Below, in pieces: positions 1-64,000 of a stretch of 64,000 nt of DNA. Source of the stretch: Schmidtea polychroa (taxonomy: Eukaryota); contig CM097888.1 in NCBI GenBank assembly GCA_044892525.1, positions 47,802,001-47,866,000 of the forward strand, written 5' to 3'. How positions within the stretch are numbered: the stretch's first letter is position 1; the number at the start of each line of letters is the position of its first letter. Under the pieces are notes generated by a model that saw only the letters and a program-made list of their open reading frames with translations, had not been told where the DNA came from and did no database searches. The position numbers and the translations under genes were made by a program.

Positions 1-1
1 G

Positions 2-217
2 AACATCACCGTAATGAGCCTGATTGCACTCAAACCCAATTCCAGTAAAGAAAGAAACAAAACCCTCAAACTAAAAGAACAATCAAGAATTATTCGTATC
101 CCAATGGAAGAACAGCTAGTCCAAACAACGAACCAACCAAGATACTTCAAATCTTCCCCAAACATTGAAACCAGTGCCGTCATCGAGACGAGATCCCGAA
201 CAACAGAATTCTATTAA
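2..217 (+). CDS. 3' end of an ORF that is open from the window edge; unknown product
   Basis: Frame is open from position 2 to TAA at 215-217; AATAAA at 261-266. Confidence 0.35.
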   Translation, partial: NITVMSLIALKPNSSKERNKTLKLKEQSRIIRIPMEEQLVQTTNQPRYFKSSPNIETSAVIETRSRTTEFY

Positions 218-3200
218 TGTGACATCACGTCTGTATAAATATTTCGTGACATTATAAAACAATAAATCATTCTGATCAAACAATTGTGATTTCAAGGACT
301 GAGACTGATTATGATTAATAACATTGATCCTTGAAACTGAGCATGATAATTTACTTTTATGTAGACCGACCTCGGTCGTTCTTTTTCTTCATCTTTCAAC
401 CCATCTGTAATGTGTAGTGTAATAGTAGCATTTTTATGTATGTGGGTATTGAGGTCACGACCCTGTAGCTCGTGGACCCAATTTGCATGTAGGCACTTGT
501 AATATAGTGCAAGTATTCTGAAAAATAATCTTATTCATCTTATGATTTAAATTGCGGGTCGCAATTTTATGGGCCCCGTGTGTTTTATGTTGGGCTAGAA
601 CTGACCTCTAGACCCAAAACCCTAAGTTGTGACTGGAATGCGTAGGTTCATAACATGCAAAAAGTATAGTTAAATATCAAAAATACACCAAATAAACAAT
701 ATTAATTAAATCAGAAAACAACAAAAATATAAACACAGAAATTAGATAAAATTATACAAATCAAGAAGTTATGCAAAATCTAACTCAAAAATAACCAAAT
801 AAACATAGAGTTACAAAAAACAAACTCGAATAACTTAAAAGACGGTAAAAACAGTAAAAATATTCCAGAAAAACCCAGAACATTCCATAAAATGGCGATG
901 ACCATCATAAAAGCCATCTAGAACAATAAAAGTTAGATAAATAAATTAGTAAGAAAAATAAAAAATTCTTAAAAAGAAATTCAGAAAACATGAATTAAAA
1001 GTAATATGGAATGTTCTGGAACCGTTCCAAATCCATCATGGAGGTAAAATTAGCAAAAAATATTTAGAAAATAAAAATTTAAAAATAAAAATTATGACGT
1101 AAAAATCGCCATTAAAAATATCAAAATAAAAAATTCTGGAATAAAAAGAATTCGAGTTTGTTTTAATGCATCAATACATACACGTGTACAAAATAGGTAT
1201 ATATACCGACGCATTTTAGTCACAATTTAATCTTTTTGTATGCTAAAAATTTTCACAGAAAATCCAAACGATACTGAAAGTAAGGACTATTGATTGTATT
1301 CATTTTATAACTGTTATTTTGTTATTATGTTTCATTATATTGATTATTTTTTGTCTTTTTATCAGATTAATTCTACTATTACGTAACAAGAGTGACCAGC
1401 GTCGCCGTGGACGGGTTTTATTCACGACGCTGATCAGCCTTGTTTCTAACTAATAGTCTACATGCACAAATTCGGGTCTACGACCCTACATGCATTAAAA
1501 TTTCAATTTTTAACCGGAGGTCGCCACGAACAAATGGTGTCTAACCATAAGTGGGGTCGGTAAATCCAATCCCGGTAGTTGGCATAGTCACAGGGACTAT
1601 GCGGACGAAATAAATTTTGGGATAGTAATCGCGGAAACATTACAATAAGGCCTATCGTACCGTATTCAATTGAGTCGGGAAAATAGGAAAATTTTAATTA
1701 ATTCGACTTTTCAGTAAATGACATACCTAAAATAAACACTCAACTATCTTATAAGAGGCATACCAGTAGGGAAATCTAAACGGGAAATGTCCCAGACTCA
1801 AATCATTACAAATATTCTCAAGTAGTCGGCTATTTAGACAAATTACTACAATTAATACTCAATCTTAATTCATAAACTCTAGCAATCTAATCATGATTAT
1901 TATAAATGTAATCTAATTCCCGTTCGATGGTGACCGAAAATCTTTTGGTAAAATTATTTATCTTTATATATATATCTTGCAATTCGATAGTAAACTAAAA
2001 GCTTTTCGTAAAATCATTTATTTTTAGGTCGTTAAAATTTTCTAATCCCCTTTTGATGATGAACAGAAATTATTTTATTATATTATATAAATTACATTAT
2101 AAATTCTATTATTATATTATATAAATTATATTATTATAAATTATATTTGAAATTATTTACCTACATGCCAAACAATTGTATTAAAAAGTTTTTTTTTTTT
2201 GATTTATACGATGAAATTTATAGCTGGATTTTTGTCTATTTAAGGGAAATCCGAAGAGGATATTTGCCAAGCGTTGATAAGGTAAATTACAAATATATAT
2301 ATATACCTTGACTTCAAAATAATAGTATGATATGAATTCCAATTAATAAGAGAAGCCCTGTTGTATTTACAGAAAAATGCCAACTTCGAACGACATGAAA
2401 TTTTATGATTGCATAGCTTCTGTTATTGCCAATTCGATAATTTGCATCACTTAAGAGAAATCAAACATCCACAAAGTGAATGGCAAAGAGTAAATAGTCA
2501 AATACACTTGAACATCCATCGCAAATGGTAGAAAATCTCTTAAGGGATTATATTTCCCTGGAACCGTGAAAGATATAATTTCCCTCTCTGTTCATGAATT
2601 TCTGCCGCAACATTGAAGGTTAGCCAGTAGCTCTAAATGTACATTTAGGAGATCTGATTGTCGAATGAATCCCTGATAAACTTCGTTGAATTAGATCCAA
2701 TAGTGAACTTGACAGAAATGTAAAACCAAAATTAGAATTACACTAAACAATAATCAATAAAATCCATACGTGAGGAAAAAATCTTCAAAATTTAGTATGC
2801 TTCTCGCAGAAGGATTGGCTAATTTCCTTCACCTACTTAAACAAGAATTTAATATGTTATTAGAATCAAGAAAAATTTTCTTACCAATTCATCGATCCAA
2901 AATTGAACAACAATTTAATGTAGTATAAAACACCAAGAAAATTTCCTTACTAATTAATCGATCCAAAATTGAACAATAATTTAATGTATCATTAAAGTTA
3001 AGATATTTTATTTTTTTACAATTAATCGATTCCAGATCCAAAACTGTTCTTCGTAACGATAAAGATATTTTCTTTCAATAGTACTATCATTATCATCGTT
3101 ATGTTTATATTATCATCAACTTGTCATGCTACCCATTCTACTTGGGTTATATTCAGAAATATAAATTATGAATTTCGATGAATGATCCCTCCTCCCCCCT

Positions 3201-3819
3201 CAAATCACATAACCGTCAACCATTTCTTGAGTATACCGAATTAGATTATATTAAATTTCATTTTACGGATAAAACTTCATAATTTTTCATATATGAATTC
3301 CCAAACCGTGTATGCGGTCATCTGATAAAAATATAAATCTACGAATACGACCATGTCTTTAGTCATTAGTATTATAATTATTATTAATAGTATCATTACC
3401 ATCATCCTATATCTATTGTTAAGGTTATTCCCCTTATTATCATTATCATTATTATTATTGATGTTATTGACATCGTGTATTATTATTATCTATTATCATT
3501 ATTGATACTACCCACGTTGGCATTATTTTTAACGAAGATTCGACTCACCCTGACTAACACATCGCAATGCATAATAAAGGAAAATCTGAACATCCAACCG
3601 AATTAATGGTAAAAATCACGACTAATACATTGTTCCAGACGCACTTGGAAATATTTTGATATTTTTTCCTCCTCATTACAGACATGTCCAACACGGAACT
3701 AAGGAATTTACAGAGAGGTCACTCGTCAACAAACTCGAGCCTCGAAATGACCCACGAGGAGGCAGACGAAGCCGTCCGATTGAGGGAGGACGCAGAAATC
3801 GCCCGGCTAAGGTCTAGAT

Positions 3820-6123
3820 CAGTGTTTCCCAGCCTGAGCGATATCGCCCACTAGTGGGCGATATGAGATTGACGATGGGCGATAGGAAAAGTCGACGAAA
3901 AGAAATTTAACAGGAAATATATTCAATTATAATAAAACCTCATTCTTCACATGATGACGCATAGCACCTATTAACCAGTGCAGATTAAATCTGTCGTGAA
4001 ATGCAATAGGCGTTAGATAAAAGTAGCAATTATCTGCATGCATAAGACTAACATCATGATGTAGCAACGGTGAATTATAACACACATACATGGCGGGGCA
4101 CATGTAGATTTCAGGTATGTTTCATTTTATTAAATTTGGCAGCATTTAGTTATTAATCACGGAATTAGTGGTTTTCACATTGTACCATCATTATTATTAT
4201 TTTGATTCACTCTTACGTAATGCCTCCTAAAATTATAATTGTGACCCGCAGCTATAATATTGACTACCTCAAATTTGGCTTCATTACTGCTTGCCATGAT
4301 GAGCGCATTCCGCTGTGTTTGCTCTGTAAAAAGACTTTTTCAAATGAAGCAATGAAGCCCTCACGCCTGAAAGACCATCTCAGTCGAGTTCATTCTGATA
4401 AGGCTACTGAAAGTCTCGTCTATTTCCAGAAATTGGGAAAAGAATACCGGGAACGTGCAACAATTACTTCACTGTTCAAAGCACAAAATTCAAAGAACGA
4501 GGACGGATTGGAAGCTAGTTATGAAATAGCAGCGCTAATTGCCAAATCTGGGAAGCCACACACGATCGGAGAGAACCTCCTAATTCCTGCACTTAGAGTG
4601 GTGATGAAAACTATGATGAAAATAGATCCGCATGACGTCCTCTCCCAATTGCCGTTGTCCAACAACTCCGTATCCCGTCGAATAGACGTAATGGCAGCGA
4701 ACATTGAGGAGCAGCTTGTGTATAAGTTGCAAGGCACACATTTCACCATGCAATTAGATGAGTCTACCGTTCGTGACAGTGAGGCCGTACTATTGGCCTA
4801 TGTCCGTTTCATTGATGATGGGGCCATGAAAGAGGAATTCTTGTTCGCGCGAACGCTAGTGTCTGATACAACAGGGGAGTCTATATTTCGAGTTACAGAA
4901 AATTATTTCGCAGAAAAACAAATTCCTCCTCTTAATATTCTTGCTTGTGCCACTGATGGCGCCCCATCAATGGTCCGATGCCATCAAGGATTTATCACAC
5001 GACTTAAGAATCTCGTGCCTCACATTTTCGGCATTCACTGCATGCTACACCGAGAGCATTTAGCTGCAAAAAAACTCAGCGGTGACCTTCACCATGCTCT
5101 GCAAATCGTTATCAGGGCAGTCAACATCATAAAGTCCAACGCTAAATTCGATCTCTCTTTAAGCAACTGTGTTACAATGAGGACGAGAACTATATAAGAT
5201 TACTCATGCATACTGAGGTAAGGTGGTTATCTAAAGGCAAGTGTCTCCGTCGATTTGTGGAACTGTTTGACACAGTATGCACATTTCTTTGCGACAACGT
5301 GCAGTTCATGGAGCTACAAGATTTGTACTTGAAACGTCGGATTTATTACCTAGCTGACATTTTTGATAAGCTGAATTAACTTAATAGAGACTTACAAGAC
5401 ACTGGGGTTACCCTTATTCACTGTTAGACCAAAGTCTTAACTTTCATGGATAAATTGGATTTGTGGCGGATGCAACTAGATCGGAGATATTTTGTCAACT
5501 TCGCCTCCCTCAACACTGTTTCAAATGATATCACGGATGCAGAAATAGTCTGCCTCACTCAATATCTTACCAATCTGAAAGACGATATGCGCAAACGCTA
5601 TGCAGAAATGCAGAATCTCGATATACCAAATTGGTTCACCCTGCCATTTGATGCACAGCCTTTTCTCGAAGATTCTAGTCTACAAGAGGAACTTCTTGAA
5701 TTGAAGAATGATTCAGAGGCCAAGGCATCGTTCACCCTCCGTGGTTATCAATCAATGTGGCTACAGTTTCATACCAGGTATCCGCATCTATGGAGCAAAG
5801 TTGAATTGCTTATTCTGGCATTCCCAACAACATGGCTGGTCAAGGCCGGATTCAGTGCGGTGACAAATTTGCTCACTAAAGCTCGAAATCGTCTGGACAT
5901 TTGCAAAGCTGGGGACCTACGTATGTTTCTTACTAACATGTCACCTGATATACATACACTAGTAGCTGGACACCAAGCGCAAGGGTCACATTAATTTCGG
6001 TAATTTTAGTGTCGACAATACTTAGATTCCTTGGAATTTTTGCAGTTTTAAAATATAGGTGGGCGATTTAGAAATTATTTTAACGAAATTGGGCGACAAA
6101 CCAAAAAAGGTTGGGAAACACTG
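3820..6123 (+). mobile_element. hAT transposon, Buster type, decayed (2304 bp)
   Basis: 16-bp TIRs CAGTGTTTCCCAGCCT / AGGTTGGGAAACACTG (1 mismatch). Perfect 8-bp TSD GTCTAGAT (3812-3819 and 6124-6131) with the central TA typical of Buster elements. Confidence 0.97.
4202..5994 (+). pseudogene. Buster/hAT transposase pseudogene (BED-type finger, DDE core, dimerisation region)
   Basis: Motifs CLLC...MKPSRLKDHL, QLDEST, ATDGAPSM, HCMLH, HTEVRWLSKG. Frameshift near 5152, stops at 5377 and 5425, and the catalytic E position reads K (AAG 5842-5844). Confidence 0.93.
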
Positions 6124-7009
6124 GTCTAGATGGATCTGGTACAAGATCCATGATTGGACCTACCAGAACGTAATTCCAGTGATCCCGAAGGTGGAACCCT
6201 ACATTAACTACACCTCGTTGGCTTTGATCGACGCATTCGACGATGCGAAGGAGGCGGTGGACCGGTTGCACCGGCTCGAAGTAGCAACCTTGGCCGGCGA
6301 GCTTGAGGACATCGACGGTTACGCTCGAGCCCAATGCCATCCTAAGCGGACCGCAGCCCTTCGCCGTGGGCTGGAATGCCAGAGGAGTCCTCCGCGAGGG
6401 CCGGACCAGCCGCGAAAGCGCGGTCGTCCACGGAAGATCCGTCCAGCTCAGTCCAAGCGATAGCTGGACCAAAGGTCAGCACTGTGCGTCGTGCCTTGAG
6501 CAAATTCACATTTAAATTATAATAAATGACCAGGACTTGATTTAATAAAAATTCTGATTTGCATGTATCAATGTGTACAGTATTATTATTGTCTAACGTA
6601 ATAGACGTCCTTTTTAATGTAGAGTATTTCTTATTTATATCTTGTATATCAATCTAATTGTTGGCATTTTCTTTATTTTTTTGTAATTAAAGTTAACTAG
6701 CATACCCATCAATTTTGTATATATGGTGTTATTAGGCAGCTATTATTCATACTCCAATTATAGTTTTCCTCATATAGTTTGGCCCACTATACATCTAAGT
6801 GTTTGTATTCTTACATTTCCTGATATCTCGAGACTATTCCTACCAACACCATAGGCTTTGGAGAGACTCCTAGGGTTAGATCGAGGTTTAGATGCACATA
6901 AATGCGGGGTGCGACGTGAGGATGGTGGCTCCTTTAGCGATAGGGGTCGTTATAGGGCACGAATACATCGACGATAGCGCGGACAGATATTGATGGTATC
7001 TTTGTTTTA

Positions 7010-7471
7010 GTGTTAAAGCTCCTAGAAGAGATGTGGGCAGATAGAGAGCGGGCGCAACAGCAGTCAGAGGAATACCGGGCCAAGCTAGTACGAATCAAGA
7101 CCCATTGCCGGAATTTCGAATGTACCTGGTTCCCGCCAGCAGAAATGAAAAAACGGATGAAGCTGATCGCTCAACTGCAACTCCAGAGTGCACAGGATCA
7201 GGTTGAGCTGCGGGCCCTCCGCCTGAGGGCGAAGGAGCTGGAGATCAAGGTACACCAACAGGATCTTGATCGAGAAGTCATTTCCAAGGTCCGGCCCATG
7301 AGTGAGTTGCTCCACAAACCGAAGGAGTACGCACCACCGATAATCCCGAGGAAGAAAATCCGGCCGGGCAAGGCGGCGCGGGCGAGAATAAGACAAGCCT
7401 GCCAGGCCCAATTAACACTTCATTCTACTGGGTCAGAGTCTATTCCGAAAGAATCGACCAAGACACTATAA
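7010..7471 (+). CDS. GC-rich hypothetical ORF/exon; predicted coiled coil with a basic tail
   Basis: 153-codon open frame in otherwise AT-rich DNA; begins at a ttgttttag| acceptor-like site; AATAAA at 7492. Confidence 0.5.
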   Translation: MLKLLEEMWADRERAQQQSEEYRAKLVRIKTHCRNFECTWFPPAEMKKRMKLIAQLQLQSAQDQVELRALRLRAKELEIKVHQQDLDREVISKVRPMSELLHKPKEYAPPIIPRKKIRPGKAARARIRQACQAQLTLHSTGSESIPKESTKTL

Positions 7472-10400
7472 GTTCTGATTATGTTTTTCCGAATAAATCT
7501 TTACTGGTACATCCATATCTGGGTATTTTGATTTTTTCATAACGTTAATTGTCGTAACGGGGACGAAAAGAAACCGGACATAGGCCTTCTATCGGCAGTC
7601 CGTGAACCCCAGTGGGTGCTAGACAATTATAGTATGTTAAGCATGCTCACTTTTTGCTAGTACCCAAACCCTTGATACAGTACCAACGTTGATTGCTCAA
7701 CGGGTATCAAGTGGTCAGCTATAAATTGTATTCTGGGTTACGCTGGAAACAGCATGAGGAGGTAGAGATTTTGCAGTACCTGTAACCCACCAGTAATTAG
7801 AACCTCAAATATCGGGTTTTAGCCTTCCGAATAGTATAAAAGTAGAGGCAACAATAAAACGGTGGGAAAATAGCGAGGAACACAAAGAAATTTCATAGTC
7901 GCCAGAAAAATTATAGAAGTCTAATTGTTTTGCCATAAAGATCAACTTTTCGAAGCGTCATTTTATCAGTTTTACTATTGATAAGCTTACTCAATTCGTT
8001 TAAGTGTTGATGGTGATTAATCCAGTGAATTTGTTATATAAAAGAAAACAAACTTTACTGTTTATTTCAAAGGAAAGCGCGGAGTCATTGAAGAAAATCT
8101 TATCAAAACATTTATTAATAAATCTTAACATATTAAATTACTCTAATTTACCATATCGTTATCTCAAATTTGACAGTCTCGAATAAATAAGAATTAACAG
8201 TGAAAATAATACCTCCAAAATATCATATTACATGAACTTAGTTAAATTACATTTCCAATATAAACATCAAAGTTTAAAAGTCACAATTCGATAAAACAAA
8301 AAATAAAAATACCTAATGCTAGATAATGGAAATAAAATAATGCAAATATCGTAACATAAAAGAAATAGTAATGACAATTAAGATATTTAAGCTAACATGT
8401 TTCAATATAATAAATTTTTAAATAAATTCATAAAATAATACAAACATGAAAAGATTTTAAATAATTAAAAAAAAAACCCGGGAAGAAATGCATCAATAAA
8501 ATAATTAAATTAATTGCAGAAGAAGTATTATATTTACAAGTAAGGAATAATATAATCAAGTAATTAAATTAATTTAAATTCAAAATCTATTAATTCAATA
8601 CAAATATTTAAACAACGAATGATAATCAATTTTAAATTATCATTCATATATCACATTAAAATCAAAAATAAAACTCAAAACCGAGCTTTGATAGCAACAA
8701 ATAGTGAAAGAAATAAAGAACTCATCATAGTATACAACACACAATATATTTATATACTCTTTTGTTACTGTAAACATTTATTTATCTATTTTGCTTACAA
8801 ATAAATTTTCTCATTATTTATATAGAATTTTGCGAAACATGACACGAATATTTCTACAAAATTATATTAATATTATTATTTTAACCACAGATATAATCAA
8901 AAGATGCTATAAAAAGTAAAAAAAATATTTTCATTAAGCAACATTTTGTTTTAACAATATTTTAGAAATAAAAATTTAAATGTTCCTAATTAAAACAATA
9001 CCTATTAGTTTAAACAAAAATGAAATATTGAATTAACCCACAGATAGATCGATTTGCAGAATTTCATTTGGCAACTTCTTTTGACCAGATATTTAATGGA
9101 CTTTTTGTTTAAAATGTATTCAATTTAATTTCCCAAGTTAAATTTAAAGCATCAATGCATTGAAAATGAATTGTTTGTTTATATTATCCCTCCATGGAAA
9201 TAATAAATTATAGATTTTTTTTACAAATCTAATAAAACTTTTAGTTGGTCTTCCGGGTTGATAATCTATTTTGTTTGAATAGACTTATTTAACCTTGACT
9301 CCGAAACTCTAAATGATATTACTTTCTTCTCATAACTATACTCATGGTTACTGTCATTTGCAACCATGTTGAAAATGTATAACGTGGTTAACAAAACTAC
9401 TTCTAATTACATTCTCACTTACGGGTTCCTTACTACCGATAGAATGTTTTACCTCTATACCATCACTCTTTGTTCCCAATTCCTAAACGTGTCAGTCAAA
9501 CCCTTTACAGTCTTTATTTGTTCAATCCAATAGAAAAATACAATGCTTTTTTTCTTTTCATGTACTCTTTCATTCATTTGATCTCTTTGTATTTCAAAAC
9601 TTACAAAACTACTTACCAGCGTTAAGAAAAATCTATGAGTTAAAATTTTGAAACTTGACTTACATTTCAAAATAAAAATTCTGTGTACAACTGTAAATTT
9701 CATATACGCAAGCGCGCACATTGGAGAGAACGTTGCTACTAACATTACCCAAATATTAACTGGTAGAATGGTATTGAAAAGTTAACCTTAATCTACATTA
9801 TATTTGGGTTGTAGAATCACGATATAATAATTTTTAAAATGTAATATTCAACAGAAATTTAATTATAAATAATTTATAATAAAAATGGCAATAATTTTGA
9901 CTCCTCGTGGTTTTATCTCAATTAATCAAATAAAAACCAACATGTAGCAATTTATTGAAACTCAATCAACAATTTTACAATATTGTTAATCACTTTTTTA
10001 ATCAGCACCATTTGACGATAATCTAAGGCTGGGAATCCCAATGGGAAACTGCATTTATTTATCTATTAAATTTTCACTTGTTTATTCAAATGTGACTTTG
10101 AGTTAAAGTCTGCTTGGCTCTTCTTTTTTGCTTTTAATTTCTTTCTTCGGCCAAATGACAATTAGTTATTAGCACCCTTTTTATAGGTTTCTCTCATTCA
10201 AATAATTCCTAATTAACCAACATCAAAACAATTTCATAAAAGATATTTTTCTAAAAACAATATAATTAGGTAGGCAACATTTCACATCTATGCGAACAGA
10301 CTCTATATTGACACTATATTTATTAAAAAGCTTGACTATGAATCAGTAAAGATATCGATGTCATGACAATAAATAAAATTTAAAAAAATTTCCGGTATCA

Positions 10401-11213
10401 TTCTCATTGCTGTAGAAATTAGATGGGATAGATCCTTAAACAAGTAGATAAAACTATATTTAGGATTGTTTCAACGTCTTTCAAGGTTTGTAGCATGTTC
10501 ACTAAAGAGTCTCCAACTCCAGTTGGCCTGTGTTCAGAATTCATGTATCAATTTTAATGTAATGGGTGTAATGCCACATACATTAGAGAGACTGTTCGTT
10601 ATCTCTGAACTCGAGTTCTTGAGCATTGCCAACGGAATGGATTGACCCACATTAGTGATCATTTTAGGAAGTATACCGGTAAAAAATGAGAAAAAATATA
10701 AAAATAATTTTCGACAAATCAACAGTTCTTGCGATGAAAATAATTCAAATAATTATTTTTAAAAACATGATTTCATCACGTTGTTTCAATTAAATTTTTT
10801 TGGATATTTTATATACAAATCATGAGTTTTTGTCTTCATTTCCTCCTCTGATAAAACTGTAAGTCCAAAGGACTCCAAAAATCTATAGATGGTTTCTAGA
10901 TGATTTCTATCAAATTATACACTTTTCTTTAATGTTGTTTTCTTTAATAAATTAATAATTAATCTCTGATCTTATTTCTTCACCTCTATTTCATTTATTT
11001 CTAATTTGACCACCTCAATAAAAGAAAAGGTGAAATGGATGTTATTATAAGCCCATGTCACAGAAGGCGTATACTAATGTTATTCTTTCTAATTCCAAAA
11101 TGTTCAAAAGGCAATAAATAAAATATAAATTATAAAATATAACCGAACATTTTTATCACTTCAGGAAATTTATTAGGAAAATAAGATCATTGTTTTGAAA
11201 GTTAATTTGAGTG

Positions 11214-11411
11214 CTACATTATGTCACAAACTTTACTTGATTGAGTATCATGAGGTATTGGCATTTTCTGACGTAAATTTGCTTCAGGTGTTTCTCCTTC
11301 CTCTAAAGTCTCCTGAATACAAGAGTTACTATTCCGTGGACCGTATTTCATTGTCTTGTCTTTGTTTGAATGGTTCATACCATTGCTATTATTATTAGAA
11401 TAAGAAACCAT
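11214..11411 (-). CDS. KIF28P: Kinesin terminal exon 21 (ends SKVCDIM*)
   Basis: ttttag acceptor directly before the ORF; phase 0 matches exon 20; TAG stop. Confidence 0.75.
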   Translation of the reverse strand: MVSYSNNNSNGMNHSNKDKTMKYGPRNSNSCIQETLEEGETPEANLRQKMPIPHDTQSSKVCDIM

Positions 11412-13430
11412 CTAAAATAAAACAGATTCAAGATGTCCAATTAATTTAAATAAAGAAACCCTAAACAAATTGGAAATTTGATTACCTAAGCATGAAGGTT
11501 TATTGCGGTATGTGTTTTGTAAATTTGATAAAATTGTCAATCTTTTCCTGTGCAAATTTTTGGGTAATGTCTAATCTTTATTATAAAGATTATTTAAATC
11601 AATATTTGCACTTTAAATCAATAATTACACATTTAAATCAATAATTGAATTTCTATTTTGAAAATTTTGCACTTAAAAATCAATAAAAATAAAAATTCTT
11701 GTAAAAATCAATAATCATTAAGATAAAAGGGATCATTGTTCGATAGTATTCTAGTGAAATGATGCGACTAAACCTCATCTCATGTTTTGCTCATGTTTTC
11801 GGATTTAGCACCAAAATAGAACACAGAACAGTAATGAATGTAAAGGAAATTCAAAACAAAGAAACATCCAAAAAAGGGACAGCCCAACAAATTGGGGAAC
11901 AAATGGCTAAAATAAAGGTTAAATAATAAATCAGAAATTTACATTTCCTATAATCATTCCATCAGTTTTAAACTTTTGGTTATCACCATAAAAGAGGATC
12001 GCATTTGCGGCTCGATGAAACGCCTCATAATTTCCATTGCTATTCGAATCAAAGTCATTGCAAAGAGCCTTAATTTCCAATTAATTTCTCCATACAATAA
12101 TAATTCAAATAATACCTTGAGTTTCCGATCCTTTCTTTCTAATCTCTCTAACTTTCTTGTAATTATTGTTAAATCTGTTTTCAATTTCATAAATTCCTCA
12201 GAAGTGTCCACTAATGGAATAACGGAAATTCGTCGATTTTCATGTCGCTTCATTTTCGAATTGGTATCTAACAGGTCCAATTTTATCTAGGTTTATATGA
12301 AAGTAACACTGGAAGCTTCAAAATCCTTTACTAACAACATTTTCATGTGAATCATCTTGATTGACATAGATGCGGAATGTAACGTAGCCGGTCAGAAAGT
12401 AGTCAAGATGTTCTTGCGTGATTCTAGCAAAAGAAATGACCTTATTATAATTGAACACGGCAGATTTAGACCCTTTAAAGGTTTCGGTTTCAAATGATTT
12501 CTCATCCTTGAAAATTCTAAATCGTACTTTTATTCCGATACTATACTTAGGATTGTGGAGTTCAACTGAAGCTATTCCGATCTACAAAAATGCTACTAGA
12601 TCAAATACCGTCACAAATATTTGATATTATTCGATAAATTATAAAATTATAAAAATTCTAAAATTTTGTTTCTTAAGAATATTTATAAATTATATTATAT
12701 GTGTAAGTAAATTAATTAAATTAAATATCAATTAATTTTTTATTAAATTATTATATAACTAAGTATACGTGAATATTTTTCGAAAATTTATTATTACAAT
12801 TTAATTCTCCCCTACCCTTATGCTCATTTTTTGTTAATCATTATGCTGAGCATCTTTTAAGTATCTAAGACTTCATATTTTCTACTCAACCTCAACTTAT
12901 GAACTAAAAATATTAAGAGTTTGAATTCAAAAATTGAATATTTTAAACGAATATTTTAAGATATTGAAAATGAAACCAACCAAGAAGTGATATGTTCTGG
13001 TCAGTAAGGATTTTGGGTCATCGACAAAATTATCTTCATCTATCACACGACCATTGCTTGTACTCGGCGATATAGATACACTGATGAATCCTTCTTCACT
13101 CCCTTCATAATTTAATATCGGTATTTTATCCTCAAAATCCAAATTAAAAGCCAAGGCTTGTAAAAACACGTTAGCAGTGCCTATCAACACTTCACCAGTT
13201 GGTTCCCAAAACGGATCTTTGGAATTAATAGTTTCTTTTAAAGACTTATCTTCCAAAAACTGTTGATACATTTCCTAACAATAATGTTGATGTTAATCAT
13301 TGAATTATTTTTAATAATTTAAATTACTTGCATTAGGTATCGACGGCTCATAAATTTACCTCTTTCCCAAATCCAGAAATTCCCATTTTTATTATCCGTA
13401 ACTTTAATCATAATACTGTAGAAAAATGGA

Positions 13431-13512
<82 letters not shown>

Positions 13513-14373
13513 GAAAAATTTGATGAAGTAGAATAAAAGTGAAAAATAATATAAGATAGATGATTTTTCTTTTCTTTTTTCATAATTTCTTTCATGACTA
13601 TATTTTGTTTTAGTTTTAGCACAAATTTTGTATAGTTAATTTTATCAATCTTTGTTAATTTGTCAATTTAATAAAGAAAACTGATTGAAAACTAATAACG
13701 TTAAATATCGGATCGGCCCAGACTTTTTAGATTTTTAATGGAAATATGTTAAAAGTGCTGTTATTGGTATTCCGACAGGTCGAGACGACAATTTTGTCTT
13801 TAGTTTTGTCCTCGCACATTAATTCTTATGACTACTGACGGCAAAATTACATTAACAGAACTAATGTGTAAATATTGAAAGTTTGATTGGAATACCAAAA
13901 AATAGAGGTCTTAGGTCTAAACCATAAATAAAATCAATAAGGCTAAAGTATGTTTTATTAAAATTATTTCAATAATACTACTTCTCAAGTACATTATCAA
14001 AGGGTAGCACGTGCAGGCTTAGCGTTCGGGCCAAACCACAGAGGCCACATTGTAGCCAAACCCAACCGTTCCACTATAATGATCGCCTTCCATTGGCTCA
14101 GTTTATGAATATAGACAATAGATCAGGCGCACGGTACACGACACGCTACGATTATAAACATTATTCAGTTAATGTTGATCATTATGTACCGATGCCATTA
14201 AATTATTTCATCAAAATGCCAAAGAAAATTTGTACTATACCAAATTTCTTAAACGCCAACCACCCAACAGAATACTCACAGATGGGCAATATAACAGTTT
14301 TTGTTAGTTACTTTTAATGAATTATTTGCAAATAATAATTAAAATTGATTTGCTATTCTAAAATAATTATCTA

Positions 14374-14407
<34 letters not shown>

Positions 14408-17400
14408 GGTGGGTCGAATGTTAATAAATTTTGAGTTCAAGAAAGGAAACATGGTTAAAAAGTTGTATTTTGGTATAGAAAAATCGAATCAAACCATTTT
14501 ACTTAGATTTATGGACATTTACTGCTCCCAACTTTTCTCCGAAAATGCAGTTCAACATAAGTGTGAAAACAATGTAATTTGGCTAGTGTCGGAATGTGTT
14601 TTGCGCCTTTGTCCATATTTAGATGTAGCTTTCTTAAGAGCTTATAAGTATATTATTTACTCTCTTGGGCTGAGATAGTATATTCTGTGTCCTCATCCCG
14701 CATTGAAATATATCCTGACAACGTCAGTGATTAGGAAGGGCCAAATTTGAATTATCCTTTTCAAAGACAAAAATCAACTTTCGAAATTATTTTTTATTAA
14801 AAACATCCAGCCAAAAGTTTAGAAATGTATTAGCGAGGGCATAAAAAGAAGTCACATGAAATCAGCTTTGCTTTGCACTTTGGGCATTCCTTCCTTGATT
14901 TTTTACACAGTAGTACCATACCATGTCTGGACTTGTGACCAAACACTTTGCAACTGGCAGAAGAAACATCTTTGATGGCTCTTTCAACGGCTTGAGAATG
15001 ACAGGGAAATTGTTCTAATGTAATTTTCTTATTCATCTTCAATTCATGATCCAATATATGAGATAAAAGAGGGGGAGGCGTCAAATTACATTTTGTCCAG
15101 TCAATCATGTCAACATATGATGTAGCAGACGACTGAAGAAAGACAGTATTCTTGTCCATAGTGCGAATCACTTCGGAAGGGAGAAAATTTTGTCTTGCAG
15201 TTATGATTTTTTCAGTTGCAAACTTTCTGATTTCTTCATCATCATCACCAACAGCAGCTAGGAGTATATTTTCTGGATGTGAGAAGTAATTGTTGTTCTG
15301 AATGACAGGAAAGATGATTTCTTGGTCTGATGGATCCAAATCCTGCAGAAGTTGGAGCATATAAAAAATATTTCTTGCACCATCTTGGCATGACGAGTGA
15401 GTCTTTATATAAAACCATGACGGTCCATAGAAATTGACAATAAATTTCACTATTCGCATGAGAGGTTCAGATGGAGCAGTTTCGGACATATATAGTCGAG
15501 AATTCTATTAGCTTTCGTTAGCCAGCGACTGTGATTCAAATTTCCTGGTTGTGCCATTTGTAGAAAAGGGACATCCTTGTTGTTGTGGTACCCTTTCTGG
15601 ACTGCCAAGCATACTCTGAGGAAATACAATTGATCAGTGTTCAATTCTTTCTTGACATTTTCACTAATATCTACGACCTTTCCAGGAAGGGACATAAAGG
15701 CTACTACGGGCTTGTCTTTTGGATCAAAATCAAGAACGCTTCCTATTTCACCACATGACGTTTTTGGACCTTTTGTTTCTCCACCATCGACGACTGAAAA
15801 ATACTTCCTGAATGGCAATTCATTTGCATGCAACAAGCATATCAGCCATTGTAGAGGTCGCCCTAGGCTTTTTTCGAGTCTTCTGATTATTCCATTATTT
15901 TTTCCGGTGTTTGTATTGGTTCCATCGCACACAATTGCTTGAAGGGTCAGTGAGGACTGCGTGCTAACGATGATTGACATGATTTCTTTGCCAATATCCA
16001 CAGCTTTACTACTTTGAGGTACAACATGATCGATATATGTATCCCCTGGAAAGGCGACAATCACATAATGCTCCTCTTTTAGGATCCTTCTATGAAGTAA
16101 GGTGGAATCTTATTTCCCATCGAAACCGAGGCAAATCAAGTTTTTCGCTTCTGCTGAATGCTGTTCAATTTCTCTCTCCCTCCAGTACTTTCTCTGACGC
16201 CGTAATTTTGTGGGATCGATGATTGTTTGAGAGGATAACAGTTCCATATCTTTCAGAAAAGCGTTTACTAGCAAACACGTGTCTCTGTTGCTCACACCAC
16301 ATCTGTCAACAGCTTTACTTAATTCAGGATAATGTCTTCTATTTTGAAATTCATCACATTCTTCTACGCTTGACTCTGAGCTTTCTGTTGAATTGTCTAA
16401 CTTATCTTTACTTTCATCACTAGCGGCTTCACTCTCCGTGTCACTTCTTGAGGTCGGATGTAGATCGTTAACTTCAGTGTCCATTATTTCATTTTTCATT
16501 TGTTTTCCTTTTCCTGTAGGGCTGCTTTTCGTTTGTTTTCTCTTCAATTTTGAGGTTTCCTGTCTGTCCGTATTTCCGATTTTCACGTTTCTGGTAGTTT
16601 GTTGGTCAATCCAGAACTCCCACTCTAAGGTAGGAATTTTCAAGGCCAATCGGCATGTACACTGACTTCTTCCACGAGCACCATCATTAAAACATTTGCA
16701 GCAACATATGTCAAACAATTTGGAAAACGAGCTTAACTTATCTTGAAATTTGGCAGATGACCTCTTGCATTCTGGATACTTCTCTAATTCACGCACTTTT
16801 GATATTAGTCGCTTGACACGAACCACAATACTACTGAACTCAACAGTTGGGATACTTGCCTTCATATAAATTTCCTTCACCTTATTTGCGAGAAGAGTTG
16901 CTTGTTCGTTAAAGCCAGTATGAAATTGCGTACATTTCTCATTGTAACAGTAATCACGAAACACATCTTCACAAGTAGGTAATTGGTTTCTGGGTAGTTC
17001 ACAAGTTTGACCAAACAGACAATGACGTGATTTACTTCTTGTTTTGCGAAATTGCTTATTTCTCTGTCCCTTCATAACTGCTCTTCTGTACTCAGCTCTG
17101 GCAAAATAAAAGTGAATCATCAAGTTAACTTTTTTAATTAGGTCCAGCAAACACTTGACATCCAATCGAAACAAATTAAATTATCTGAGTTTAGACTGAC
17201 TAGTAGTATCCATGTGGATTATGTGTTGACTGTAGTGTGTGTGTTAGTATTGTTCAGAAGAAATTGTCTTTGTGAGTGCTTGTGTGAAGGTGCTTCCGTG
17301 AATTAACCTCTCTATACATGCACGCGTTAGCTTGGACTTGTGAATAGAGCATGTCAAAAATGGTCTTTCTGCAAGCGTGTGACTGCTTGCAGGATGAATT

Positions 17401-20400
17401 TACAATGGCACGTGTGCGAGCATTTTTACTGGGATAGTACTAATACATACAAACAAAAGTTGGGACCTGTAAACCCTTTTAAACAGCAGTCTTTTGCAGG
17501 GATATTTCATTTTCTAGCATAAGCACAACTTTTTAGGCATGTTTGGAGAAAAAAAAATTTTTCGACCCACCCTAATATATATATGTTACAGTTAAAGTAT
17601 AAACTTAAACAATGTAAACGATAACTAGTTCGATTCAGTTTAAAATTGAGTTAAAGTAAATTTTCATAGTTAATTTTTTTAGTAGAAAAATTTTAGACGA
17701 TAATAAAATAATAATAAAATAAATATTATATCTAGGTGGTATGCTGTATTGCAACATGGTATACTAGAATAACATTTTTGTATTTTATTAGAGAATGTAT
17801 ATATTGTTTAAGTTTATACTTTAACTGTAACATATAAAATTAAAAGTTTATTTGTTAGTACAAAGATAACATTTAAATATCTAAAAATGTTATTTAAATT
17901 TTACTAATGTGTTTGGTAATAATGCCATTAGTTCTGCAAAATTTCAAGGCTTTAGCTCGATGGATTCAGGTACCTGGCGAACAAATCCTTTCATCATTTA
18001 TCCATATCTCAGAACGCTTCTAGGACATTTACCCCCCGAACGATTACTCCCGGACAAAAAACCCCCCAGGACAATAACCCCCCAGGACAATAACCCCCGG
18101 ATAATAACCGCTTCTAGGACATTTACCCCCGGACATTTAAATAAATAAAATACTCATAACATACTATTTCGAGTGGATAAGTGGTGACTTAGAGTGATTT
18201 TTAAAAAAAAAATAAATATTCAATATTATAGACCATCGATTAAAATTAAATATGGAATTTCTGAAATCAAATAGAGGAGCGGAAAAAGTAGTTTTCGAAG
18301 GTTATATATATGTGAAGCAGAAAAATTTGGCTAATGGGGTTGTCTCATTTGAATGTGAAAAAAGGCGTAACAAGGCTGAGTGCAAAGCAAAAATTAAAGT
18401 TCGTGGTGAAGATATTGTGGGGCGCTTTAATGACCATTCTCATGGTCCAGATCCAGCACAAAAGGAAGTGCTGAAATCAGTTCAAAAAATGAAAAGATTA
18501 GCAGAAGAAACTGAAGAAACGCCTCAGCAGATAATTACGCAATCTGTTTCTACAATAAGTGAAAGTGCAAAAGCAAAGCTGACAACATTACATCATTTAC
18601 GTCGTAATATTAGACGTCAGCGTCAAGTTGTCAACAACCCTTTACCAGTGCCACTGAATGTTGACGCAATCGTAATTCCTGAACGTTATAAAGTAACAAC
18701 TGATGGCCAGAATTTTCTTCTGTTTGATTCTGGTACAGATAGTAATAATAGAATGTTGATATTTGGAACAGATAACAATTTAAAACATTTGGAATCAACA
18801 TTTCACTGGTTTATGGATGGAACTTTTAAAACAGCTCCTAAGCTTTTTACGCAGCTATATACTGTTCACGCATTAGCTAATGGGCGATGTATTCCTTGTG
18901 TTTACGCATTACTGCAGAACAAAAGACAAGATACGTATAAAGAACTTTTTCAACAATTAAGTATTCTTAATGTCAACTTGAAGCCCAGAAGCATTATGGT
19001 TGATTTTGAATTGGCAGTTATAAATAGTTTGAAGACAGTATTTCCTGACAGCCAAATAAAAGGATGTTTCTTTCATCTAAGCCAGAACATCTACCGCAAG
19101 ATTCAAGAAAACGGTCTTCAACAGCGTTACCAGGAAGATTCTGAATTCGCATTAAAAATACGGATGATTCCAGCACTAGCATTTGTCCCTCCAGAAGATG
19201 TAGTCGGCGCTTTTGAAGCATTGGTCGAATTGCTTCCTGCGAACGTTTTACCAATTGCAGATTATTTTGAAGATTTTTATATAGGCAGACAACAACGGCG
19301 TGGACGACGTCAATCCACTTATAACATAGACATGTGGAATATGCACCAAAGAGCCGAATATGAATTACCAAAAACTAATAATGCAGTGGAAGGATGGCAT
19401 AGAAGTTTTCAGTCCAACGTAGGAAGTTACCATCCTACCATTTGGAAATTTATTTCATTTATCCAAAGAGAACAAGCTCTGCAACAATTGCATTGTGCTC
19501 AAATGCTGGCCGGTCATTCATCCCAGACGTCGAGAAAGAAGTATGCAGATGCAAATATAAGAATACTTTCAATAGTCCGTAGCTACCGTGATCGCAGCAT
19601 TATAGACTATTTACGTGGAATAGCGTATAATTTATCCTTTTAATTAAATTTATATTCAAATTTAATATTTTTTGGTTTTTTATATTGTTTTTTTATAAAA
19701 ATATGTTTTTTTTAATATAATAAATATTTTAATCTATATTTTTTTAGTACGGGGGGTTATTGTCCTGGGGGGTTTTTTGTCCGGGGGGAATTGTCCGGGG
19801 GGTAATTGTCCTGTTACCCTCAGAGCATATTAAAGTCAGAATATTCAAATGTAACTAATAAGTGTTTAGAAATAGGGCTTTTAGTTTGCAAAATTTCGAA
19901 GAATGGAATGTCATTATTCATATAGATCATAATTTTTGAATTTGTTTCTGAATTTTTAGTTATTATAATTTACTTGCAATGAATTGAATATATGCAAATG
20001 TAAATAGATATATTTATTATCCTCCACTCTTTCTACAAAAATAAAAATGCGATGTTGGAAACCCCACTTAATTACACCATCCATCACTATGATCTAATAT
20101 TAGTCACTATTTTTTTTAATTTTTATCCAGAATTAATATTTTATGGCTATATGTAAATGATTAATATGCTTTTATATTTCTATTAGTGTAAATTATCATA
20201 ATTAGAAGTAAAAATTAAAATTACTCTGTTCTTTTCGCAGATCCATATATTGAATCCTGGGCGTTGGGCGGTACTAGGATAATTTCAAAGGTTTTGGATT
20301 TCTCCAGTTCCTCGGAGATGGCATTAACTTCAGATATCATTGGCAAAATTTCTAGTATTTGCTGTTGAACTACCTGTTGATCTAAATTAAATACAAATGT

Positions 20401-22693
20401 AATGTGTACATTTTGAATAAAAATATTGCAATTTAATATATGTAATGTCATGTAATGGAATATTTGATTGCCTTGACCACTATACTATATTATGAAACTA
20501 ATGCTCATTATTGTGTATACCCACATTGTTTTTTGATTAATGCTTAATATCCAGTGCTTAGATTATGTCATTGTTTATTGTTTATCCAGAGTAGTTTAAT
20601 GATAAATGTGTTCAGATCATTAAAGATAATTATCCTAACACAAAACTCATATGAACAATTTTGAATATGTAATCTTACATTCTCTTACATACAACAAAAC
20701 GAGAACTCAAATTAATTTTCAAAATATTTTATTTAATTGATTAATTTTCCAAATGTTTTTCTGTAAAAAGAAATTTTACAATTGTAAGAAAAAAGATGCT
20801 TTCAACGTTTATGACCATAAAAGCCTGAAAATCCTGAAGGTTCATAATTGCACACTAAATATTAATTTTGTAACAGAAATGTACGATCAGCGGGTGAAAC
20901 CTTCTGACATACGATTTCTTAATTTATTTAGATCAAGGCAACTGAACATAAATGTATTATCTCATTCAAAAAAGAACTATATAAGGGAATTTTACGTTTT
21001 AGAATTTCTAATGGATTTAATCAGTATAAAAGTAAAATATTTATTTGAGAAATTAAACAATATTGTTATTCACCAAATGTTTTGATGATTTTTTAATCGT
21101 GTTTTTAATTTTTCGAATTTTATGTAATAATTTTTCTTAATAAAAGTTACCAATATTTTGAAAAAATTCTACCACAAACATAAATTAATCTTAAAAATTT
21201 TACATATTTGCTTGTATGGAATAATTTGTGATGTCGAAACATCAAAAAAACTTCCTAAAACATCCAAACTCCTTTTTTTAATATTAAAAATGAGGTCTAA
21301 TGTGTATATTTTATTATAGAAATTTTGTCCACCGTGATTATGTGTATGAATTTCTCTTCTCTCAATAAAACTTTTGTCAACGAATCTTATTTGTTGTCAT
21401 TATTGTTAATGACACACACACTTAATATTGGTTAGTTTTTTATATTACTAATGCTTTTATTTTTGTCATTTAGACTCTTTCTTATTGCACCTTGGTTTAT
21501 TCACAAAATTTCAAAATACAGGTTATGTGCCTGAATCTCTCGAGTATTTCAAATTTAAATGTAAATATTTTAAAAGTTAATTTTTCAGTTTTAATGTTAA
21601 TTTTAATATTTTTAATTAAGTATAAATGCTTTAAAATAAGATAAGATAACTTTTTATTAATGCTAAGTTATATAAATTAAAAAATAACATTTTTCAAATT
21701 GTTTTTAAGGATTTACGTAATAATTTGCCTCCATAAACCTATTCCAATAATTTTTTGCCGGTTCCTCCTTAAATATTTGAGAATATTTCCACCTTCTTCC
21801 TTGTAGCATAAATATATTTACAAATAATAACTAATAGCCTTCTGATCATATCGAAGGCGTATAATTTCATTGTTCAGAAAGAGACGTCACTAGTTTGGTA
21901 TTTTTGTAATTATTGACCAATTAAATACTGAGAATTCCTAATTAATAACAATAAAATACCTTTAGTTAAACCTTTCACATTCTCCGTTCCAAATCCATCG
22001 GCATGGGCAATTTCATTTTGAGCAAACTCCCAATCTATTAATTTTGGGAGATTTTTGTCTTCCTTAAGATTTTCAGGATCAATGAACAAGTACATATGAT
22101 GGGAACCTAAAAACATAATTCAATTTCACATTGGATAAATAAACTGTTAACCAAATAAAATTCGATCCTTATGATTCAAGGGACATTCGCCTGTTAATGT
22201 ATTACCATTCAACTTAGTTTTCGCCCCAGCCAATGCCGGTCTGATTGTGAAAGAATGCTCGTCTTTTCTTTCAATAATAGCGTGTCGATTGCTTATACTG
22301 AGACCCTTCAGCACAATATTATTCATTTCTGTTTCCTTTTTTTTCGGCTTGGTTTTCTTTTTGTGTTTACTTTTCTTCTGCAATTCAAGTTCCTCATCAT
22401 CAGTGTCTATTTCTTCATTCTCGCTTATCCGGGAAATAAGAGTCAATTTATCCGTCAAATAATGCACTATAACTCCTGAAAAAACGTATGTTATTTCTAA
22501 AACAAATGTATGATTCAAATGTAAACAAATGTAATCAAGACATATTCACCTGCAAAGTCCTGTAGTATCTTGAAAAAGAAAGAAAACAGAACTTTGAAAA
22601 TGAAGGATAGTTTTTGTAATAACAATGTTATATGTTGTGTAGTGCTTCCACTTTATACGTAATTATTTATCTATTATATCATAATTTACTTTT

Positions 22694-22745
<52 letters not shown>

Positions 22746-25700
22746 TAAATAAAAAGGTGTTATTTTTGCTTAAATAATGTGAAAAGCATAAGATCGATCT
22801 TTTCAAAATAAGCAAGGAAGATCGATTTTCTCAATAATGCTTGATTTTGAAAGTTAAAGCAAGTGACATAAAACGAATTTTTGAATTTTTTTGAATCAGA
22901 ACTAAATGAACTACACGACTAAGTTAATCAAAAAAGCATCAACAGAAAAAGTTCCAATTATTTCCGATTCAACATTACCAGACAAATTCGACAACTACAA
23001 CAAAAAGGTGAATTCAATTACCAACGGCGAAAAGAACCACAATCAATGTGTGAATCCAATTATAAACAATGAAGCAAAGCTGATGAGAAAATTATATTGG
23101 ATTTAATAAAATTTTGTACAATCTTCGAAGTATGATTATATTAATTTTCAATTCATCAGCTTTCTGTGAGGGTAGCTCCCCATGAAATGTTGTTTAAACA
23201 TCTTCATTTATTTCACAATCAGAAGATTTTATTAATCCAAAGTATTTATTATAATCAAGATAATATTTCGCATATAGTGATATAAACATATTAAGAACGA
23301 GCAACTTATTTTCATTTAATTTAATTTTAATGTTTAATATTAAAAATATTTATTTAAAAATAGCACATTCGAAATTTTAACCCTCTAATGCCCAATTTTT
23401 TATCGTCACGCAAAAACTCTCTTTACAGAAATGAATGCTGCTGAAAATAAATCTGAATTCAAATTTTTGTTATCGGTATATTGTCACTTGGTATACCGGC
23501 TAAAGGTATGCCCGCTTTGAGGCGGACCTGGGCAGTTATAACAAAAAAGTAAATGCAAGCAATTTAGCATTATATGGGATTTAATATTGTCCGCCTTGAG
23601 GTGGAGTTGGGAATTAGAGGGTTAAAATAGCAAAACTAGTTTAACTTATTTAACAAATTGTAGATTTAAAATATACATAAAAAATATATACCGTATATAC
23701 TCGTGTATGAGCCGAGAAATTTTGGGCAATTTTTTAAGCAAATTTTTAAGCTAACATGTCAAAAACAAGATTTTGTGATTATTTAAATAATTCGTCAGAT
23801 TTTAGCTATTTTTTCTACCTCGGCTTATATACGGGTACTTGATTTTGGACAAAAAATTGACTATAAAAACTCACTTCGGCTTATACACGAGTATATACGG
23901 TAGTTAAAATATACTAATTTAAAATACCGTATATTTCGGCGTATAAGACGACCCTTAAAGTCAAAAAATCACCCTTGAAAATTGTGGGTCGTCTTATACA
24001 ACCGATATAAAAGAAAGTATTACAGTACAGGTAGTTGTATTTATACTAGTTGTATTTATACTACTACAACCGATATATGATAAATCATAAAAATTTGCTC
24101 TAACTTTGTACCTCGTCTTATCTGACGGTCGCCTTATACGCCGAAATATACGGTATACACTTACTAGGTATTCAAAATTAGAAAATAAAAAAATCAATTT
24201 TAACTAATTTAGCTTATTTAACATATTTTAATTTTAAACTAATTTAATTTCCCTCTAAAATACATATTTAAAATTATTATTTTAATATCTATTTATATAA
24301 AATCTTTTAACCTAATTTATTATTTAGTTTGATTATTTAATTTAATTTTAATGCTCGTTGATAATACTATTCAAATATCCTCAAACAACAAATTGTTATT
24401 TTTAATTCATAACAATACCAAACGATAGAAAACTGGGGGAAATACATTTTAGAGTCGCATTAACGATAAAGACTTAGAATTTATTGTAAAAGTTAAAGAT
24501 AAATGAATTAAACAAAGTTATACGACCTATAATATAGGTTTTATCAGAAGATCTTAATGCCAACTAAACATTTATCTTAACCCATTACCTCCCACTGTAC
24601 TCACACGGGTTCACTTGTTAAAGGCGTGATTTCATGTTTTTCTATATTGATTATCCTGGAAGTAGTGACCCATTTCAAAAATAGATGGCACTAGTAGTCT
24701 ATGAAAAAATTCAATATGACGGGAACGCAATGATAACCGTTATTAATGTCAGTTTGTTTGTAAATATTTCCTTTTGGGCGTTAATGGGTTAATGAACAAA
24801 TGTTAATTTCATCTTTAATTGATTAACAATTTGTTTGTGAATAAAGTCATAAACAATTAATTGACATATATACAAGCTTTAATCAAAATTTATTTTAAAT
24901 CTAATTATTTAACTATAAAATTAACCTCAATCAACTAAAACACTATTATGTAAAACATTAATTAAGGTTAATTAATCATATTAAGTAATTTTTATTATCC
25001 ATAAAATACTAATTTTATTTATTAGTATATCTTATATTTGTGATTAATTAACATTTTTATAAAGCTAATTGAACTTTTCGTTATCAGACTTTATTGTGAA
25101 ATACTAAATTCATAATGTTTGTTTTCCTTTGATCGGTTTTATGATATTTCATTTATTTTCATTATAACATGATCAAGAATATATTTATAACATACAAAAT
25201 TGCAATTATTTTTTAAAAACTATTGGGTCACCTTTAACCCATCGGTTTAGATTATGAAGCTTAGAAGTTAACTTGATATCTTTGATCGAAATGGATAGAA
25301 AACACAAACCTGATAATTGAGGGTCTTCATTGAGATTCATTAAATGATGTAATTTTGATCTTTTATCTGCTTCTTTCTTTTCTTCTTTAGAAATTATTGC
25401 AACCTCTTTTCGTGCTTCTTCTAGCTGAAAAAACCAACATTATAAAATAAATCAATAAAAAATTAATTCATCAATATAATTAGAAAAAAATAAACGTCAT
25501 CATTCTTTGTTATAAATATAATGATTCATAAAACTTTCATTTAACATTAAAACTTATTTCAACAAAAAATTGCGTCTTATATATAAATATTATACAACAG
25601 ATATGACAAACCCTCTCATTCCAGATCTTTGGGTCCTCCGCGGCAATAATTTCTGAATTAGCATTCATCTGAGCTTTGAATTCTTCCATGATTTCTTGGC

Positions 25701-28700
25701 GTAATTCATTTACTTCTAGAATGCAAATTACAAAATAAATTCCAAAGCAAAAAGTTTCTCAATAGAATACAAAATATTTCAATAACAATGAAATACAAGT
25801 TAGTATGGAAAATAGATTTCAAAAGCGGTGTTTAATCAAAATATAGCAAATATATCAAGACCTGTATTATTGTGCTTCGTGTTAAACCAAGAAGTATTTC
25901 TTTGATCTTTTTGATGAGTACATCATTATAAATGCATAACTTCATACATAAATACATATATATATACACTTCATATTTTTCATTAACTGTTTCGATGAAG
26001 TAAAAATAAGAAATCGAATCGAATTTAATGTACTTTATTTCCCCTAAAATGAGACCGGGTTTTATATTAATGTTTACTAAAAAAGACGTTTCAGTATTCG
26101 ATATTTCTTCCTAGTAAATGAACATTCTTTTCATTTTATCTTATTTCTTCTCTTGAACTAATGATTGAATGTGAAGTGCCATTTCAATGATGTTGCTGCC
26201 ATAAAATTACCACGAATCAAATTCATTATTTGAATCAAAGTTAACAATATTCTTCAAGTTTCTTTTATAATTTCAATTTCAAAACCTTCACTACTTTGAA
26301 AATGTATTAATTTTTGAAAATAAAATATTATTGTTTGATATTTGAAATGATATTAAATTAGAATAAACAAAATTGTAGATGCGTGGTAACATTTTAAAAA
26401 TTCAAATATATTCTCTAATTTTAACTGTTAATTTTCATCAGAAATTTATATTGTTTAAAATGATTGTTTAAAGATTCAGAAAATATAAAAATGAATTTAA
26501 TTAAAATCAGTCTTTATGTTTTATTTATTTAGTAAATATTGGAATTTATTCACGATGACTATCTAAACTTCAAGGATTTTCTCAAGACGTAGATTCTTGT
26601 ATATATAAAATTCATGTTTCTTCATATTTTATTGAGAATTCCTAAAAAGAATTATTGCTTGCCAAAATGGTCGAAACAAATCGATATTACTAATTAGTTA
26701 CGTACACCTGTTTGCATGAATAATAACGTCTATAATACAGGTTTTCTGCAAATCAATAGATAACTCAAAATTTGTCAGCAATTATTCAATTTTAGAAATA
26801 ATGAATTTACAAAAGGGGAGCTACTCGCACAGCAAGCTAATAATCGGAAAGATAGATGAATTCTAAGTGGAGCATTGTATAAAATTTTATTCCATTTAAA
26901 AGCTTCGATAATAAAATCTGATTAGTTATTTACGATTGTATACATGAGGTGGTTTGTATTCTGTTCCAATTTATTCATTGAATTGGCTTTTTGGCTGTTG
27001 CTGCTAGATTTTTTATTTCGTACATTATGAGAAGATCAATCTTCTGCTTTTCTGATTATTTAAACAAAAATAAAAATTCATTTTATTTATAATATAATAT
27101 ATAAATAAATAAACACGTATAAAGTAGTTTTAGATTTTTTTTTACAATTTAAAGTTTTAATAAATTTTAACTTAAATTTTTTTTATATCATTTGCTACAT
27201 ATATTCATTTTATGTATGATTTTTAAGAAAACTTGGCGAATATTCATTAAATAATGATTTTAGGTTTTAATATTGACTTTCAGTTTATCTCCAAATTTGT
27301 AAATTATATAGCTAAATGAACATTTTGGTATTCATTATAACTGTTTAAAATTATTAATTAGTAATAATTTATTATTTTATCTCCTTACTTTCTCAACAAG
27401 TCAGAGTTGTAAATTTGAATTCAGCAATGTCTCTGACATTAAATCGATAGTTTACATGGCTTTTTTATTAGGTATTATGATTGTGTATTTAATTTAGTTT
27501 TTCTACCACTTTCGTGATTTCTATATAAATGTGTTTTTATTCCATGCAACAAGTAAGATTTTGTTTTTGTTTAATATAAGCTTATTGTTTCTTTTATATT
27601 ATAGATGATTTTATTCCATGAAAACAGGTATGTATTTTGATTGTTTAAATACTTGACAGTGAATGTTTGACATAAATTTAGAAATGTATTTCTTCTACAT
27701 TCATCGATAATGTTATAACAACGCCATAAGTTGCGCATTTCAAATGTTAGGGACCATCATAAATATTTTACTAACAATATATATTTTGGAATTGTAATTT
27801 TAGATTCTTGAAACATTTCAATGTTTTTTTTATAAACACATCATTTCCGTCGGAGTTTTCATGAAACATATTTTGGATGATTATTATATTAAGTGACCTA
27901 ACAGTCTTCACAACGTTTTCTATACAATTATAGCGTTTGTGTTAACTTATAACAATGTAAAAAGGAGGTAGTAGCATTGTCCCAAAAATTTTAATGTCAA
28001 TCTTTGAAAATTTCATGATCCTAAAAATCAAGGTTCGAAAATATTTCTGTTTCAGACAAAACTCTAATAGGGATTTATTATTTTTTTTGAAAATTATTTC
28101 CTATTATTGAAGTAATTGAAAAAATGAAAGAATTAAATATATTAACATAAATAGGGTTATGTAATATTACTAAATATAATAAAATAATTAATTCCGCACC
28201 GTGAGGTTTATAAGAATGTCTGAAAATAAAAGTTAAACAAAGTTTTTAAAAATGAAAATAAAATCTGTCAACATTCATTAATTAAATTTGAAATAAATAT
28301 TTTTAATTGCAGTTGATACTTTGTTAATTTTTCAAAATATGAAATATAATAAATATATAAAATACCATCAGAATTTAATCCTTGAATATTAACAGTTTGG
28401 GGTAAATTTCCAGAATTAAGTGCTTGTTTCAGCCTTTCGTTTTCATCCTAATATTAAAAATTTCAATGTTAAATAATTACGGCTCAAAAATAATACAATA
28501 ACAAGAATTACAATATAGTAATAATACTGATAATATTAACATAAATAATAATAATAATGAATAGTAATAATAAATAATACTAATAATAATAAGTATAAAG
28601 TGATGATTTCTTGATAGCAGCATTAATTGTTTAAAATAATAATAATAAATAATAAATAATAATAATAAATAATAATAAATTCTCGAGCAATAATTGATTA

Positions 28701-31700
28701 ATTGGTGTTGTCTAAAACACGAGATTTTCTAAATTCTCTTTGCAGAAAAGTACATTCATTAGTCAAAATTGCATCATAAACATAAATTGTTTTTTTTTAT
28801 TTATATTTGTTGTTTATCAACACAACTGACCCCACACCTAATGTCATGAAATATATAAATGTAATGATTTTACAAATATTGCGCAATAATTGCTGCAATA
28901 TTTTTAATTGAATGCGAGAGTGAAAATCACAATACAAAGAAGTCTATTATTACATCACAAACATGATTTACCTACATATATATCATAATTGATAAATATG
29001 AAATATACCGGGTGGAGCCAAAAGACCTGACAAATTTGAAATTTAAATAAAACCAAATTAAAATAAATAAATAAAAAAGTATTTTTCTTTATCAACCGTG
29101 CATATGATGCCATTTTATTTTATGTTGTTTGAATAATAAAATAAAATTTTTATTAATCTTTCAATTAGAAGAATCCTTCATCAGGATCTGCAAATGCATA
29201 TAAAATGATGTTGGTACAGAAACTCAGTGAAACAGACTGGACATCTCAAAACATTGTGTGAGAAAATTCAGCAATATGTTTCCCGTTCTGCTATCGTAAT
29301 ATTCACTGATGAAGCTCATTTTTATTGATGTGAAAGTGTAAATAAGCAAATCTCCGGTATTAGTCCCAAAACAATCCTCGTGAGTTCAGTACCGTAACTA
29401 TGGTCCTGCAACTGCGAATCCATTTTCAAGCATTTAAAAATGAAATATTTTAATTTATAAATGCACTGCAGAAAGCCGGAAATCGAAACTCCTTATAATC
29501 CTTGTAAAATCAATAATCAATTTTAATGCAAATCGAAAACAATTTTTAGCTGTGGCATAAAATTACAAATTAATAATAAAATAAAATATCATAAATTAAA
29601 AACATTAAAATTTGTTTCTCAAAAATGAGTCAATAATTAAAAATATAAAATTATTGTCTATCAGATTGTTATTGACTGTATGAAGGGGCCCATTGTGAAG
29701 TTACACCATTGCATTAGTTACATGAGTTAAATACATTTTTTATTATTCAAACAACATAAAATAAAATGGCATATACAGTTGATAAATAAAAATATTTATT
29801 TATTTTAAATTGGTTTTATTTAAATTTCATATGTATCAGATCTTTTTATTTCACTCCGTATATTTCAATGTCATTAGTGATCGACTTTTCCTTTCATCTT
29901 AATATAATTATAATAAATTTCCTACAATAATATTCATTTAATAAACATTGGCATAAAATAATATTCAATTTAATAATTATTCCGCACACAAGTAGTCTAA
30001 ATGTAACATAAAAAATAAAGTCTAGACTAAATAATAAACTTCAAAAGTAAACACCGATTTTAAAGATCCATAAAATTGTCCATACCGACCTTTAATTCTC
30101 TCAACAATTTATCCACGGGATTTTCATTGACAATGGCTTTATTTTTTATCTGTTTTGCCCGATCGGCATATCGCAAAGTCCCAAGAGTTTCATCGTAATT
30201 AATATCAGCTGGGGATAGAGCGGCAATCATTACAGTTTTACTGGAATAAATAATAATACGGAGGAATATCATAATGACCAATAATGACAATAATATAATT
30301 TTATTATTAATATTATTAATTAACATAAGAGAAAGAGGGATTTCACCTTTCACGCCGAGATCCGTATATTTCCTCAGGAAATAATATTAACCTATCTTTA
30401 CGAAAACATAAATCTAACATTTAAATAATAAATTATCTACAATCATCAAATAGAGACACCCGTGAAAGTATTTTCCCGATACATATATGCTATAATGACA
30501 AAAACCATACGATTCCGAAAATTTCAAAAAACACCCCGTCGTATATGCATTGCTAATAAAAAAATAACCCGGCCTAAAAATGTTAAATGGAGAACTCTCA
30601 TTTTGTTAAACAGAAATAGCTCTTTTCAAGGATTTTCTGAATTATAGTTTTAAGATTTTTATTAGTATAAACCAGGAGTGAGGAACCTGCGGCCTTTTCA
30701 CATAGTTTGTATTTTATTACAAATTACAATTGAAATTCTTTTTGTGAAAATTTTTGAAATAATTATTAATACTAATAATATTTTTCAAATATATTTTCGG
30801 TTACTTTTCCCTAAGAATAACACAGTAGGCCTCGTTTTGCGGTAAAACACAGTTGCTGAGAAACTGCAAATTATTTAGTTTAATTTCGTGATCGGTTGGC
30901 TTTATTATTATTTATAGTTTAAAATTTTGCATTTACCGTGTATTTAATCATCAAGTACTGCAAACAGTTATGCGTATAATTATATTCTAATCTAAGATTT
31001 ATTGAATAATACAATTACAATCTGATTGGTGTTTCCACTGATTATTATTACATTGGATGTTTGAACAACCGATAGTTCTCTGTACTTATTCCGACTGCAA
31101 AAGGCAGCAAATAAAACGTCATCTGCTATTTTATGCGTTGTAAGATTAACAATTGTTTAGTGGCCAGGAATTGCTGTCGGCAGGCCTGAGTACTTAATTT
31201 ATTAATTTAATAATTAAATTACAAATACATTAAGTTGATTAAATTAAGACATTCTTTTAATATTCTTTAATAATACACTTTCTTTCAAACATTTCCATCT
31301 TTTTAATCAATAAGAATGTGCTCAAAACTCTCGAATTGGAACAATATGTCAATCAACGAAATACTTCACTTATATATCAAATGCACACCTACTCGTCGTC
31401 AGATCACAGAACATGCAGTCAATGGATTTGTCAAGTTCAAATCAAAAATTACGCTCGGATAATGGAATTTCCAAACAACCGGAAGTAAGGAAAGTCATAT
31501 TCAATGAAATGTAATACCATTCCTAAATTCGGAAATACCAGATACACAAAGATGTGGAATTCAATAAATATATTGTACAAATTAGTTTTATGTTCCTACA
31601 TATACTAATAGAAGTAATGTAATTTAAATATTAGAGGCCTTATAAAAATTTATAATTTTATATCTTGAAACATAATTTATTTAAATTGTTTCTAAAGTAA

Positions 31701-34700
31701 AGTAACATTTGTCTAGTTTTCATGGAAAGATATTCTTTATAATTAGTCGGCCGTTATTAATTGTACTGCGACTGTCATAACGCAACTTTAATATAATATN
31801 NNNNNNNNNNNNNNNNNNNNNNNNNNNNNNNNNNNNNNNNNNNNNNNNNNNNNNNNNNNNNNNNNNNNNNNNNNNNNNNNNNNNNNNNNNNNNNNNNNNN
31901 NNNNNNNNNNNNNNNNNNNNNNNNNNNNNNNNNNNNNNNNNNNNNNNNNNNNNNNNNNNNNNNNNNNNNNNNNNNNNNNNNNNNNNNNNNNNNNNNNNNN
32001 NNNNNNNNNNNNNNNNNNNNNNNNNNNNNNNNNNNNNNNNNNNNNNNNNNNNNNNNNNNNNNNNNNNNNNNNNNNNNNNNNNNNNNNNNNNNNNNNNNNN
32101 NNNNNNNNNNNNNNNNNNNNNNNNNNNNNNNNNNNNNNNNNNNNNNNNNNNNNNNNNNNNNNNNNNNNNNNNNNNNNNNNNNNNNNNNNNNNNNNNNNNN
32201 NNNNNNNNNNNNNNNNNNNNNNNNNNNNNNNNNNNAAATTAAATATAAAAAATATAAAATTAAAGATAGGAAACTATTAAATATAAAAACCTGTTTCCCC
32301 CGAGAGCATTCTGTAGCAGTTTCGTCAGCACTGAATCTCGATATGGTACGATCGTTTTCTTTTTTCCATTACTTAAGTCCGCAAGGGCCTTAAGAATTAA
32401 AGACAAAAACAATAAAATTTTTGAATAAACATAAACAATTAGAATTCGATATCATGACTATTTAAACAATTCAACTGCTGTGGCAAATGATTTATGTTTT
32501 AACAGTATGGCATTCAGGTTTTGTTAAAGTCTATTAATAACGAACATATGTAAATAATATTTTCAGTTAATCCGTTATTAGTGGCACAGTGAAGGGAAAG
32601 GCTCATTCATGTCCGGAGCGATACTCGCAGAGGGGCGCCAAATGATCCCCCAGACAAATAAGATTTTTCGGAAAATTTCAATTTTTATTTTGGTCTATTT
32701 CTGGGAAATATATTTTAAATTAATAGTTATTGTAATATAATTAATTATTTCCTTTTTTGATTTGTCTGATAAAATATGTTATAAATAATGTTTGCAGTAA
32801 ATCAATCAGATATATCCGTATACAAAACGTTCTTCTTTCTTTTTGAACACTTTATTTTTCTAAGATATAATATATATTTTTATTTTTTTAAACGAAAAGC
32901 ACAGAAAATGCAACAGAAACACTCATTGTTATTCGGCACGTTCTGGAGTTCAAAGATGTTGCTTATTACAAATTCATTAATAATCTTCAAATAATATCCA
33001 AATGATTATTCGTAGATTCAGCATATTTCAGAACGAATCCAGTCTCAATGCAGTACAATTTAAAGCCGTAGTAACTATTCATAATATATTATAGAGTATT
33101 TTAAGGTAGGTCTGCATTCTATTATTATATTATTATACTCTTATTAGGCGTATATTCTATATATTACATTACTGTATGTTTTATCGTGGTGTGCCTAAAA
33201 GGTATCACGTCCGAGCGCCAGTATAAAAAAGTTATAATAAGTTATAATTTATGATTACAATTTGAAAATTATTAGTAAAAAATTTTCACTGTTATAAATT
33301 TGTCATATATTATTATATTTTGTTATCTAGGACAATGCTTCCCAAAGTGGTGATCCACGAACGGGTACCGGTCCATGTGACCGTCATTGCCGTGGGTCCA
33401 GAAACTGGGTGAAAAGAAGTTAGTCTAATATAAAATTGGCCAATCATGTATATTTCATGACATATTCAAGCAAAATAATTAATAAAATTGGCACTGGTCC
33501 GGGTGCAATACTAAATTTTTCTGCCAATCCGTCTAACTGATTTGAGATATATCAAAAAATATTACTTTATTGAAAAACTTTAGTGCATATAACTTTCTGT
33601 GAAAATGAGGACAGCACATATTTGGCGTTGTTTTATCAAGTATTGTTTTAAAACAATACTTGATAAAGGCAAAGACAAAAAATCTTTAATCTTTTGTCAA
33701 AATAAATATAAATAAAATATCTTAAAAACAGAAAATAAATGAAAAGTGACAAAAAATTTGAACTTGAAAATTAATGTTGAGTTAATAATGTAAAATAACG
33801 ACCACTTCAATCACGAATTCTACGTTTCAAAAAAGGTAAACATTTCATTTAAATCCAATCTTAACTAACCGAGATCACATTGCCCAAAACGGATAAAGAT
33901 TTATTTATATTTGCACCTTCTTTTAGCCGGTCTCCAGTTGCTCCGGTACTATCTGCTCTTTCGGATCCTGAAATGCAGTAGATATTAGTATTTCAAATCA
34001 AATTCTAACAACAAAAAAGACCACAATGACAAAACTCAACTAAGATATTTTGAAACTTTTTCTGATATTGAAAAAGACTTTAATAGCTGTAATAAGATTA
34101 AGTAAGAATACGTCAAAAAGATTTATTAATGAAAAGCAGACCATATATAACACACGCATCAATGGGATAAATAAAAAGCAATGATATAATCTGAGGACTC
34201 AGAAAATCAAGGTGATCAATCAAACATGCAGATATTCATATACATTAATTACATACATCTTCATAATATAATATAGAGAAATAGGCAGAGAAATCAAATA
34301 TTGCAATATAATTACATCACACCACAATGTCAACAAATTGTTAACTTCCAAGTTGATCAATCAACCGTGACAATTAATGTCTTAAAGCTTAAGGTTGATA
34401 TATTCATCATGTCATTTTTTGAAACTTTAAACTAGTTAGCCATTAAAGCCAGTTAAAGCAATGTAAAAACCCAGGTGATCGGCTGAGGAGACAACGGAGC
34501 CAAAAAAGCTTGAATTTACTTTTTCATGAAATGAAGATAATTTCCTGTAATTTTTATTTTAGTCATGACCAAATAAATCCCATAGTCAATTGCTGTCTGT
34601 TATTAAAATTTATAGATTTTTTTAAATATATCAAACAACAATTTCATTAATATAAAAAATAATTTTTTTTAAAATCAACTTTAATAAAAATGAGCTATTA

Positions 34701-35988
34701 AAGAAAAATAATTGTTCTTAGTGCGTGTAGTATCAAAACTAAAAGAGGATAAAGGTTTAGTGAATAAGTTTACATTGCTTTAATATTTTGATACATTATT
34801 TATGCTATAAATGTAACATTTATTACTTACACATCCCACCTTTATCTTATATTATTTTAAAATAAAATATTATGGTAAAAGATAAATTCCTACAACTATG
34901 AAATATTTAATTTTAATTTTTTAATTAAATTTTTTACCAAGAAATAAAGTCAAATACTTGTATTGTCATTTGAACAGTGCACGTGTGCAAAGTTCCACTT
35001 GAAAAAGAGAGAACCGAAAATAGCCATAAAAATATCTACTTCGATATGTGAAATGAGAGAGTCGATAGATGAGAGTAATTAGTATTTACCTATATTTCAT
35101 GACATCTAAAAACCAACATATGTATTCAAAAAATAATAAATCTGTAGCAATAGAATTTTAAATGAGTCAAATTGGCTCAGTCCGTAAATCTAGTGTTAAT
35201 AATGTTTATATATATATATAATATTATCAATCCTCATTTCTAAGATGTCAACAACCAAATTTTTATTTTCTCAATCACAACTATTGATGAGCAATCAATT
35301 TTTTAATTAATTAATTAATTAATTAGCAATTTNNNNNNNNNNNNNNNNNNNNNNNNNNNNNNNNNNNNNNNNNNNNNNNNNNNNNNNNNNNNNNNNNNNN
35401 NNNNNNNNNNNNNNNNNNNNNNNNNNNNNNNNNNNNNNNNNNNNNNNNNNNNNNNNNNNNNNNNNNNNNNNNNNNNNNNNNNNNNNNNNNNNNNNNNAAT
35501 ATAAATATTTGAAAAAGTAATAAAAATTTTGAAAAAATTTATTGTATATAAATAAATCCTATTTGTCTTTTCCTTTCTACAAGTAGCATTGGTTGGCAAG
35601 GCAACTTCATAAACATTTTGCATCAATATCAGCAAACAACAATTGGTAGAATAATGACAAATGTGAATTAGAATCTTGGAATGGAGGTATTATCAATTCA
35701 GTAAAACAATTAATATGGTAAACAAATCTCCTTGGTTAATTTCAATTGTTATAATGAATAAAAAGTAATTTCTTAAAAAACTATTTGCATCTTAACAGCA
35801 TTGTCAAGGGACAGAAAATAAAAATTACCAGCTAAATCCACTAAATTCATTATTGAACTTTTCCTGGTATCTGATCCGTTTGATCGGGTTATTTGATCAA
35901 ATGTTATGATGACAACTGTATGTGCTCTACTACTAGTGGCATTCATATTGGTCATAGCTACTGTTCGGCTAGATGTTCCTAATATCAC

Positions 35989-36055
<67 letters not shown>

Positions 36056-39000
36056 TTAATAATTTTCTATATGCATCATAAGGTCACAATGAGGTCTCTA
36101 GAACAGTTGTTAGTATCGTATTAGCTTGTTCCTGGTGGTATATTGGGTATTCAGAATATCATAAACTAAAGAGATTAAGTTCTACAAAACCTGTATTTTG
36201 CTATGATGTATCGTATAAGTTAAAATATCACTAAAATACAACTAAATTCAATTCACACTTGTATTTACCTTGCTCCATTCGTGATTCAATCTCTTTATAC
36301 GATCCGACGGGAATTTTTTTGAGACCCTGAACGAAAAATCCTTGAAATGGAGTTTGTCTAACTGGTAATCCTCCTTTCGGTTGAGCTTCTTTCGAAAGTA
36401 AATCACGAACATTTTCATTGTAAATTTCTAACATTGAAAATGTTACCTCATATCTCTGAATATAATATAAATTAGAATTTTTAAATAAGTTTCATAATAT
36501 TATAAATTCAAACAAAAATATCCTGAAATTCAAACTTTTATTAAAAACACTTATTTAGATTATATTAAAATCATATTGTTTAAATGATCTCTTTTCCCTG
36601 AATTGTTTTTCAAATTTCAAATCAACCATGCCAAACAAAGTTATTACTGAAGTGGTAAAAGTTGAATAAATTGACATTGTTGAAGGATTTGAGTTTTCAA
36701 CCGACGTGACTGAAAAAGATGAATATTTCATAAATAAATGACCAAAAAATGCCATTAATTACAGTTTCCATCATAAAGATTACCAAATCTGGAAGATTTT
36801 TAAATCTTTTTTGCAACTATTTTTCTCATATTATTAAATCATGTTTTACTAAGAAATCATCAATAAAACGGTTCAAGAAAACAGTGTTTCCAACTTTTTT
36901 CGGCCTATGGTCCCATTTTATTTTAATTCACTTCTATGGCCCTCCCATTTTAGTAGAATTTTAAACTTTATTCAATTACATTATATTAGCGGAGGGCTAG
37001 ACAAAGAGTACTGACGGCCACAGTACTGATCTTTTTACATGTATTTATAATGCATTTCTGAGAAAATGTTACTAAATTCTGATATATATTATATAACTTA
37101 CATTTTTTCATTAACGTCTTTCTGATTTGTCGAAAATTGTAGACAATATTAGTATACAATCAAATCTATTAATTCAAGTCGTTTTTAGCTTCAATAGGGT
37201 ATTAAACTTTTATTAAGTAGGCAAACAAGTCAAACATGTCTTTCAAAATTGTTAGTCACCTTCACCCTCTTTAGTAGGTAGCTAGTAGCCCGCGGGAGCA
37301 ATAGGGGGGGGGGGAGGGGGGTGGGGGTAAAAAATGTTGCAAACTTTTGATTGCATAATTTTTGCCGTAGACATTTTTTTGATTACATAATTGTTGCCGC
37401 ATGCTCCAATGATTTTTTTTCTGGGATTTTAAATACAAAAATTTTTTTTTCTATAAACAAGCCAAGGATAAATATTATTTGGGTGGGTCTCCTTGGTCCT
37501 GAGAATTTCAATAGAAAAGGTAGTCTACATTAATAAAGCATGGATTATTCAGACTATAGTGAGGGGGTCTCCTTGATCCTGGGATTTTCAATACAAAAAG
37601 ACGGTTTACACTAAAAAAGTTTTGTAATTCAAGGTCTCAGGATATTTTCAATACAAAAAGCCAAGGATAAACTTACCTGTGTGTAAAAATTTAATGCTGC
37701 GAAAGTTAACATATTTATTATAGGAATCTAAAAAGTGAGAGAAAATAATTAAGCATACAAACACAGCACACATAATGAAAAATACATACAAAATTAATGA
37801 AGTGTTTTTTTTGCGAAATTAACATTGATTAACATATAATTAACATATTAATATTTTCAAATTAATTAAAAAGTTATGCACAAAAAACTTTTGAATCAGA
37901 ATCCGACTGTTCTACCTTGAGCTTCAGAGAAAAAGAAGAAAATACATCGTAAGATTTAATTATAAAATAATTTAGAATATAACATTTCTTTAGATTTACA
38001 GATATTGAAGAAGGTCCTTCGACATCTTTGAATTTGCTGAAAAAAATAGCAAATCGTAAATTTTAATAAATTATTTTAACAAATTAATATTTTCATAGAA
38101 TTACAGAAAATGACAAAATTCGAAAGAAGATTACAAAAACTTAAAAAACTATTTTATCCATTCTTTCCTAAATGTCTTAAAAAAATAAATGTTTGGTGAT
38201 TACTTTATTTATTTATAATTATAAAAATATCTAACTTACATTTTTACGAAATGAATCCAAATAAAATATCATAAAATTCCTAAAAACACCTGAAATTTAA
38301 TTATCAGTATCCTATATTATAAATGATGACTAATAGTAATACTTAAGAACTTGAATAATGATCTCATAATTATATAAATCAAAATTCAAGTCCTAAAAAT
38401 TACTTCAATTCAAAAACTTACCTTAAAACGATTTTTGAAAAATTGAAAAAATGAAATTAAGTTAACATTGTCATAGTTAAATGGTGATTTAAATGGTGAC
38501 TCACCTCAACTGGTGTGCACAACAACGTATATTATAGATAATGTTAACTTTCGCAAACAGGTGTATCTACAGTCAGTAAAATCTTTTTTACACGGTCTTT
38601 TTTTACACAATTTTGAAATAATACGGTTCGTCAAGAAGAAATTTTAAAATTCTTTATACGTTATTTTTGATTTAACACGAATTCCAAAAACAAATTTTAA
38701 TTATTTACATGATTTTCTGCAATATATAATTTCAAAAGACCGCTTAAAAAAGATTTTACTGTATAAACATAATTTATGGATTATATTTATATACTATAGA
38801 TTGTTTTATATCAAATTCAGCACGATGTATAGTAATTATATTTGCAATAATACAATATTAAATGTTAAAAATATGAAAACAATTAAAATCCAATATTTAA
38901 ATTATGACAAAAATATAAATTCATAAATATATTATGTATAAAGAACATAAATAAATAAAATAAAATGTTTACTTTAATTGAAAATACACGTAATATGTCT

Positions 39001-42000
39001 TTGTTGGAAAAGATGGAAGGTAGAAAGAGAGTAGGTAGTTAGTAGCCCGCGGGAGCAATAGGGGGGGGGGGGGTGAAAAATGTTGCAAACTTTTGATTGC
39101 ATAATTTTTGCCGTAGACATTTTTTTGATTACATAATTGTTGCCGCATGCTCCAATGATTTTTTTTCTGGGATTTTAAATACAAAAATTTTTTTTTTCAA
39201 TAAACAAGCCAAGGATAAATATTATTTGGGTGGGTCTCCTTGGTCCTGAGAATTTCAATAGAAAAGGTAGTCTACACTAAAAAAGCATGGATTATTCAGA
39301 CTATAGTGAGGGGTCTCCTTGGTCCTGGGATTTTCAATACAAAAAGACGGTTTACACTAAAAAAGTTTTGTAATTCAAGGTCTCAGGATATTTTCAATAC
39401 AAATAGGTGGTCTACACTAAAAAACAGTGGCAATTTAAAGTCTCAGGATATTTTCAATACAAAAAGCCAAGGATAAATATTATTTGGGTGGGTCTCCTTG
39501 GTCCTGGGATTTTCAATACAAAAATCCGATTATCACTAAAAAAAGCCATAGTTATTTAAGATCTCAGGATATTTTCAATAGAAAAAGGTAGTCCTCCAAT
39601 AAAAAAGCATGGATTATTCAGACTATAGTGAGGGGTCTCCTTGGTCCTGGGATTTTCAATACAAAAAGACGGTTTACACTAAAAAAGTTTTGTAATTCAA
39701 GGTCTCAGGATATTTTCAATACAAATAGGTGGTCTACACTAAAAAACAGTGGCAATTTAAAGTCTCAGGATATTTTCAATACAAAAAGCCAAGGATAAAT
39801 ATTATTTGGGTGGGTCTCCTTGGTCCTGGGATTTTCAATACAAAAATCCGATTATCACTAAAAAAAGCCATAGTTATTTAAGATCTCAGGATATTTTCAA
39901 TAGAAAAAGGTAGTCCTCCAATAAAAAAGCATGGATTATTCAGACTATAGTGAGGGGTCTCCTTGGTCCTGGGATTTTCAATACAAAAAGACGGTTTACA
40001 CTAAAAAAGTTTTGTAATTCAAGGTCTCAGGATATTTTCAATACAAATAGGTGGTCTACACTAAAAAACAGTGGCAATTTAAAGTCTCAGGATATTTTCA
40101 ATACAAAAAGCCAAGGATAAATATTATTTGGGTGGGTCTCCTTGGTCCTGGGATTTTCAATACAAAAATCCGATTATCACTAAAAAAAGCCATAGTTATT
40201 TAAGATCTCAGGATATTTTCAATAGAAAAAGGTAGTCCTCCAATAAAAAAGCATGGATTTTTCACACTATAGTGAGGGGGGGGGTCTCCATAGTCCTAGG
40301 ATTTTCAATACAAAAAGACGGTTTACACTAAAAAAGTATGGTAATTCAAGGTCTCAGGTTATTTTCAATACAAAAAGGTGGTCTACACTAAAAAACATGG
40401 TAAATTTTTTAAAATAAAGCAAATTATGGGTCTAAATATTGAATTACATTAAATAATGGGTCTAAAAATTGAATTACAGTAATCAATGGTCAATAATTTT
40501 AATTTAAAGTTAAATAAGTAAATTAAAGGCTAAATTATGAAATTAAAGTAAATCAAGGTCCAAAATTTTAAACTAAAGTAAATGATGGGTCTAATAATTG
40601 AATTAAAGTAATCAATGGGATGAAATAAGTAAATTAAGGTTCAAATTAGTAAATTAAGATCCAAAAAAAAAATTAAATTAAAGTAATCAATGGGTTCAAA
40701 TGAGTTAATTAAGGTTCTAAAAAAAAATTAAATTAAATTAATCAACGGGTTCAAATAAGTTAATTAAGGTTCTAAAAAAAATTAAATTAAAGTAATCAAT
40801 GGGTTCAAATGAGTTAATTAAGGTTCTAAAAAAAATTAATTTAAATTAATCAACGGGTTCAAATAAGTTAATTGAGGTCTAAAATTTAAAATTAAAGCAA
40901 TCAATGAGTTCAAATAAGTAAATTAAGGTCCAAATATTTAAATTAAAGTAATCAATGGGCTCAAATAACTAAATAAAGGTTCTAAAAAATAAAATTAGAG
41001 ATAATTAAGGTTCAAAATTTAAAATTAAGTAATCAATGGTAAAAAAAAACTTTAAATTAAAGTTAAATAAGTAAATTTAAGTAATGTAATAAGTAAAAAA
41101 AGTTAAAGTTAGATTTTAAAAGTTATTTACAAAAAGTTGGAATAATAGTTGGTGATTGAGAATTGAAAATTTTAAATGAAAATTTTTAACGTATATTTTT
41201 TAAGATAATTTTTAATAGACATTTTTATGAAATATTTTTCAATGTTAATTTTAGATGAAAATTTTAATGAAATAATTATTTTTTAAGTTAATTTTTTATG
41301 AATTATTTTTCAATGTTAATTTTAGATGGAAAGTTTTATGTATTATTTTTCAATAGTAATTAAAGATGCAAATCATTGTCAATTAATCATTCACTACATG
41401 AAATTATTGGTAAAATATGAAAATAATGGCTATATTTGGTTGTAAATTATGGTAAAAAAAATTTAAATAAAGTAATACAAGGATAAATAGGTAAAATAAT
41501 GTTTTATTTTTAAATTATAGGTTCAAAACTTTAAATTAAAATTTATAAACAAAAAGTTGGAATAACCAACCGCTTCTGAGAAATAAAAATTTAAAATAAA
41601 AATTTTAAATAAAATTTTTAAGAAATAATTTTTTAAAGTCAAATTTTAATAGAAACTTTTATGGAATAATTTTTTTAAGTTAATTTTTATTGAAAATATT
41701 TATGAAATATTTTTTTTAAGTTAAATTTGAATAGAAATATTTATGGTATAATTTTTGAAGCTAATTTTAAATAGAAATTTTAATGAATTAATAATTGTCA
41801 AAGGCAAATTTAGATGCAAATTTCAATGATAATAAAAATTAATAATAAAATTAATTATTAATATTATTAAAAATAATAATCATAATAAAAATAATATTAA
41901 TATTAATAAAAATAATAANNNNNNNNNNNNNNNNNNNNNNNNNNNNNNNNNNNNNNNNNNNNNNNNNNNNNNNNNNNNNNNNNNNNNNNNNNNNNNNNNN

Positions 42001-45000
42001 NNNNNNNNNNNNNNNNNNNNNNNNNNNNNNNNNNNNNNNNNNNNNNNNNNNNNNNNNNNNNNNNNNNNNNNNNNACAACTATCAGGTACAACTAGATACC
42101 AAGTACATACAACCAACTACTAAGTACCTACAACTATGTACTAACAACCAACTAAGTATTCTTTATTGTATTTTATCAAATGATTTTTAAATTAATTTTT
42201 ATCTGTCTTCAAAAATATATTTAATTACAATCAGTAGAAAAAATCTTTTCAAAATGTCTAAATTTAACAAAAATGTTGATTTTCATCAAAAATGAATAAT
42301 TGTCAACTCATCACTACTTGGAATTCAAAATAATTTAAATTACAATGAAAGACTAATGAATTCTAATTTACAAAACATTCTTCTTTTAATTGATTACTAC
42401 TGACTTATTATTGCAAAGTAAAAATCACATTCAATAACTACTTATTGTTGATCAGTTTTATTATATATACTCTTAGTCTATCTGACAGGATGTTTTGACC
42501 CGCTAAGGGTACTGGTCGTAAGGGTACTGATAGTAAGGGTATTAGTCGTAAAGGTACTAGTCGTAAGGGTATTGGTAACACTCAACCACCAACTACCCAT
42601 TAACTAGCTACTAAGTACTATCAACCAGTTACCTGCTACCATGTACTAACAACCACCATCAAAACCTATCGAGAAATTAACAAATATATACAACTATATG
42701 ACAACAATCAGTAAACAACATTGCACCAACAACCAAGTACAAGATACCAACAACTTAATATCATCTACCAGTAACTATAAACACGTATTTTCAACTAGAT
42801 ACCAAGTACTTACAACAATATACCAAATGCTATCAGTTAAGTACTTACAACAAGATACCAAGACTATCAGCAAAATACTATCAACTAACAACACATAAAA
42901 ATAATAGCAATTAAATACAAAATATTCTTCATCACATGCAATATATTCTTGTCATCATCTACAACTAAACTCTATCAATCAGATACCAAATATTAACAAC
43001 CAGATACTTACAACCAACAACTATGTAATAACAAATTGATCTTTAAAAGAAAATACTCTTCACTTGAAAAATTGGATGAAAAATTAATAAAAAAAATGCA
43101 ATTCATTAATTAACTGATTACCAGTACTTGTATGATTTTCCAATAACTAGATAAAAATTAAATAAATCATTGTAAAAATTTAAATTATTCAAAATATAAT
43201 AAATATGAAAATGTAATGGACGAAAGAACTTTAAATTCTAGTCATTAATCATCCAGTAAATAAAAAAAATACTGATCATTCAAGTTAATCAACTAAGATA
43301 ATAAAGATAATAAGATCTAGTAGATAATTTATTTTGATTGAATAAATTAACTGAAATAAATTAATTTTAATTATTTTTTAAAAGTAATACACGTATATTC
43401 AAATCTATTTACTAATTCCTCAAATTATACACAAAATTCAGTATGAATTCATTACCATTATCAAAGTCAACAATCTACAATAAAAATAATTATCATTAAA
43501 TTCCAAAAGAGACTAGATAACTAATGATAACATCTAATAAACCAGTAAATTCATTTAAATGTCAATAATTGGTATATCCAAGTAAATTTTCTACTAAAAT
43601 CATCTAGAAAGGATCAAATTTCCATGAAATATCAATGTCTTTAAAGATAAGTATTTTATCGATAAATACCCTTAAAAGGCTATATATTTCCCTCAGACTA
43701 ATAAGATTGCTTAAAATCCCGTTTAAATAACTATAATTATATCTTTAATTTCTATTATCACGAATATTTCCCTATAAAACATGTAAAATCATTAACTCTA
43801 AACAATTTATAAAGTCTAATGACAAAAAAACAGTTATAATTAAATTTTTGTTCTAAAAATAAATCACTGTAATCGAAATTTAAAATAAATATTGCTTGAA
43901 ATTTGACTATACAATATAACTGAGTAGTTGCATAGAAAGATTAAATTTATCCATATTTCTTCAAATGATCATTTTTACCGATATTCAACCGATTTAATTA
44001 CTAATTAAAATCACCCGATAGATTTCTCCCAATAAAGATCAATTTTCTTTAGTCAACGTTTTAAGTCCATATTTCCAACTTATGTCGTTGTCCGTCTAAA
44101 TAAAGATAAAAATAATTTAAAGTTGATATCAATCCCAATTATCTGTAAAGATTTCATTGTCAAAACCAAGTAAATCGATCATTATCTCTACTTAATAAAA
44201 CATTGTTCTAAATTAATTTACTGTGCATTAATCACAACCTAATAAAAAGATATAATTTCACATTATTATTGATAAAACATTGATATTTTACCAACATCTC
44301 CCTTACAATGATATATTCCCATCTTAACCCATCCTTCATTAAATTCAATCGACTATATCTCCCTTACAATGATATATTCCCATTTTAACTCATCCCTCAT
44401 TAAATTTAACCGACTATATCTCCCTTAAAAGATCATATTTTCCCATCTTAACCGATCTCTCATTAAATCCCACCGACAATATCCCAGCTAAACCGATCTC
44501 TAACCAAATATTTCTACCCCTTTAAACATTTATCCGACTATATCCATTAATTCTACCCACTTGAATCCTCCTTTAATTCAATCAATCCTCTTAAAATTCT
44601 TAGAGAATTCTTCAAAAATATGAATTTTTATTAACTGTTATCGACATCCAAAATACATCTATGAAATAATTTAGTATCTAAATTCACGTAGTAAAAGATC
44701 AAAATTCACTAAAGTTTTCTACAAATATTTAACCTATCAAATACCTAACTAGAGATGATATATATTGATTGTTCATAAAAGCAAACTAAATCACAAATTT
44801 CTGTATATCCTACAATAATTATCAAGTAAATTAAAAGTCCTTGATAAAGTTAACTGGTTTCTTAGCTTATGTTTTTTTTAAAAGTTCATCAATGTGTAAA
44901 TATTCTTAGAAAATTATTGAAAAATTATTTAGTCAAATGCATTACAAAGTCATCTAAAATTAAACCAATTACTTAATTATTAACCTAACAGTCATTAAAA

Positions 45001-48000
45001 AAAATTAATTTTTATTTAAAATTTAACAAATTATCAAGAAATTCAATTAAAATCATCATTAAAACTTTAAATTTTTAATAAATCAACATGAAATTCTTAG
45101 AAAATATATGAAAAAAATATTATTACAAAGTCATATCCTATCACATGATTATTAACTTACTGTCATTAAAAATAATTTTTATTTAAAATTAAAAAAACAA
45201 TCAATAAAAATGCATCCAATTATCAAGAAATTAATTAAATTTATCTTAGAACTAACTTAAAATTTTTAAATATTCATTCAATCCACATGAAATTCATGAA
45301 AATGATCACTATCACAAAAACCATCAACTCAAAAAAAAATTACTAATGAATACCCTAAACAACAAAATTTATCTAAATAATCTTTCAAATTAATTCATTA
45401 AAATTGAAGACAACACGCTCTATTTTGTCATTAAATTCAATTAAAATTAAATAAATCAAGATAAGAACTTTGATAAAAAATATTATTCTAAAATGGTAAG
45501 AATTAACACTGTTGTGTTAAATGAAAAGGTAATTATTCTTTAAATCTAATTAACGTAGTCATAATTTTCTTTAATTTAACCCTTTATTTACTTAATTTAG
45601 TCCTTGTTTACCAAATATAGAAGTTTAAAATATAGACCATTGATTACTTTAATTAAAAAATGTATCCCTTAATTTACATAATTTCCATCTAAAATTATTT
45701 CAAAAAATTTTTTCTAAAATTTTCATTGAAAAATATTTCATAAAAATTTTCATTAAAAATTATCTTAAAAATTATTTCATAAAAATTTTCATTAAAAAAT
45801 TTCAATTCTCAAACACCTTCTATTATTTTGTTAATAAATTTTAAAATCTTACTTTAATTTGCTTTAATTTACTTATTTAAAAATTATTACTTTAATTTAC
45901 TTATTTAACTTTAATTTAAATTTTTTTACCATTGATTACTTAATTTAAAAATTTGGACCTTAATTAACTTTAATTTAATTTTTTAGAACCTTAATTTACT
46001 TTAATTTTAAATTTTAGACCATAATTTACTTAATTGAAAATTTTAGACTTTATTTTAGAACTTAATTGAAAATTTTAGACCTTAATTTACTTAATTGAAA
46101 ATTTGAGACCATAATTTGCTTAATTGAAAATTTTAGAACTTAATTTACTTAATTGAAATTTTAGACCTTAATTTACTTAAGTTTAAAAATATATACCATA
46201 ATTTACTGAAATTGAAAAATTTGGACCATAATTTACTGTAATTTAATTTTTTAGAACCATAATTTATTGTAATTGAAAAATTTGGACCTTAATTACTTAA
46301 TTGAAAATTTTAGACCTTAATTGAAAATTTTAGACCATAATTTTCATGTAAAATTGTCATTGAAAAAATTTTCATTTCTCAGGCGCCGTTTAGTAGGTAG
46401 TTAGGAGCCCGCTGCAAGTGCAAGCCTTTTTTTTTGCTGCATCTTTTTTTTGCTGCAGGTAATTGCGGCAGCGGGCTACTACAGAAATTTGTGATTTAGT
46501 TTGCTTTTATGAACAATCAATATATATCATCTCTAGTTAGGTATTTGATAGGTTAAATATTTGTAGAAAACTTTAGTGAATTTTGATCTTTTACTACGTG
46601 AATTTAGATACTAAATTATTTCATAGATGTATTTTGGATGTCGATAACAGTTAATAAAAATTCATATTTTTGAAGAATTCTCTAAGAATTTTAAGAGGAT
46701 TGATTGAATTAAAGGAGGATTCAAGTGGGTAGAATTAATGGATATAGTCGGATAAATGTTTAAAGGGGTAGAAATATTTGGTGAGAGATCGGTTAAGCTG
46801 GGATATTGTCGGTGAGATTTAATGAGAGATCGGATAAGGTGGGAATATACGATCTTTTAAGGGGGATATAGTTGGTGGGATTTAATGAGAGATCGGTTAA
46901 GATGGGAAAATATGATCTTTTAAGGGAGATATAGTCGGTTAAATTTAATGAGGGATGGGTTAAAATGGGAATATATCATTGTAAGGGAGATGTTGGTAAA
47001 ATATCAATGTTTTATCAATAATAATGTGAAATTATATCTTTTTATTAGGTTGTGATTAATGCACAGTAAATTAATTTAGAACAATGTTTTATTAAGTAGA
47101 GATAATGATCGATTTACTTGGTTTTGACAATGAAATCTTTACAGATAATTGGGATTGATATCAACTTTAAATTATTTTTATCTTTATTTAGACGGACAAC
47201 GACATAAGTTGGAAATATGGACTTAAAACGTTGACTAAAGAAAATTGATCTTTATTGGGAGAAATCTATCGGGTGATTTTAATTAGTAATTAAATCGGTT
47301 GAATATCGGTAAAAATGATCATTTGAAGAAATATGGATAAATTTAATCTTTCTATGCAACTACTCAGTTATAGTGTACAGTCAAATTTCAAGCAATATTT
47401 ATTTTAAATTTCGATTACAGTGATTTATTTTTAGAACAAAAATTTAATTATAACTGTTTTTTGTCATTAGACTTTATAAATTGTTTAGAGTTAATGATTT
47501 TACATGTTTTATAGGGAAATATTCGTGATAATAGAAATTAAAGATATAATTATAGTCATTTAAACGGGATTTTAAGCAATCTTATTAGTCTGAGGGAAAT
47601 ATATAGCCTTTTAAGGGTATTTATCGATAAAATACTTATCTTTAAAGACATTGATATTTCATGGAAATTTGATGCTTTCTAGATGATTTTAGTAGAAAAT
47701 TTACTTGGATATACCAATTATTGACATTTAAATGAATTTACTGGTTTATTAGATGTTATCATTAGTTATCTAGTCTCTTTTGGAATTTAATGATAATTAT
47801 TTTTATTGTAGATTGTTGACTTTGATAATGGTAATGAATTCATACTGAATTTTGTGTATAATTTGAGGAATTAGTAAATAGATTTGAATATACGTGTATT
47901 ACTTTTAAAAAATAATTAAAATTAATTTATTTCAGTTAATTTATTCAATCAAAATAAATTATCTACTAGATCTTATTATCTTTATTATCTTAGTTGATTA

Positions 48001-51000
48001 ACTTGAATGATCAGTATTTTTTTTATTTACTGGATGATTAATGACTAGAATTTAAAGTTCTTTCGTCCATTACATTTTCATATTTATTATATTTTGAATA
48101 ATTTAAATTTTTACAATGATTTATTTAATTTTTATCTAGTTATTGGAAAATCATACAAGTACTGGTAATCAGTTAATTAATGAATTGCATTTTTTTTATT
48201 AATTTTTCATCCAATTTTTCAAGTGAAGAGTATTTTCTTTTAAAGATCAATTTGTTATTACATAGTTGTTGGTTGTAAGTATCTGGTTGTTAATATTTGG
48301 TATCTGATTGATAGAGTTTAGTTGTAGATGATGACAAGAATATATTGCATGTGATGAAGAATATTTTGTATTTAATTGCTATTATTTTTATGTGTTGTTA
48401 GTTGATAGTATTTTGCTGATAGTCTTGGTATCTTGTTGTAAGTACTTAACTGATAGCATTTGGTATATTGTTGTAAGTACTTGGTATCTAGTTGAAAATA
48501 CGTGTTTATAGTTACTGGTAGATGATATTAAGTTGTTGGTATCTTGTACTTGGTTGTTGGTGCAATGTTGTTTACTGATTGTTGTCATATAGTTGTATAT
48601 ATTTGTTAATTTCTCGATAGGTTTTGATGGTGGTTGTTAGTACATGGTAGCAGGTAACTGGTTGATAGTACTTAGTAGCTAGTTAATGGGTAGTTGGTGG
48701 TTGAGTGTTACCAATACCCTTACGACTAGTACCTTTACGACTAATACCCTTACTATCAGTACCCTTACGACCAGTACCCTTAGCGGGTCAAAACATCCTG
48801 TCAGATAGACTAAGAGTATATATAATAAAACTGATCAACAATAAGTAGTTATTGAATGTGATTTTTACTTTGCAATAATAAGTCAGTAGTAATCAATTAA
48901 AAGAAGAATGTTTTGTAAATTAGAATTCATTAGTCTTTCATTGTAATTTAAATTATTTTGAATTCCAAGTAGTGATGAGTTGACAATTATTCATTTTTGA
49001 TGAAAATCAACATTTTTGTTAAATTTAGACATTTTGAAAAGATTTTTTCTACTGATTGTAATTAAACATATTTTTGAAGACAGATAAAAATTAATTTAAA
49101 AATCATTTGATAAAATACAATAAAGAATACTTAGTTGGTTGTTAGTACATAGTTGTAGGTACTTAGTAGTTGGTTGTATGTACTTGGTATCTAGTTGTAC
49201 CTGATAGTTGTNNNNNNNNNNNNNNNNNNNNNNNNNNNNNNNNNNNNNNNNNNNNNNNNNNNNNNNNNNNNNNNNNNNNNNNNNNNNNNNNNNNNNNNNN
49301 NNNNNNNNNNNNNNNNNNNNNNNNNNNNNNNNNNNNNNNNNNNNNNNNNNNNNNNNNNNNNNNNNNNNNNNNNNNNNNNNNNNNTTATTATTTTTATTAA
49401 TATTAATATTATTTTTATTATGATTATTATTTTTAATAATATTAATAATTAATTTTATTATTAATTTTTATTATCATTGAAATTTGCATCTAAATTTGCC
49501 TTTGACAATTATTAATTCATTAAAATTTCTATTTAAAATTAGCTTCAAAAATTATACCATAAATATTTCTATTCAAATTTAACTTAAAAAAAATATTTCA
49601 TAAATATTTTCAATAAAAATTAACTTAAAAAAATTATTCCATAAAAGTTTCTATTAAAATTTGACTTTAAAAAATTATTTCTTAAAAATTTTATTTAAAA
49701 TTTTTATTTTAAATTTTTATTTCTCAGAAGCGGTTGGTTATTCCAACTTTTTGTTTATAAATTTTAATTTAAAGTTTTGAACCTATAATTTAAAAATAAA
49801 ACATTATTTTACCTATTTATCCTTGTATTACTTTATTTAAATTTTTTTTACCATAATTTACAACCAAATATAGCCATTATTTTCATATTTTACCAATAAT
49901 TTCATGTAGTGAATGATTAATTGACAATGATTTGCATCTTTAATTACTATTGAAAAATAATACATAAAACTTTCCATCTAAAATTAACATTGAAAAATAA
50001 TTCATAAAAAATTAACTTAAAAAATAATTATTTCATTAAAATTTTCATCTAAAATTAACATTGAAAAATATTTCATAAAAATGTCTATTAAAAATTATCT
50101 TAAAAAATATACGTTAAAAATTTTCATTTAAAATTTTCAATTCTCAATCACCAACTATTATTCCAACTTTTTGTAAATAACTTTTAAAATCTAACTTTAA
50201 CTTTTTTTACTTATTACATTACTTAAATTTACTTATTTAACTTTAATTTAAAGTTTTTTTTTACCATTGATTACTTAATTTTAAATTTTGAACCTTAATT
50301 ATCTCTAATTTTATTTTTTAGAACCTTTATTTAGTTATTTGAGCCCATTGATTACTTTAATTTAAATATTTGGACCTTAATTTACTTATTTGAACTCATT
50401 GATTGCTTTAATTTTAAATTTTAGACCTCAATTAACTTATTTGAACCCGTTGATTAATTTAAATTAATTTTTTTTAGAACCTTAATTAACTCATTTGAAC
50501 CCATTGATTACTTTAATTTAATTTTTTTTAGAACCTTAATTAACTTATTTGAACCCGTTGATTAATTTAATTTAATTTTTTTTTAGAACCTTAATTAACT
50601 CATTTGAACCCATTGATTACTTTAATTTAATTTTTTTTTTGGATCTTAATTTACTAATTTGAACCTTAATTTACTTATTTCATCCCATTGATTACTTTAA
50701 TTCAATTATTAGACCCATCATTTACTTTAGTTTAAAATTTTGGACCTTGATTTACTTTAATTTCATAATTTAGCCTTTAATTTACTTATTTAACTTTAAA
50801 TTAAAATTATTGACCATTGATTACTGTAATTCAATTTTTAGACCCATTATTTAATGTAATTCAATATTTAGACCCATAATTTGCTTTATTTTAAAAAATT
50901 TACCATGTTTTTTAGTGTAGACCACCTTTTTGTATTGAAAATAACCTGAGACCTTGAATTACCATACTTTTTTAGTGTAAACCGTCTTTTTGTATTGAAA

Positions 51001-54000
51001 ATCCTAGGACTATGGAGACCCCCCCCCTCACTATAGTGTGAAAAATCCATGCTTTTTTATTGGAGGACTACCTTTTTCTATTGAAAATATCCTGAGATCT
51101 TAAATAACTATGGCTTTTTTTAGTGATAATCGGATTTTTGTATTGAAAATCCCAGGACCAAGGAGACCCACCCAAATAATATTTATCCTTGGCTTTTTGT
51201 ATTGAAAATATCCTGAGACTTTAAATTGCCACTGTTTTTTAGTGTAGACCACCTATTTGTATTGAAAATATCCTGAGACCTTGAATTACAAAACTTTTTT
51301 AGTGTAAACCGTCTTTTTGTATTGAAAATCCCAGGACCAAGGAGACCCCTCACTATAGTCTGAATAATCCATGCTTTTTTATTGGAGGACTACCTTTTTC
51401 TATTGAAAATATCCTGAGATCTTAAATAACTATGGCTTTTTTTAGTGATAATCGGATTTTTGTATTGAAAATCCCAGGACCAAGGAGACCCACCCAAATA
51501 ATATTTATCCTTGGCTTGTTTATTGAAAAAAAAAATTTTTGTATTTAAAATCCCAGAAAAAAAATCATTGGAGCATGCGGCAACAATTATGTAATCAAAA
51601 AAATGTCTACGGCAAAAATTATGCAATCAAAAGTTTGCAACATTTTTCACCCCCCCCCCCCTATTGCTCCCGCGGGCTACTAACTACCTACTCTCTTTCT
51701 ACCTTCCATCTTTTCCAACAAAGACATATTACGTGTATTTTCAATTAAAGTAAACATTTTATTTTATTTATTTATGTTCTTTATACATAATATATTTATG
51801 AATTTATATTTTTGTCATAATTTAAATATTGGATTTTAATTGTTTTCATATTTTTAACATTTAATATTGTATTATTGCAAATATAATTACTATACATCGT
51901 GCTGAATTTGATATAAAACAATCTATAGTATATAAATATAATCCATAAATTATGTTTATACAGTAAAATCTTTTTTAAGCGGTCTTTTGAAATTATATAT
52001 TGCAGAAAATCATGTAAATAATTAAAATTTGTTTTTGGAATTCGTGTTAAATCAAAAATAACGTATAAAGAATTTTAAAATTTCTTCTTGACGAACCGTA
52101 TTATTTCAAAATTGTGTAAAAAAAGACCGTGTAAAAAAGATTTTACTGACTGTAGATACACCTGTTTGCGAAAGTTAACATTATCTATAATATACGTTGT
52201 TGTGCACACCAGTTGAGGTGAGTCACCATTTAAATCACCATTTAACTATGACAATGTTAACTTAATTTCATTTTTTCAATTTTTCAAAAATCGTTTTAAG
52301 GTAAGTTTTTGAATTGAAGTAATTTTTAGGACTTGAATTTTGATTTATATAATTATGAGATCATTATTCAAGTTCTTAAGTATTACTATTAGTCATCATT
52401 TATAATATAGGATACTGATAATTAAATTTCAGGTGTTTTTAGGAATTTTATGATATTTTATTTGGATTCATTTCGTAAAAATGTAAGTTAGATATTTTTA
52501 TAATTATAAATAAATAAAGTAATCACCAAACATTTATTTTTTTAAGACATTTAGGAAAGAATGGATAAAATAGTTTTTTAAGTTTTTGTAATCTTCTTTC
52601 GAATTTTGTCATTTTCTGTAATTCTATGAAAATATTAATTTGTTAAAATATTTTATTAAAATTTACGATTTGCTATTTTTTTCAGCAAATTCAAAGATGT
52701 CGAAGGACCTTCTTCAATATCTGTAAATCTAAAGAAATGTTATATTCTAAATTATTTTATAATTAAATCTTACGATGTATTTTCTTCTTTTTCTCTGAAG
52801 CTCAAGGTAGAGCAGTCGGATTCTGATTCAAAAGTTTTTTGTGCATAACTTTTTAATTAATTTGAAAATAATAATATGTTAATTATATGTTAATCAATGT
52901 TAATTTCGCAAAAAAAACACTTCATTAATTTTGTATATATTTTTCATTATGTGTGCTGTGTTTGTATGCTTAATTATTTTCTCTCACTTTTTAGATTCCT
53001 ATAATAAATATGTTAACTTTCGCAGCATTAAATTTTTACACACAGGTAAGTTTGTGTGTTCCTATAACATATATTTATTGATTTTTTTAGATTATAGGCT
53101 ATGTTAACTTTCTCACTTAGGTGTACATACAAATTCACCTGCATGTTAAAATTTCAATAGCAGTTACACCTGCTTATTTATTATAGGAATCCAGATAGAG
53201 TAAAGAAATTAATAAAACATACAATTACGATGAGTGCAATTTCTATAATATCAAACATGCAAACAAGCGATAAAATACACCACTTAAAAAATATACCCAT
53301 TTATAAAAAAAATATTTATTAAAATTATTGTTAAAAAGTCATTTACATTTTATTAAAAAATATTTTAAAAAAATCATGGGCGAGTGGGTTTATAAATTTT
53401 AAAATTTTGATATTTATTTAATTATTTAATAAATTTAAAAATTAATAATAACCTTATAATAATTTAATTATATTTGATTTATGATAGAAATATTTATTTA
53501 ATGTACGCTTTAATAATTTAATGAATAAAATTTCATTTTCGTTTGCAAACCTAATAAAATACTGTTTCGTTTATTTTTAAATTTACAATAAATATGGTTA
53601 TTTAATTTATATATTTATTTTTTATTGCACAAAATATTTGTTTTAAAGCACTTTTACATATAAATCTTATTATGAATTTTTATTGTTTGATTGAATAAAA
53701 TTATTAAATTTTCTTAAATTTGTAATTATTTCAAATTAATGGACATTGATATAAAATTTAAAAGCATTGTTGAAAATATGCAATAGATTAATAAATAATT
53801 TAATTAAAATTTAAATAATAAACAAAAGCTTAATTTAATTTGAAATATGAAAACAAGATAAATAAAATTTGTATAAATTTTTGTTTAAATATTTTAAAAC
53901 ACTTAAAAAATTAAATTTATTTGTTACAATAATATCCAATAACAATATTGTTGTTTGTCATACATGGATGATTCCGTATTTATAGCATTAATAATAATCG

Positions 54001-57000
54001 CCCATTGTTACATTACGATAACAAATGAAAAATGAAAATAATAATTTTTATTTTCTTACTAAATATGCACGAAACTTAAACATGCTAAAATCAAGATAAG
54101 AGTCAAGAAAATCAAAGAAAATGCTATTTGAGAAATAATAACTTCTCATTTCATCATTAAGTTTTTCTATTGAATTCCTTGCGGAAAATATTTGGACAAA
54201 ATTATATTTTATTTATTAATATTCATATAATGAAATATATTTATCAAGTTTACCATTGAGTTAGATGAATTTGTTTCCATTTTCTTGAAGAGTTCATCAC
54301 AAATGACTGGAACAATTCCTCTGAAAGAAATACATAAGATTATAACCAAGATATTTTAGACAGACTTAAAAATAATACTATTTATTATTATTATTATCAG
54401 CCCCCAGAAGAGGGGGGGGTCAGGAGGGTCTTTTGACATGGGCCTCTTAATTTAAGGGTCCCCAAACAACACTTTTTTCATACTAGTAGTAGAGGAGTTT
54501 AAGCGTACTCAAACGCATAAAAAATTATTTAAGATCAACCATTCTCCAGGATCATGTAAATGGTTTGGGGACGCTAAATATTAATTGTGATATTGCAAGA
54601 AATGTGGACTTCCGAATTAATAAGTTCGTTTGCAGCTCTAAAAGCTCGAAGAGCTCATTTTTAAATGTATTTATTAATTAATATATTTCGAATTAGATTT
54701 TTTAAAGTTTTGAAATAATAAATTTTTAATCAGTAAAAAGTATACATTTTTGTTATATTTTTCATTATATAAGGGCCACATAAGATGTCAGACCTGGGCC
54801 TCCAANNNNNNNNNNNNNNNNNNNNNNNNNNNNNNNNNNNNNNNNNNNNNNNNNNNNNNNNNNNNNNNNNNNNNNNNNNNNNNNNNNNNNNNNNNNNNNN
54901 NNNNNNNNNNNNNNNNNNNNNNNNNNNNNNNNNNNNNNNNNNNNNNNNNNNNNNNNNNNNNNNNNNNNNNNNNNNNNNNNNNNNNNNNNNNNNNNNNNNN
55001 NNNNNNNNNNNNNNNNNNNNNNNNNNNNNNNNNNNNNNNNNNNNNNNNNNNNNNNNNNNNNNNNNNNNNNNNNNNNNNNNNNNNNNNNNNNNNNNNNNNN
55101 NNNNNNNNNNNNNNNNNNNNNNNNNNNNNNNNNATTTCAAAATTTTGTAATATCAAAATCATACTTATTAGCTCCATATCCAACCATAGAGTATGATTTT
55201 CCTGACCCGGTTTGACCATATGCAAATAACGAGCAATTGTAACCAATAAAGGCATTTTCTAGCACGCTTTTACCTAGATCTTCAAAAACACTTTTCTGGC
55301 TAGCATATCGAGAATTTAGTCCATCGGGAATTAGAAATCCGTTTGTGTCTTCCACAAATTCATCATGAGACCTTTCAAAAATGACAAATATTATAATATG
55401 TTTTATAAATAAAATATGATAAAAATTTAAACAAATATTCTATTTTAACTTGGAATACAAGAATAATATTGTGTTTCATTAAGGTATGATAAAATATAGA
55501 AAATAAAACATTGCGAGACGAGAAACGCTCTTCAAAGTTTATACTATAAATAGATATGCACTGTCTAAATTTGATTAAGTTTCCCACACGGTTGATGCCT
55601 TGGGAATAAATAACTATTCTTCTTTAATACAATATAGCTTTTCTTCTATCAGTTATATGATTTATCATCTTTGAGACATGGCTTCTCTTTAATTTTTTCG
55701 ATACTCTATTGTTTTCAATCTATAATTTCTTGTTTTATTAAATTTCTCCATAGTTTCTGACTTCCATAAACCTCTAGAACTTGTCAATTTTGGTATAAAA
55801 GTTAATTATTGACTAAATCCCAAAAATCAACATGATTTGTTCAGTGATACCAATTCATTAGAGCTGTTAATTACTGATCCAAATTAACTGAACATCTCTT
55901 AACAATGGTATCTGAGCTCTAGAGAAATCTAATTATCCAATGTGATAAAGCGCATACGTCAGCCATATTCGAGATTATCCAATTTGTAAGTTAATTAGTT
56001 CCCACAAAAATCCAATCAAAAGTGATTTCTCATATTCATTCCCCATAAAGCATCATATTAAGAACCAGTTCCCAAGCAAATCAACCCTGCATAAACCAAT
56101 CCCAAACAAATCAACCCTTGCATAAACCAATTCCAAAGCAAATCAACCCTGCATAAACCGATCCCCAACCAAATCAACCCTGCATAAACCGATCCCCAAC
56201 CAAATCAACCCTTGCATAAACCAATCCCCAAACAAATCAACCCTGCATAAACCAATCCTCAACCAAATCAACCCTGCATAAACCAATCCCCAACCAAATC
56301 AACCCTGCATAGATCAATCCCCAAACAAATCAACCCTGCATAAACCAATCCCCAACCAAATCAACCCCACATAAATCAATCCCCAAACAAATCAACCCTG
56401 CATAAACCAATCCCCAAACAAATCAACCCTGCATAAACCAATCCCCAAACAAATCAACCCTGCATAAACCAATCCCCAAGCACATCAACCCTTGCATAAA
56501 CCAATCCCCAAACAAATCAACCCTGCATAAACCAATCCCCAAGCACATCAACCCTTGGATAAACCAATTCCCAAACGTATCAACCCTTGCACAAATTAAC
56601 CCTCAACCAATCATCTTGTGACCCATTCATTACACCGTTAAATAAAAGTTACCATTTACCTCTTATTATTTATCGACCTCAAACAATGAAGAAATCCAAA
56701 AAATGATTTTTCACTAAACAAATTGAATGAAAAATTCCGCAAAATGTGAAAAAAAAAGATTTTAATTAAAAGCTGAAAAGAGAGAAAAAAAAGGTTGAAT
56801 ATATAATTAAAATATTTATTAATAAATAATTTACCAATAAGAATAATCGAAAGTGAAAACTTTTTTATCAGTTGAATCTACAAAATTATAAGTTTAAAAT
56901 TCATTTTGAGCAATTAACTTGCTTTCGGGATTTGTTATTATCGTTGTATTTCCTTGCATATCTATTGTTAATTTCGCTGATCTATCCTTTTCTCTTTGAT

Positions 57001-57098
57001 TAAATGGTCGCACTCGAACGGCAACCTTTACTCTGGTGAAAAATAAATATTAGCATTATTTATTATATTATAATTATAAATTACGATTCGTCTGACAT
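11214..57098 (-). CDS. KIF28P: Kinesin-3 family motor protein, KIF28P-like (21 coding exons, 1016 aa)
   Basis: Minus-strand exons: 57098-57085, 57032-56923, 56877-56835, 55371-55165, 54320-54254, 36455-36269, 35978-35829, 33967-33870, 32388-32291, 30240-30090, 28447-28366, 25715-25612, 25424-25310, 22475-22152, 22106-21960, 20381-20225, 13415-13328, 13274-12981, 12581-12336, 12286-12116, 11411-11214. All phases are compatible and the sum is 3051 nt. Motifs: [22 protein letters not shown]-loop [58 protein letters not shown] plus FHA domain, KDPFWEP. The GYGANKGIVP and [18 protein letters not shown] segments match my recollection of KIF28-type kinesin-3; the subfamily call was not database-checked. 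Confidence 0.9.
12116..12286 (-). CDS. KIF28P: Kinesin exon 20 (C-terminal coiled coil, [14 protein letters not shown])
   Basis: cctag and gtatta boundaries; lies in ORF 11954..12280. Confidence 0.8.
12336..12581 (-). CDS. KIF28P: Kinesin exon 19
   Basis: Open frame [12 protein letters not shown]...[12 protein letters not shown]; the donor gttagt was chosen by phase. Confidence 0.8.
12981..13274 (-). CDS. KIF28P: Kinesin exon 18 (KDPFWEP)
   Basis: Lies in ORF 12927..13271; DPF motif of the kinesin-3 stalk. Confidence 0.9.
13328..13415 (-). CDS. KIF28P: Kinesin exon 17 ([16 protein letters not shown])
   Basis: Translated by hand; ctacag and gtaatt boundaries. Confidence 0.9.
13435..13509. 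repeat. (TAA)n microsatellite
   Basis: Perfect trinucleotide run; it explains the poly-Tyr ORF 13404..13622. Confidence 0.97.
14405..17574 (-). mobile_element. hAT-related DDE transposon (probably hATm-like), inserted in a (TA)n tract
   Basis: 14-bp TIRs TAGGGTGGGTCGAA / TTCGACCCACCCTA; ATATATAT on both flanks, compatible with an 8-bp TSD. The subgroup name is from recollection of similar proteins and was not checked. Confidence 0.85.
14830..17174 (-). pseudogene. Transposase pseudogene (~780 codons) with one nonsense codon and one frameshift
   Basis: GFDGK*DST (TAA at 16110-16112, frame continues to KEEHYVIV), [20 protein letters not shown] (CxxH), 1-bp deletion near 15495 (ILRLYMSE), [10 protein letters not shown]. 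Confidence 0.88.
18014..19818 (+). mobile_element. Mutator-like (MULE) transposon
   Basis: About 60-bp imperfect TIRs built from GGACAATTACCCCCC-type repeats (18022-18082 vs 19751-19811). CTCAGA direct repeat at 18008-18013 and 19819-19824. Exact ends are uncertain. Confidence 0.88.
18252..19643 (+). CDS. FLYWCH-domain MULE transposase, intact 463 aa
   Basis: FLYWCH-like finger (FEGYIY...FECEKRR...CKAK...DHSH), [25 protein letters not shown]; no stops or frameshifts. Confidence 0.93.
   Translation: MEFLKSNRGAEKVVFEGYIYVKQKNLANGVVSFECEKRRNKAECKAKIKVRGEDIVGRFNDHSHGPDPAQKEVLKSVQKMKRLAEETEETPQQIITQSVSTISESAKAKLTTLHHLRRNIRRQRQVVNNPLPVPLNVDAIVIPERYKVTTDGQNFLLFDSGTDSNNRMLIFGTDNNLKHLESTFHWFMDGTFKTAPKLFTQLYTVHALANGRCIPCVYALLQNKRQDTYKELFQQLSILNVNLKPRSIMVDFELAVINSLKTVFPDSQIKGCFFHLSQNIYRKIQENGLQQRYQEDSEFALKIRMIPALAFVPPEDVVGAFEALVELLPANVLPIADYFEDFYIGRQQRRGRRQSTYNIDMWNMHQRAEYELPKTNNAVEGWHRSFQSNVGSYHPTIWKFISFIQREQALQQLHCAQMLAGHSSQTSRKKYADANIRILSIVRSYRDRSIIDYLRGIAYNLSF
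20225..20381 (-). CDS. KIF28P: Kinesin exon 16 ([14 protein letters not shown])
   Basis: Kinesin-3 stalk motif; phases match. Confidence 0.9.
21960..22106 (-). CDS. KIF28P: Kinesin exon 15 ([11 protein letters not shown])
   Basis: Kinesin-3 DWEFAQ.E motif; follows a 45-nt intron. Confidence 0.9.
22152..22475 (-). CDS. KIF28P: Kinesin exon 14 (FHA domain)
   Basis: [13 protein letters not shown] and [13 protein letters not shown] motifs. Confidence 0.9.
22697..22738. repeat. (TA)n microsatellite
   Basis: Perfect dinucleotide run. Confidence 0.95.
23381..23621. mobile_element. piggyBac-type MITE (241 bp)
   Basis: TTAA flanks; TIR CCCTCTAATGCCCAA / TTGGGAATTAGAGGG; internal inverted CCGC..TGAGG.GG motifs. 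Confidence 0.85.
23691..23900. mobile_element. pogo/Tigger-type MITE (210 bp)
   Basis: TA flanks; ~25-bp TIR CCGTATATACTCGTGTAT(G/A)AGCCGA. Confidence 0.88.
23927..24153. mobile_element. pogo/Tigger-type MITE, second family (227 bp)
   Basis: TA flanks; 27-bp TIR CCGTATATTTCGGCGTATAAG(A/G)CGACC. Confidence 0.88.
24581..24788. mobile_element. piggyBac-type MITE (208 bp), degenerate
   Basis: TTAA|CCCATTA ... TAATGGG|TTAA; the inner TIR is only partly matched. Confidence 0.6.
25310..25424 (-). CDS. KIF28P: Kinesin exon 13 ([13 protein letters not shown])
   Basis: Kinesin-3 pre-FHA signature. Confidence 0.9.
25612..25715 (-). CDS. KIF28P: Kinesin exon 12 (coiled coil)
   Basis: ttctag and gtttgt boundaries; open frame [17 protein letters not shown]...WNER. 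Confidence 0.85.
28366..28447 (-). CDS. KIF28P: Kinesin exon 11 ([10 protein letters not shown], neck coil)
   Basis: Phases match on both sides; typical neck-coil start. Confidence 0.85.
29008..29858 (+). mobile_element. Tc1/mariner (maT/DD37D-like) internal-deletion derivative
   Basis: TA flanks; ~130-bp imperfect TIRs. Transposase remnant near 29305-29385 reads TDEAHF...VNKQ...NNPRE, with frameshifts. Confidence 0.8.
30090..30240 (-). CDS. KIF28P: Kinesin exon 10 ([29 protein letters not shown])
   Basis: End of motor domain and neck; ttccag and gtcggt boundaries. Confidence 0.95.
31800..32235. other. N-run (gap or masked sequence); others at 35333-35497, 41919-42074, 49212-49384, 54806-55133, 58748-59052, 60649-60800
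   Basis: Runs of N in the sequence. Confidence 0.99.
32291..32388 (-). CDS. KIF28P: Kinesin exon 9 (ALAD...[20 protein letters not shown])
   Basis: Translated by hand (absent from the ORF track); conserved PYRDS motif. Confidence 0.95.
33870..33967 (-). CDS. KIF28P: Kinesin exon 8 ([24 protein letters not shown])
   Basis: Switch II motif; tttcag and gttagt boundaries. Confidence 0.95.
35829..35978 (-). CDS. KIF28P: Kinesin exon 7 (switch I NATSSRAH; LVDLAG)
   Basis: Conserved motifs; tag and gtaatt boundaries. Confidence 0.95.
35988..36055. repeat. (AAT)n microsatellite
   Basis: Perfect run; it explains the poly-Ile ORFs. Confidence 0.97.
36269..36455 (-). CDS. KIF28P: Kinesin exon 6 ([14 protein letters not shown])
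   Basis: Conserved motor motif; attcag and gtaaat boundaries. Confidence 0.95.
39208..40400. repeat. Higher-order tandem array, 322-bp period, made of ~50-65-bp subunits
   Basis: GCCAAGGATAAATATT recurs at 39208, 39466, 39788 and 40110; subunits share GGAT(A/-)TTTTCAATACAAAAA. A shorter mirrored copy lies at ~50900-51520. Confidence 0.95.
42504..42578. repeat. 15-bp tandem repeat x5 (TAAGGGTACTGGTCG-like), mirrored near 48710-48785
   Basis: Read directly from the sequence. Confidence 0.9.
44290..44560. repeat. ~65-70-bp tandem repeat (ATATCTCCCTTA...CCCATCTTAACC), mirrored at ~46740-46995
   Basis: Three to four degenerate units; unit composition differs between the two arms. Confidence 0.8.
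46392..46481 (+). mobile_element. ~90-bp mini-element with the same terminus type as the large element
   Basis: AGTAGGTAGTTAGGAGCCCGCTGC ... GCAGCGGGCTACTA; the right end lacks the outer 10 nt at the palindrome junction. Confidence 0.65.
54254..54320 (-). CDS. KIF28P: Kinesin exon 5 ([13 protein letters not shown])
   Basis: tttcag acceptor, gtaaac donor; conserved GIVP motif. Confidence 0.9.
55165..55371 (-). CDS. KIF28P: Kinesin exon 4 (P-loop, [17 protein letters not shown])
   Basis: Lies in ORF 55137..55355; Walker A motif; ag/gtatga boundaries. Confidence 0.95.
56068..56610. repeat. ~32-bp minisatellite (CAAATCAACCCTGCATAAACCAATCCCCAAA), about 16 copies
   Basis: Tandem units read directly; lies in kinesin intron 3. 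Confidence 0.95.
56835..56877 (-). CDS. KIF28P: Kinesin exon 3 ([14 protein letters not shown])
   Basis: tttgtag acceptor, gtaaat donor; kinesin-3 FTFDYSYW motif. Confidence 0.9.
56923..57032 (-). CDS. KIF28P: Kinesin exon 2 ([14 protein letters not shown]...TNPE)
   Basis: caccag acceptor; kinesin N-terminal motif; ends at a GC donor. Confidence 0.9.
57085..57098 (-). CDS. KIF28P: Kinesin exon 1 (MSDES)
   Basis: ATG TCA GAC GAA TC|gtaatt; a 52-nt intron joins it in phase to A GTA AAG GTT (VKVAVR). Confidence 0.75.
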
Positions 57099-58362
57099 TT
57101 CAATGAAAATTTTCAAAGTTCTGCGATATCTTAAAATCTAATTAAGTAAAGTTTAAATATATATTAGTTTGTTTTATTTATTTTAAGTTACTTAAACAAT
57201 TTTCAAGGTTTACACTTTTCTTAATTTAATAATTATAAAACCATTTTTAAAAATAATATATTTTATAATTATTATCTCAAATTTGTTTTATATATAAATT
57301 TCTTTAATTATAAAATTTCTGTATCATGAAAAACTTTCAAATTATTTCAAATTTTTTTCAATTAAATTAAGAAAAACGTATTTTATATATTTTAAGTTTC
57401 ATTTAAAATTATAAAAAAAGTTGTCATTAACAACCGAAACCACCAAAGAAATATTTTATTTATATCAAAGTTTCTATTGAAATAGAACACGACTTCGTTA
57501 GAAGTCTGGAAAATAACTTTAAGAAATAAAAGTTAAATGTATTAAATGTACAAAATCTTCATGAAGGATGTTACGAAAGATGTATAAATTGTACAGTATA
57601 ATCGAGTTAAACCACAAGACATAAATGGAAAATAAGAATGCAAATGTCTGAGTACAAAAAATAGAGCAGTTGCTCGAAACATAATTTGCTAAACAAGTAA
57701 TTATTGAAATTTGACGAAGAAAATAAAAGTGAAAAATAATTAGCACTAACGGAATGGATAGGTCTAAAATGGCACAAAAATGTACATATATAAAATTCAT
57801 TAATTACGGAATTAATTAATTAATTAAAAATAAGTCCGTTATGAAAACAACGGGAAAATAAACAAGTTAATTTTTGAGGTCCTTATCATGACTGGATGAT
57901 TGGCAGTAGTTAGATTATTATTCAAAGAAAATTTGGATGAAAATTATTTATCATTTTATTTTTAGATAACAATTAAGAGAATTATTTGAATAATATTGTC
58001 AAAAAGTGATTAGTTTGTGAGTTTCAGTTAATTGCCATTAACCATATGAATAATTGAAGTATAAAATGTGAAAGAAATCAGAAGTTTGGTTTTAATGTGT
58101 AAGAGAAAGTATAAATGATAAAAGTTTCGAGTCAAAAAGCATTTTTCTTATTTATGACAAACATTGATTGATCACAAATTTCTTTGTTTTATACACAAAA
58201 ACATTTAAATATTTTTTTTGAAACCAAGATAATTTTTAATTTATAACTTTTTCACCGCAGATTTAAACTTTTTAAAATTTTAAAAATAAATTTCAAACTT
58301 CAAAAAAGAGAAAAATAAAATAAACTCTCAATAAAAAAAATATAATAAATTAAAGTTTAAAT

Positions 58363-58722
58363 TTATGTAGCTCTCAGCATTTCTCCGGCAGTCATGGGTC
58401 TAGGTTTTAATGAATTGTAGTATAACCGAAGAAAAGGATTTCTTTCTATTCTTGATGTTTCTGACTTGCAGTCTTCATATTTGTCAAGTAATAAGACCCG
58501 GTTATCTTCATAATAGTCTGAAGAATATTTAGATCTAAATTTACCGAACTGTCGGCTATAAAGTCGCATTCCATACATCAAGAATGCAGTTTTGGATTTC
58601 ATTTTCTCTAATGGCTGTACAATTAAGTTAGTTTTCGTTATTGCTTGGTTTGATTCTTTTGATTTGTTTTCTGCATTTTGCAACATTCTTATATCTCTCT
58701 CTTGCAACTGAATTACGTATTT
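58363..58722 (-). CDS. Probable terminal coding exon of an unidentified upstream gene
   Basis: ttcttcag acceptor followed by 119 open codons (KYVIQLQERDIRMLQN...MLRAT*). A candidate preceding micro-exon at 60259-60222 is phase-compatible. Confidence 0.55.
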   Translation of the reverse strand, partial: KYVIQLQERDIRMLQNAENKSKESNQAITKTNLIVQPLEKMKSKTAFLMYGMRLYSRQFGKFRSKYSSDYYEDNRVLLLDKYEDCKSETSRIERNPFLRLYYNSLKPRPMTAGEMLRAT

Positions 58723-59639
58723 CTGAAGAAAAATAAAACAAATAAATNNNNNNNNNNNNNNNNNNNNNNNNNNNNNNNNNNNNNNNNNNNNNNNNNNNNN
58801 NNNNNNNNNNNNNNNNNNNNNNNNNNNNNNNNNNNNNNNNNNNNNNNNNNNNNNNNNNNNNNNNNNNNNNNNNNNNNNNNNNNNNNNNNNNNNNNNNNNN
58901 NNNNNNNNNNNNNNNNNNNNNNNNNNNNNNNNNNNNNNNNNNNNNNNNNNNNNNNNNNNNNNNNNNNNNNNNNNNNNNNNNNNNNNNNNNNNNNNNNNNN
59001 NNNNNNNNNNNNNNNNNNNNNNNNNNNNNNNNNNNNNNNNNNNNNNNNNNNNAATAACTGAAATATAAAAATAGAGAAATATGAATCTCCAGATTTAATC
59101 AGTAATCCAAAATTAATATTTGTCAAAACCGGAAATTTCACAAAACGCATTATTCGGTTTTTCTGTTAAATTGTTTTAAGTGGTAATTAACAATTACAGT
59201 TCCTGCAACAGGAAAATTAGGGGCAATGTTAGGGAGAAAGTAATTAAAATAGAAAATTCACCCGTTTCATCAGCAATGGCTGTTAATAATAAATTCTGTC
59301 GAATAGAAACAAATATTTGATTTTATATTAATTAAAACAAATTGTCGAATATATGTACATTGTTTATTTTATGAGCAAATAATCTTTTTATTACTATAAC
59401 GCTTGTCAAGTTTTGTTTTGAATTTTCCTGAAGCACAAAGAATATGTTTATTTTATTCTTTGGTTTATTTATGTGTTTGTTTTAATCTATTTATATATTT
59501 ATAGAAACTCTAGATTATAGATGGATACCATTTGTGCATAGATTTTGTTTTATAAGCACTCAATTAGAGTATACATTATTGCGTATTTTATTTATAATCT
59601 AAAAAAGAGTTTCTACACACAATTCTGAAATTTAGTAAT

Positions 59640-60300
59640 ATCTATAATTCACGTTGGTGTGCACACAAATTGAGGTGACTCACCATTTACGTGAAAATGA
59701 AGTTATTCAATTTCATTTATTCAATTTCTTAAAAATTGTTTTCAACTAATTTTTTAAATTTCAAGTAACTTTTAAGACTTGAATTTTGATTTTATATAAT
59801 TATGAGATTATTATTCAAGTTCTTAAATATTGCTGTTTGTCACCATTTATAATATAACATATTGATAATTAAATTTCAGGTGTTTTTTTAGGAATTTTAT
59901 GACATTTTATGAATTTATTTGGAATTATTTCGATAAAATGTAAGTTAGATATATTTTTAACTATAAATAAATAAACTAATCACCGAATACATTAATTTTT
60001 TTAATACAATTAAGAAAGAAGCGGCGTACATGTATGAAATAGTTTTTTGAATTTTTATAATCTTCTTTCTGCATCTCATTTTCCCCATTCTCAAAGGCAT
60101 TAATAAGCCGAATTTTGTCATTTTCTGTATATCTATAAAAATATTAATTTATTTAAATTTACGAATTGTAAATTTCTTTCAGCAAATTCTGATGTTTTGT
60201 AATTTAATGAATAAATCTTACATTGTCAGATTTCCACCTTCGCGAAAAGGCAGTGTATCCTGTAAATCTAAAGAGTTTATATTCAATTTGTACCTCTATT
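59640..60300. repeat. Diverged copy of the sequence at ~52120-52790 (inverted at ~37940-38600)
   Basis: Shared blocks such as GGTGTGCAC, GACTTGAATTTTGATTTATATAATTATGAGAT and CTGTAAATCTAAAGA. Confidence 0.8.
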
Positions 60301-61064
60301 ATATTACTAGGACAAGATATTGGAATCATATTTGCATATCATCAAAATTACTGTAAACCGTTTATAAATTTATTAAAAAGAAATTCAATTTTCATTTTAT
60401 TTCGATAATACTTTTAATTGAAAATTGAAACAAAAACGAATTGTTAATTATAAAAATAATGATAAACAGACAGATTTCTTTAATCTATCTGATGAGCTGT
60501 TTTGTTGTCTCATTTACACCGTATTTCACAGAATCGCAACTGCGAATGACAGAATATTTTATTTTTAATAATTTTTATTTTAATCGAAAATAGAATTATA
60601 AATTTAGAAATTCTAAAATATTTTAAATTGCTTATAAATATTTAAAATNNNNNNNNNNNNNNNNNNNNNNNNNNNNNNNNNNNNNNNNNNNNNNNNNNNN
60701 NNNNNNNNNNNNNNNNNNNNNNNNNNNNNNNNNNNNNNNNNNNNNNNNNNNNNNNNNNNNNNNNNNNNNNNNNNNNNNNNNNNNNNNNNNNNNNNNNNNN
60801 ATAATGATCCTGCAAACTCAAACTGAAATCCAGAAAACTTTCTTGCACGCATAAATTATTGTATGACATTTACGTGGTTGACCCAGAAAATTTTGCTTGC
60901 AAGCAAAATGTAACGGTCTCTAATGTGCGTGAATACTTGTTTACAGAAGGAGAAACAGAGTCAGGCATGCTTACAGGTATTTAATAATAGTACGAAATGC
61001 CAAATAGTACGTAGTTATAAAGTTGAGCATTATTACCATTCACTAAGATCGAATTCAATTTTTT

Positions 61065-61180
61065 ATCTACGCTGTCCTATTGGCGGCCTTTTGACAGGAG
61101 TCGTTTTTCCAAGGGCCCTTATATCAGAGGCCCTTTTCTCGAGGGCCTTTATGCCGGGGCCTTTTTGACGGGGTACCGTA
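61065..61180. mobile_element. Transposon-end-like segment with repeated (A)GGGCC(C)TTTT motifs
   Basis: About five motif copies ending at GGGGTACCG|TA; no partner end found. Confidence 0.45.
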
Positions 61181-61183
61181 GCT

Positions 61184-61785
61184 AAATCAAGAGCAATGTA
61201 ACAGTTTATCTAATATTTGAACAATTTCTATTTCGACAATAGCTGTAAAACTGTAACCTCGCTCTGTCAGTATTTTCATCATATAATCTGCCAAATATAT
61301 ACATTTCAAATCCATTCTGCGAACTGCATGAAGCAATGCATATTCTTCATAAATTAGCATAATATGTGGTGCATCATCTTCAAAATTTAGAACGACACCT
61401 CCTGTACTAATTGAAGCGTACAAAGAAAGAATTGCTTGAATTGCAACACAAATGGTTTGAGCTTTGAATATTTCATATATAATTTGAGTCATATTTTTTC
61501 TGTTAACTTCTAAATTCTGTGGCGTTTCGGTAAGAAGAACTGAATACTCTCCTGGCGTATTTTTAAATTCAATGTAGAATATATGATGCCAGGTCTTTTT
61601 CAAATCATCCAAATTAATAACAATATCGTGTTCAGTCGCAGATTTAAGAGTTAAAATACTTCTCTTAGGCAGAGCCTCACAACCAACATAGCTATCTTTT
61701 TGATCCATACAAACCATAACTCCCTTATGTCTTGGTCTAAAAGTCCGAAAAACAAATCGTTCCAGAAGCATCGAAAATCCACAAG
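61184..61785 (-). pseudogene. ACT: Truncated, diverged, intronless actin pseudogene (about residues 20-222)
   Basis: RPRHKGVMV, QKDSYVG, WHHIFY, VLLTE, AIQAILSLYAS, YMMKILTERGYSF align to actin. Many radical substitutions, indels at both ends, no N- or C-terminus. Confidence 0.9.
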
Positions 61786-62389
61786 AATTGAATAACTCAG
61801 CAATCAAAAAAATTTCAGACAAAATGAATAAACATTTAAACTCGACAATTCGTGTCTGCAACCAAAAAATAACACGCGTGCGCACACAGACGCGAATAGT
61901 CTGAATTAACAATATACATGTGAAATAGAAACATTAAATAAAATAAAAAACTATTTTAATATTGTTGGGTCTTGAAAATTGATTATTCAACACGAGAAGT
62001 CAGGTTAACATTTTCATAAAAAACAAAACCATATAAAATTTGTATTATATATTGCAGTTGAAACCCGTTTATATGAACTTTTAGGACAATAACAAATGAA
62101 AATATTATCCGAATGATACAATTTTTAATAAAAGTTCAAAAATGTTAACATTATATAAAAAGCTCAAACAAAAAATGTAAAGCAAAATTGCATACTTTAC
62201 CGCATCCGTATTATCTTTTATCCAATCATAAATCGTGCTCCTTTTAAAGCGCAATTCATGACATCTAAATAATACTAATGCACTTTTATTTATTCTTTCC
62301 ACAATTGTCAATTTTTTTTATCAACTCATAACATACTTTTTCTTTTTTTTTATTTTCATTTAAAATTTAATAAGTTATAATGTATTTAA

Positions 62390-63065
62390 CCTTTTGAGTC
62401 CCGAATATATTTTTCAACCAACGTAAATTTATTTGGAAGATTAAGATAATCATTTAATCACATGTAAAATTTTTTTAAAATTCTTTGGGTTAGAAGAAAA
62501 TTATCTTCAAAATATGTTATAAAAATTCTAAAATAGTTGAATATTTTGGTTGAATATGATTGATAGTAAGATTTGTGTGATAAGATTTGAAACGATGCAC
62601 AAGCCATTTATTTATAAAATGATTTATTGATGGCTATCTATATCAAATTTTTTATTTATCGTCTTGTAAAGATGAGATACCGGGGACGTTTGCAAATTTA
62701 GTTCAGCGATTTCTATATTATTCAAATTTATAAGAAAAAATTTTTTCACAAGTAGGTTTTACTATTTTGAAAAATACTCAGGTTCTACCTAAATTTTCTA
62801 CCCATCAATAGTTGTTCTATCAAACAGTTTATGTTTCATGAATTTGTTCATTCAACTTCAATGTTATATTTCACTTTGAAAAGGGCCTATTTTTAAAATT
62901 GTAACTCAATTATATGAAAATTAGAATATGATAAAATTTTGTTTTATGTCTCAAAATGTTCGTTATTATAAGTTCTAAATAATGATGTAAAAACCTTTGA
63001 TCTATGCCTTATACTTTCGGAGAAAATCGCCCTGAACTCATAAAGTCATGCCGGTATCCAAAGGG
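62390..63065. mobile_element. Possible piggyBac-type non-autonomous element (676 bp)
   Basis: TTAA|CCTTTTGAGTCCCG ... CCGGTATCCAAAGGG|TTAA; imperfect TIR. Confidence 0.5.
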
Positions 63066-64000
63066 TTAATATTTAATATTCATTATATAATTTGATGCTA
63101 AATTTGAGAATATTTTTTATTTTCTTTAAAATATAAATTTAAATTTTTTTTAAATTTTTTAAAATTTTTATTATTTTTTAAAATTTTATTTATTCATAAA
63201 TAATTCAGATAATTGAAAGTCATCTTTAAATTAAATTAAATTTTTTTGTCTTATAATTTTGTATAATACCATATTCGAGTCTTTTTATGCTGCTTATCTA
63301 ACAAAAACTAGGCGTATGTTACTGTGATACAAACTCATTTTTTCTAAATCTTAGTTTTAGTCAAAAAGAAATTTACATAAAATAGTATAAAAAGTGTTTG
63401 TATCACATTTTTACCACTATCCCACTTGCGCTTGTTGCGACATACGACTAATTTTGGTCACATATAATAAAAAAATGAAAATAAAAAATGAAAATTGCTT
63501 CACCGAAACTAAAAGTTATTAAGATAAATTTCTTATTCTCTTTTGTTTTAATATTGTCACTCTAATTGTCCATGTATCAAAATTATCAACAATCGGGTTT
63601 ATGTTAGAATTTTGTCAGTGACGGTTGTCAATTTTGTGAGTGGTTCACTATTCAACCTTTCTATGTTAAAACAATTCATTCACCCCCATCTCTCAACAAT
63701 AGACGGCTGTGGATATATTTGTTGACTTTTTATCGTCTTAGATTTTTTATCTAGATTACGATCGGGAATTTCTCTAGCAACATTGTTAGAAATTCGTCAA
63801 AATAATATCAGGTACTTTTTTAAAACATTTTTTATTTAAAATTTTTTATCGCATTTAAACAAAAGAAAATCCAATTTTAAACTTACTTTATGTTTTTCAA
63901 GTAAAGCCAGCCGATTTTCCAGAAATAAATTTTCCTGATGGTTTTTCTTCGCCGTCATTTTCGCTCGAGTATTTGTGGACTTGAAGTCCAGATGTAATCC

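Follow-up and report, generated by a model that had tools for sequence, protein, structure and literature searches.

The function of most accessory proteins of mobile elements is unknown, and annotation misses them. In LTR elements, the additional ORFs lie outside gag-pol; those of maize Grande (GENE23) and PvRetro13 (ORF2) are described, in the sections of the source consulted, as orphan, family-wide, and often nuclear and helical (PMC7264820). Cer1 of C. elegans encodes CERV, a spliced protein with a leucine zipper and an NLS and, according to the excerpt consulted, no homologue outside nematodes (PMC10309623). The Burro elements of planarians are also reported to carry accessory ORFs (PMC6431247). 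In Polintons/Mavericks (adintoviruses), variable small ORFs flank the core modules, as the consulted part of the source has it (PMC8097293), and the accessory regions of Mavericks offer a comparison for the module studied here (PMC8502044, consulted in part). At the protein level, EBNA1 of EBV is described in the consulted passages as having an AT-hook-type module that tethers the viral genome and remodels chromatin (PMC3597695).

Here we followed up a locus for which a sequence-only reading had proposed a small hidden gene, referred to as gene A. The data support the proposal that gene A is a real small gene carried by an element and interrupted by a Buster-type hAT, and they indicate that the gene is under constraint. 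Once the hAT and one copy of the target-site duplication (TSD) are removed, the two parts of the gene share a single frame of 155 residues without a stop, with an X at the break, which agrees with the uninterrupted ORF first read there. The 5′ part (3684-3819, + strand) has 45 codons plus 1 base and no stop, with a GC3 of 0.62. The 3′ part (6132-6463, +) has 2 bases, 109 codons and the stop, with a GC3 of 0.68, and diverged, gap-poor copies. The ORF list does show only the 3′ half with a false start: the listed frame (6059-6463) takes its first 22 codons from the right end of the hAT.

The hAT element (3820-6123, +) measures 2,304 bp, with a TSD and terminal repeats. The TSD is the 8-mer GTCTAGAT, with its left copy at 3812-3819 and its right copy at 6124-6131, and these two hAT flanks are its only occurrences in the window, by which we mean the whole stretch of 64 kb that was analysed. 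The terminal inverted repeats are identical over 12/12 bp and match at 15/16 over the first 16 bp. The element shares with Buster hATs an 8-bp TSD matching the consensus nnnTAnnn given in the consulted part of the source (PMC3517528), short terminal repeats and a putative BED-finger-like transposase front, and differs from them in that the transposase of this copy is broken. That transposase (4202-5994, +) has a frame change near 5153 and a stop at 5377-5379; its zf-BED match reaches 16.7 bits, below the Pfam cut-off of 20.6, and its PDB search gave no match. On the basis of motifs, we provisionally place the element in the Buster clade; its TSD fits the Ac-type consensus too.

Other copies of the hAT are about 1% different, as in X3 record 11 with 25 differences over 4010-6103. 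One X8 contig (record 28) spans the right junction by 36 letters, and thus the insertion is not an assembly artefact. In one X1 contig, position 3819 is joined to 6253 with the hAT absent and the intervening letters unread, and no exact empty site appears among the 15 joints listed of 61. Uninterrupted copies of gene A likely exist in the genome. The insertion in this copy is young, and the hAT itself is an ordinary case of nesting into gene A. The copy at 3684-6463 is most likely dead, and the insertion provides a natural knockout of it and a means of dating.

Regarding gene signals, the acceptor placed before the ATG by the sequence-only reading was confirmed as a predicted site. The candidate (3662-3681, +; phase 1 to the ORF) ends 2 bases 5′ of the ATG, presents 16/19 pyrimidines and ranks joint first among the 161 YAG sites of region 1-9000 (+), hAT excluded. 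After the stop, two AATAAA hexamers (6521-6549, +; at 6521 and 6544) are present as claimed, and they are weak evidence, with 0.4 expected per 80 flank bases. Flatworm spliced leaders end in AUG. We discarded spliced-leader trans-splicing onto the acceptors of gene A and of the neighbouring gene B because the leader AUG would be out of frame at both. We also discarded run X7, presumed to be RNA, as evidence of expression, since its contigs cover the hAT and the spacers as DNA would.

To assess constraint, public contigs from four runs, chosen among 17, were aligned to 1200-8400, and the counts below come from the longest 31 of 10,601 contig pieces; the assembly may have been built from one of these runs, X1. 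Among these best 31 of 10,601, the four pieces of the gene A 3′ part presented 26/174, 36/204, 22/179 and 18/174 differences with 0, 0, 0 and 1 gaps, so that copies diverged by 10-18% total 102 substitutions and a single gap. From the same 31 of 10,601, ten pieces that are non-coding throughout and lie outside the hAT presented 165 differences and 30 gaps. Pieces of the hAT, the flank piece, the four pieces of gene B and three that straddle the edge of a coding region are not part of this count. Neither gene A nor gene B contains any of the 12 indels listed of 97. Among the 40 variant sites listed of a set with 643 more, the 3 in gene A are all silent (chance 0.04). The coding part of gene A resists frame-changing gaps, and many diverged copies make up its family. 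Gene A sites have a summed depth 7-8x the median of nine nearby non-coding sites (X1, X3, X7), and in X3 it is 5,823 in gene A vs. 969 in the hAT interior; summed depth is a hint and no copy number. The excess fits distant subfamilies aligning over the coding part only.

These data also bear on whether gene A could be a GC-rich non-coding repeat that happens to be open. No homologue was found and GC-rich DNA has few stops, as such a repeat would have it. In base shuffles of the same composition, a frame of the length of the 5′ part alone (45 codons) stays open in 14%. Against a chance frame, only 59/20,000 such shuffles (0.3%) were open for as long as gene A, the acceptor is the best-ranked one, and the GC1/GC2/GC3 of 0.64/0.47/0.68, the gap-poor diverged copies and the 3/3 silent sites listed all speak for a coding sequence. 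We regard a chance frame as barely credible.

Gene A exists in many copies, and a second gene with the same layout lies after it; neither of these observations was in the sequence-only reading. Gene B (7031-7471, +) is an orphan of 146 codons from its first ATG, with a GC3 of 0.61. It repeats the gene A layout of an acceptor-like site (6999-7010, +; phase 1, 12 pyrimidines, listed 10th of 161), a GC-rich ORF and an AATAAA hexamer (7492-7497, +). Two sequences from ENA assemblies, P0001 and P0002, are 76-77% identical to gene B over the full length, with one gap, the same end and conservative changes. Both of its variant sites listed change a residue (T/A, V/I), conservatively and toward the residues of P0001. 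The four gene B pieces presented 13/0, 39/2, 24/6 and 30/3 differences/gaps. The structural model has long helices followed by a basic tail (pLDDT 78).

No protein family was found for gene B. Its Atlas matches (a chordate cluster, zgc:113691, at 0.95 with 157 shared features; CENPF; CEP128) were set aside as generic coiled-coil likeness. No paralogy between gene A and gene B was detected either (hhalign probability 0.2%), and binding between the two proteins is hinted at by their neighbourhood alone.

Both acceptors are phase 1, and P0001 keeps 6/7 residues between the gene B acceptor and its first ATG; thus, a shared upstream exon is possible. Judging from the position of the gene A acceptor, 2 bases before the ATG, the 155 residues may be the last exon only. 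Taken further, the ATG at 3684 would be internal to a longer spliced protein whose main domain lies upstream, and the strength of that acceptor, the common phase and the P0001 residues would all suit such a structure. Region 1-3680, on the other hand, holds no GC-rich open frame or canonical donor, and no longer protein was found to match gene A or gene B, the latter a weak point. We consider this longer protein unlikely.

Protein A is of no recognised family, in agreement with the sequence-only reading: no relative was found in any protein or fold library searched. For the 3′ part (112 aa), there was no relative among 16 word candidates, none at E 0.001 among 1.84 billion representative sequences, no usable Atlas match (recognition of 1465, under the 2300 typical of known families) and no PHROGs or NCBIfam match, and the best hits in PDB and BFVD folds had E of 1.1 and 0.33. 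The 5′ part (45 aa) had no match in Pfam, PHROGs and NCBIfam, and the viral contigs searched had no match to protein A or B. Three putative relatives, L001 (from a metagenome), L002 and L003, were rejected as chance matches of 20-30 bases in unrelated DNA. Within the libraries and literature searched, the family appears undescribed.

Protein A is acidic at residues 21-40 (8 D/E) and basic in its last 15 residues (8 K/R, 0 D/E). The structure-prediction check, a single-sequence model of the 3′ part with a mean pLDDT of 57, gave a helix at 29-69 and a disordered tail. This predicted long helix (6209-6331, +; H29-69 of the 112-residue fragment) is of low confidence, and no clear heptad register was found in it.

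The AT-hook is defined, in the consulted part of the source, by a central GRP flanked by Arg/Lys (PMC6222470). The motif RKRGRPRK (6413-6436, +) agrees with that definition, with Arg/Lys directly on both sides, and is a single AT-hook-type core within the disordered basic tail. The AT-hook claim is therefore upheld for the canonical core and falls short at the profile level, where AT_hook PF02178 scores 11.4 bits on protein A (E 0.32), below the gathering cut-off of 17.4. The gathering cut-off applies to whole proteins, and a protein with one hook may fall below it. Should the hook prove functional, gene A would encode an element-borne minor-groove binder in a genome of ~75% AT.

The tail could instead be a plain basic NLS or RNA-binding stretch of a real element gene, with the GRP incidental. 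There is one hook only and it stays under the Pfam cut-off, shuffling the last 40 residues yields [KR]GRP[KR] in 1.9% of cases, and gene B has a similar tail with K-I-R-P and no GRP, conserved in P0001 and P0002. Some diverged contigs end their alignment before the motif (X3 record 12 at 6354, and X7 record 22 at 6392, where 141 of its letters remain unaligned). Moreover, GRP-type motifs whose basic residues lie farther away favour RNA, as far as the consulted part of the source describes them (PMC6222470). Against an incidental GRP, the core is canonical, it arises in only 0.2% of shuffles of the whole 3′ part, and an X7 contig whose 3′ flank differs stays aligned up to 6448, beyond the motif. 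No variant site falls inside RKRGRPRK among those listed. We hold the plain basic tail to be rather unlikely, though a serious contender. A general role of protein A as a nuclear regulator fits as well as the chromatin tethering first put forward.

Genes A and B lie between two highly covered, variable non-coding blocks. The left block (1366-1920) has hairpins, and a strong acceptor-like site ends at 1365; the contig alignment began at 1200, and the left end of the module lies beyond its reach. The right block (7560-7795) is the probable right end of the shared sequence: loose contig ends fall at 7571 and 7764, an unbranched X1 contig covers 7766-8400 with 0 differences, and the sequence is single-path beyond ~7.8 kb. 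One contig joins 1708 to 7575. The module is a repeated two-gene cassette, and no parent element can be seen for it in the window.

Both blocks present hairpins and internal rearrangements, and one contig returns from 7764 to 7643, like a tandem unit of ~150 bp. At 2-266 (+), the end of an open frame is followed by AATAAA; it has no family match and may belong to the module.

We searched for signatures that could assign the module to a class of elements. No direct or inverted repeat links the module flanks (the best left-right alignment is under 30 AT-rich bases), and an LTR might lie outside the 64-kb window. Within the window there was no gag-pol, RT or integrase. Polinton core genes (pPolB, integrase, ATPase, capsid) were absent from the 33 ORFs of at least 80 aa and the 19 stretches scanned with Pfam, in a copy that may be a fragment. 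The block ends lack (AGT)2 terminal ends, AGTAGT occurring only at 1821; no TATAAAC box lies near the gene A or B ORF; and nothing in the module is similar to the Polinton-type palindrome at 37-53 kb. No hammerhead core (CTGANGA) was found on either strand of 1-9000, no Rfam family of any kind matched to E 5, and there was no tRNA or Pol III B box around the module.

As for a polypurine tract, other copies have purine-rich letters before 7571. A TGG-start candidate for a primer-binding site near 1535 was, by eye, an unconvincing match to tRNA ends. A TATAAAA-AATAAA pair at 7835/7853 was rejected as an LTR because it sits in the single-path flank.

Since no LTR, TIR, gag-pol or Polinton core gene was found, we infer the mobility of the module from copy diversity alone. 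No published description of the A/B module was found; a planarian repeat library and Repbase, outside the sources covered, may catalogue the family. As the carrier, we tentatively put the accessory region of an LTR retroelement first. The accessory region of a Polinton/Maverick comes second, as a doubtful candidate, followed by another or undescribed element, which we consider somewhat unlikely; a host gene family is an improbable carrier.

The window is eukaryotic DNA of high AT content (GC 19-44% per 2 kb). A kinesin-3-type gene with many exons and with KIF1B, FHA and kinesin Pfam matches occupies 11214-35635 (-). Because that gene ends near 11.2 kb, the gene A locus is intergenic and downstream of it. 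The last kinesin frame ends in CDIM, which we take to be CaaX-like.

Other features are found along the window. An uninterrupted FLYWCH + MULE transposase lies within a kinesin intron (18252-19643, +), and a transposase-like reading spans three consecutive frames at 14830-17174 (-), with no Pfam family above the cut-off. The arms of a nested, nearly perfect non-coding palindrome (37270-53060) reach up to 2.3 kb (100%), and it has 322-bp repeats and ends of the AGTAGGTAG type. At 36882 there is a second hAT-type end, like that of the element in gene A at 11/12 bases, possibly a MITE cut by the palindrome. A tandem array of a 31-bp unit (56032-56618) and an actin-family ORF (61187-61912, -; 99 bits) complete the picture.

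Genes A and B could also form a lineage-specific host multigene family, outside any mobile element. The module lacks its own transposase, LTR or terminal repeat, and it sits at an intergenic site ~3 kb past the kinesin stop, both of which a host family would explain. Its codon usage, however, is unlike that of the host: GC3 in gene A is 0.62 (5′) and 0.68 (3′) vs. 0.32 in the kinesin exon and 0.28 in the MULE. Genes A and B are also bracketed by extremely abundant repeat blocks, the contig joining the two blocks looks as a deletion derivative would, and the flank turns single-path at ~7.8 kb. A host family is thus very unlikely in our judgement.

We put at about even the chance that this locus is a dead copy of an accessory nuclear-regulator gene, belonging to the A/B module of a mobile or virus-like element in a flatworm-like genome. 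In intact copies, transcripts of genes A and B would each be spliced at the acceptor immediately 5′ of the ORF, and a shared upstream leader is probable given the common phase 1 of both acceptors. Protein A would have an acidic front and a helical middle that may oligomerise, and the GRP core of its Arg/Lys tail could act as both nuclear signal and minor-groove grip. Most likely, the protein would have an accessory regulatory role in the nucleus, acting on its own element so that copies stay transcribed or remain bound to AT-rich chromatin. This putative role is modelled on the accessory ORFs of LTR elements and Mavericks, as those are thought to act.

A bolder version is that the module is an undescribed class of dispersed elements without transposase, LTR or TIR, which moves with borrowed enzymes. 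One leader would give two alternatively spliced nuclear proteins, and protein A would be an EBNA1-like AT-hook tether or an anti-silencing factor on AT-rich stem-cell chromatin. We consider this version speculative and decidedly unlikely.

For the accessory nuclear-regulator gene, a direct test is at hand: piRNAs control planarian transposons, which respond to RNAi, according to the consulted part of the source (PMC8532177), and the role of genes A and B is therefore directly testable. The relevance of the locus lies in an apparently undescribed pair of constrained orphan genes, present in many copies in a planarian-like genome.

When compared to the accessory ORFs of LTR elements, gene A is likewise an orphan and multi-copy ORF, and its protein is predicted to be helical. 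It differs in that the module has no LTR, gag or pol in the window, that two tandem genes each have their own acceptor, and that a GRP core is not described for those ORFs in the consulted parts of the source texts. With the accessory regions of Polintons, the module shares the small ORFs A and B, but no core gene, TIR, (AGT)2 block end or TATAAAC box is found at it. Penelope-like/Terminon elements with coiled-coil ORFs have a hammerhead ribozyme, which is absent beside genes A and B (1-9000).

At the motif level, protein A shares with HMGA and EBNA1 a GRP/RGR core, flanking Arg/Lys and a disordered stretch. It has one GRP core, whereas HMGA has three AT-hooks, and it lacks the repeated RGR array of EBNA1. 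Unlike both, it has no recognisable sequence-specific DNA-binding domain, and it has no sequence similarity to them; for a second, origin-binding domain like that of EBNA1, protein A gave no fold or sequence match. We do not file the module under LTR elements, Polintons or HMGA because LTRs, gag-pol and Polinton ends and core genes are absent (in the window), as are three hooks. On this comparison, the closest in kind would be the orphan accessory ORFs of LTR elements or the accessory regions of Mavericks and, for the motif, HMGA or EBNA1. Gene A belongs to a known type of gene, the small accessory genes that repeated elements carry, and a hAT has knocked out this copy.

What the first reader, a model, noticed from the sequence alone, without database searches (positions are those of the whole stretch)
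37267..51698. Non-coding element with Polinton/Maverick end signature in kinesin intron 5
Seen: matching inverted termini that begin AGTAGGTAG..TAGTAG, flanked by an exact 6-bp duplication CTCTTT. The empty site reads continuously (..CACCTTCACC-CTCTTT-CTACCTTCC..). TIRs contain tandem arrays and the interior has no recognisable ORF. Established: Polintons/Mavericks have 6-bp TSDs, 5'-AG..CT-3' termini made of short simple repeats (slide-back priming by protein-primed PolB) and long, often repeat-containing TIRs; non-autonomous derivatives are known. Inference: an originally ~8-9-kb non-autonomous Maverick mobilised in trans, i.e. a satellite-like parasite of a virus-like transposon.
Basis: partly seen in the sequence, partly recalled or inferred. 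Interest (0 to 1): 0.8.

Follow-up and report, generated by a model that had tools for sequence, protein, structure and literature searches.

The report
Rearranged gene-less Maverick-like transposon in intron
A gene-less jumping DNA element, whose ends resemble those of the virus-like Maverick transposons, sits in an intron of a motor-protein gene, and about half of its apparent length is a mirror-image copy made by a later chromosome break or by the genome assembly; it looks like a fairly ordinary genomic parasite.

Summary
The end signature is real: inverted AG..CT termini at 37273 and 51692, an exact 6-bp duplication (CTCTTT), no coding remnant found, inside intron 5 of a KIF28-like kinesin (minus strand). 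But the 14.4 kb is not one simple element. 37669-44805 is an inverted near-copy of 46480-53053 and includes 1,361 bp of the host's right flank and a second right end (39030). Only 396 bp of the true left end remain. A fourth copy of the 21-bp terminus (46392) starts a 90-bp hairpin mini-element that is cut at the second junction. Unique element sequence is 7.3-7.9 kb. The layout is deletion-inversion-duplication with a 1.67-kb spacer, as fold-back repair gives; it may be real (about 0.55) or assembly-made (about 0.4). Mobilisation by Maverick/Polinton proteins in trans is the best reading (about 0.6), but it rests on one TSD and the terminal bases. The end is AGTAGG, not the vertebrate (AGT)2, and hAT6 also makes 6-bp TSDs. 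No partner element or further locus could be searched. Non-autonomous Polintons are known, so this is probably a new member of a known kind.

The parts
37267..37272 (+). left target-site duplication CTCTTT
37273..37668 (+). true left end: 21-bp terminus, G-run, start of the 322-bp-unit array; cut at junction 1
   Evidence: 6 substitutions in 373 aligned bases against the 39030 copy, plus indels
37669..39029 (-). inverted copy of the right TSD and host flank 51693-53053 (1,361 bp), with a mir-753-like hairpin at 38340-38399
   Evidence: 4 substitutions, all in the first 403 bp; Rfam match below gathering score
39030..44805 (-). inverted copy of the element's right part (second right end at 39030; 322-bp, 54/30-bp and 40-bp arrays; N-gap 41919-42074; non-coding interior)
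   Evidence: carries 580 bp more array than the right-hand copy
44806..46391 (.). single-copy spacer; 45680-46343 is a 65-78% identical inverted relative of the arrays at 40400-41790, read as the inner part of the original left TIR, now inverted
46392..46481 (+). 90-bp hairpin mini-element with the same 21-bp terminus; its right end lacks the last 10 bases at junction 2
   Evidence: DNA fold -21.8 kcal/mol, z -4.8, 0 of 200 shuffles as stable
46482..51692 (+). right part of the element: non-coding interior, N-gap 49212-49384, subterminal arrays, right terminus ending CT
51693..51698 (+). right target-site duplication CTCTTT
51699..53053 (+). host intron flank that was copied into 37669-39023
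36456..54253 (-). intron 5 (coding-exon count) of a KIF28/KLP-6-like kinesin-3 gene; flanking exons 54254-54320 and 36267-36455
   Evidence: splice sites and frames; homologs; FHA and KIF1B domains downstream

Best explanation
Step 1 (shown): a gene-less DNA transposon of about 8-9 kb with AG..CT ends and repeat-rich TIRs inserted into kinesin intron 5 and left a 6-bp duplication. Step 2 (inferred): the integrase that did this, and probably the protein-primed polymerase that copied it, came in trans from an autonomous Maverick/Polinton that recognises the same ends. Step 3 (inferred from sequence): a roughly 100-bp sister element with the same 21-bp ends had inserted into the arrays of the left TIR. 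Step 4 (layout shown, cause inferred): a break in the left TIR was repaired by fold-back or two template switches. This deleted part of the left TIR, inverted 1.67 kb and duplicated 6.6 kb of right part plus host flank in inverted orientation. The locus is now an inert fossil that is spliced out with the intron. Step 4 may instead be an assembly product.
For: 6-bp TSD with AG..CT ends in one register only. Polintons make 6-bp TSDs and vertebrate ones end in (AGT)2 or (AG)3, with TIRs of 46-1,447 bp (PMC8097293); here 5 of 6 bases match (AGT)2. The other 6-bp group with stated ends, IS3EU/GingerRoot, has TA..TA or TG..CA ends. A zebrafish family named Polinton-1N1_DR exists (name only), and polB-less polintons appear to have stayed mobile in butterflies. 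Planarian genomes are rich in Mavericks, if the host is one. Non-coding interior. For step 4: both junctions are gap-free and lack long homology; spacer 1.67 kb with 2-bp microhomology lies in the range of human fold-back duplications (766-70,466 bp; 2 bp in 7 of 13); a delINVdup class is described. The arms differ in 61-bp array units and by 11 other substitutions, so two templates existed.
Against: One complete insertion only, so TSD length is n=1. AGTAGG is not a perfect repeat as the jumping-back model wants. No Maverick gene remnant (0 of 109 pieces). hAT6 also gives 6-bp TSDs and its termini were not found in the passages read. A 100-bp member with 24-bp TIRs and arrays of a repeated subterminal motif (31 copies inside, 0 outside) look as much like cut-and-paste families. 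No non-autonomous Polintons were seen in anole. Host identity as planarian is weak: mir-753 hits are below the gathering score, the planarian link is recalled, and a nematode miRNA bears the same name. For step 4: microhomology this short is common by chance (>=2 bp 0.26, >=3 bp 0.115); the gaps are mirrored to the base; a 3.4-kb run without a substitution (P=0.002) shows the middle of the arms is probably one shared assembly consensus.
Confidence: 0.55

Rival explanations
1. The insertion is real but belongs to a cut-and-paste DDE family with 6-bp TSDs (hAT6 or an unclassified family); the subterminal arrays are transposase binding sites and the 90-bp piece is an ordinary MITE.
For: hAT6 makes 6-bp TSDs. 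Short-TIR mini-element. Regularly repeated 16-bp motif in the arms. hAT and MULE elements are present in the same window.
Against: The two hAT-type elements here have CAG or TAG starts; one has a clear 8-bp TSD and the other sits in a TA run compatible with 8 bp. IS3EU ends are TA..TA. AG-first ends are the reported Maverick pattern.
Confidence: 0.27
2. The 15-kb palindrome is an assembly product: two haplotypes or a collapsed repeat laid out in opposite orientations, with a simple 8-9-kb element underneath. This rival concerns step 4 only.
For: Base-exact mirrored gaps; substitutions confined to the ends of the block, 1.0% and 0.6% against 0.02% in the middle; junction 1 starts inside a tandem array; seven N-gaps in the window.
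Against: Both junctions are N-free and share only 2-3 bp, too little for a repeat-driven misjoin. They form one consistent fold-back path. Collapse of the middle is expected whether the duplication is real or allelic.
Confidence: 0.4
3. 39030-51692 is a primary Foldback-type element with 5.8-kb modular TIRs.
For: Two 5.8/5.2-kb arms built of tandem arrays around a 1.67-kb centre.
Against: The mirror runs 1,361 bp on into host DNA and the unit has a mirrored flank, not a direct TSD. The direct TSD pairs 37273 with 51692.
Confidence: 0.07
4. The left end really starts one base earlier (TAG) with a 4-bp TSD, as for an AcademX-like element.
For: Both forward ends (37273, 46392) are preceded by T; a 4-bp match exists at shift -1. 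AcademX makes 3-4-bp TSDs; its TAG start is recalled, not read.
Against: Needs a mutation of the last base at the right end; likelihood ratio 25-120 for AG/6 bp over assumed mutation rates 0.05-0.01.
Confidence: 0.04

Closest known systems
Non-autonomous Polintons/Mavericks (e.g. the name Polinton-1N1_DR, seen in PMC9341505)
   Same: 6-bp TSD, AG..CT ends, TIRs of several hundred bases or more, no pPolB.
   Different: End hexamer AGTAGG rather than (AGT)2/(AG)3; no gene remnant; nested 90-bp sister element; secondary inverted duplication. I saw only the family's name, not its structure.
Autonomous Mavericks/Polintons (PMC8097293, PMC3014272)
   Same: TSD length, terminal dinucleotides, TIR scale.
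   Different: No pPolB, integrase, ATPase, protease or capsid genes; 7-9 kb against 12.7-24.6 kb for intact vertebrate elements.
hAT6 and IS3EU/GingerRoot (PMC12730594, PMC10045372)
   Same: 6-bp TSD, TIRs.
   Different: IS3EU/GingerRoot ends are TA..TA or TG..CA; hAT6 ends were not given in the passages read; no transposase here.
Fold-back inverted duplications / delINVdup rearrangements (PMC3907307, PMC5829575)
   Same: Inverted duplication beside a deletion, single-copy spacer of 1-2 kb, 2-bp microhomology at the fold-back junction.
   Different: Kilobase scale, interstitial, inside a transposon in an invertebrate intron; not confirmed by reads.
Foldback-type elements (recalled: long modular TIRs made of tandem subrepeats)
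   Same: As assembled, very long array-rich inverted arms.
   Different: Here the long arms come from a duplication that includes host flank.

Membership tests
Maverick/Polinton (autonomous) | encodes protein-primed PolB and retroviral-like integrase | tested here: not met
   longest frame 82 aa in 42075-46391; 0 of 109 pieces hit such Pfam families; 156-173 N unread, arrays 39030-41040 mostly not scanned
Maverick/Polinton (autonomous) | ATPase, protease, major and minor capsid genes | tested here: not met
Non-autonomous Maverick derivative | 6-bp target-site duplication | tested here: met
   CTCTTT, chance about 0.002, one insertion only
Non-autonomous Maverick derivative | 5'-AG..CT-3' termini | tested here: met
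Non-autonomous Maverick derivative | terminal hexamer is a perfect short repeat such as (AGT)2 or (AG)3 | tested here: inconclusive
   AGTAGG matches 5 of 6; the reference motifs are from vertebrates only; no flatworm termini were seen in any paper read
Non-autonomous Maverick derivative | TIRs of tens to more than a thousand bases | tested here: met
   about 390 bp at 98% between true left and right ends before the junction; diverged arrays further in
Non-autonomous Maverick derivative | ends shared with an autonomous Maverick in the same genome | not testable with these tools
   no eukaryotic genome search on hand; none in the window
Non-autonomous Maverick derivative | several dispersed copies, each with a 6-bp TSD | not testable with these tools
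   the one other independent end (46392) has lost its right flank
IS3EU/GingerRoot | TA..TA or TG..CA termini with 6-bp TSD | tested here: not met
   ends are AG..CT; no TSD at the register that starts TA (shift +2)
hAT6 | 6-bp TSD | tested here: met
hAT6 | hAT-type termini or a shared hAT transposase partner | not testable with these tools
   hAT6 termini not given in the passages read
AcademX / AcademH | 3-4-bp or 9-10-bp TSD | tested here: not met
   4-bp reading needs a terminal mismatch, LR 25-120 against; no 9-10-bp match in any register
Helitron | no TIRs and no TSD (recalled) | tested here: not met
   TIRs and TSD are present
Foldback-type element | long modular TIRs bounded by a direct TSD | tested here: not met
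   unit 39030-51692 has mirrored flanks, not a direct TSD

The most novel reading that the evidence does not exclude
Maverick proteins move a tiered set of purely non-coding satellites in this genome, from 8-9 kb down to about 100 bp that keep only 21-24-bp ends, so those few bases would be the whole cis signal for Maverick integration. In addition, a real fold-back event has made a new 12.7-kb unit (39030-51692) with two intact ends and 5-6-kb arms, which would show how giant-TIR foldback elements can arise from Maverick derivatives.
Probability: 0.15. Interest if true: 0.65.

Novelty: new member of a known kind. Interest (0 to 1): 0.33.

Why it matters
If the Maverick link holds, the family and above all the 90-100-bp member would mark the minimal end sequence that Maverick proteins need, which is poorly known, and would add a non-canonical end motif from an invertebrate. 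Non-autonomous Polintons are rarely discussed in the searchable literature (3 papers for six phrases), so a documented family has modest value for repeat libraries. The rearrangement is a caution: long 'TIRs' in short-read assemblies can be duplications that include host DNA. No effect on the kinesin gene is indicated; the two exons flanking the intron are in frame.

Tried and rejected
Coding remnants: none; the Pfam scan of short pieces would miss heavily decayed genes. Rfam over 37000-53500: 7 matches at E<=1, all in the duplicated host flank, none in element sequence, all below gathering. Interior 42075-46481 against phage records: no match. 21-bp terminus in GTDB genomes: 0 matches, uninformative for a eukaryotic element. 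Terminal motifs in papers: 320 papers held at least one of four motifs, 30 were listed, none was about transposon ends by title and none of the 30 held either 11-mer; 290 were not seen. Similarity of the mini-element interior to the big terminus: not significant (score 19, shuffles mean 16, max 28), so I dropped the idea that it is a sister family's left end. Extension of the diverged TIR into 44806-45600: none. Terminal 140-150 bases do not fold better than shuffles. Host species: not determined; named kinesin hits are 65-75% identical across flatworms, molluscs and others, and two paper searches did not tie mir-753 to planarians. Kapitonov and Jurka 2006 and the AcademH paper were not held, so their content is second-hand or recalled. 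No supplements were read; terminus tables in supplements (e.g. of PMC8097293) could bear on the end-motif test. Viral and metagenome contig collections stayed unchecked.
Full report
Observation. The hexamer CTCTTT lies at 37267-37272 and 51693-51698, and between them the sequence starts AGTAGGTAG at 37273 and ends with its reverse complement at 51692. I tested five boundary registers; only the unshifted one gives identical terminal bases together with a duplication, which is 6 bp. Two random flank 6-mers match with probability about 0.002. The 21-bp terminus occurs four times in the window and never in 100 shuffles. Splice sites and frames place the feature in 36456-54253, the fifth intron from the ATG exon of a minus-strand kinesin. 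One exon's best named relatives are mostly KIF28/KLP-6-type kinesins at 65-75% identity (120 of 1,631 hits listed).

No genes. The longest stop-free frame in 42075-46391 is 82 aa, and 40 of 200 composition-matched simulations reach that. Of 109 six-frame pieces of 22 aa or more from 41040-41918 and 42075-46391, 7 had a Pfam match at E<=0.1, none at a curated cut-off and none to a Maverick-type protein. I did not scan most of the arrays or the mirrored arm, and 156-173 bases are N. Rfam found nothing in element sequence.

The interval is not one simple element. Self-comparison shows that 37669-44805 is an inverted copy of 46480-53053. The outer part has 3,665 matches, 4 substitutions and two indels (1 and 580 bp); the inner part has 28 substitutions, 21 of them in a 61-bp array. 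The copy contains 1,361 bp of the right TSD and host flank and a second right end at 39030. The true left end is only 37273-37668 and differs from the right end by 6 substitutions in 373 bases plus indels. The single-copy spacer carries, at 45680-46343, arrays 65-78% identical in inverted orientation to those at 40400-41790; I read these as the inner part of the original left TIR. At 46392-46481 a fourth terminus opens a 90-bp hairpin (z -4.8) whose right end lacks 10 bases exactly at the second junction. Its interior is not significantly like the large element's end.

How the layout arose. The order is left end, inverted flank and right part, inverted spacer, right part, flank: a deletion, an inversion and an inverted duplication with two junctions, sharing 3 and 2 bp (the 3 bp rests on a paralogous array unit). 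Human fold-back duplications have spacers of 766-70,466 bp and 2-bp microhomology in 7 of 13 junctions (PMC3907307, passages), and a delINVdup class with template switching as a proposed cause is described (PMC5829575, passages). The arms hold different units of the 61-bp array (by inspection), so two templates existed. Against a real event: such short microhomology is common by chance here (0.26 and 0.115), the two gaps are mirrored to the base, and 11 substitutions outside the array leave a 3.4-kb run with none (P=0.002 under uniformity; the gap, the 580-bp indel and the array were left out of that count). The middle is thus probably a shared consensus, and the two templates could be haplotypes. 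I put a real rearrangement at about 0.55 and an assembly product at about 0.4.

Which machinery moved it. Vertebrate Mavericks have 6-bp TSDs, TIRs of 46-1,447 bp and end motifs (AGT)2, (AG)3 or (AC)3A, which are thought to allow jumping-back priming (PMC8097293, section 7 whole and passages). The anole element has a 6-bp TSD and 584-bp TIRs, and no non-autonomous copies were seen there (PMC3014272, passages). Here the end is AGTAGG, 5 of 6 with (AGT)2; the AG at positions 1-2 recurs at 4-5, which could allow a jump back (my inference). IS3EU and GingerRoot also make 6-bp TSDs but end TA..TA or TG..CA, and AcademX and AcademH make 3-4 and 9-10 bp (PMC10045372, passages). hAT6 makes 6-bp TSDs; its termini were not in what I read (PMC12730594, passages). 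A TAG-start, 4-bp reading is disfavoured 25- to 120-fold. A 16-bp motif recurs 31 times inside the interval and 0 times outside, which suits protein binding sites but does not name the protein. Non-autonomous Polintons are known: the name Polinton-1N1_DR appears in PMC9341505 (one passage), Tlr1 has been viewed as one (PMC5499653, passage), and butterfly polintons without polB seem to have stayed mobile, others having 2-kb TIRs (bioRxiv 10.1101/2025.02.07.637071, passages). I put Maverick machinery at about 0.6 and a cut-and-paste family at about 0.27.

Host context. The window is AT-rich and has three mir-753-like hairpins at 52.8-54.6 bits, below the gathering score of 62. That mir-753 is a planarian family is my recall; two searches did not show it and a nematode miRNA carries the name (PMC4842261, passage). 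If the host is a planarian, Mavericks are abundant there (PMC8532177 and bioRxiv 10.64898/2025.12.11.693146, passages), which raises the prior. PMC8502044 (passages) has no flatworm mention and PMC6431247 (passages) gave background only.

Novelty. Searches for this element's ends, for non-autonomous Polintons, for planarian Polintons and for repeat-rich Maverick TIRs listed no paper describing it, but Repbase and Dfam were not available and it may be catalogued there. It is not an autonomous Maverick, since the defining genes were tested and not found. It works like a non-autonomous Maverick derivative; membership cannot be settled without a partner and more copies. The boldest reading left open is a 100-bp Maverick satellite and a new giant-arm unit made by fold-back (about 0.15).

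Noticed in passing
window 3820-6123 (+): hAT-type element with 12-bp TIRs starting CAG, exact 8-bp TSD and a transposase-like sequence split over frames 4169-5994 (weak BED finger match).
   Followed up: partly
window 14405-17574 (-): Element with 14-bp TIRs starting TAGGG in a TA run and a transposase-like sequence in three frames; no Pfam match; I recall this pattern as hATm.
   Followed up: partly
window about 18015-19820 (+): MULE element with an open 475-aa FLYWCH plus MULE transposase frame and repeat-rich ends; ends not fixed.
   Followed up: partly
window 52323-52382 (+), 38340-38399 (-), 59768-59829 (+): mir-753-like hairpins below the Rfam gathering score, inside a 455-bp repeat shared at 80% between 52170-52600 and 59627-60069; may be a repeat-borne miRNA family.
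   Followed up: partly
window 61187-61933 (-): Diverged intronless actin-like frame, probably a pseudogene.
   Followed up: no
window 6059-7542: GC-rich stretch (42-45%) with 134-171-aa frames and no Pfam match in the two scanned, partly overlapping the hAT end; unexplained.
   Followed up: no
window 56878-56924 (-): Kinesin intron 2 keeps the reading frame only with a GC donor, by inspection of the frames.
   Followed up: partly
window 56063-56595: 31-bp tandem array, 17 copies, in kinesin intron 3.
   Followed up: no
window 42504-42576 and 48710-48782: 15-bp tandem array and scattered 21-bp repeats inside the element's interior; possibly a remnant of another nested element.
   Followed up: no
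window 58363-58728 (-): 121-aa open stretch next to an N-gap upstream of the kinesin start, no Pfam match; possibly an exon of a neighbouring gene.
   Followed up: no

What the first reader, a model, noticed from the sequence alone, without database searches (positions are those of the whole stretch)
37669..53053. 15-kb palindrome formed by fold-back of the element's right part plus 1.36 kb of host flank
Seen: 37669-44805 is the reverse complement of 46480-53053 and includes the right TSD (AAAGAG at 39024-39029) and host DNA beyond it. The outer junction truncates the left TIR at ~396 bp with AAA microhomology; the inner junction has TA microhomology. The arms differ by several SNPs (e.g. ~43610, ~43730, ~43910) and by array copy number, so they are not a plain duplicated contig. 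Inference: two template switches (MMBIR/FoSTeS-like) or aberrant transposition or replication of the element. Since the kinesin is transcribed through it, the pre-mRNA could form ~6.5 kb of dsRNA (A-to-I editing, endo-siRNA, splicing effects) and the DNA could extrude a cruciform.
Basis: partly seen in the sequence, partly recalled or inferred. Interest (0 to 1): 0.75.

Follow-up and report, generated by a model that had tools for sequence, protein, structure and literature searches.

The report
Intronic fold-back duplication of a transposon end
A 15.4-kb near-perfect palindrome sits in one intron of a kinesin-3 gene; it looks like an ordinary fold-back inverted duplication of a non-coding transposon's right half plus 1.36 kb of flank, if it is not an assembly or cloning artefact.

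Summary
37669-44805 is the reverse complement of 46480-53053, around a 1,674-bp single-copy spacer. Outside tandem arrays the arms differ by 10 substitutions (about 99.84% identity). They also differ in two arrays.

The duplicated unit is the right 5.2 kb of a non-coding element plus its target-site duplication and 1,355 bp of intron flank. The element has 6-bp duplications (CTCTTT) and AGTAGG... termini, and its ends match for at least 385 bp.

The left junction cuts the element's left end at 396 bp with AAA shared. The inner junction shares TA. Both microhomologies occur by chance in 8-9% of simulated junctions.

- The inner boundary lies exactly at the foot of the most stable DNA hairpin in 18 kb, which is built from terminus-like motifs.
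- The two N gaps are exact mirror images, so the central contig's orientation and the arms' continuity rest on scaffolding alone.

The whole structure lies in one intron of a minus-strand kinesin-3 gene.

Best reading: a break inside the element, fold-back priming, about 6.6 kb of copying, then microhomology end-joining. This is a known kind of rearrangement. An assembly or cloning artefact cannot be excluded here. dsRNA from the intron is plausible but untested. A cruciform is unlikely with this spacer.

The parts
36234..36491 (-). Kinesin-3 motor exon just downstream in the gene (left of the palindrome); bounds are those of the open stretch that holds the exon
   Evidence: Pfam Kinesin profile 112-186; PDB 7wrg_A residues 146-210
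37267..37272 (+). Left copy of the 6-bp target-site duplication (CTCTTT)
   Evidence: identical 6-mer in direct orientation at 51693-51698; chance about 1e-3
37273..37668 (+). Remnant of the element's left end (T1), 396 bp, cut inside a sub-repeat
   Evidence: 95% identical to 39030-39403 and 93% to the reverse complement of 51458-51692; starts AGTAGGTAGCTAGTAGCCCGC
37669..37671 (.). Outer novel junction: AAA shared by the cut left end and the inverted flank
   Evidence: Alignment A1; expected by chance in 8% of junctions
37669..39023 (-). Inverted copy of the intron flank to the right of the element (copy of 51699-53053)
   Evidence: 4 substitutions in 1,355 bp; carries a dispersed repeat also present at 59627-60069
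39024..39029 (-). Inverted copy of the right target-site duplication (reads AAAGAG on the + strand)
39030..44805 (-). Inverted copy of the element's right part (terminus T2 at 39030); with 37669-39029 it forms the left arm
39253..40397 (.). 322-bp sub-terminal tandem array, 3.5 units, in the left arm
   Evidence: the right arm has 1.9 units at 50906-51529
41919..42074 (.). N gap in the left arm (156)
   Evidence: mirror image of the gap at 49212-49384
44296..44502 (.). 61-bp tandem array of the left arm whose unit make-up differs from the right arm's (46783-46975); holds 23 of the 33 mismatches
44806..46479 (+). Single-copy spacer (fold-back loop); its right 0.8 kb is a 73%-identical, same-orientation relative of the arm's sub-terminal arrays (50026-50596)
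46392..46481 (.). T3/T4 hairpin. T3 (46392-46412, + strand) is a full 21-nt terminus-like motif with 1 mismatch. T4 (46471-46481, - strand) holds only the inner 11 nt. The foot of the stem coincides with the inner boundary of the right arm.
   Evidence: DNA fold -22.9 kcal/mol, z = -3.5; strongest of 1,745 windows, next best -13.7
46480..51692 (+). Right part of the element (template copy); right terminus T5 at 51692
49212..49384 (.). N gap in the right arm (173)
51693..51698 (+). Right copy of the target-site duplication (CTCTTT)
51699..53053 (+). Intron flank that served as template; runs on without a break into 53054 onward
54212..54355 (-). Kinesin-3 motor exon just upstream in the gene (right of the palindrome); bounds are those of the open stretch that holds the exon
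   Evidence: PDB 7wrg_A residues 123-146, which abut residues 146-210 matched by the exon at 36234-36491

Best explanation
This is a chromosomal fold-back inverted duplication inside a resident, non-coding DNA transposon.

The element (37273-51692 as it now stands) had inserted into an intron of a kinesin-3 gene and made the CTCTTT duplication.

The later steps are inferred:
1. The element suffered a double-strand break or a collapsed fork in its left or central part.
2. The right-hand end was resected.
3. Its 3' end folded back about 1.7 kb and primed on its own strand with 2 nt (TA), right at the foot of a GC-rich hairpin made of terminus-like motifs.
4. Synthesis ran about 6.6 kb outward through the element's right end, the target-site duplication and 1,355 bp of intron.
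5. The new end was joined to the other broken end, 396 bp into the left terminal repeat, through 3 nt (AAA).
6. Element DNA between the two break ends was lost.
7. Since then the arms have gained about 0.16% substitutions and three array changes.

Shown: the anatomy, which arm is the template, both junction sequences, the position of the hairpin and the intronic location.

The structure has no function of its own. Its likely effect, which is inferred, is a long intramolecular duplex in the kinesin pre-mRNA intron.
For: - Arms, spacer and junctions.
- The direct 6-bp duplication pairs T1 with T5 (chance about 1e-3). T1 is cut mid-unit, while 53053/53054 shows no discontinuity. So the right arm is the template.
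- T1 is only 93-95% like T5, but the copy T2 matches T5 almost exactly, apart from one poly-G indel and the array-length difference. The left arm is therefore a recent copy and not the element's natural left half.
- The spacer length and 2-bp inverted microhomology fall in the range of sequenced human fold-back duplications. Yeast fold-backs run through ssDNA hairpins whose loops can be thousands of nt.
- The inner boundary is at the foot of the single most stable local hairpin. The post-hoc chance is about 1e-3.
- Both novel junctions lie inside contiguous sequence, not at gaps.
Against: - There is no read-level or independent-assembly support.
- The four contig ends at the two gaps mirror each other to the base, so the arms were not assembled independently.
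- The central contig can be flipped without changing anything visible.
- The arm differences (0.16% plus array lengths) are what two haplotypes would also show.
- The microhomologies are at chance level.
- The hairpin coincidence was noticed after the fact.
- The original structure of the element is unknown, because no other copy was found.
Confidence: 0.58

Rival explanations
1. Assembly or cloning artefact. Only one copy of the arm exists in the genome. The second arm and its junctions would come from a chimeric clone or read (an in-vitro or in-E. coli fold-back), or from placing the second haplotype in inverted orientation.
For: - Gap ends mirror each other to the base.
- The scaffold has 7 gaps in 64 kb.
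- The central contig is itself a symmetric palindrome bounded by the two gaps.
- The arm differences are of allelic size and include array-length differences.
- Polymerase template switches in vitro also favour hairpins (established knowledge).
Against: - Two separate junctions without homology (37668/9 and 44805/6) lie inside contigs. A graph error through repeats cannot create them, so two chimeric events that agree on one structure would be needed.
- The outer contigs are each anchored in unique kinesin exons in the right order and orientation.
- The arms are not identical, so this is not one contig used twice.
Confidence: 0.3
2. Transposase-driven aberrant ('alternative') transposition or re-replication. 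Termini of the element on sister chromatids would be used together, giving a composite insertion with inverted element and flank sequences, as described for maize Ac/Ds.
For: - A terminus-like motif pair (T3/T4) sits at the inner boundary, and T4 lacks its outer 10 nt there.
- Composite insertions with inverted duplications of element sequences are documented.
Against: - Neither novel junction is at a complete terminus. One is 396 bp inside the terminal repeat.
- There is no new target-site duplication.
- The copied end T2 carries the same flank and duplication as T5, so no end moved to a new site.
- No transposase or integrase is encoded in the element.
Confidence: 0.07
3. A natural element with very long terminal inverted repeats (foldback-type), or a pre-existing host palindrome whose arms were homogenised by gene conversion, so that an insertion in one arm was copied into the other.
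For: - Long arms rich in tandem sub-repeats with a central loop resemble foldback-type elements.
- The very high arm identity would fit ongoing gene conversion.
Against: - The inverted repeat includes a target-site duplication and 1.36 kb beyond the element's own terminus.
- There are no direct repeats at 37669 and 53053.
- T1 with its matching CTCTTT would be left unexplained.
Confidence: 0.05

Closest known systems
Fold-back inverted duplications with a single-copy spacer (human constitutional cases, PMC3907307; yeast foldback inversions through ssDNA hairpins, PMC7467729)
   Same: An inverted and a direct copy are separated by a normal-copy spacer of kilobase size. The spacer/inversion junction has 2-bp inverted microhomology. 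A second junction stabilises the product. A hairpin-forming sequence sits at the junction.
   Different: This case is small (6.6 kb copied) and interstitial. It was closed by rejoining to the other break end a few kb away, not by a telomere or translocation. It lies wholly inside a transposon and an intron. The stable hairpin is not itself the fold-back stem but abuts the priming site.
MMBIR/FoSTeS and DUP-TRP/INV-DUP rearrangements (PMC4352052)
   Same: Two template switches or junctions with little homology give an inverted extra copy.
   Different: No pre-existing inverted repeat can be shown to mediate the first junction, and there is no triplicated segment. The data cannot separate replicative switching from break-induced fold-back priming followed by end joining.
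Mu killer of maize and Ac/Ds composite insertions (PMC3440606; bioRxiv 10.1101/2020.01.07.897926)
   Same: Both have an inverted duplication of part of a DNA transposon, including a terminal repeat, placed where read-through from a host gene could make a long hairpin RNA.
   Different: No transcript, small RNA or silencing data exist here. The duplicated part is non-coding. The host is an unidentified AT-rich animal-like genome, not a plant.
Maverick/Polinton elements, as the possible family of the duplicated element (PMC8097293, PMC5499653)
   Same: It has a 6-bp target-site duplication and terminal inverted repeats of several hundred bp. Its termini begin AGT (AGTAGG...CCTACT), close to the reported (AGT)2//(ACT)2 end motif.
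   Different: It has no polymerase, integrase, capsid or any other recognisable gene. The interior is A/T-rich tandem arrays. At most it is a non-autonomous derivative, and other superfamilies with 6-bp duplications were not excluded.

Membership tests
Fold-back inverted duplication | Inverted and non-inverted copies separated by a non-duplicated spacer (reported range 766-70,466 bp) | tested here: met
   The spacer 44806-46479 is 1,674 bp and has no second copy in the window apart from 65-78% similar array relatives.
Fold-back inverted duplication | [quoted passage not shown] | tested here: inconclusive
   TA (2 bp) is present, but 8.9% of simulated spacers in this window reach 2 bp or more.
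Fold-back inverted duplication | Copy number: arms at twice the depth of the spacer and flanks, with junctions present in single molecules | not testable with these tools
   No reads are available, and no independent assembly was found.
Fold-back inverted duplication | Secondary event that closes or stabilises the copied end | tested here: met
   The junction 37668/37669 joins to the element's cut left end with AAA shared.
DUP-TRP/INV-DUP (inverted-repeat-mediated) | First junction inside a pair of pre-existing inverted repeats | tested here: inconclusive
   The innermost 303 bp of the arms are identical, and the mismatch cluster further out is an array rearrangement rather than old divergence. 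A short pre-existing repeat would be invisible.
Alternative-transposition composite insertion | Novel junctions at exact element termini, with a new target-site duplication | tested here: not met
   The outer junction is 396 bp inside the terminal repeat. T4 holds only 11 of 21 terminal nt. T2 keeps T5's flank and duplication.
Maverick/Polinton | 6-bp target-site duplication | tested here: met
   CTCTTT at 37267-72 and 51693-98.
Maverick/Polinton | Terminal inverted repeats of tens to more than 1,000 bp, with an AG/AGT end motif | tested here: met
   At least 385 bp at 93-95% identity; termini AGTAGG...CCTACT.
Maverick/Polinton | Encodes a protein-primed DNA polymerase and a retrovirus-like integrase (definition in PMC5499653), plus capsid genes | tested here: not met
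   The longest open stretch in 44806-51692 is 82 aa, and the ten longest have no Pfam match at E <= 0.1.
Foldback-type element (natural long inverted repeats) | Direct target-site duplication flanking the outer ends of the inverted repeats; the repeats consist of element DNA only | tested here: not met
   The flanks of 37669 and 53053 share no direct repeat. The arms contain an internal target-site duplication and intron flank.
Mu killer-type hairpin-RNA locus | Inverted duplication of part of a transposon, including a terminal repeat | tested here: met
Mu killer-type hairpin-RNA locus | Transcribed from a host promoter into a hairpin RNA that yields small RNAs against the family | not testable with these tools
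   Only the position inside one intron of a minus-strand kinesin-3 gene could be shown.

The most novel reading that the evidence does not exclude
The palindrome is real and acts as a hairpin-RNA locus. Read-through in the kinesin intron would make a duplex of more than 6 kb covering the terminal repeats of a Maverick-like non-autonomous family, feeding small RNAs against that family. Hairpins built from the element's own terminus motifs would then be preferred sites for the fold-back events that create such loci, so the element would seed its own silencing trigger.
Probability: 0.1. Interest if true: 0.6.

Novelty: new member of a known kind. Interest (0 to 1): 0.3.

Why it matters
If real, this is a cleanly resolved germline example of a small fold-back duplication. 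Both junctions, the template arm and a candidate structure (a terminus-derived hairpin) at the priming site are all readable. It would place a potential double-stranded RNA of more than 6 kb, covering a transposon's terminal repeats, inside an intron of a motor-protein gene. That could matter for splicing, RNA editing or small-RNA production.

If it is an artefact, it warns that mirrored gaps and near-identical inverted contigs in draft scaffolds can imitate such events.

Either way the kind of rearrangement is well known. Nothing here changes current models.

Tried and rejected
- **Exact-protein look-ups.** Four window ORFs were tried to reach other assemblies of the locus: MULE, an arm ORF, a kinesin exon ORF and an ORF across the T2 junction. 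None is on record.
- **Collection scans.** The 21-nt terminus in metagenome and viral contigs, and the 27-nt array core in metagenome contigs, gave no match. The canonical structure of the element is therefore unknown.
- **Organism.** The MULE ORF's best relative is only 78% identical, and named relatives are scattered (a snail, crustaceans, a mussel, frogs). Rfam and tRNA scans were empty. The organism stays unidentified.
- **Old inverted repeat at the centre.** I tested whether the inner 1 kb is an older repeat that mediated the event. Rejected: the mismatches are confined to one small array whose units are reshuffled, and the innermost 303 bp are identical.
- **Self-priming by T3/T4.** Rejected: the sequence to the right of T4 is not the reverse complement of the sequence to the left of T3.
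- **Spacer as a TA-duplicating insertion into a perfect palindrome.** Rejected: the spacer's two ends are not inverted repeats of each other.
- **Inversion heterozygosity mixed by the assembler.** It does not explain the 44805/44806 junction.
- **Duplicated gap flanks** (a common haplotype artefact). None found.
- **Weak inverted repeat beside the outer boundary** (52962-53059 / 53125-53224, 74%). It is not among the stable local folds and was not used.
Full report
**Observation**

The window is an AT-rich (about 27% GC) eukaryotic scaffold with seven N runs.

Inverted-repeat search, self-BLAST and piecewise global alignment all show that 37669-44805 is the reverse complement of 46480-53053. 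A 1,674-bp spacer (44806-46479) lies between them, and the whole structure spans 15,385 bp.

The arms differ as follows:
- Ten scattered substitutions outside tandem arrays, giving about 99.84% identity.
- 23 mismatches confined to a three-unit 61-63-bp array. The arms hold different unit sets there, [a,a',b] against [a',b,b'].
- A net 581-bp difference in a 322-bp array (3.5 against 1.9 units).
- Four 1-2-nt indels.
- The innermost 303 bp are identical.

**The gaps (tested first, as asked)**

The gaps 41919-42074 and 49212-49384 occupy exactly mirrored positions: 41918 pairs with 49385 and 42075 with 49211.
- Each follows a pure A/T low-complexity run.
- They lie in non-coding DNA, so frame is not an issue.
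- Their stated lengths differ by 17.
- Continuity across them cannot be shown from the sequence. I did not look up their letters.

Two consequences follow:
- The arms were not assembled independently. Either the gap is set by the sequence itself or the arms share a common consensus.
- The central contig 42075-49211 has ends that are reverse complements of each other. Its orientation, and therefore which arm touches which end of the spacer, rests on scaffolding only.

**What was duplicated**

The motif AGTAGGTAG[C/T]TAGTAGCCCGC occurs at 37273 (+, T1), 39030 (+, T2) and 51692 (-, T5).

CTCTTT flanks T1 on the left and T5 on the right in direct orientation. Its reverse complement flanks T2. The chance of such a 6-mer match is about 1e-3.

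So T1 and T5 are the ends of one insertion. T2 with its flank is a copy of T5 with its flank. Three results support this:
- T1 is 93-95% like T2 and T5 over about 385 bp, whereas T2 matches T5 almost exactly, apart from one poly-G indel and the array-length difference.
- T1 stops at 396 bp in the middle of a sub-repeat, where the other copies continue ...GGATAAA.
- 53053/53054 shows no discontinuity.

Hence the right arm is the template and the left arm the copy.

The element has no coding capacity. The longest open stretch is 82 aa, and the ten longest have no Pfam match. Its interior is a series of A/T-rich tandem arrays.

**Family of the element**

A 6-bp duplication, terminal repeats of several hundred bp and AGT-starting termini match what is reported for Mavericks/Polintons. 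The defining genes are absent, so it cannot be filed there. A non-autonomous derivative is possible. Other superfamilies were not excluded.

No other copy was found in any collection I could scan.

**Host gene**

Open stretches on the minus strand match the Pfam kinesin motor profile in order, at positions 51-95, 112-186, 181-235, 233-267, 259-302 and 295-327. An FHA domain follows further downstream.

The exon piece at 54212-54355 aligns to residues 123-146 of PDB 7wrg_A (E = 0.06, a weak match over 24 residues). The exon piece at 36234-36491 aligns to residues 146-210 of the same chain. No exon is therefore missing.

The element and the palindrome lie in a single intron of roughly 17.7 kb in a kinesin-3 gene. 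Whether the gene is transcribed was not tested.

**Junctions**

In simulations on this window such microhomologies arise by chance in 8.1% and 8.9% of junctions. They fit microhomology-primed events but do not prove them.

A new observation concerns 46392-46481, at the right end of the spacer.
- It holds a complete terminus-like motif (T3) facing an 11-nt partial one (T4).
- The two form a GC-rich hairpin of -22.9 kcal/mol as DNA, z = -3.5.
- It is by far the most stable local fold among 1,745 windows across 36.5-54.5 kb. The next best is -13.7, and the mean is -5.8 with sd 2.8.
- Its 3' foot (46481) is the inner boundary of the right arm.
- For a junction placed at random in 8.2 kb, the chance of falling within 2 nt of either foot is about 1e-3. 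This figure is post hoc.

The right 0.8 kb of the spacer is a 73% relative of the arm's sub-terminal arrays in the same orientation. The spacer therefore looks like the end of a related, older element copy.

**Mechanism (inferred)**

1. A break or collapsed fork occurred inside the element.
2. The right-hand end was resected.
3. Its 3' end folded back about 1.7 kb and primed with TA next to the hairpin stem. Stacking on the stem could stabilise so short a primer.
4. Synthesis ran about 6.6 kb outward to 53053.
5. The new end was joined to the other break end in T1 through AAA.
6. The DNA in between was lost.

If the central contig is in fact flipped, the same event reads differently. The break would be at the foot of the hairpin, which would explain why T4 is incomplete, and priming would be 1.7 kb away.

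Either way this matches documented fold-back inverted duplications. Human cases have spacers of 766-70,466 bp and 2-8 bp microhomology. Yeast foldbacks run through ssDNA hairpins with loops up to thousands of nt.

**Rival explanations**

- *Artefact (about 0.3).* In favour: the mirrored gaps, the draft quality of the scaffold and allelic-size differences between the arms. Against: two homology-free junctions inside contigs that agree on one structure, and outer contigs anchored in ordered kinesin exons.
- *Alternative transposition.* It fails because no novel junction is at a complete terminus and T2 keeps T5's flank.
- *A natural long-repeat element or a homogenised host palindrome.* It fails because the arms contain the target-site duplication and intron flank, and T1 would be unexplained.

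**Consequences (inferred)**

The pre-mRNA would contain both arms and could fold into a duplex of more than 6 kb. This resembles Mu killer and the Ac composite insertions, which produce hairpin RNA and small RNAs.

Cruciform extrusion in duplex DNA is unlikely with a 1.7-kb spacer. This rests on established knowledge and was not tested.

**Verdict**

The structure is a new instance of a known kind of rearrangement, not verifiable from one draft scaffold, and of modest interest.

In my reasoning, not in any tool call, note or this report, I twice wrote short sequences from memory:
- A stretch of a kinesin-3 motor, used to judge exon continuity. That judgement is now replaced.
- A terminal motif of about ten nucleotides from a known protein-primed virus, written while thinking about terminal reiterations.

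Noticed in passing
window 18252-19643 (+): Intact 463-aa ORF with FLYWCH zinc finger and MULE transposase domains. The closest relative in the protein collection is only 78% identical. Named relatives are scattered across a freshwater snail, crustaceans, a mussel and frogs.
   Followed up: partly
window 14830-17174 (-): Three consecutive ORFs (219, 204 and 354 aa) in a 35-36% GC stretch, with no Pfam match even at E <= 5. They may be one disrupted gene of an unknown mobile element next to the MULE.
   Followed up: partly
window 4001-8000: A GC-rich island (42-44% against about 27% overall) with ORFs at 4202-5197 (weak BED zinc-finger match, below the Pfam cut-off), 5446-5994 and 7010-7471, all otherwise unassigned.
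   Followed up: partly
window 61187-61912 (-): A 241-aa ORF matches only part of the actin profile (positions 44-200 of 410, E = 3e-28) and has many unusual residues. It is probably an actin-derived pseudogene or fragment.
   Followed up: no
window 56063-56613: A tandem array with a period of about 31 bp, 88-91% identical between copies, lies in the intron between the first two kinesin motor exons.
   Followed up: no
window 38122-38552, 52170-52600 and 59627-60069: The duplicated intron flank carries a roughly 440-bp dispersed repeat that has a third, 80%-identical copy 7 kb to the right.
   Followed up: no
window 52962-53059 and 53125-53224: An imperfect inverted repeat (74% over about 100 nt) straddles the point where the copied segment ends (53053). 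It is not among the stable local folds.
   Followed up: partly
window 37304-37332, 39061-39073 and 51650-51661: G runs of about 12-13 nt (about 29 nt with three interruptions in the old left end) begin about 32 nt inside each element terminus. Their length differs between T1 and T2/T5, and by 1 nt between the arms.
   Followed up: no
window 35990-36060: A long trinucleotide A/T-rich microsatellite (it reads as a poly-Ile run in one frame) lies directly beside a kinesin motor exon.
   Followed up: no
window 20224-57049 (-): The kinesin's closest solved relative is PDB 7wrg_A ('Kinesin-like protein', 960 aa), ahead of KIF13B and KIF1A motors. The motor is followed by an FHA domain, so it is a kinesin-3. 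The gene extends beyond what I modelled.
   Followed up: partly
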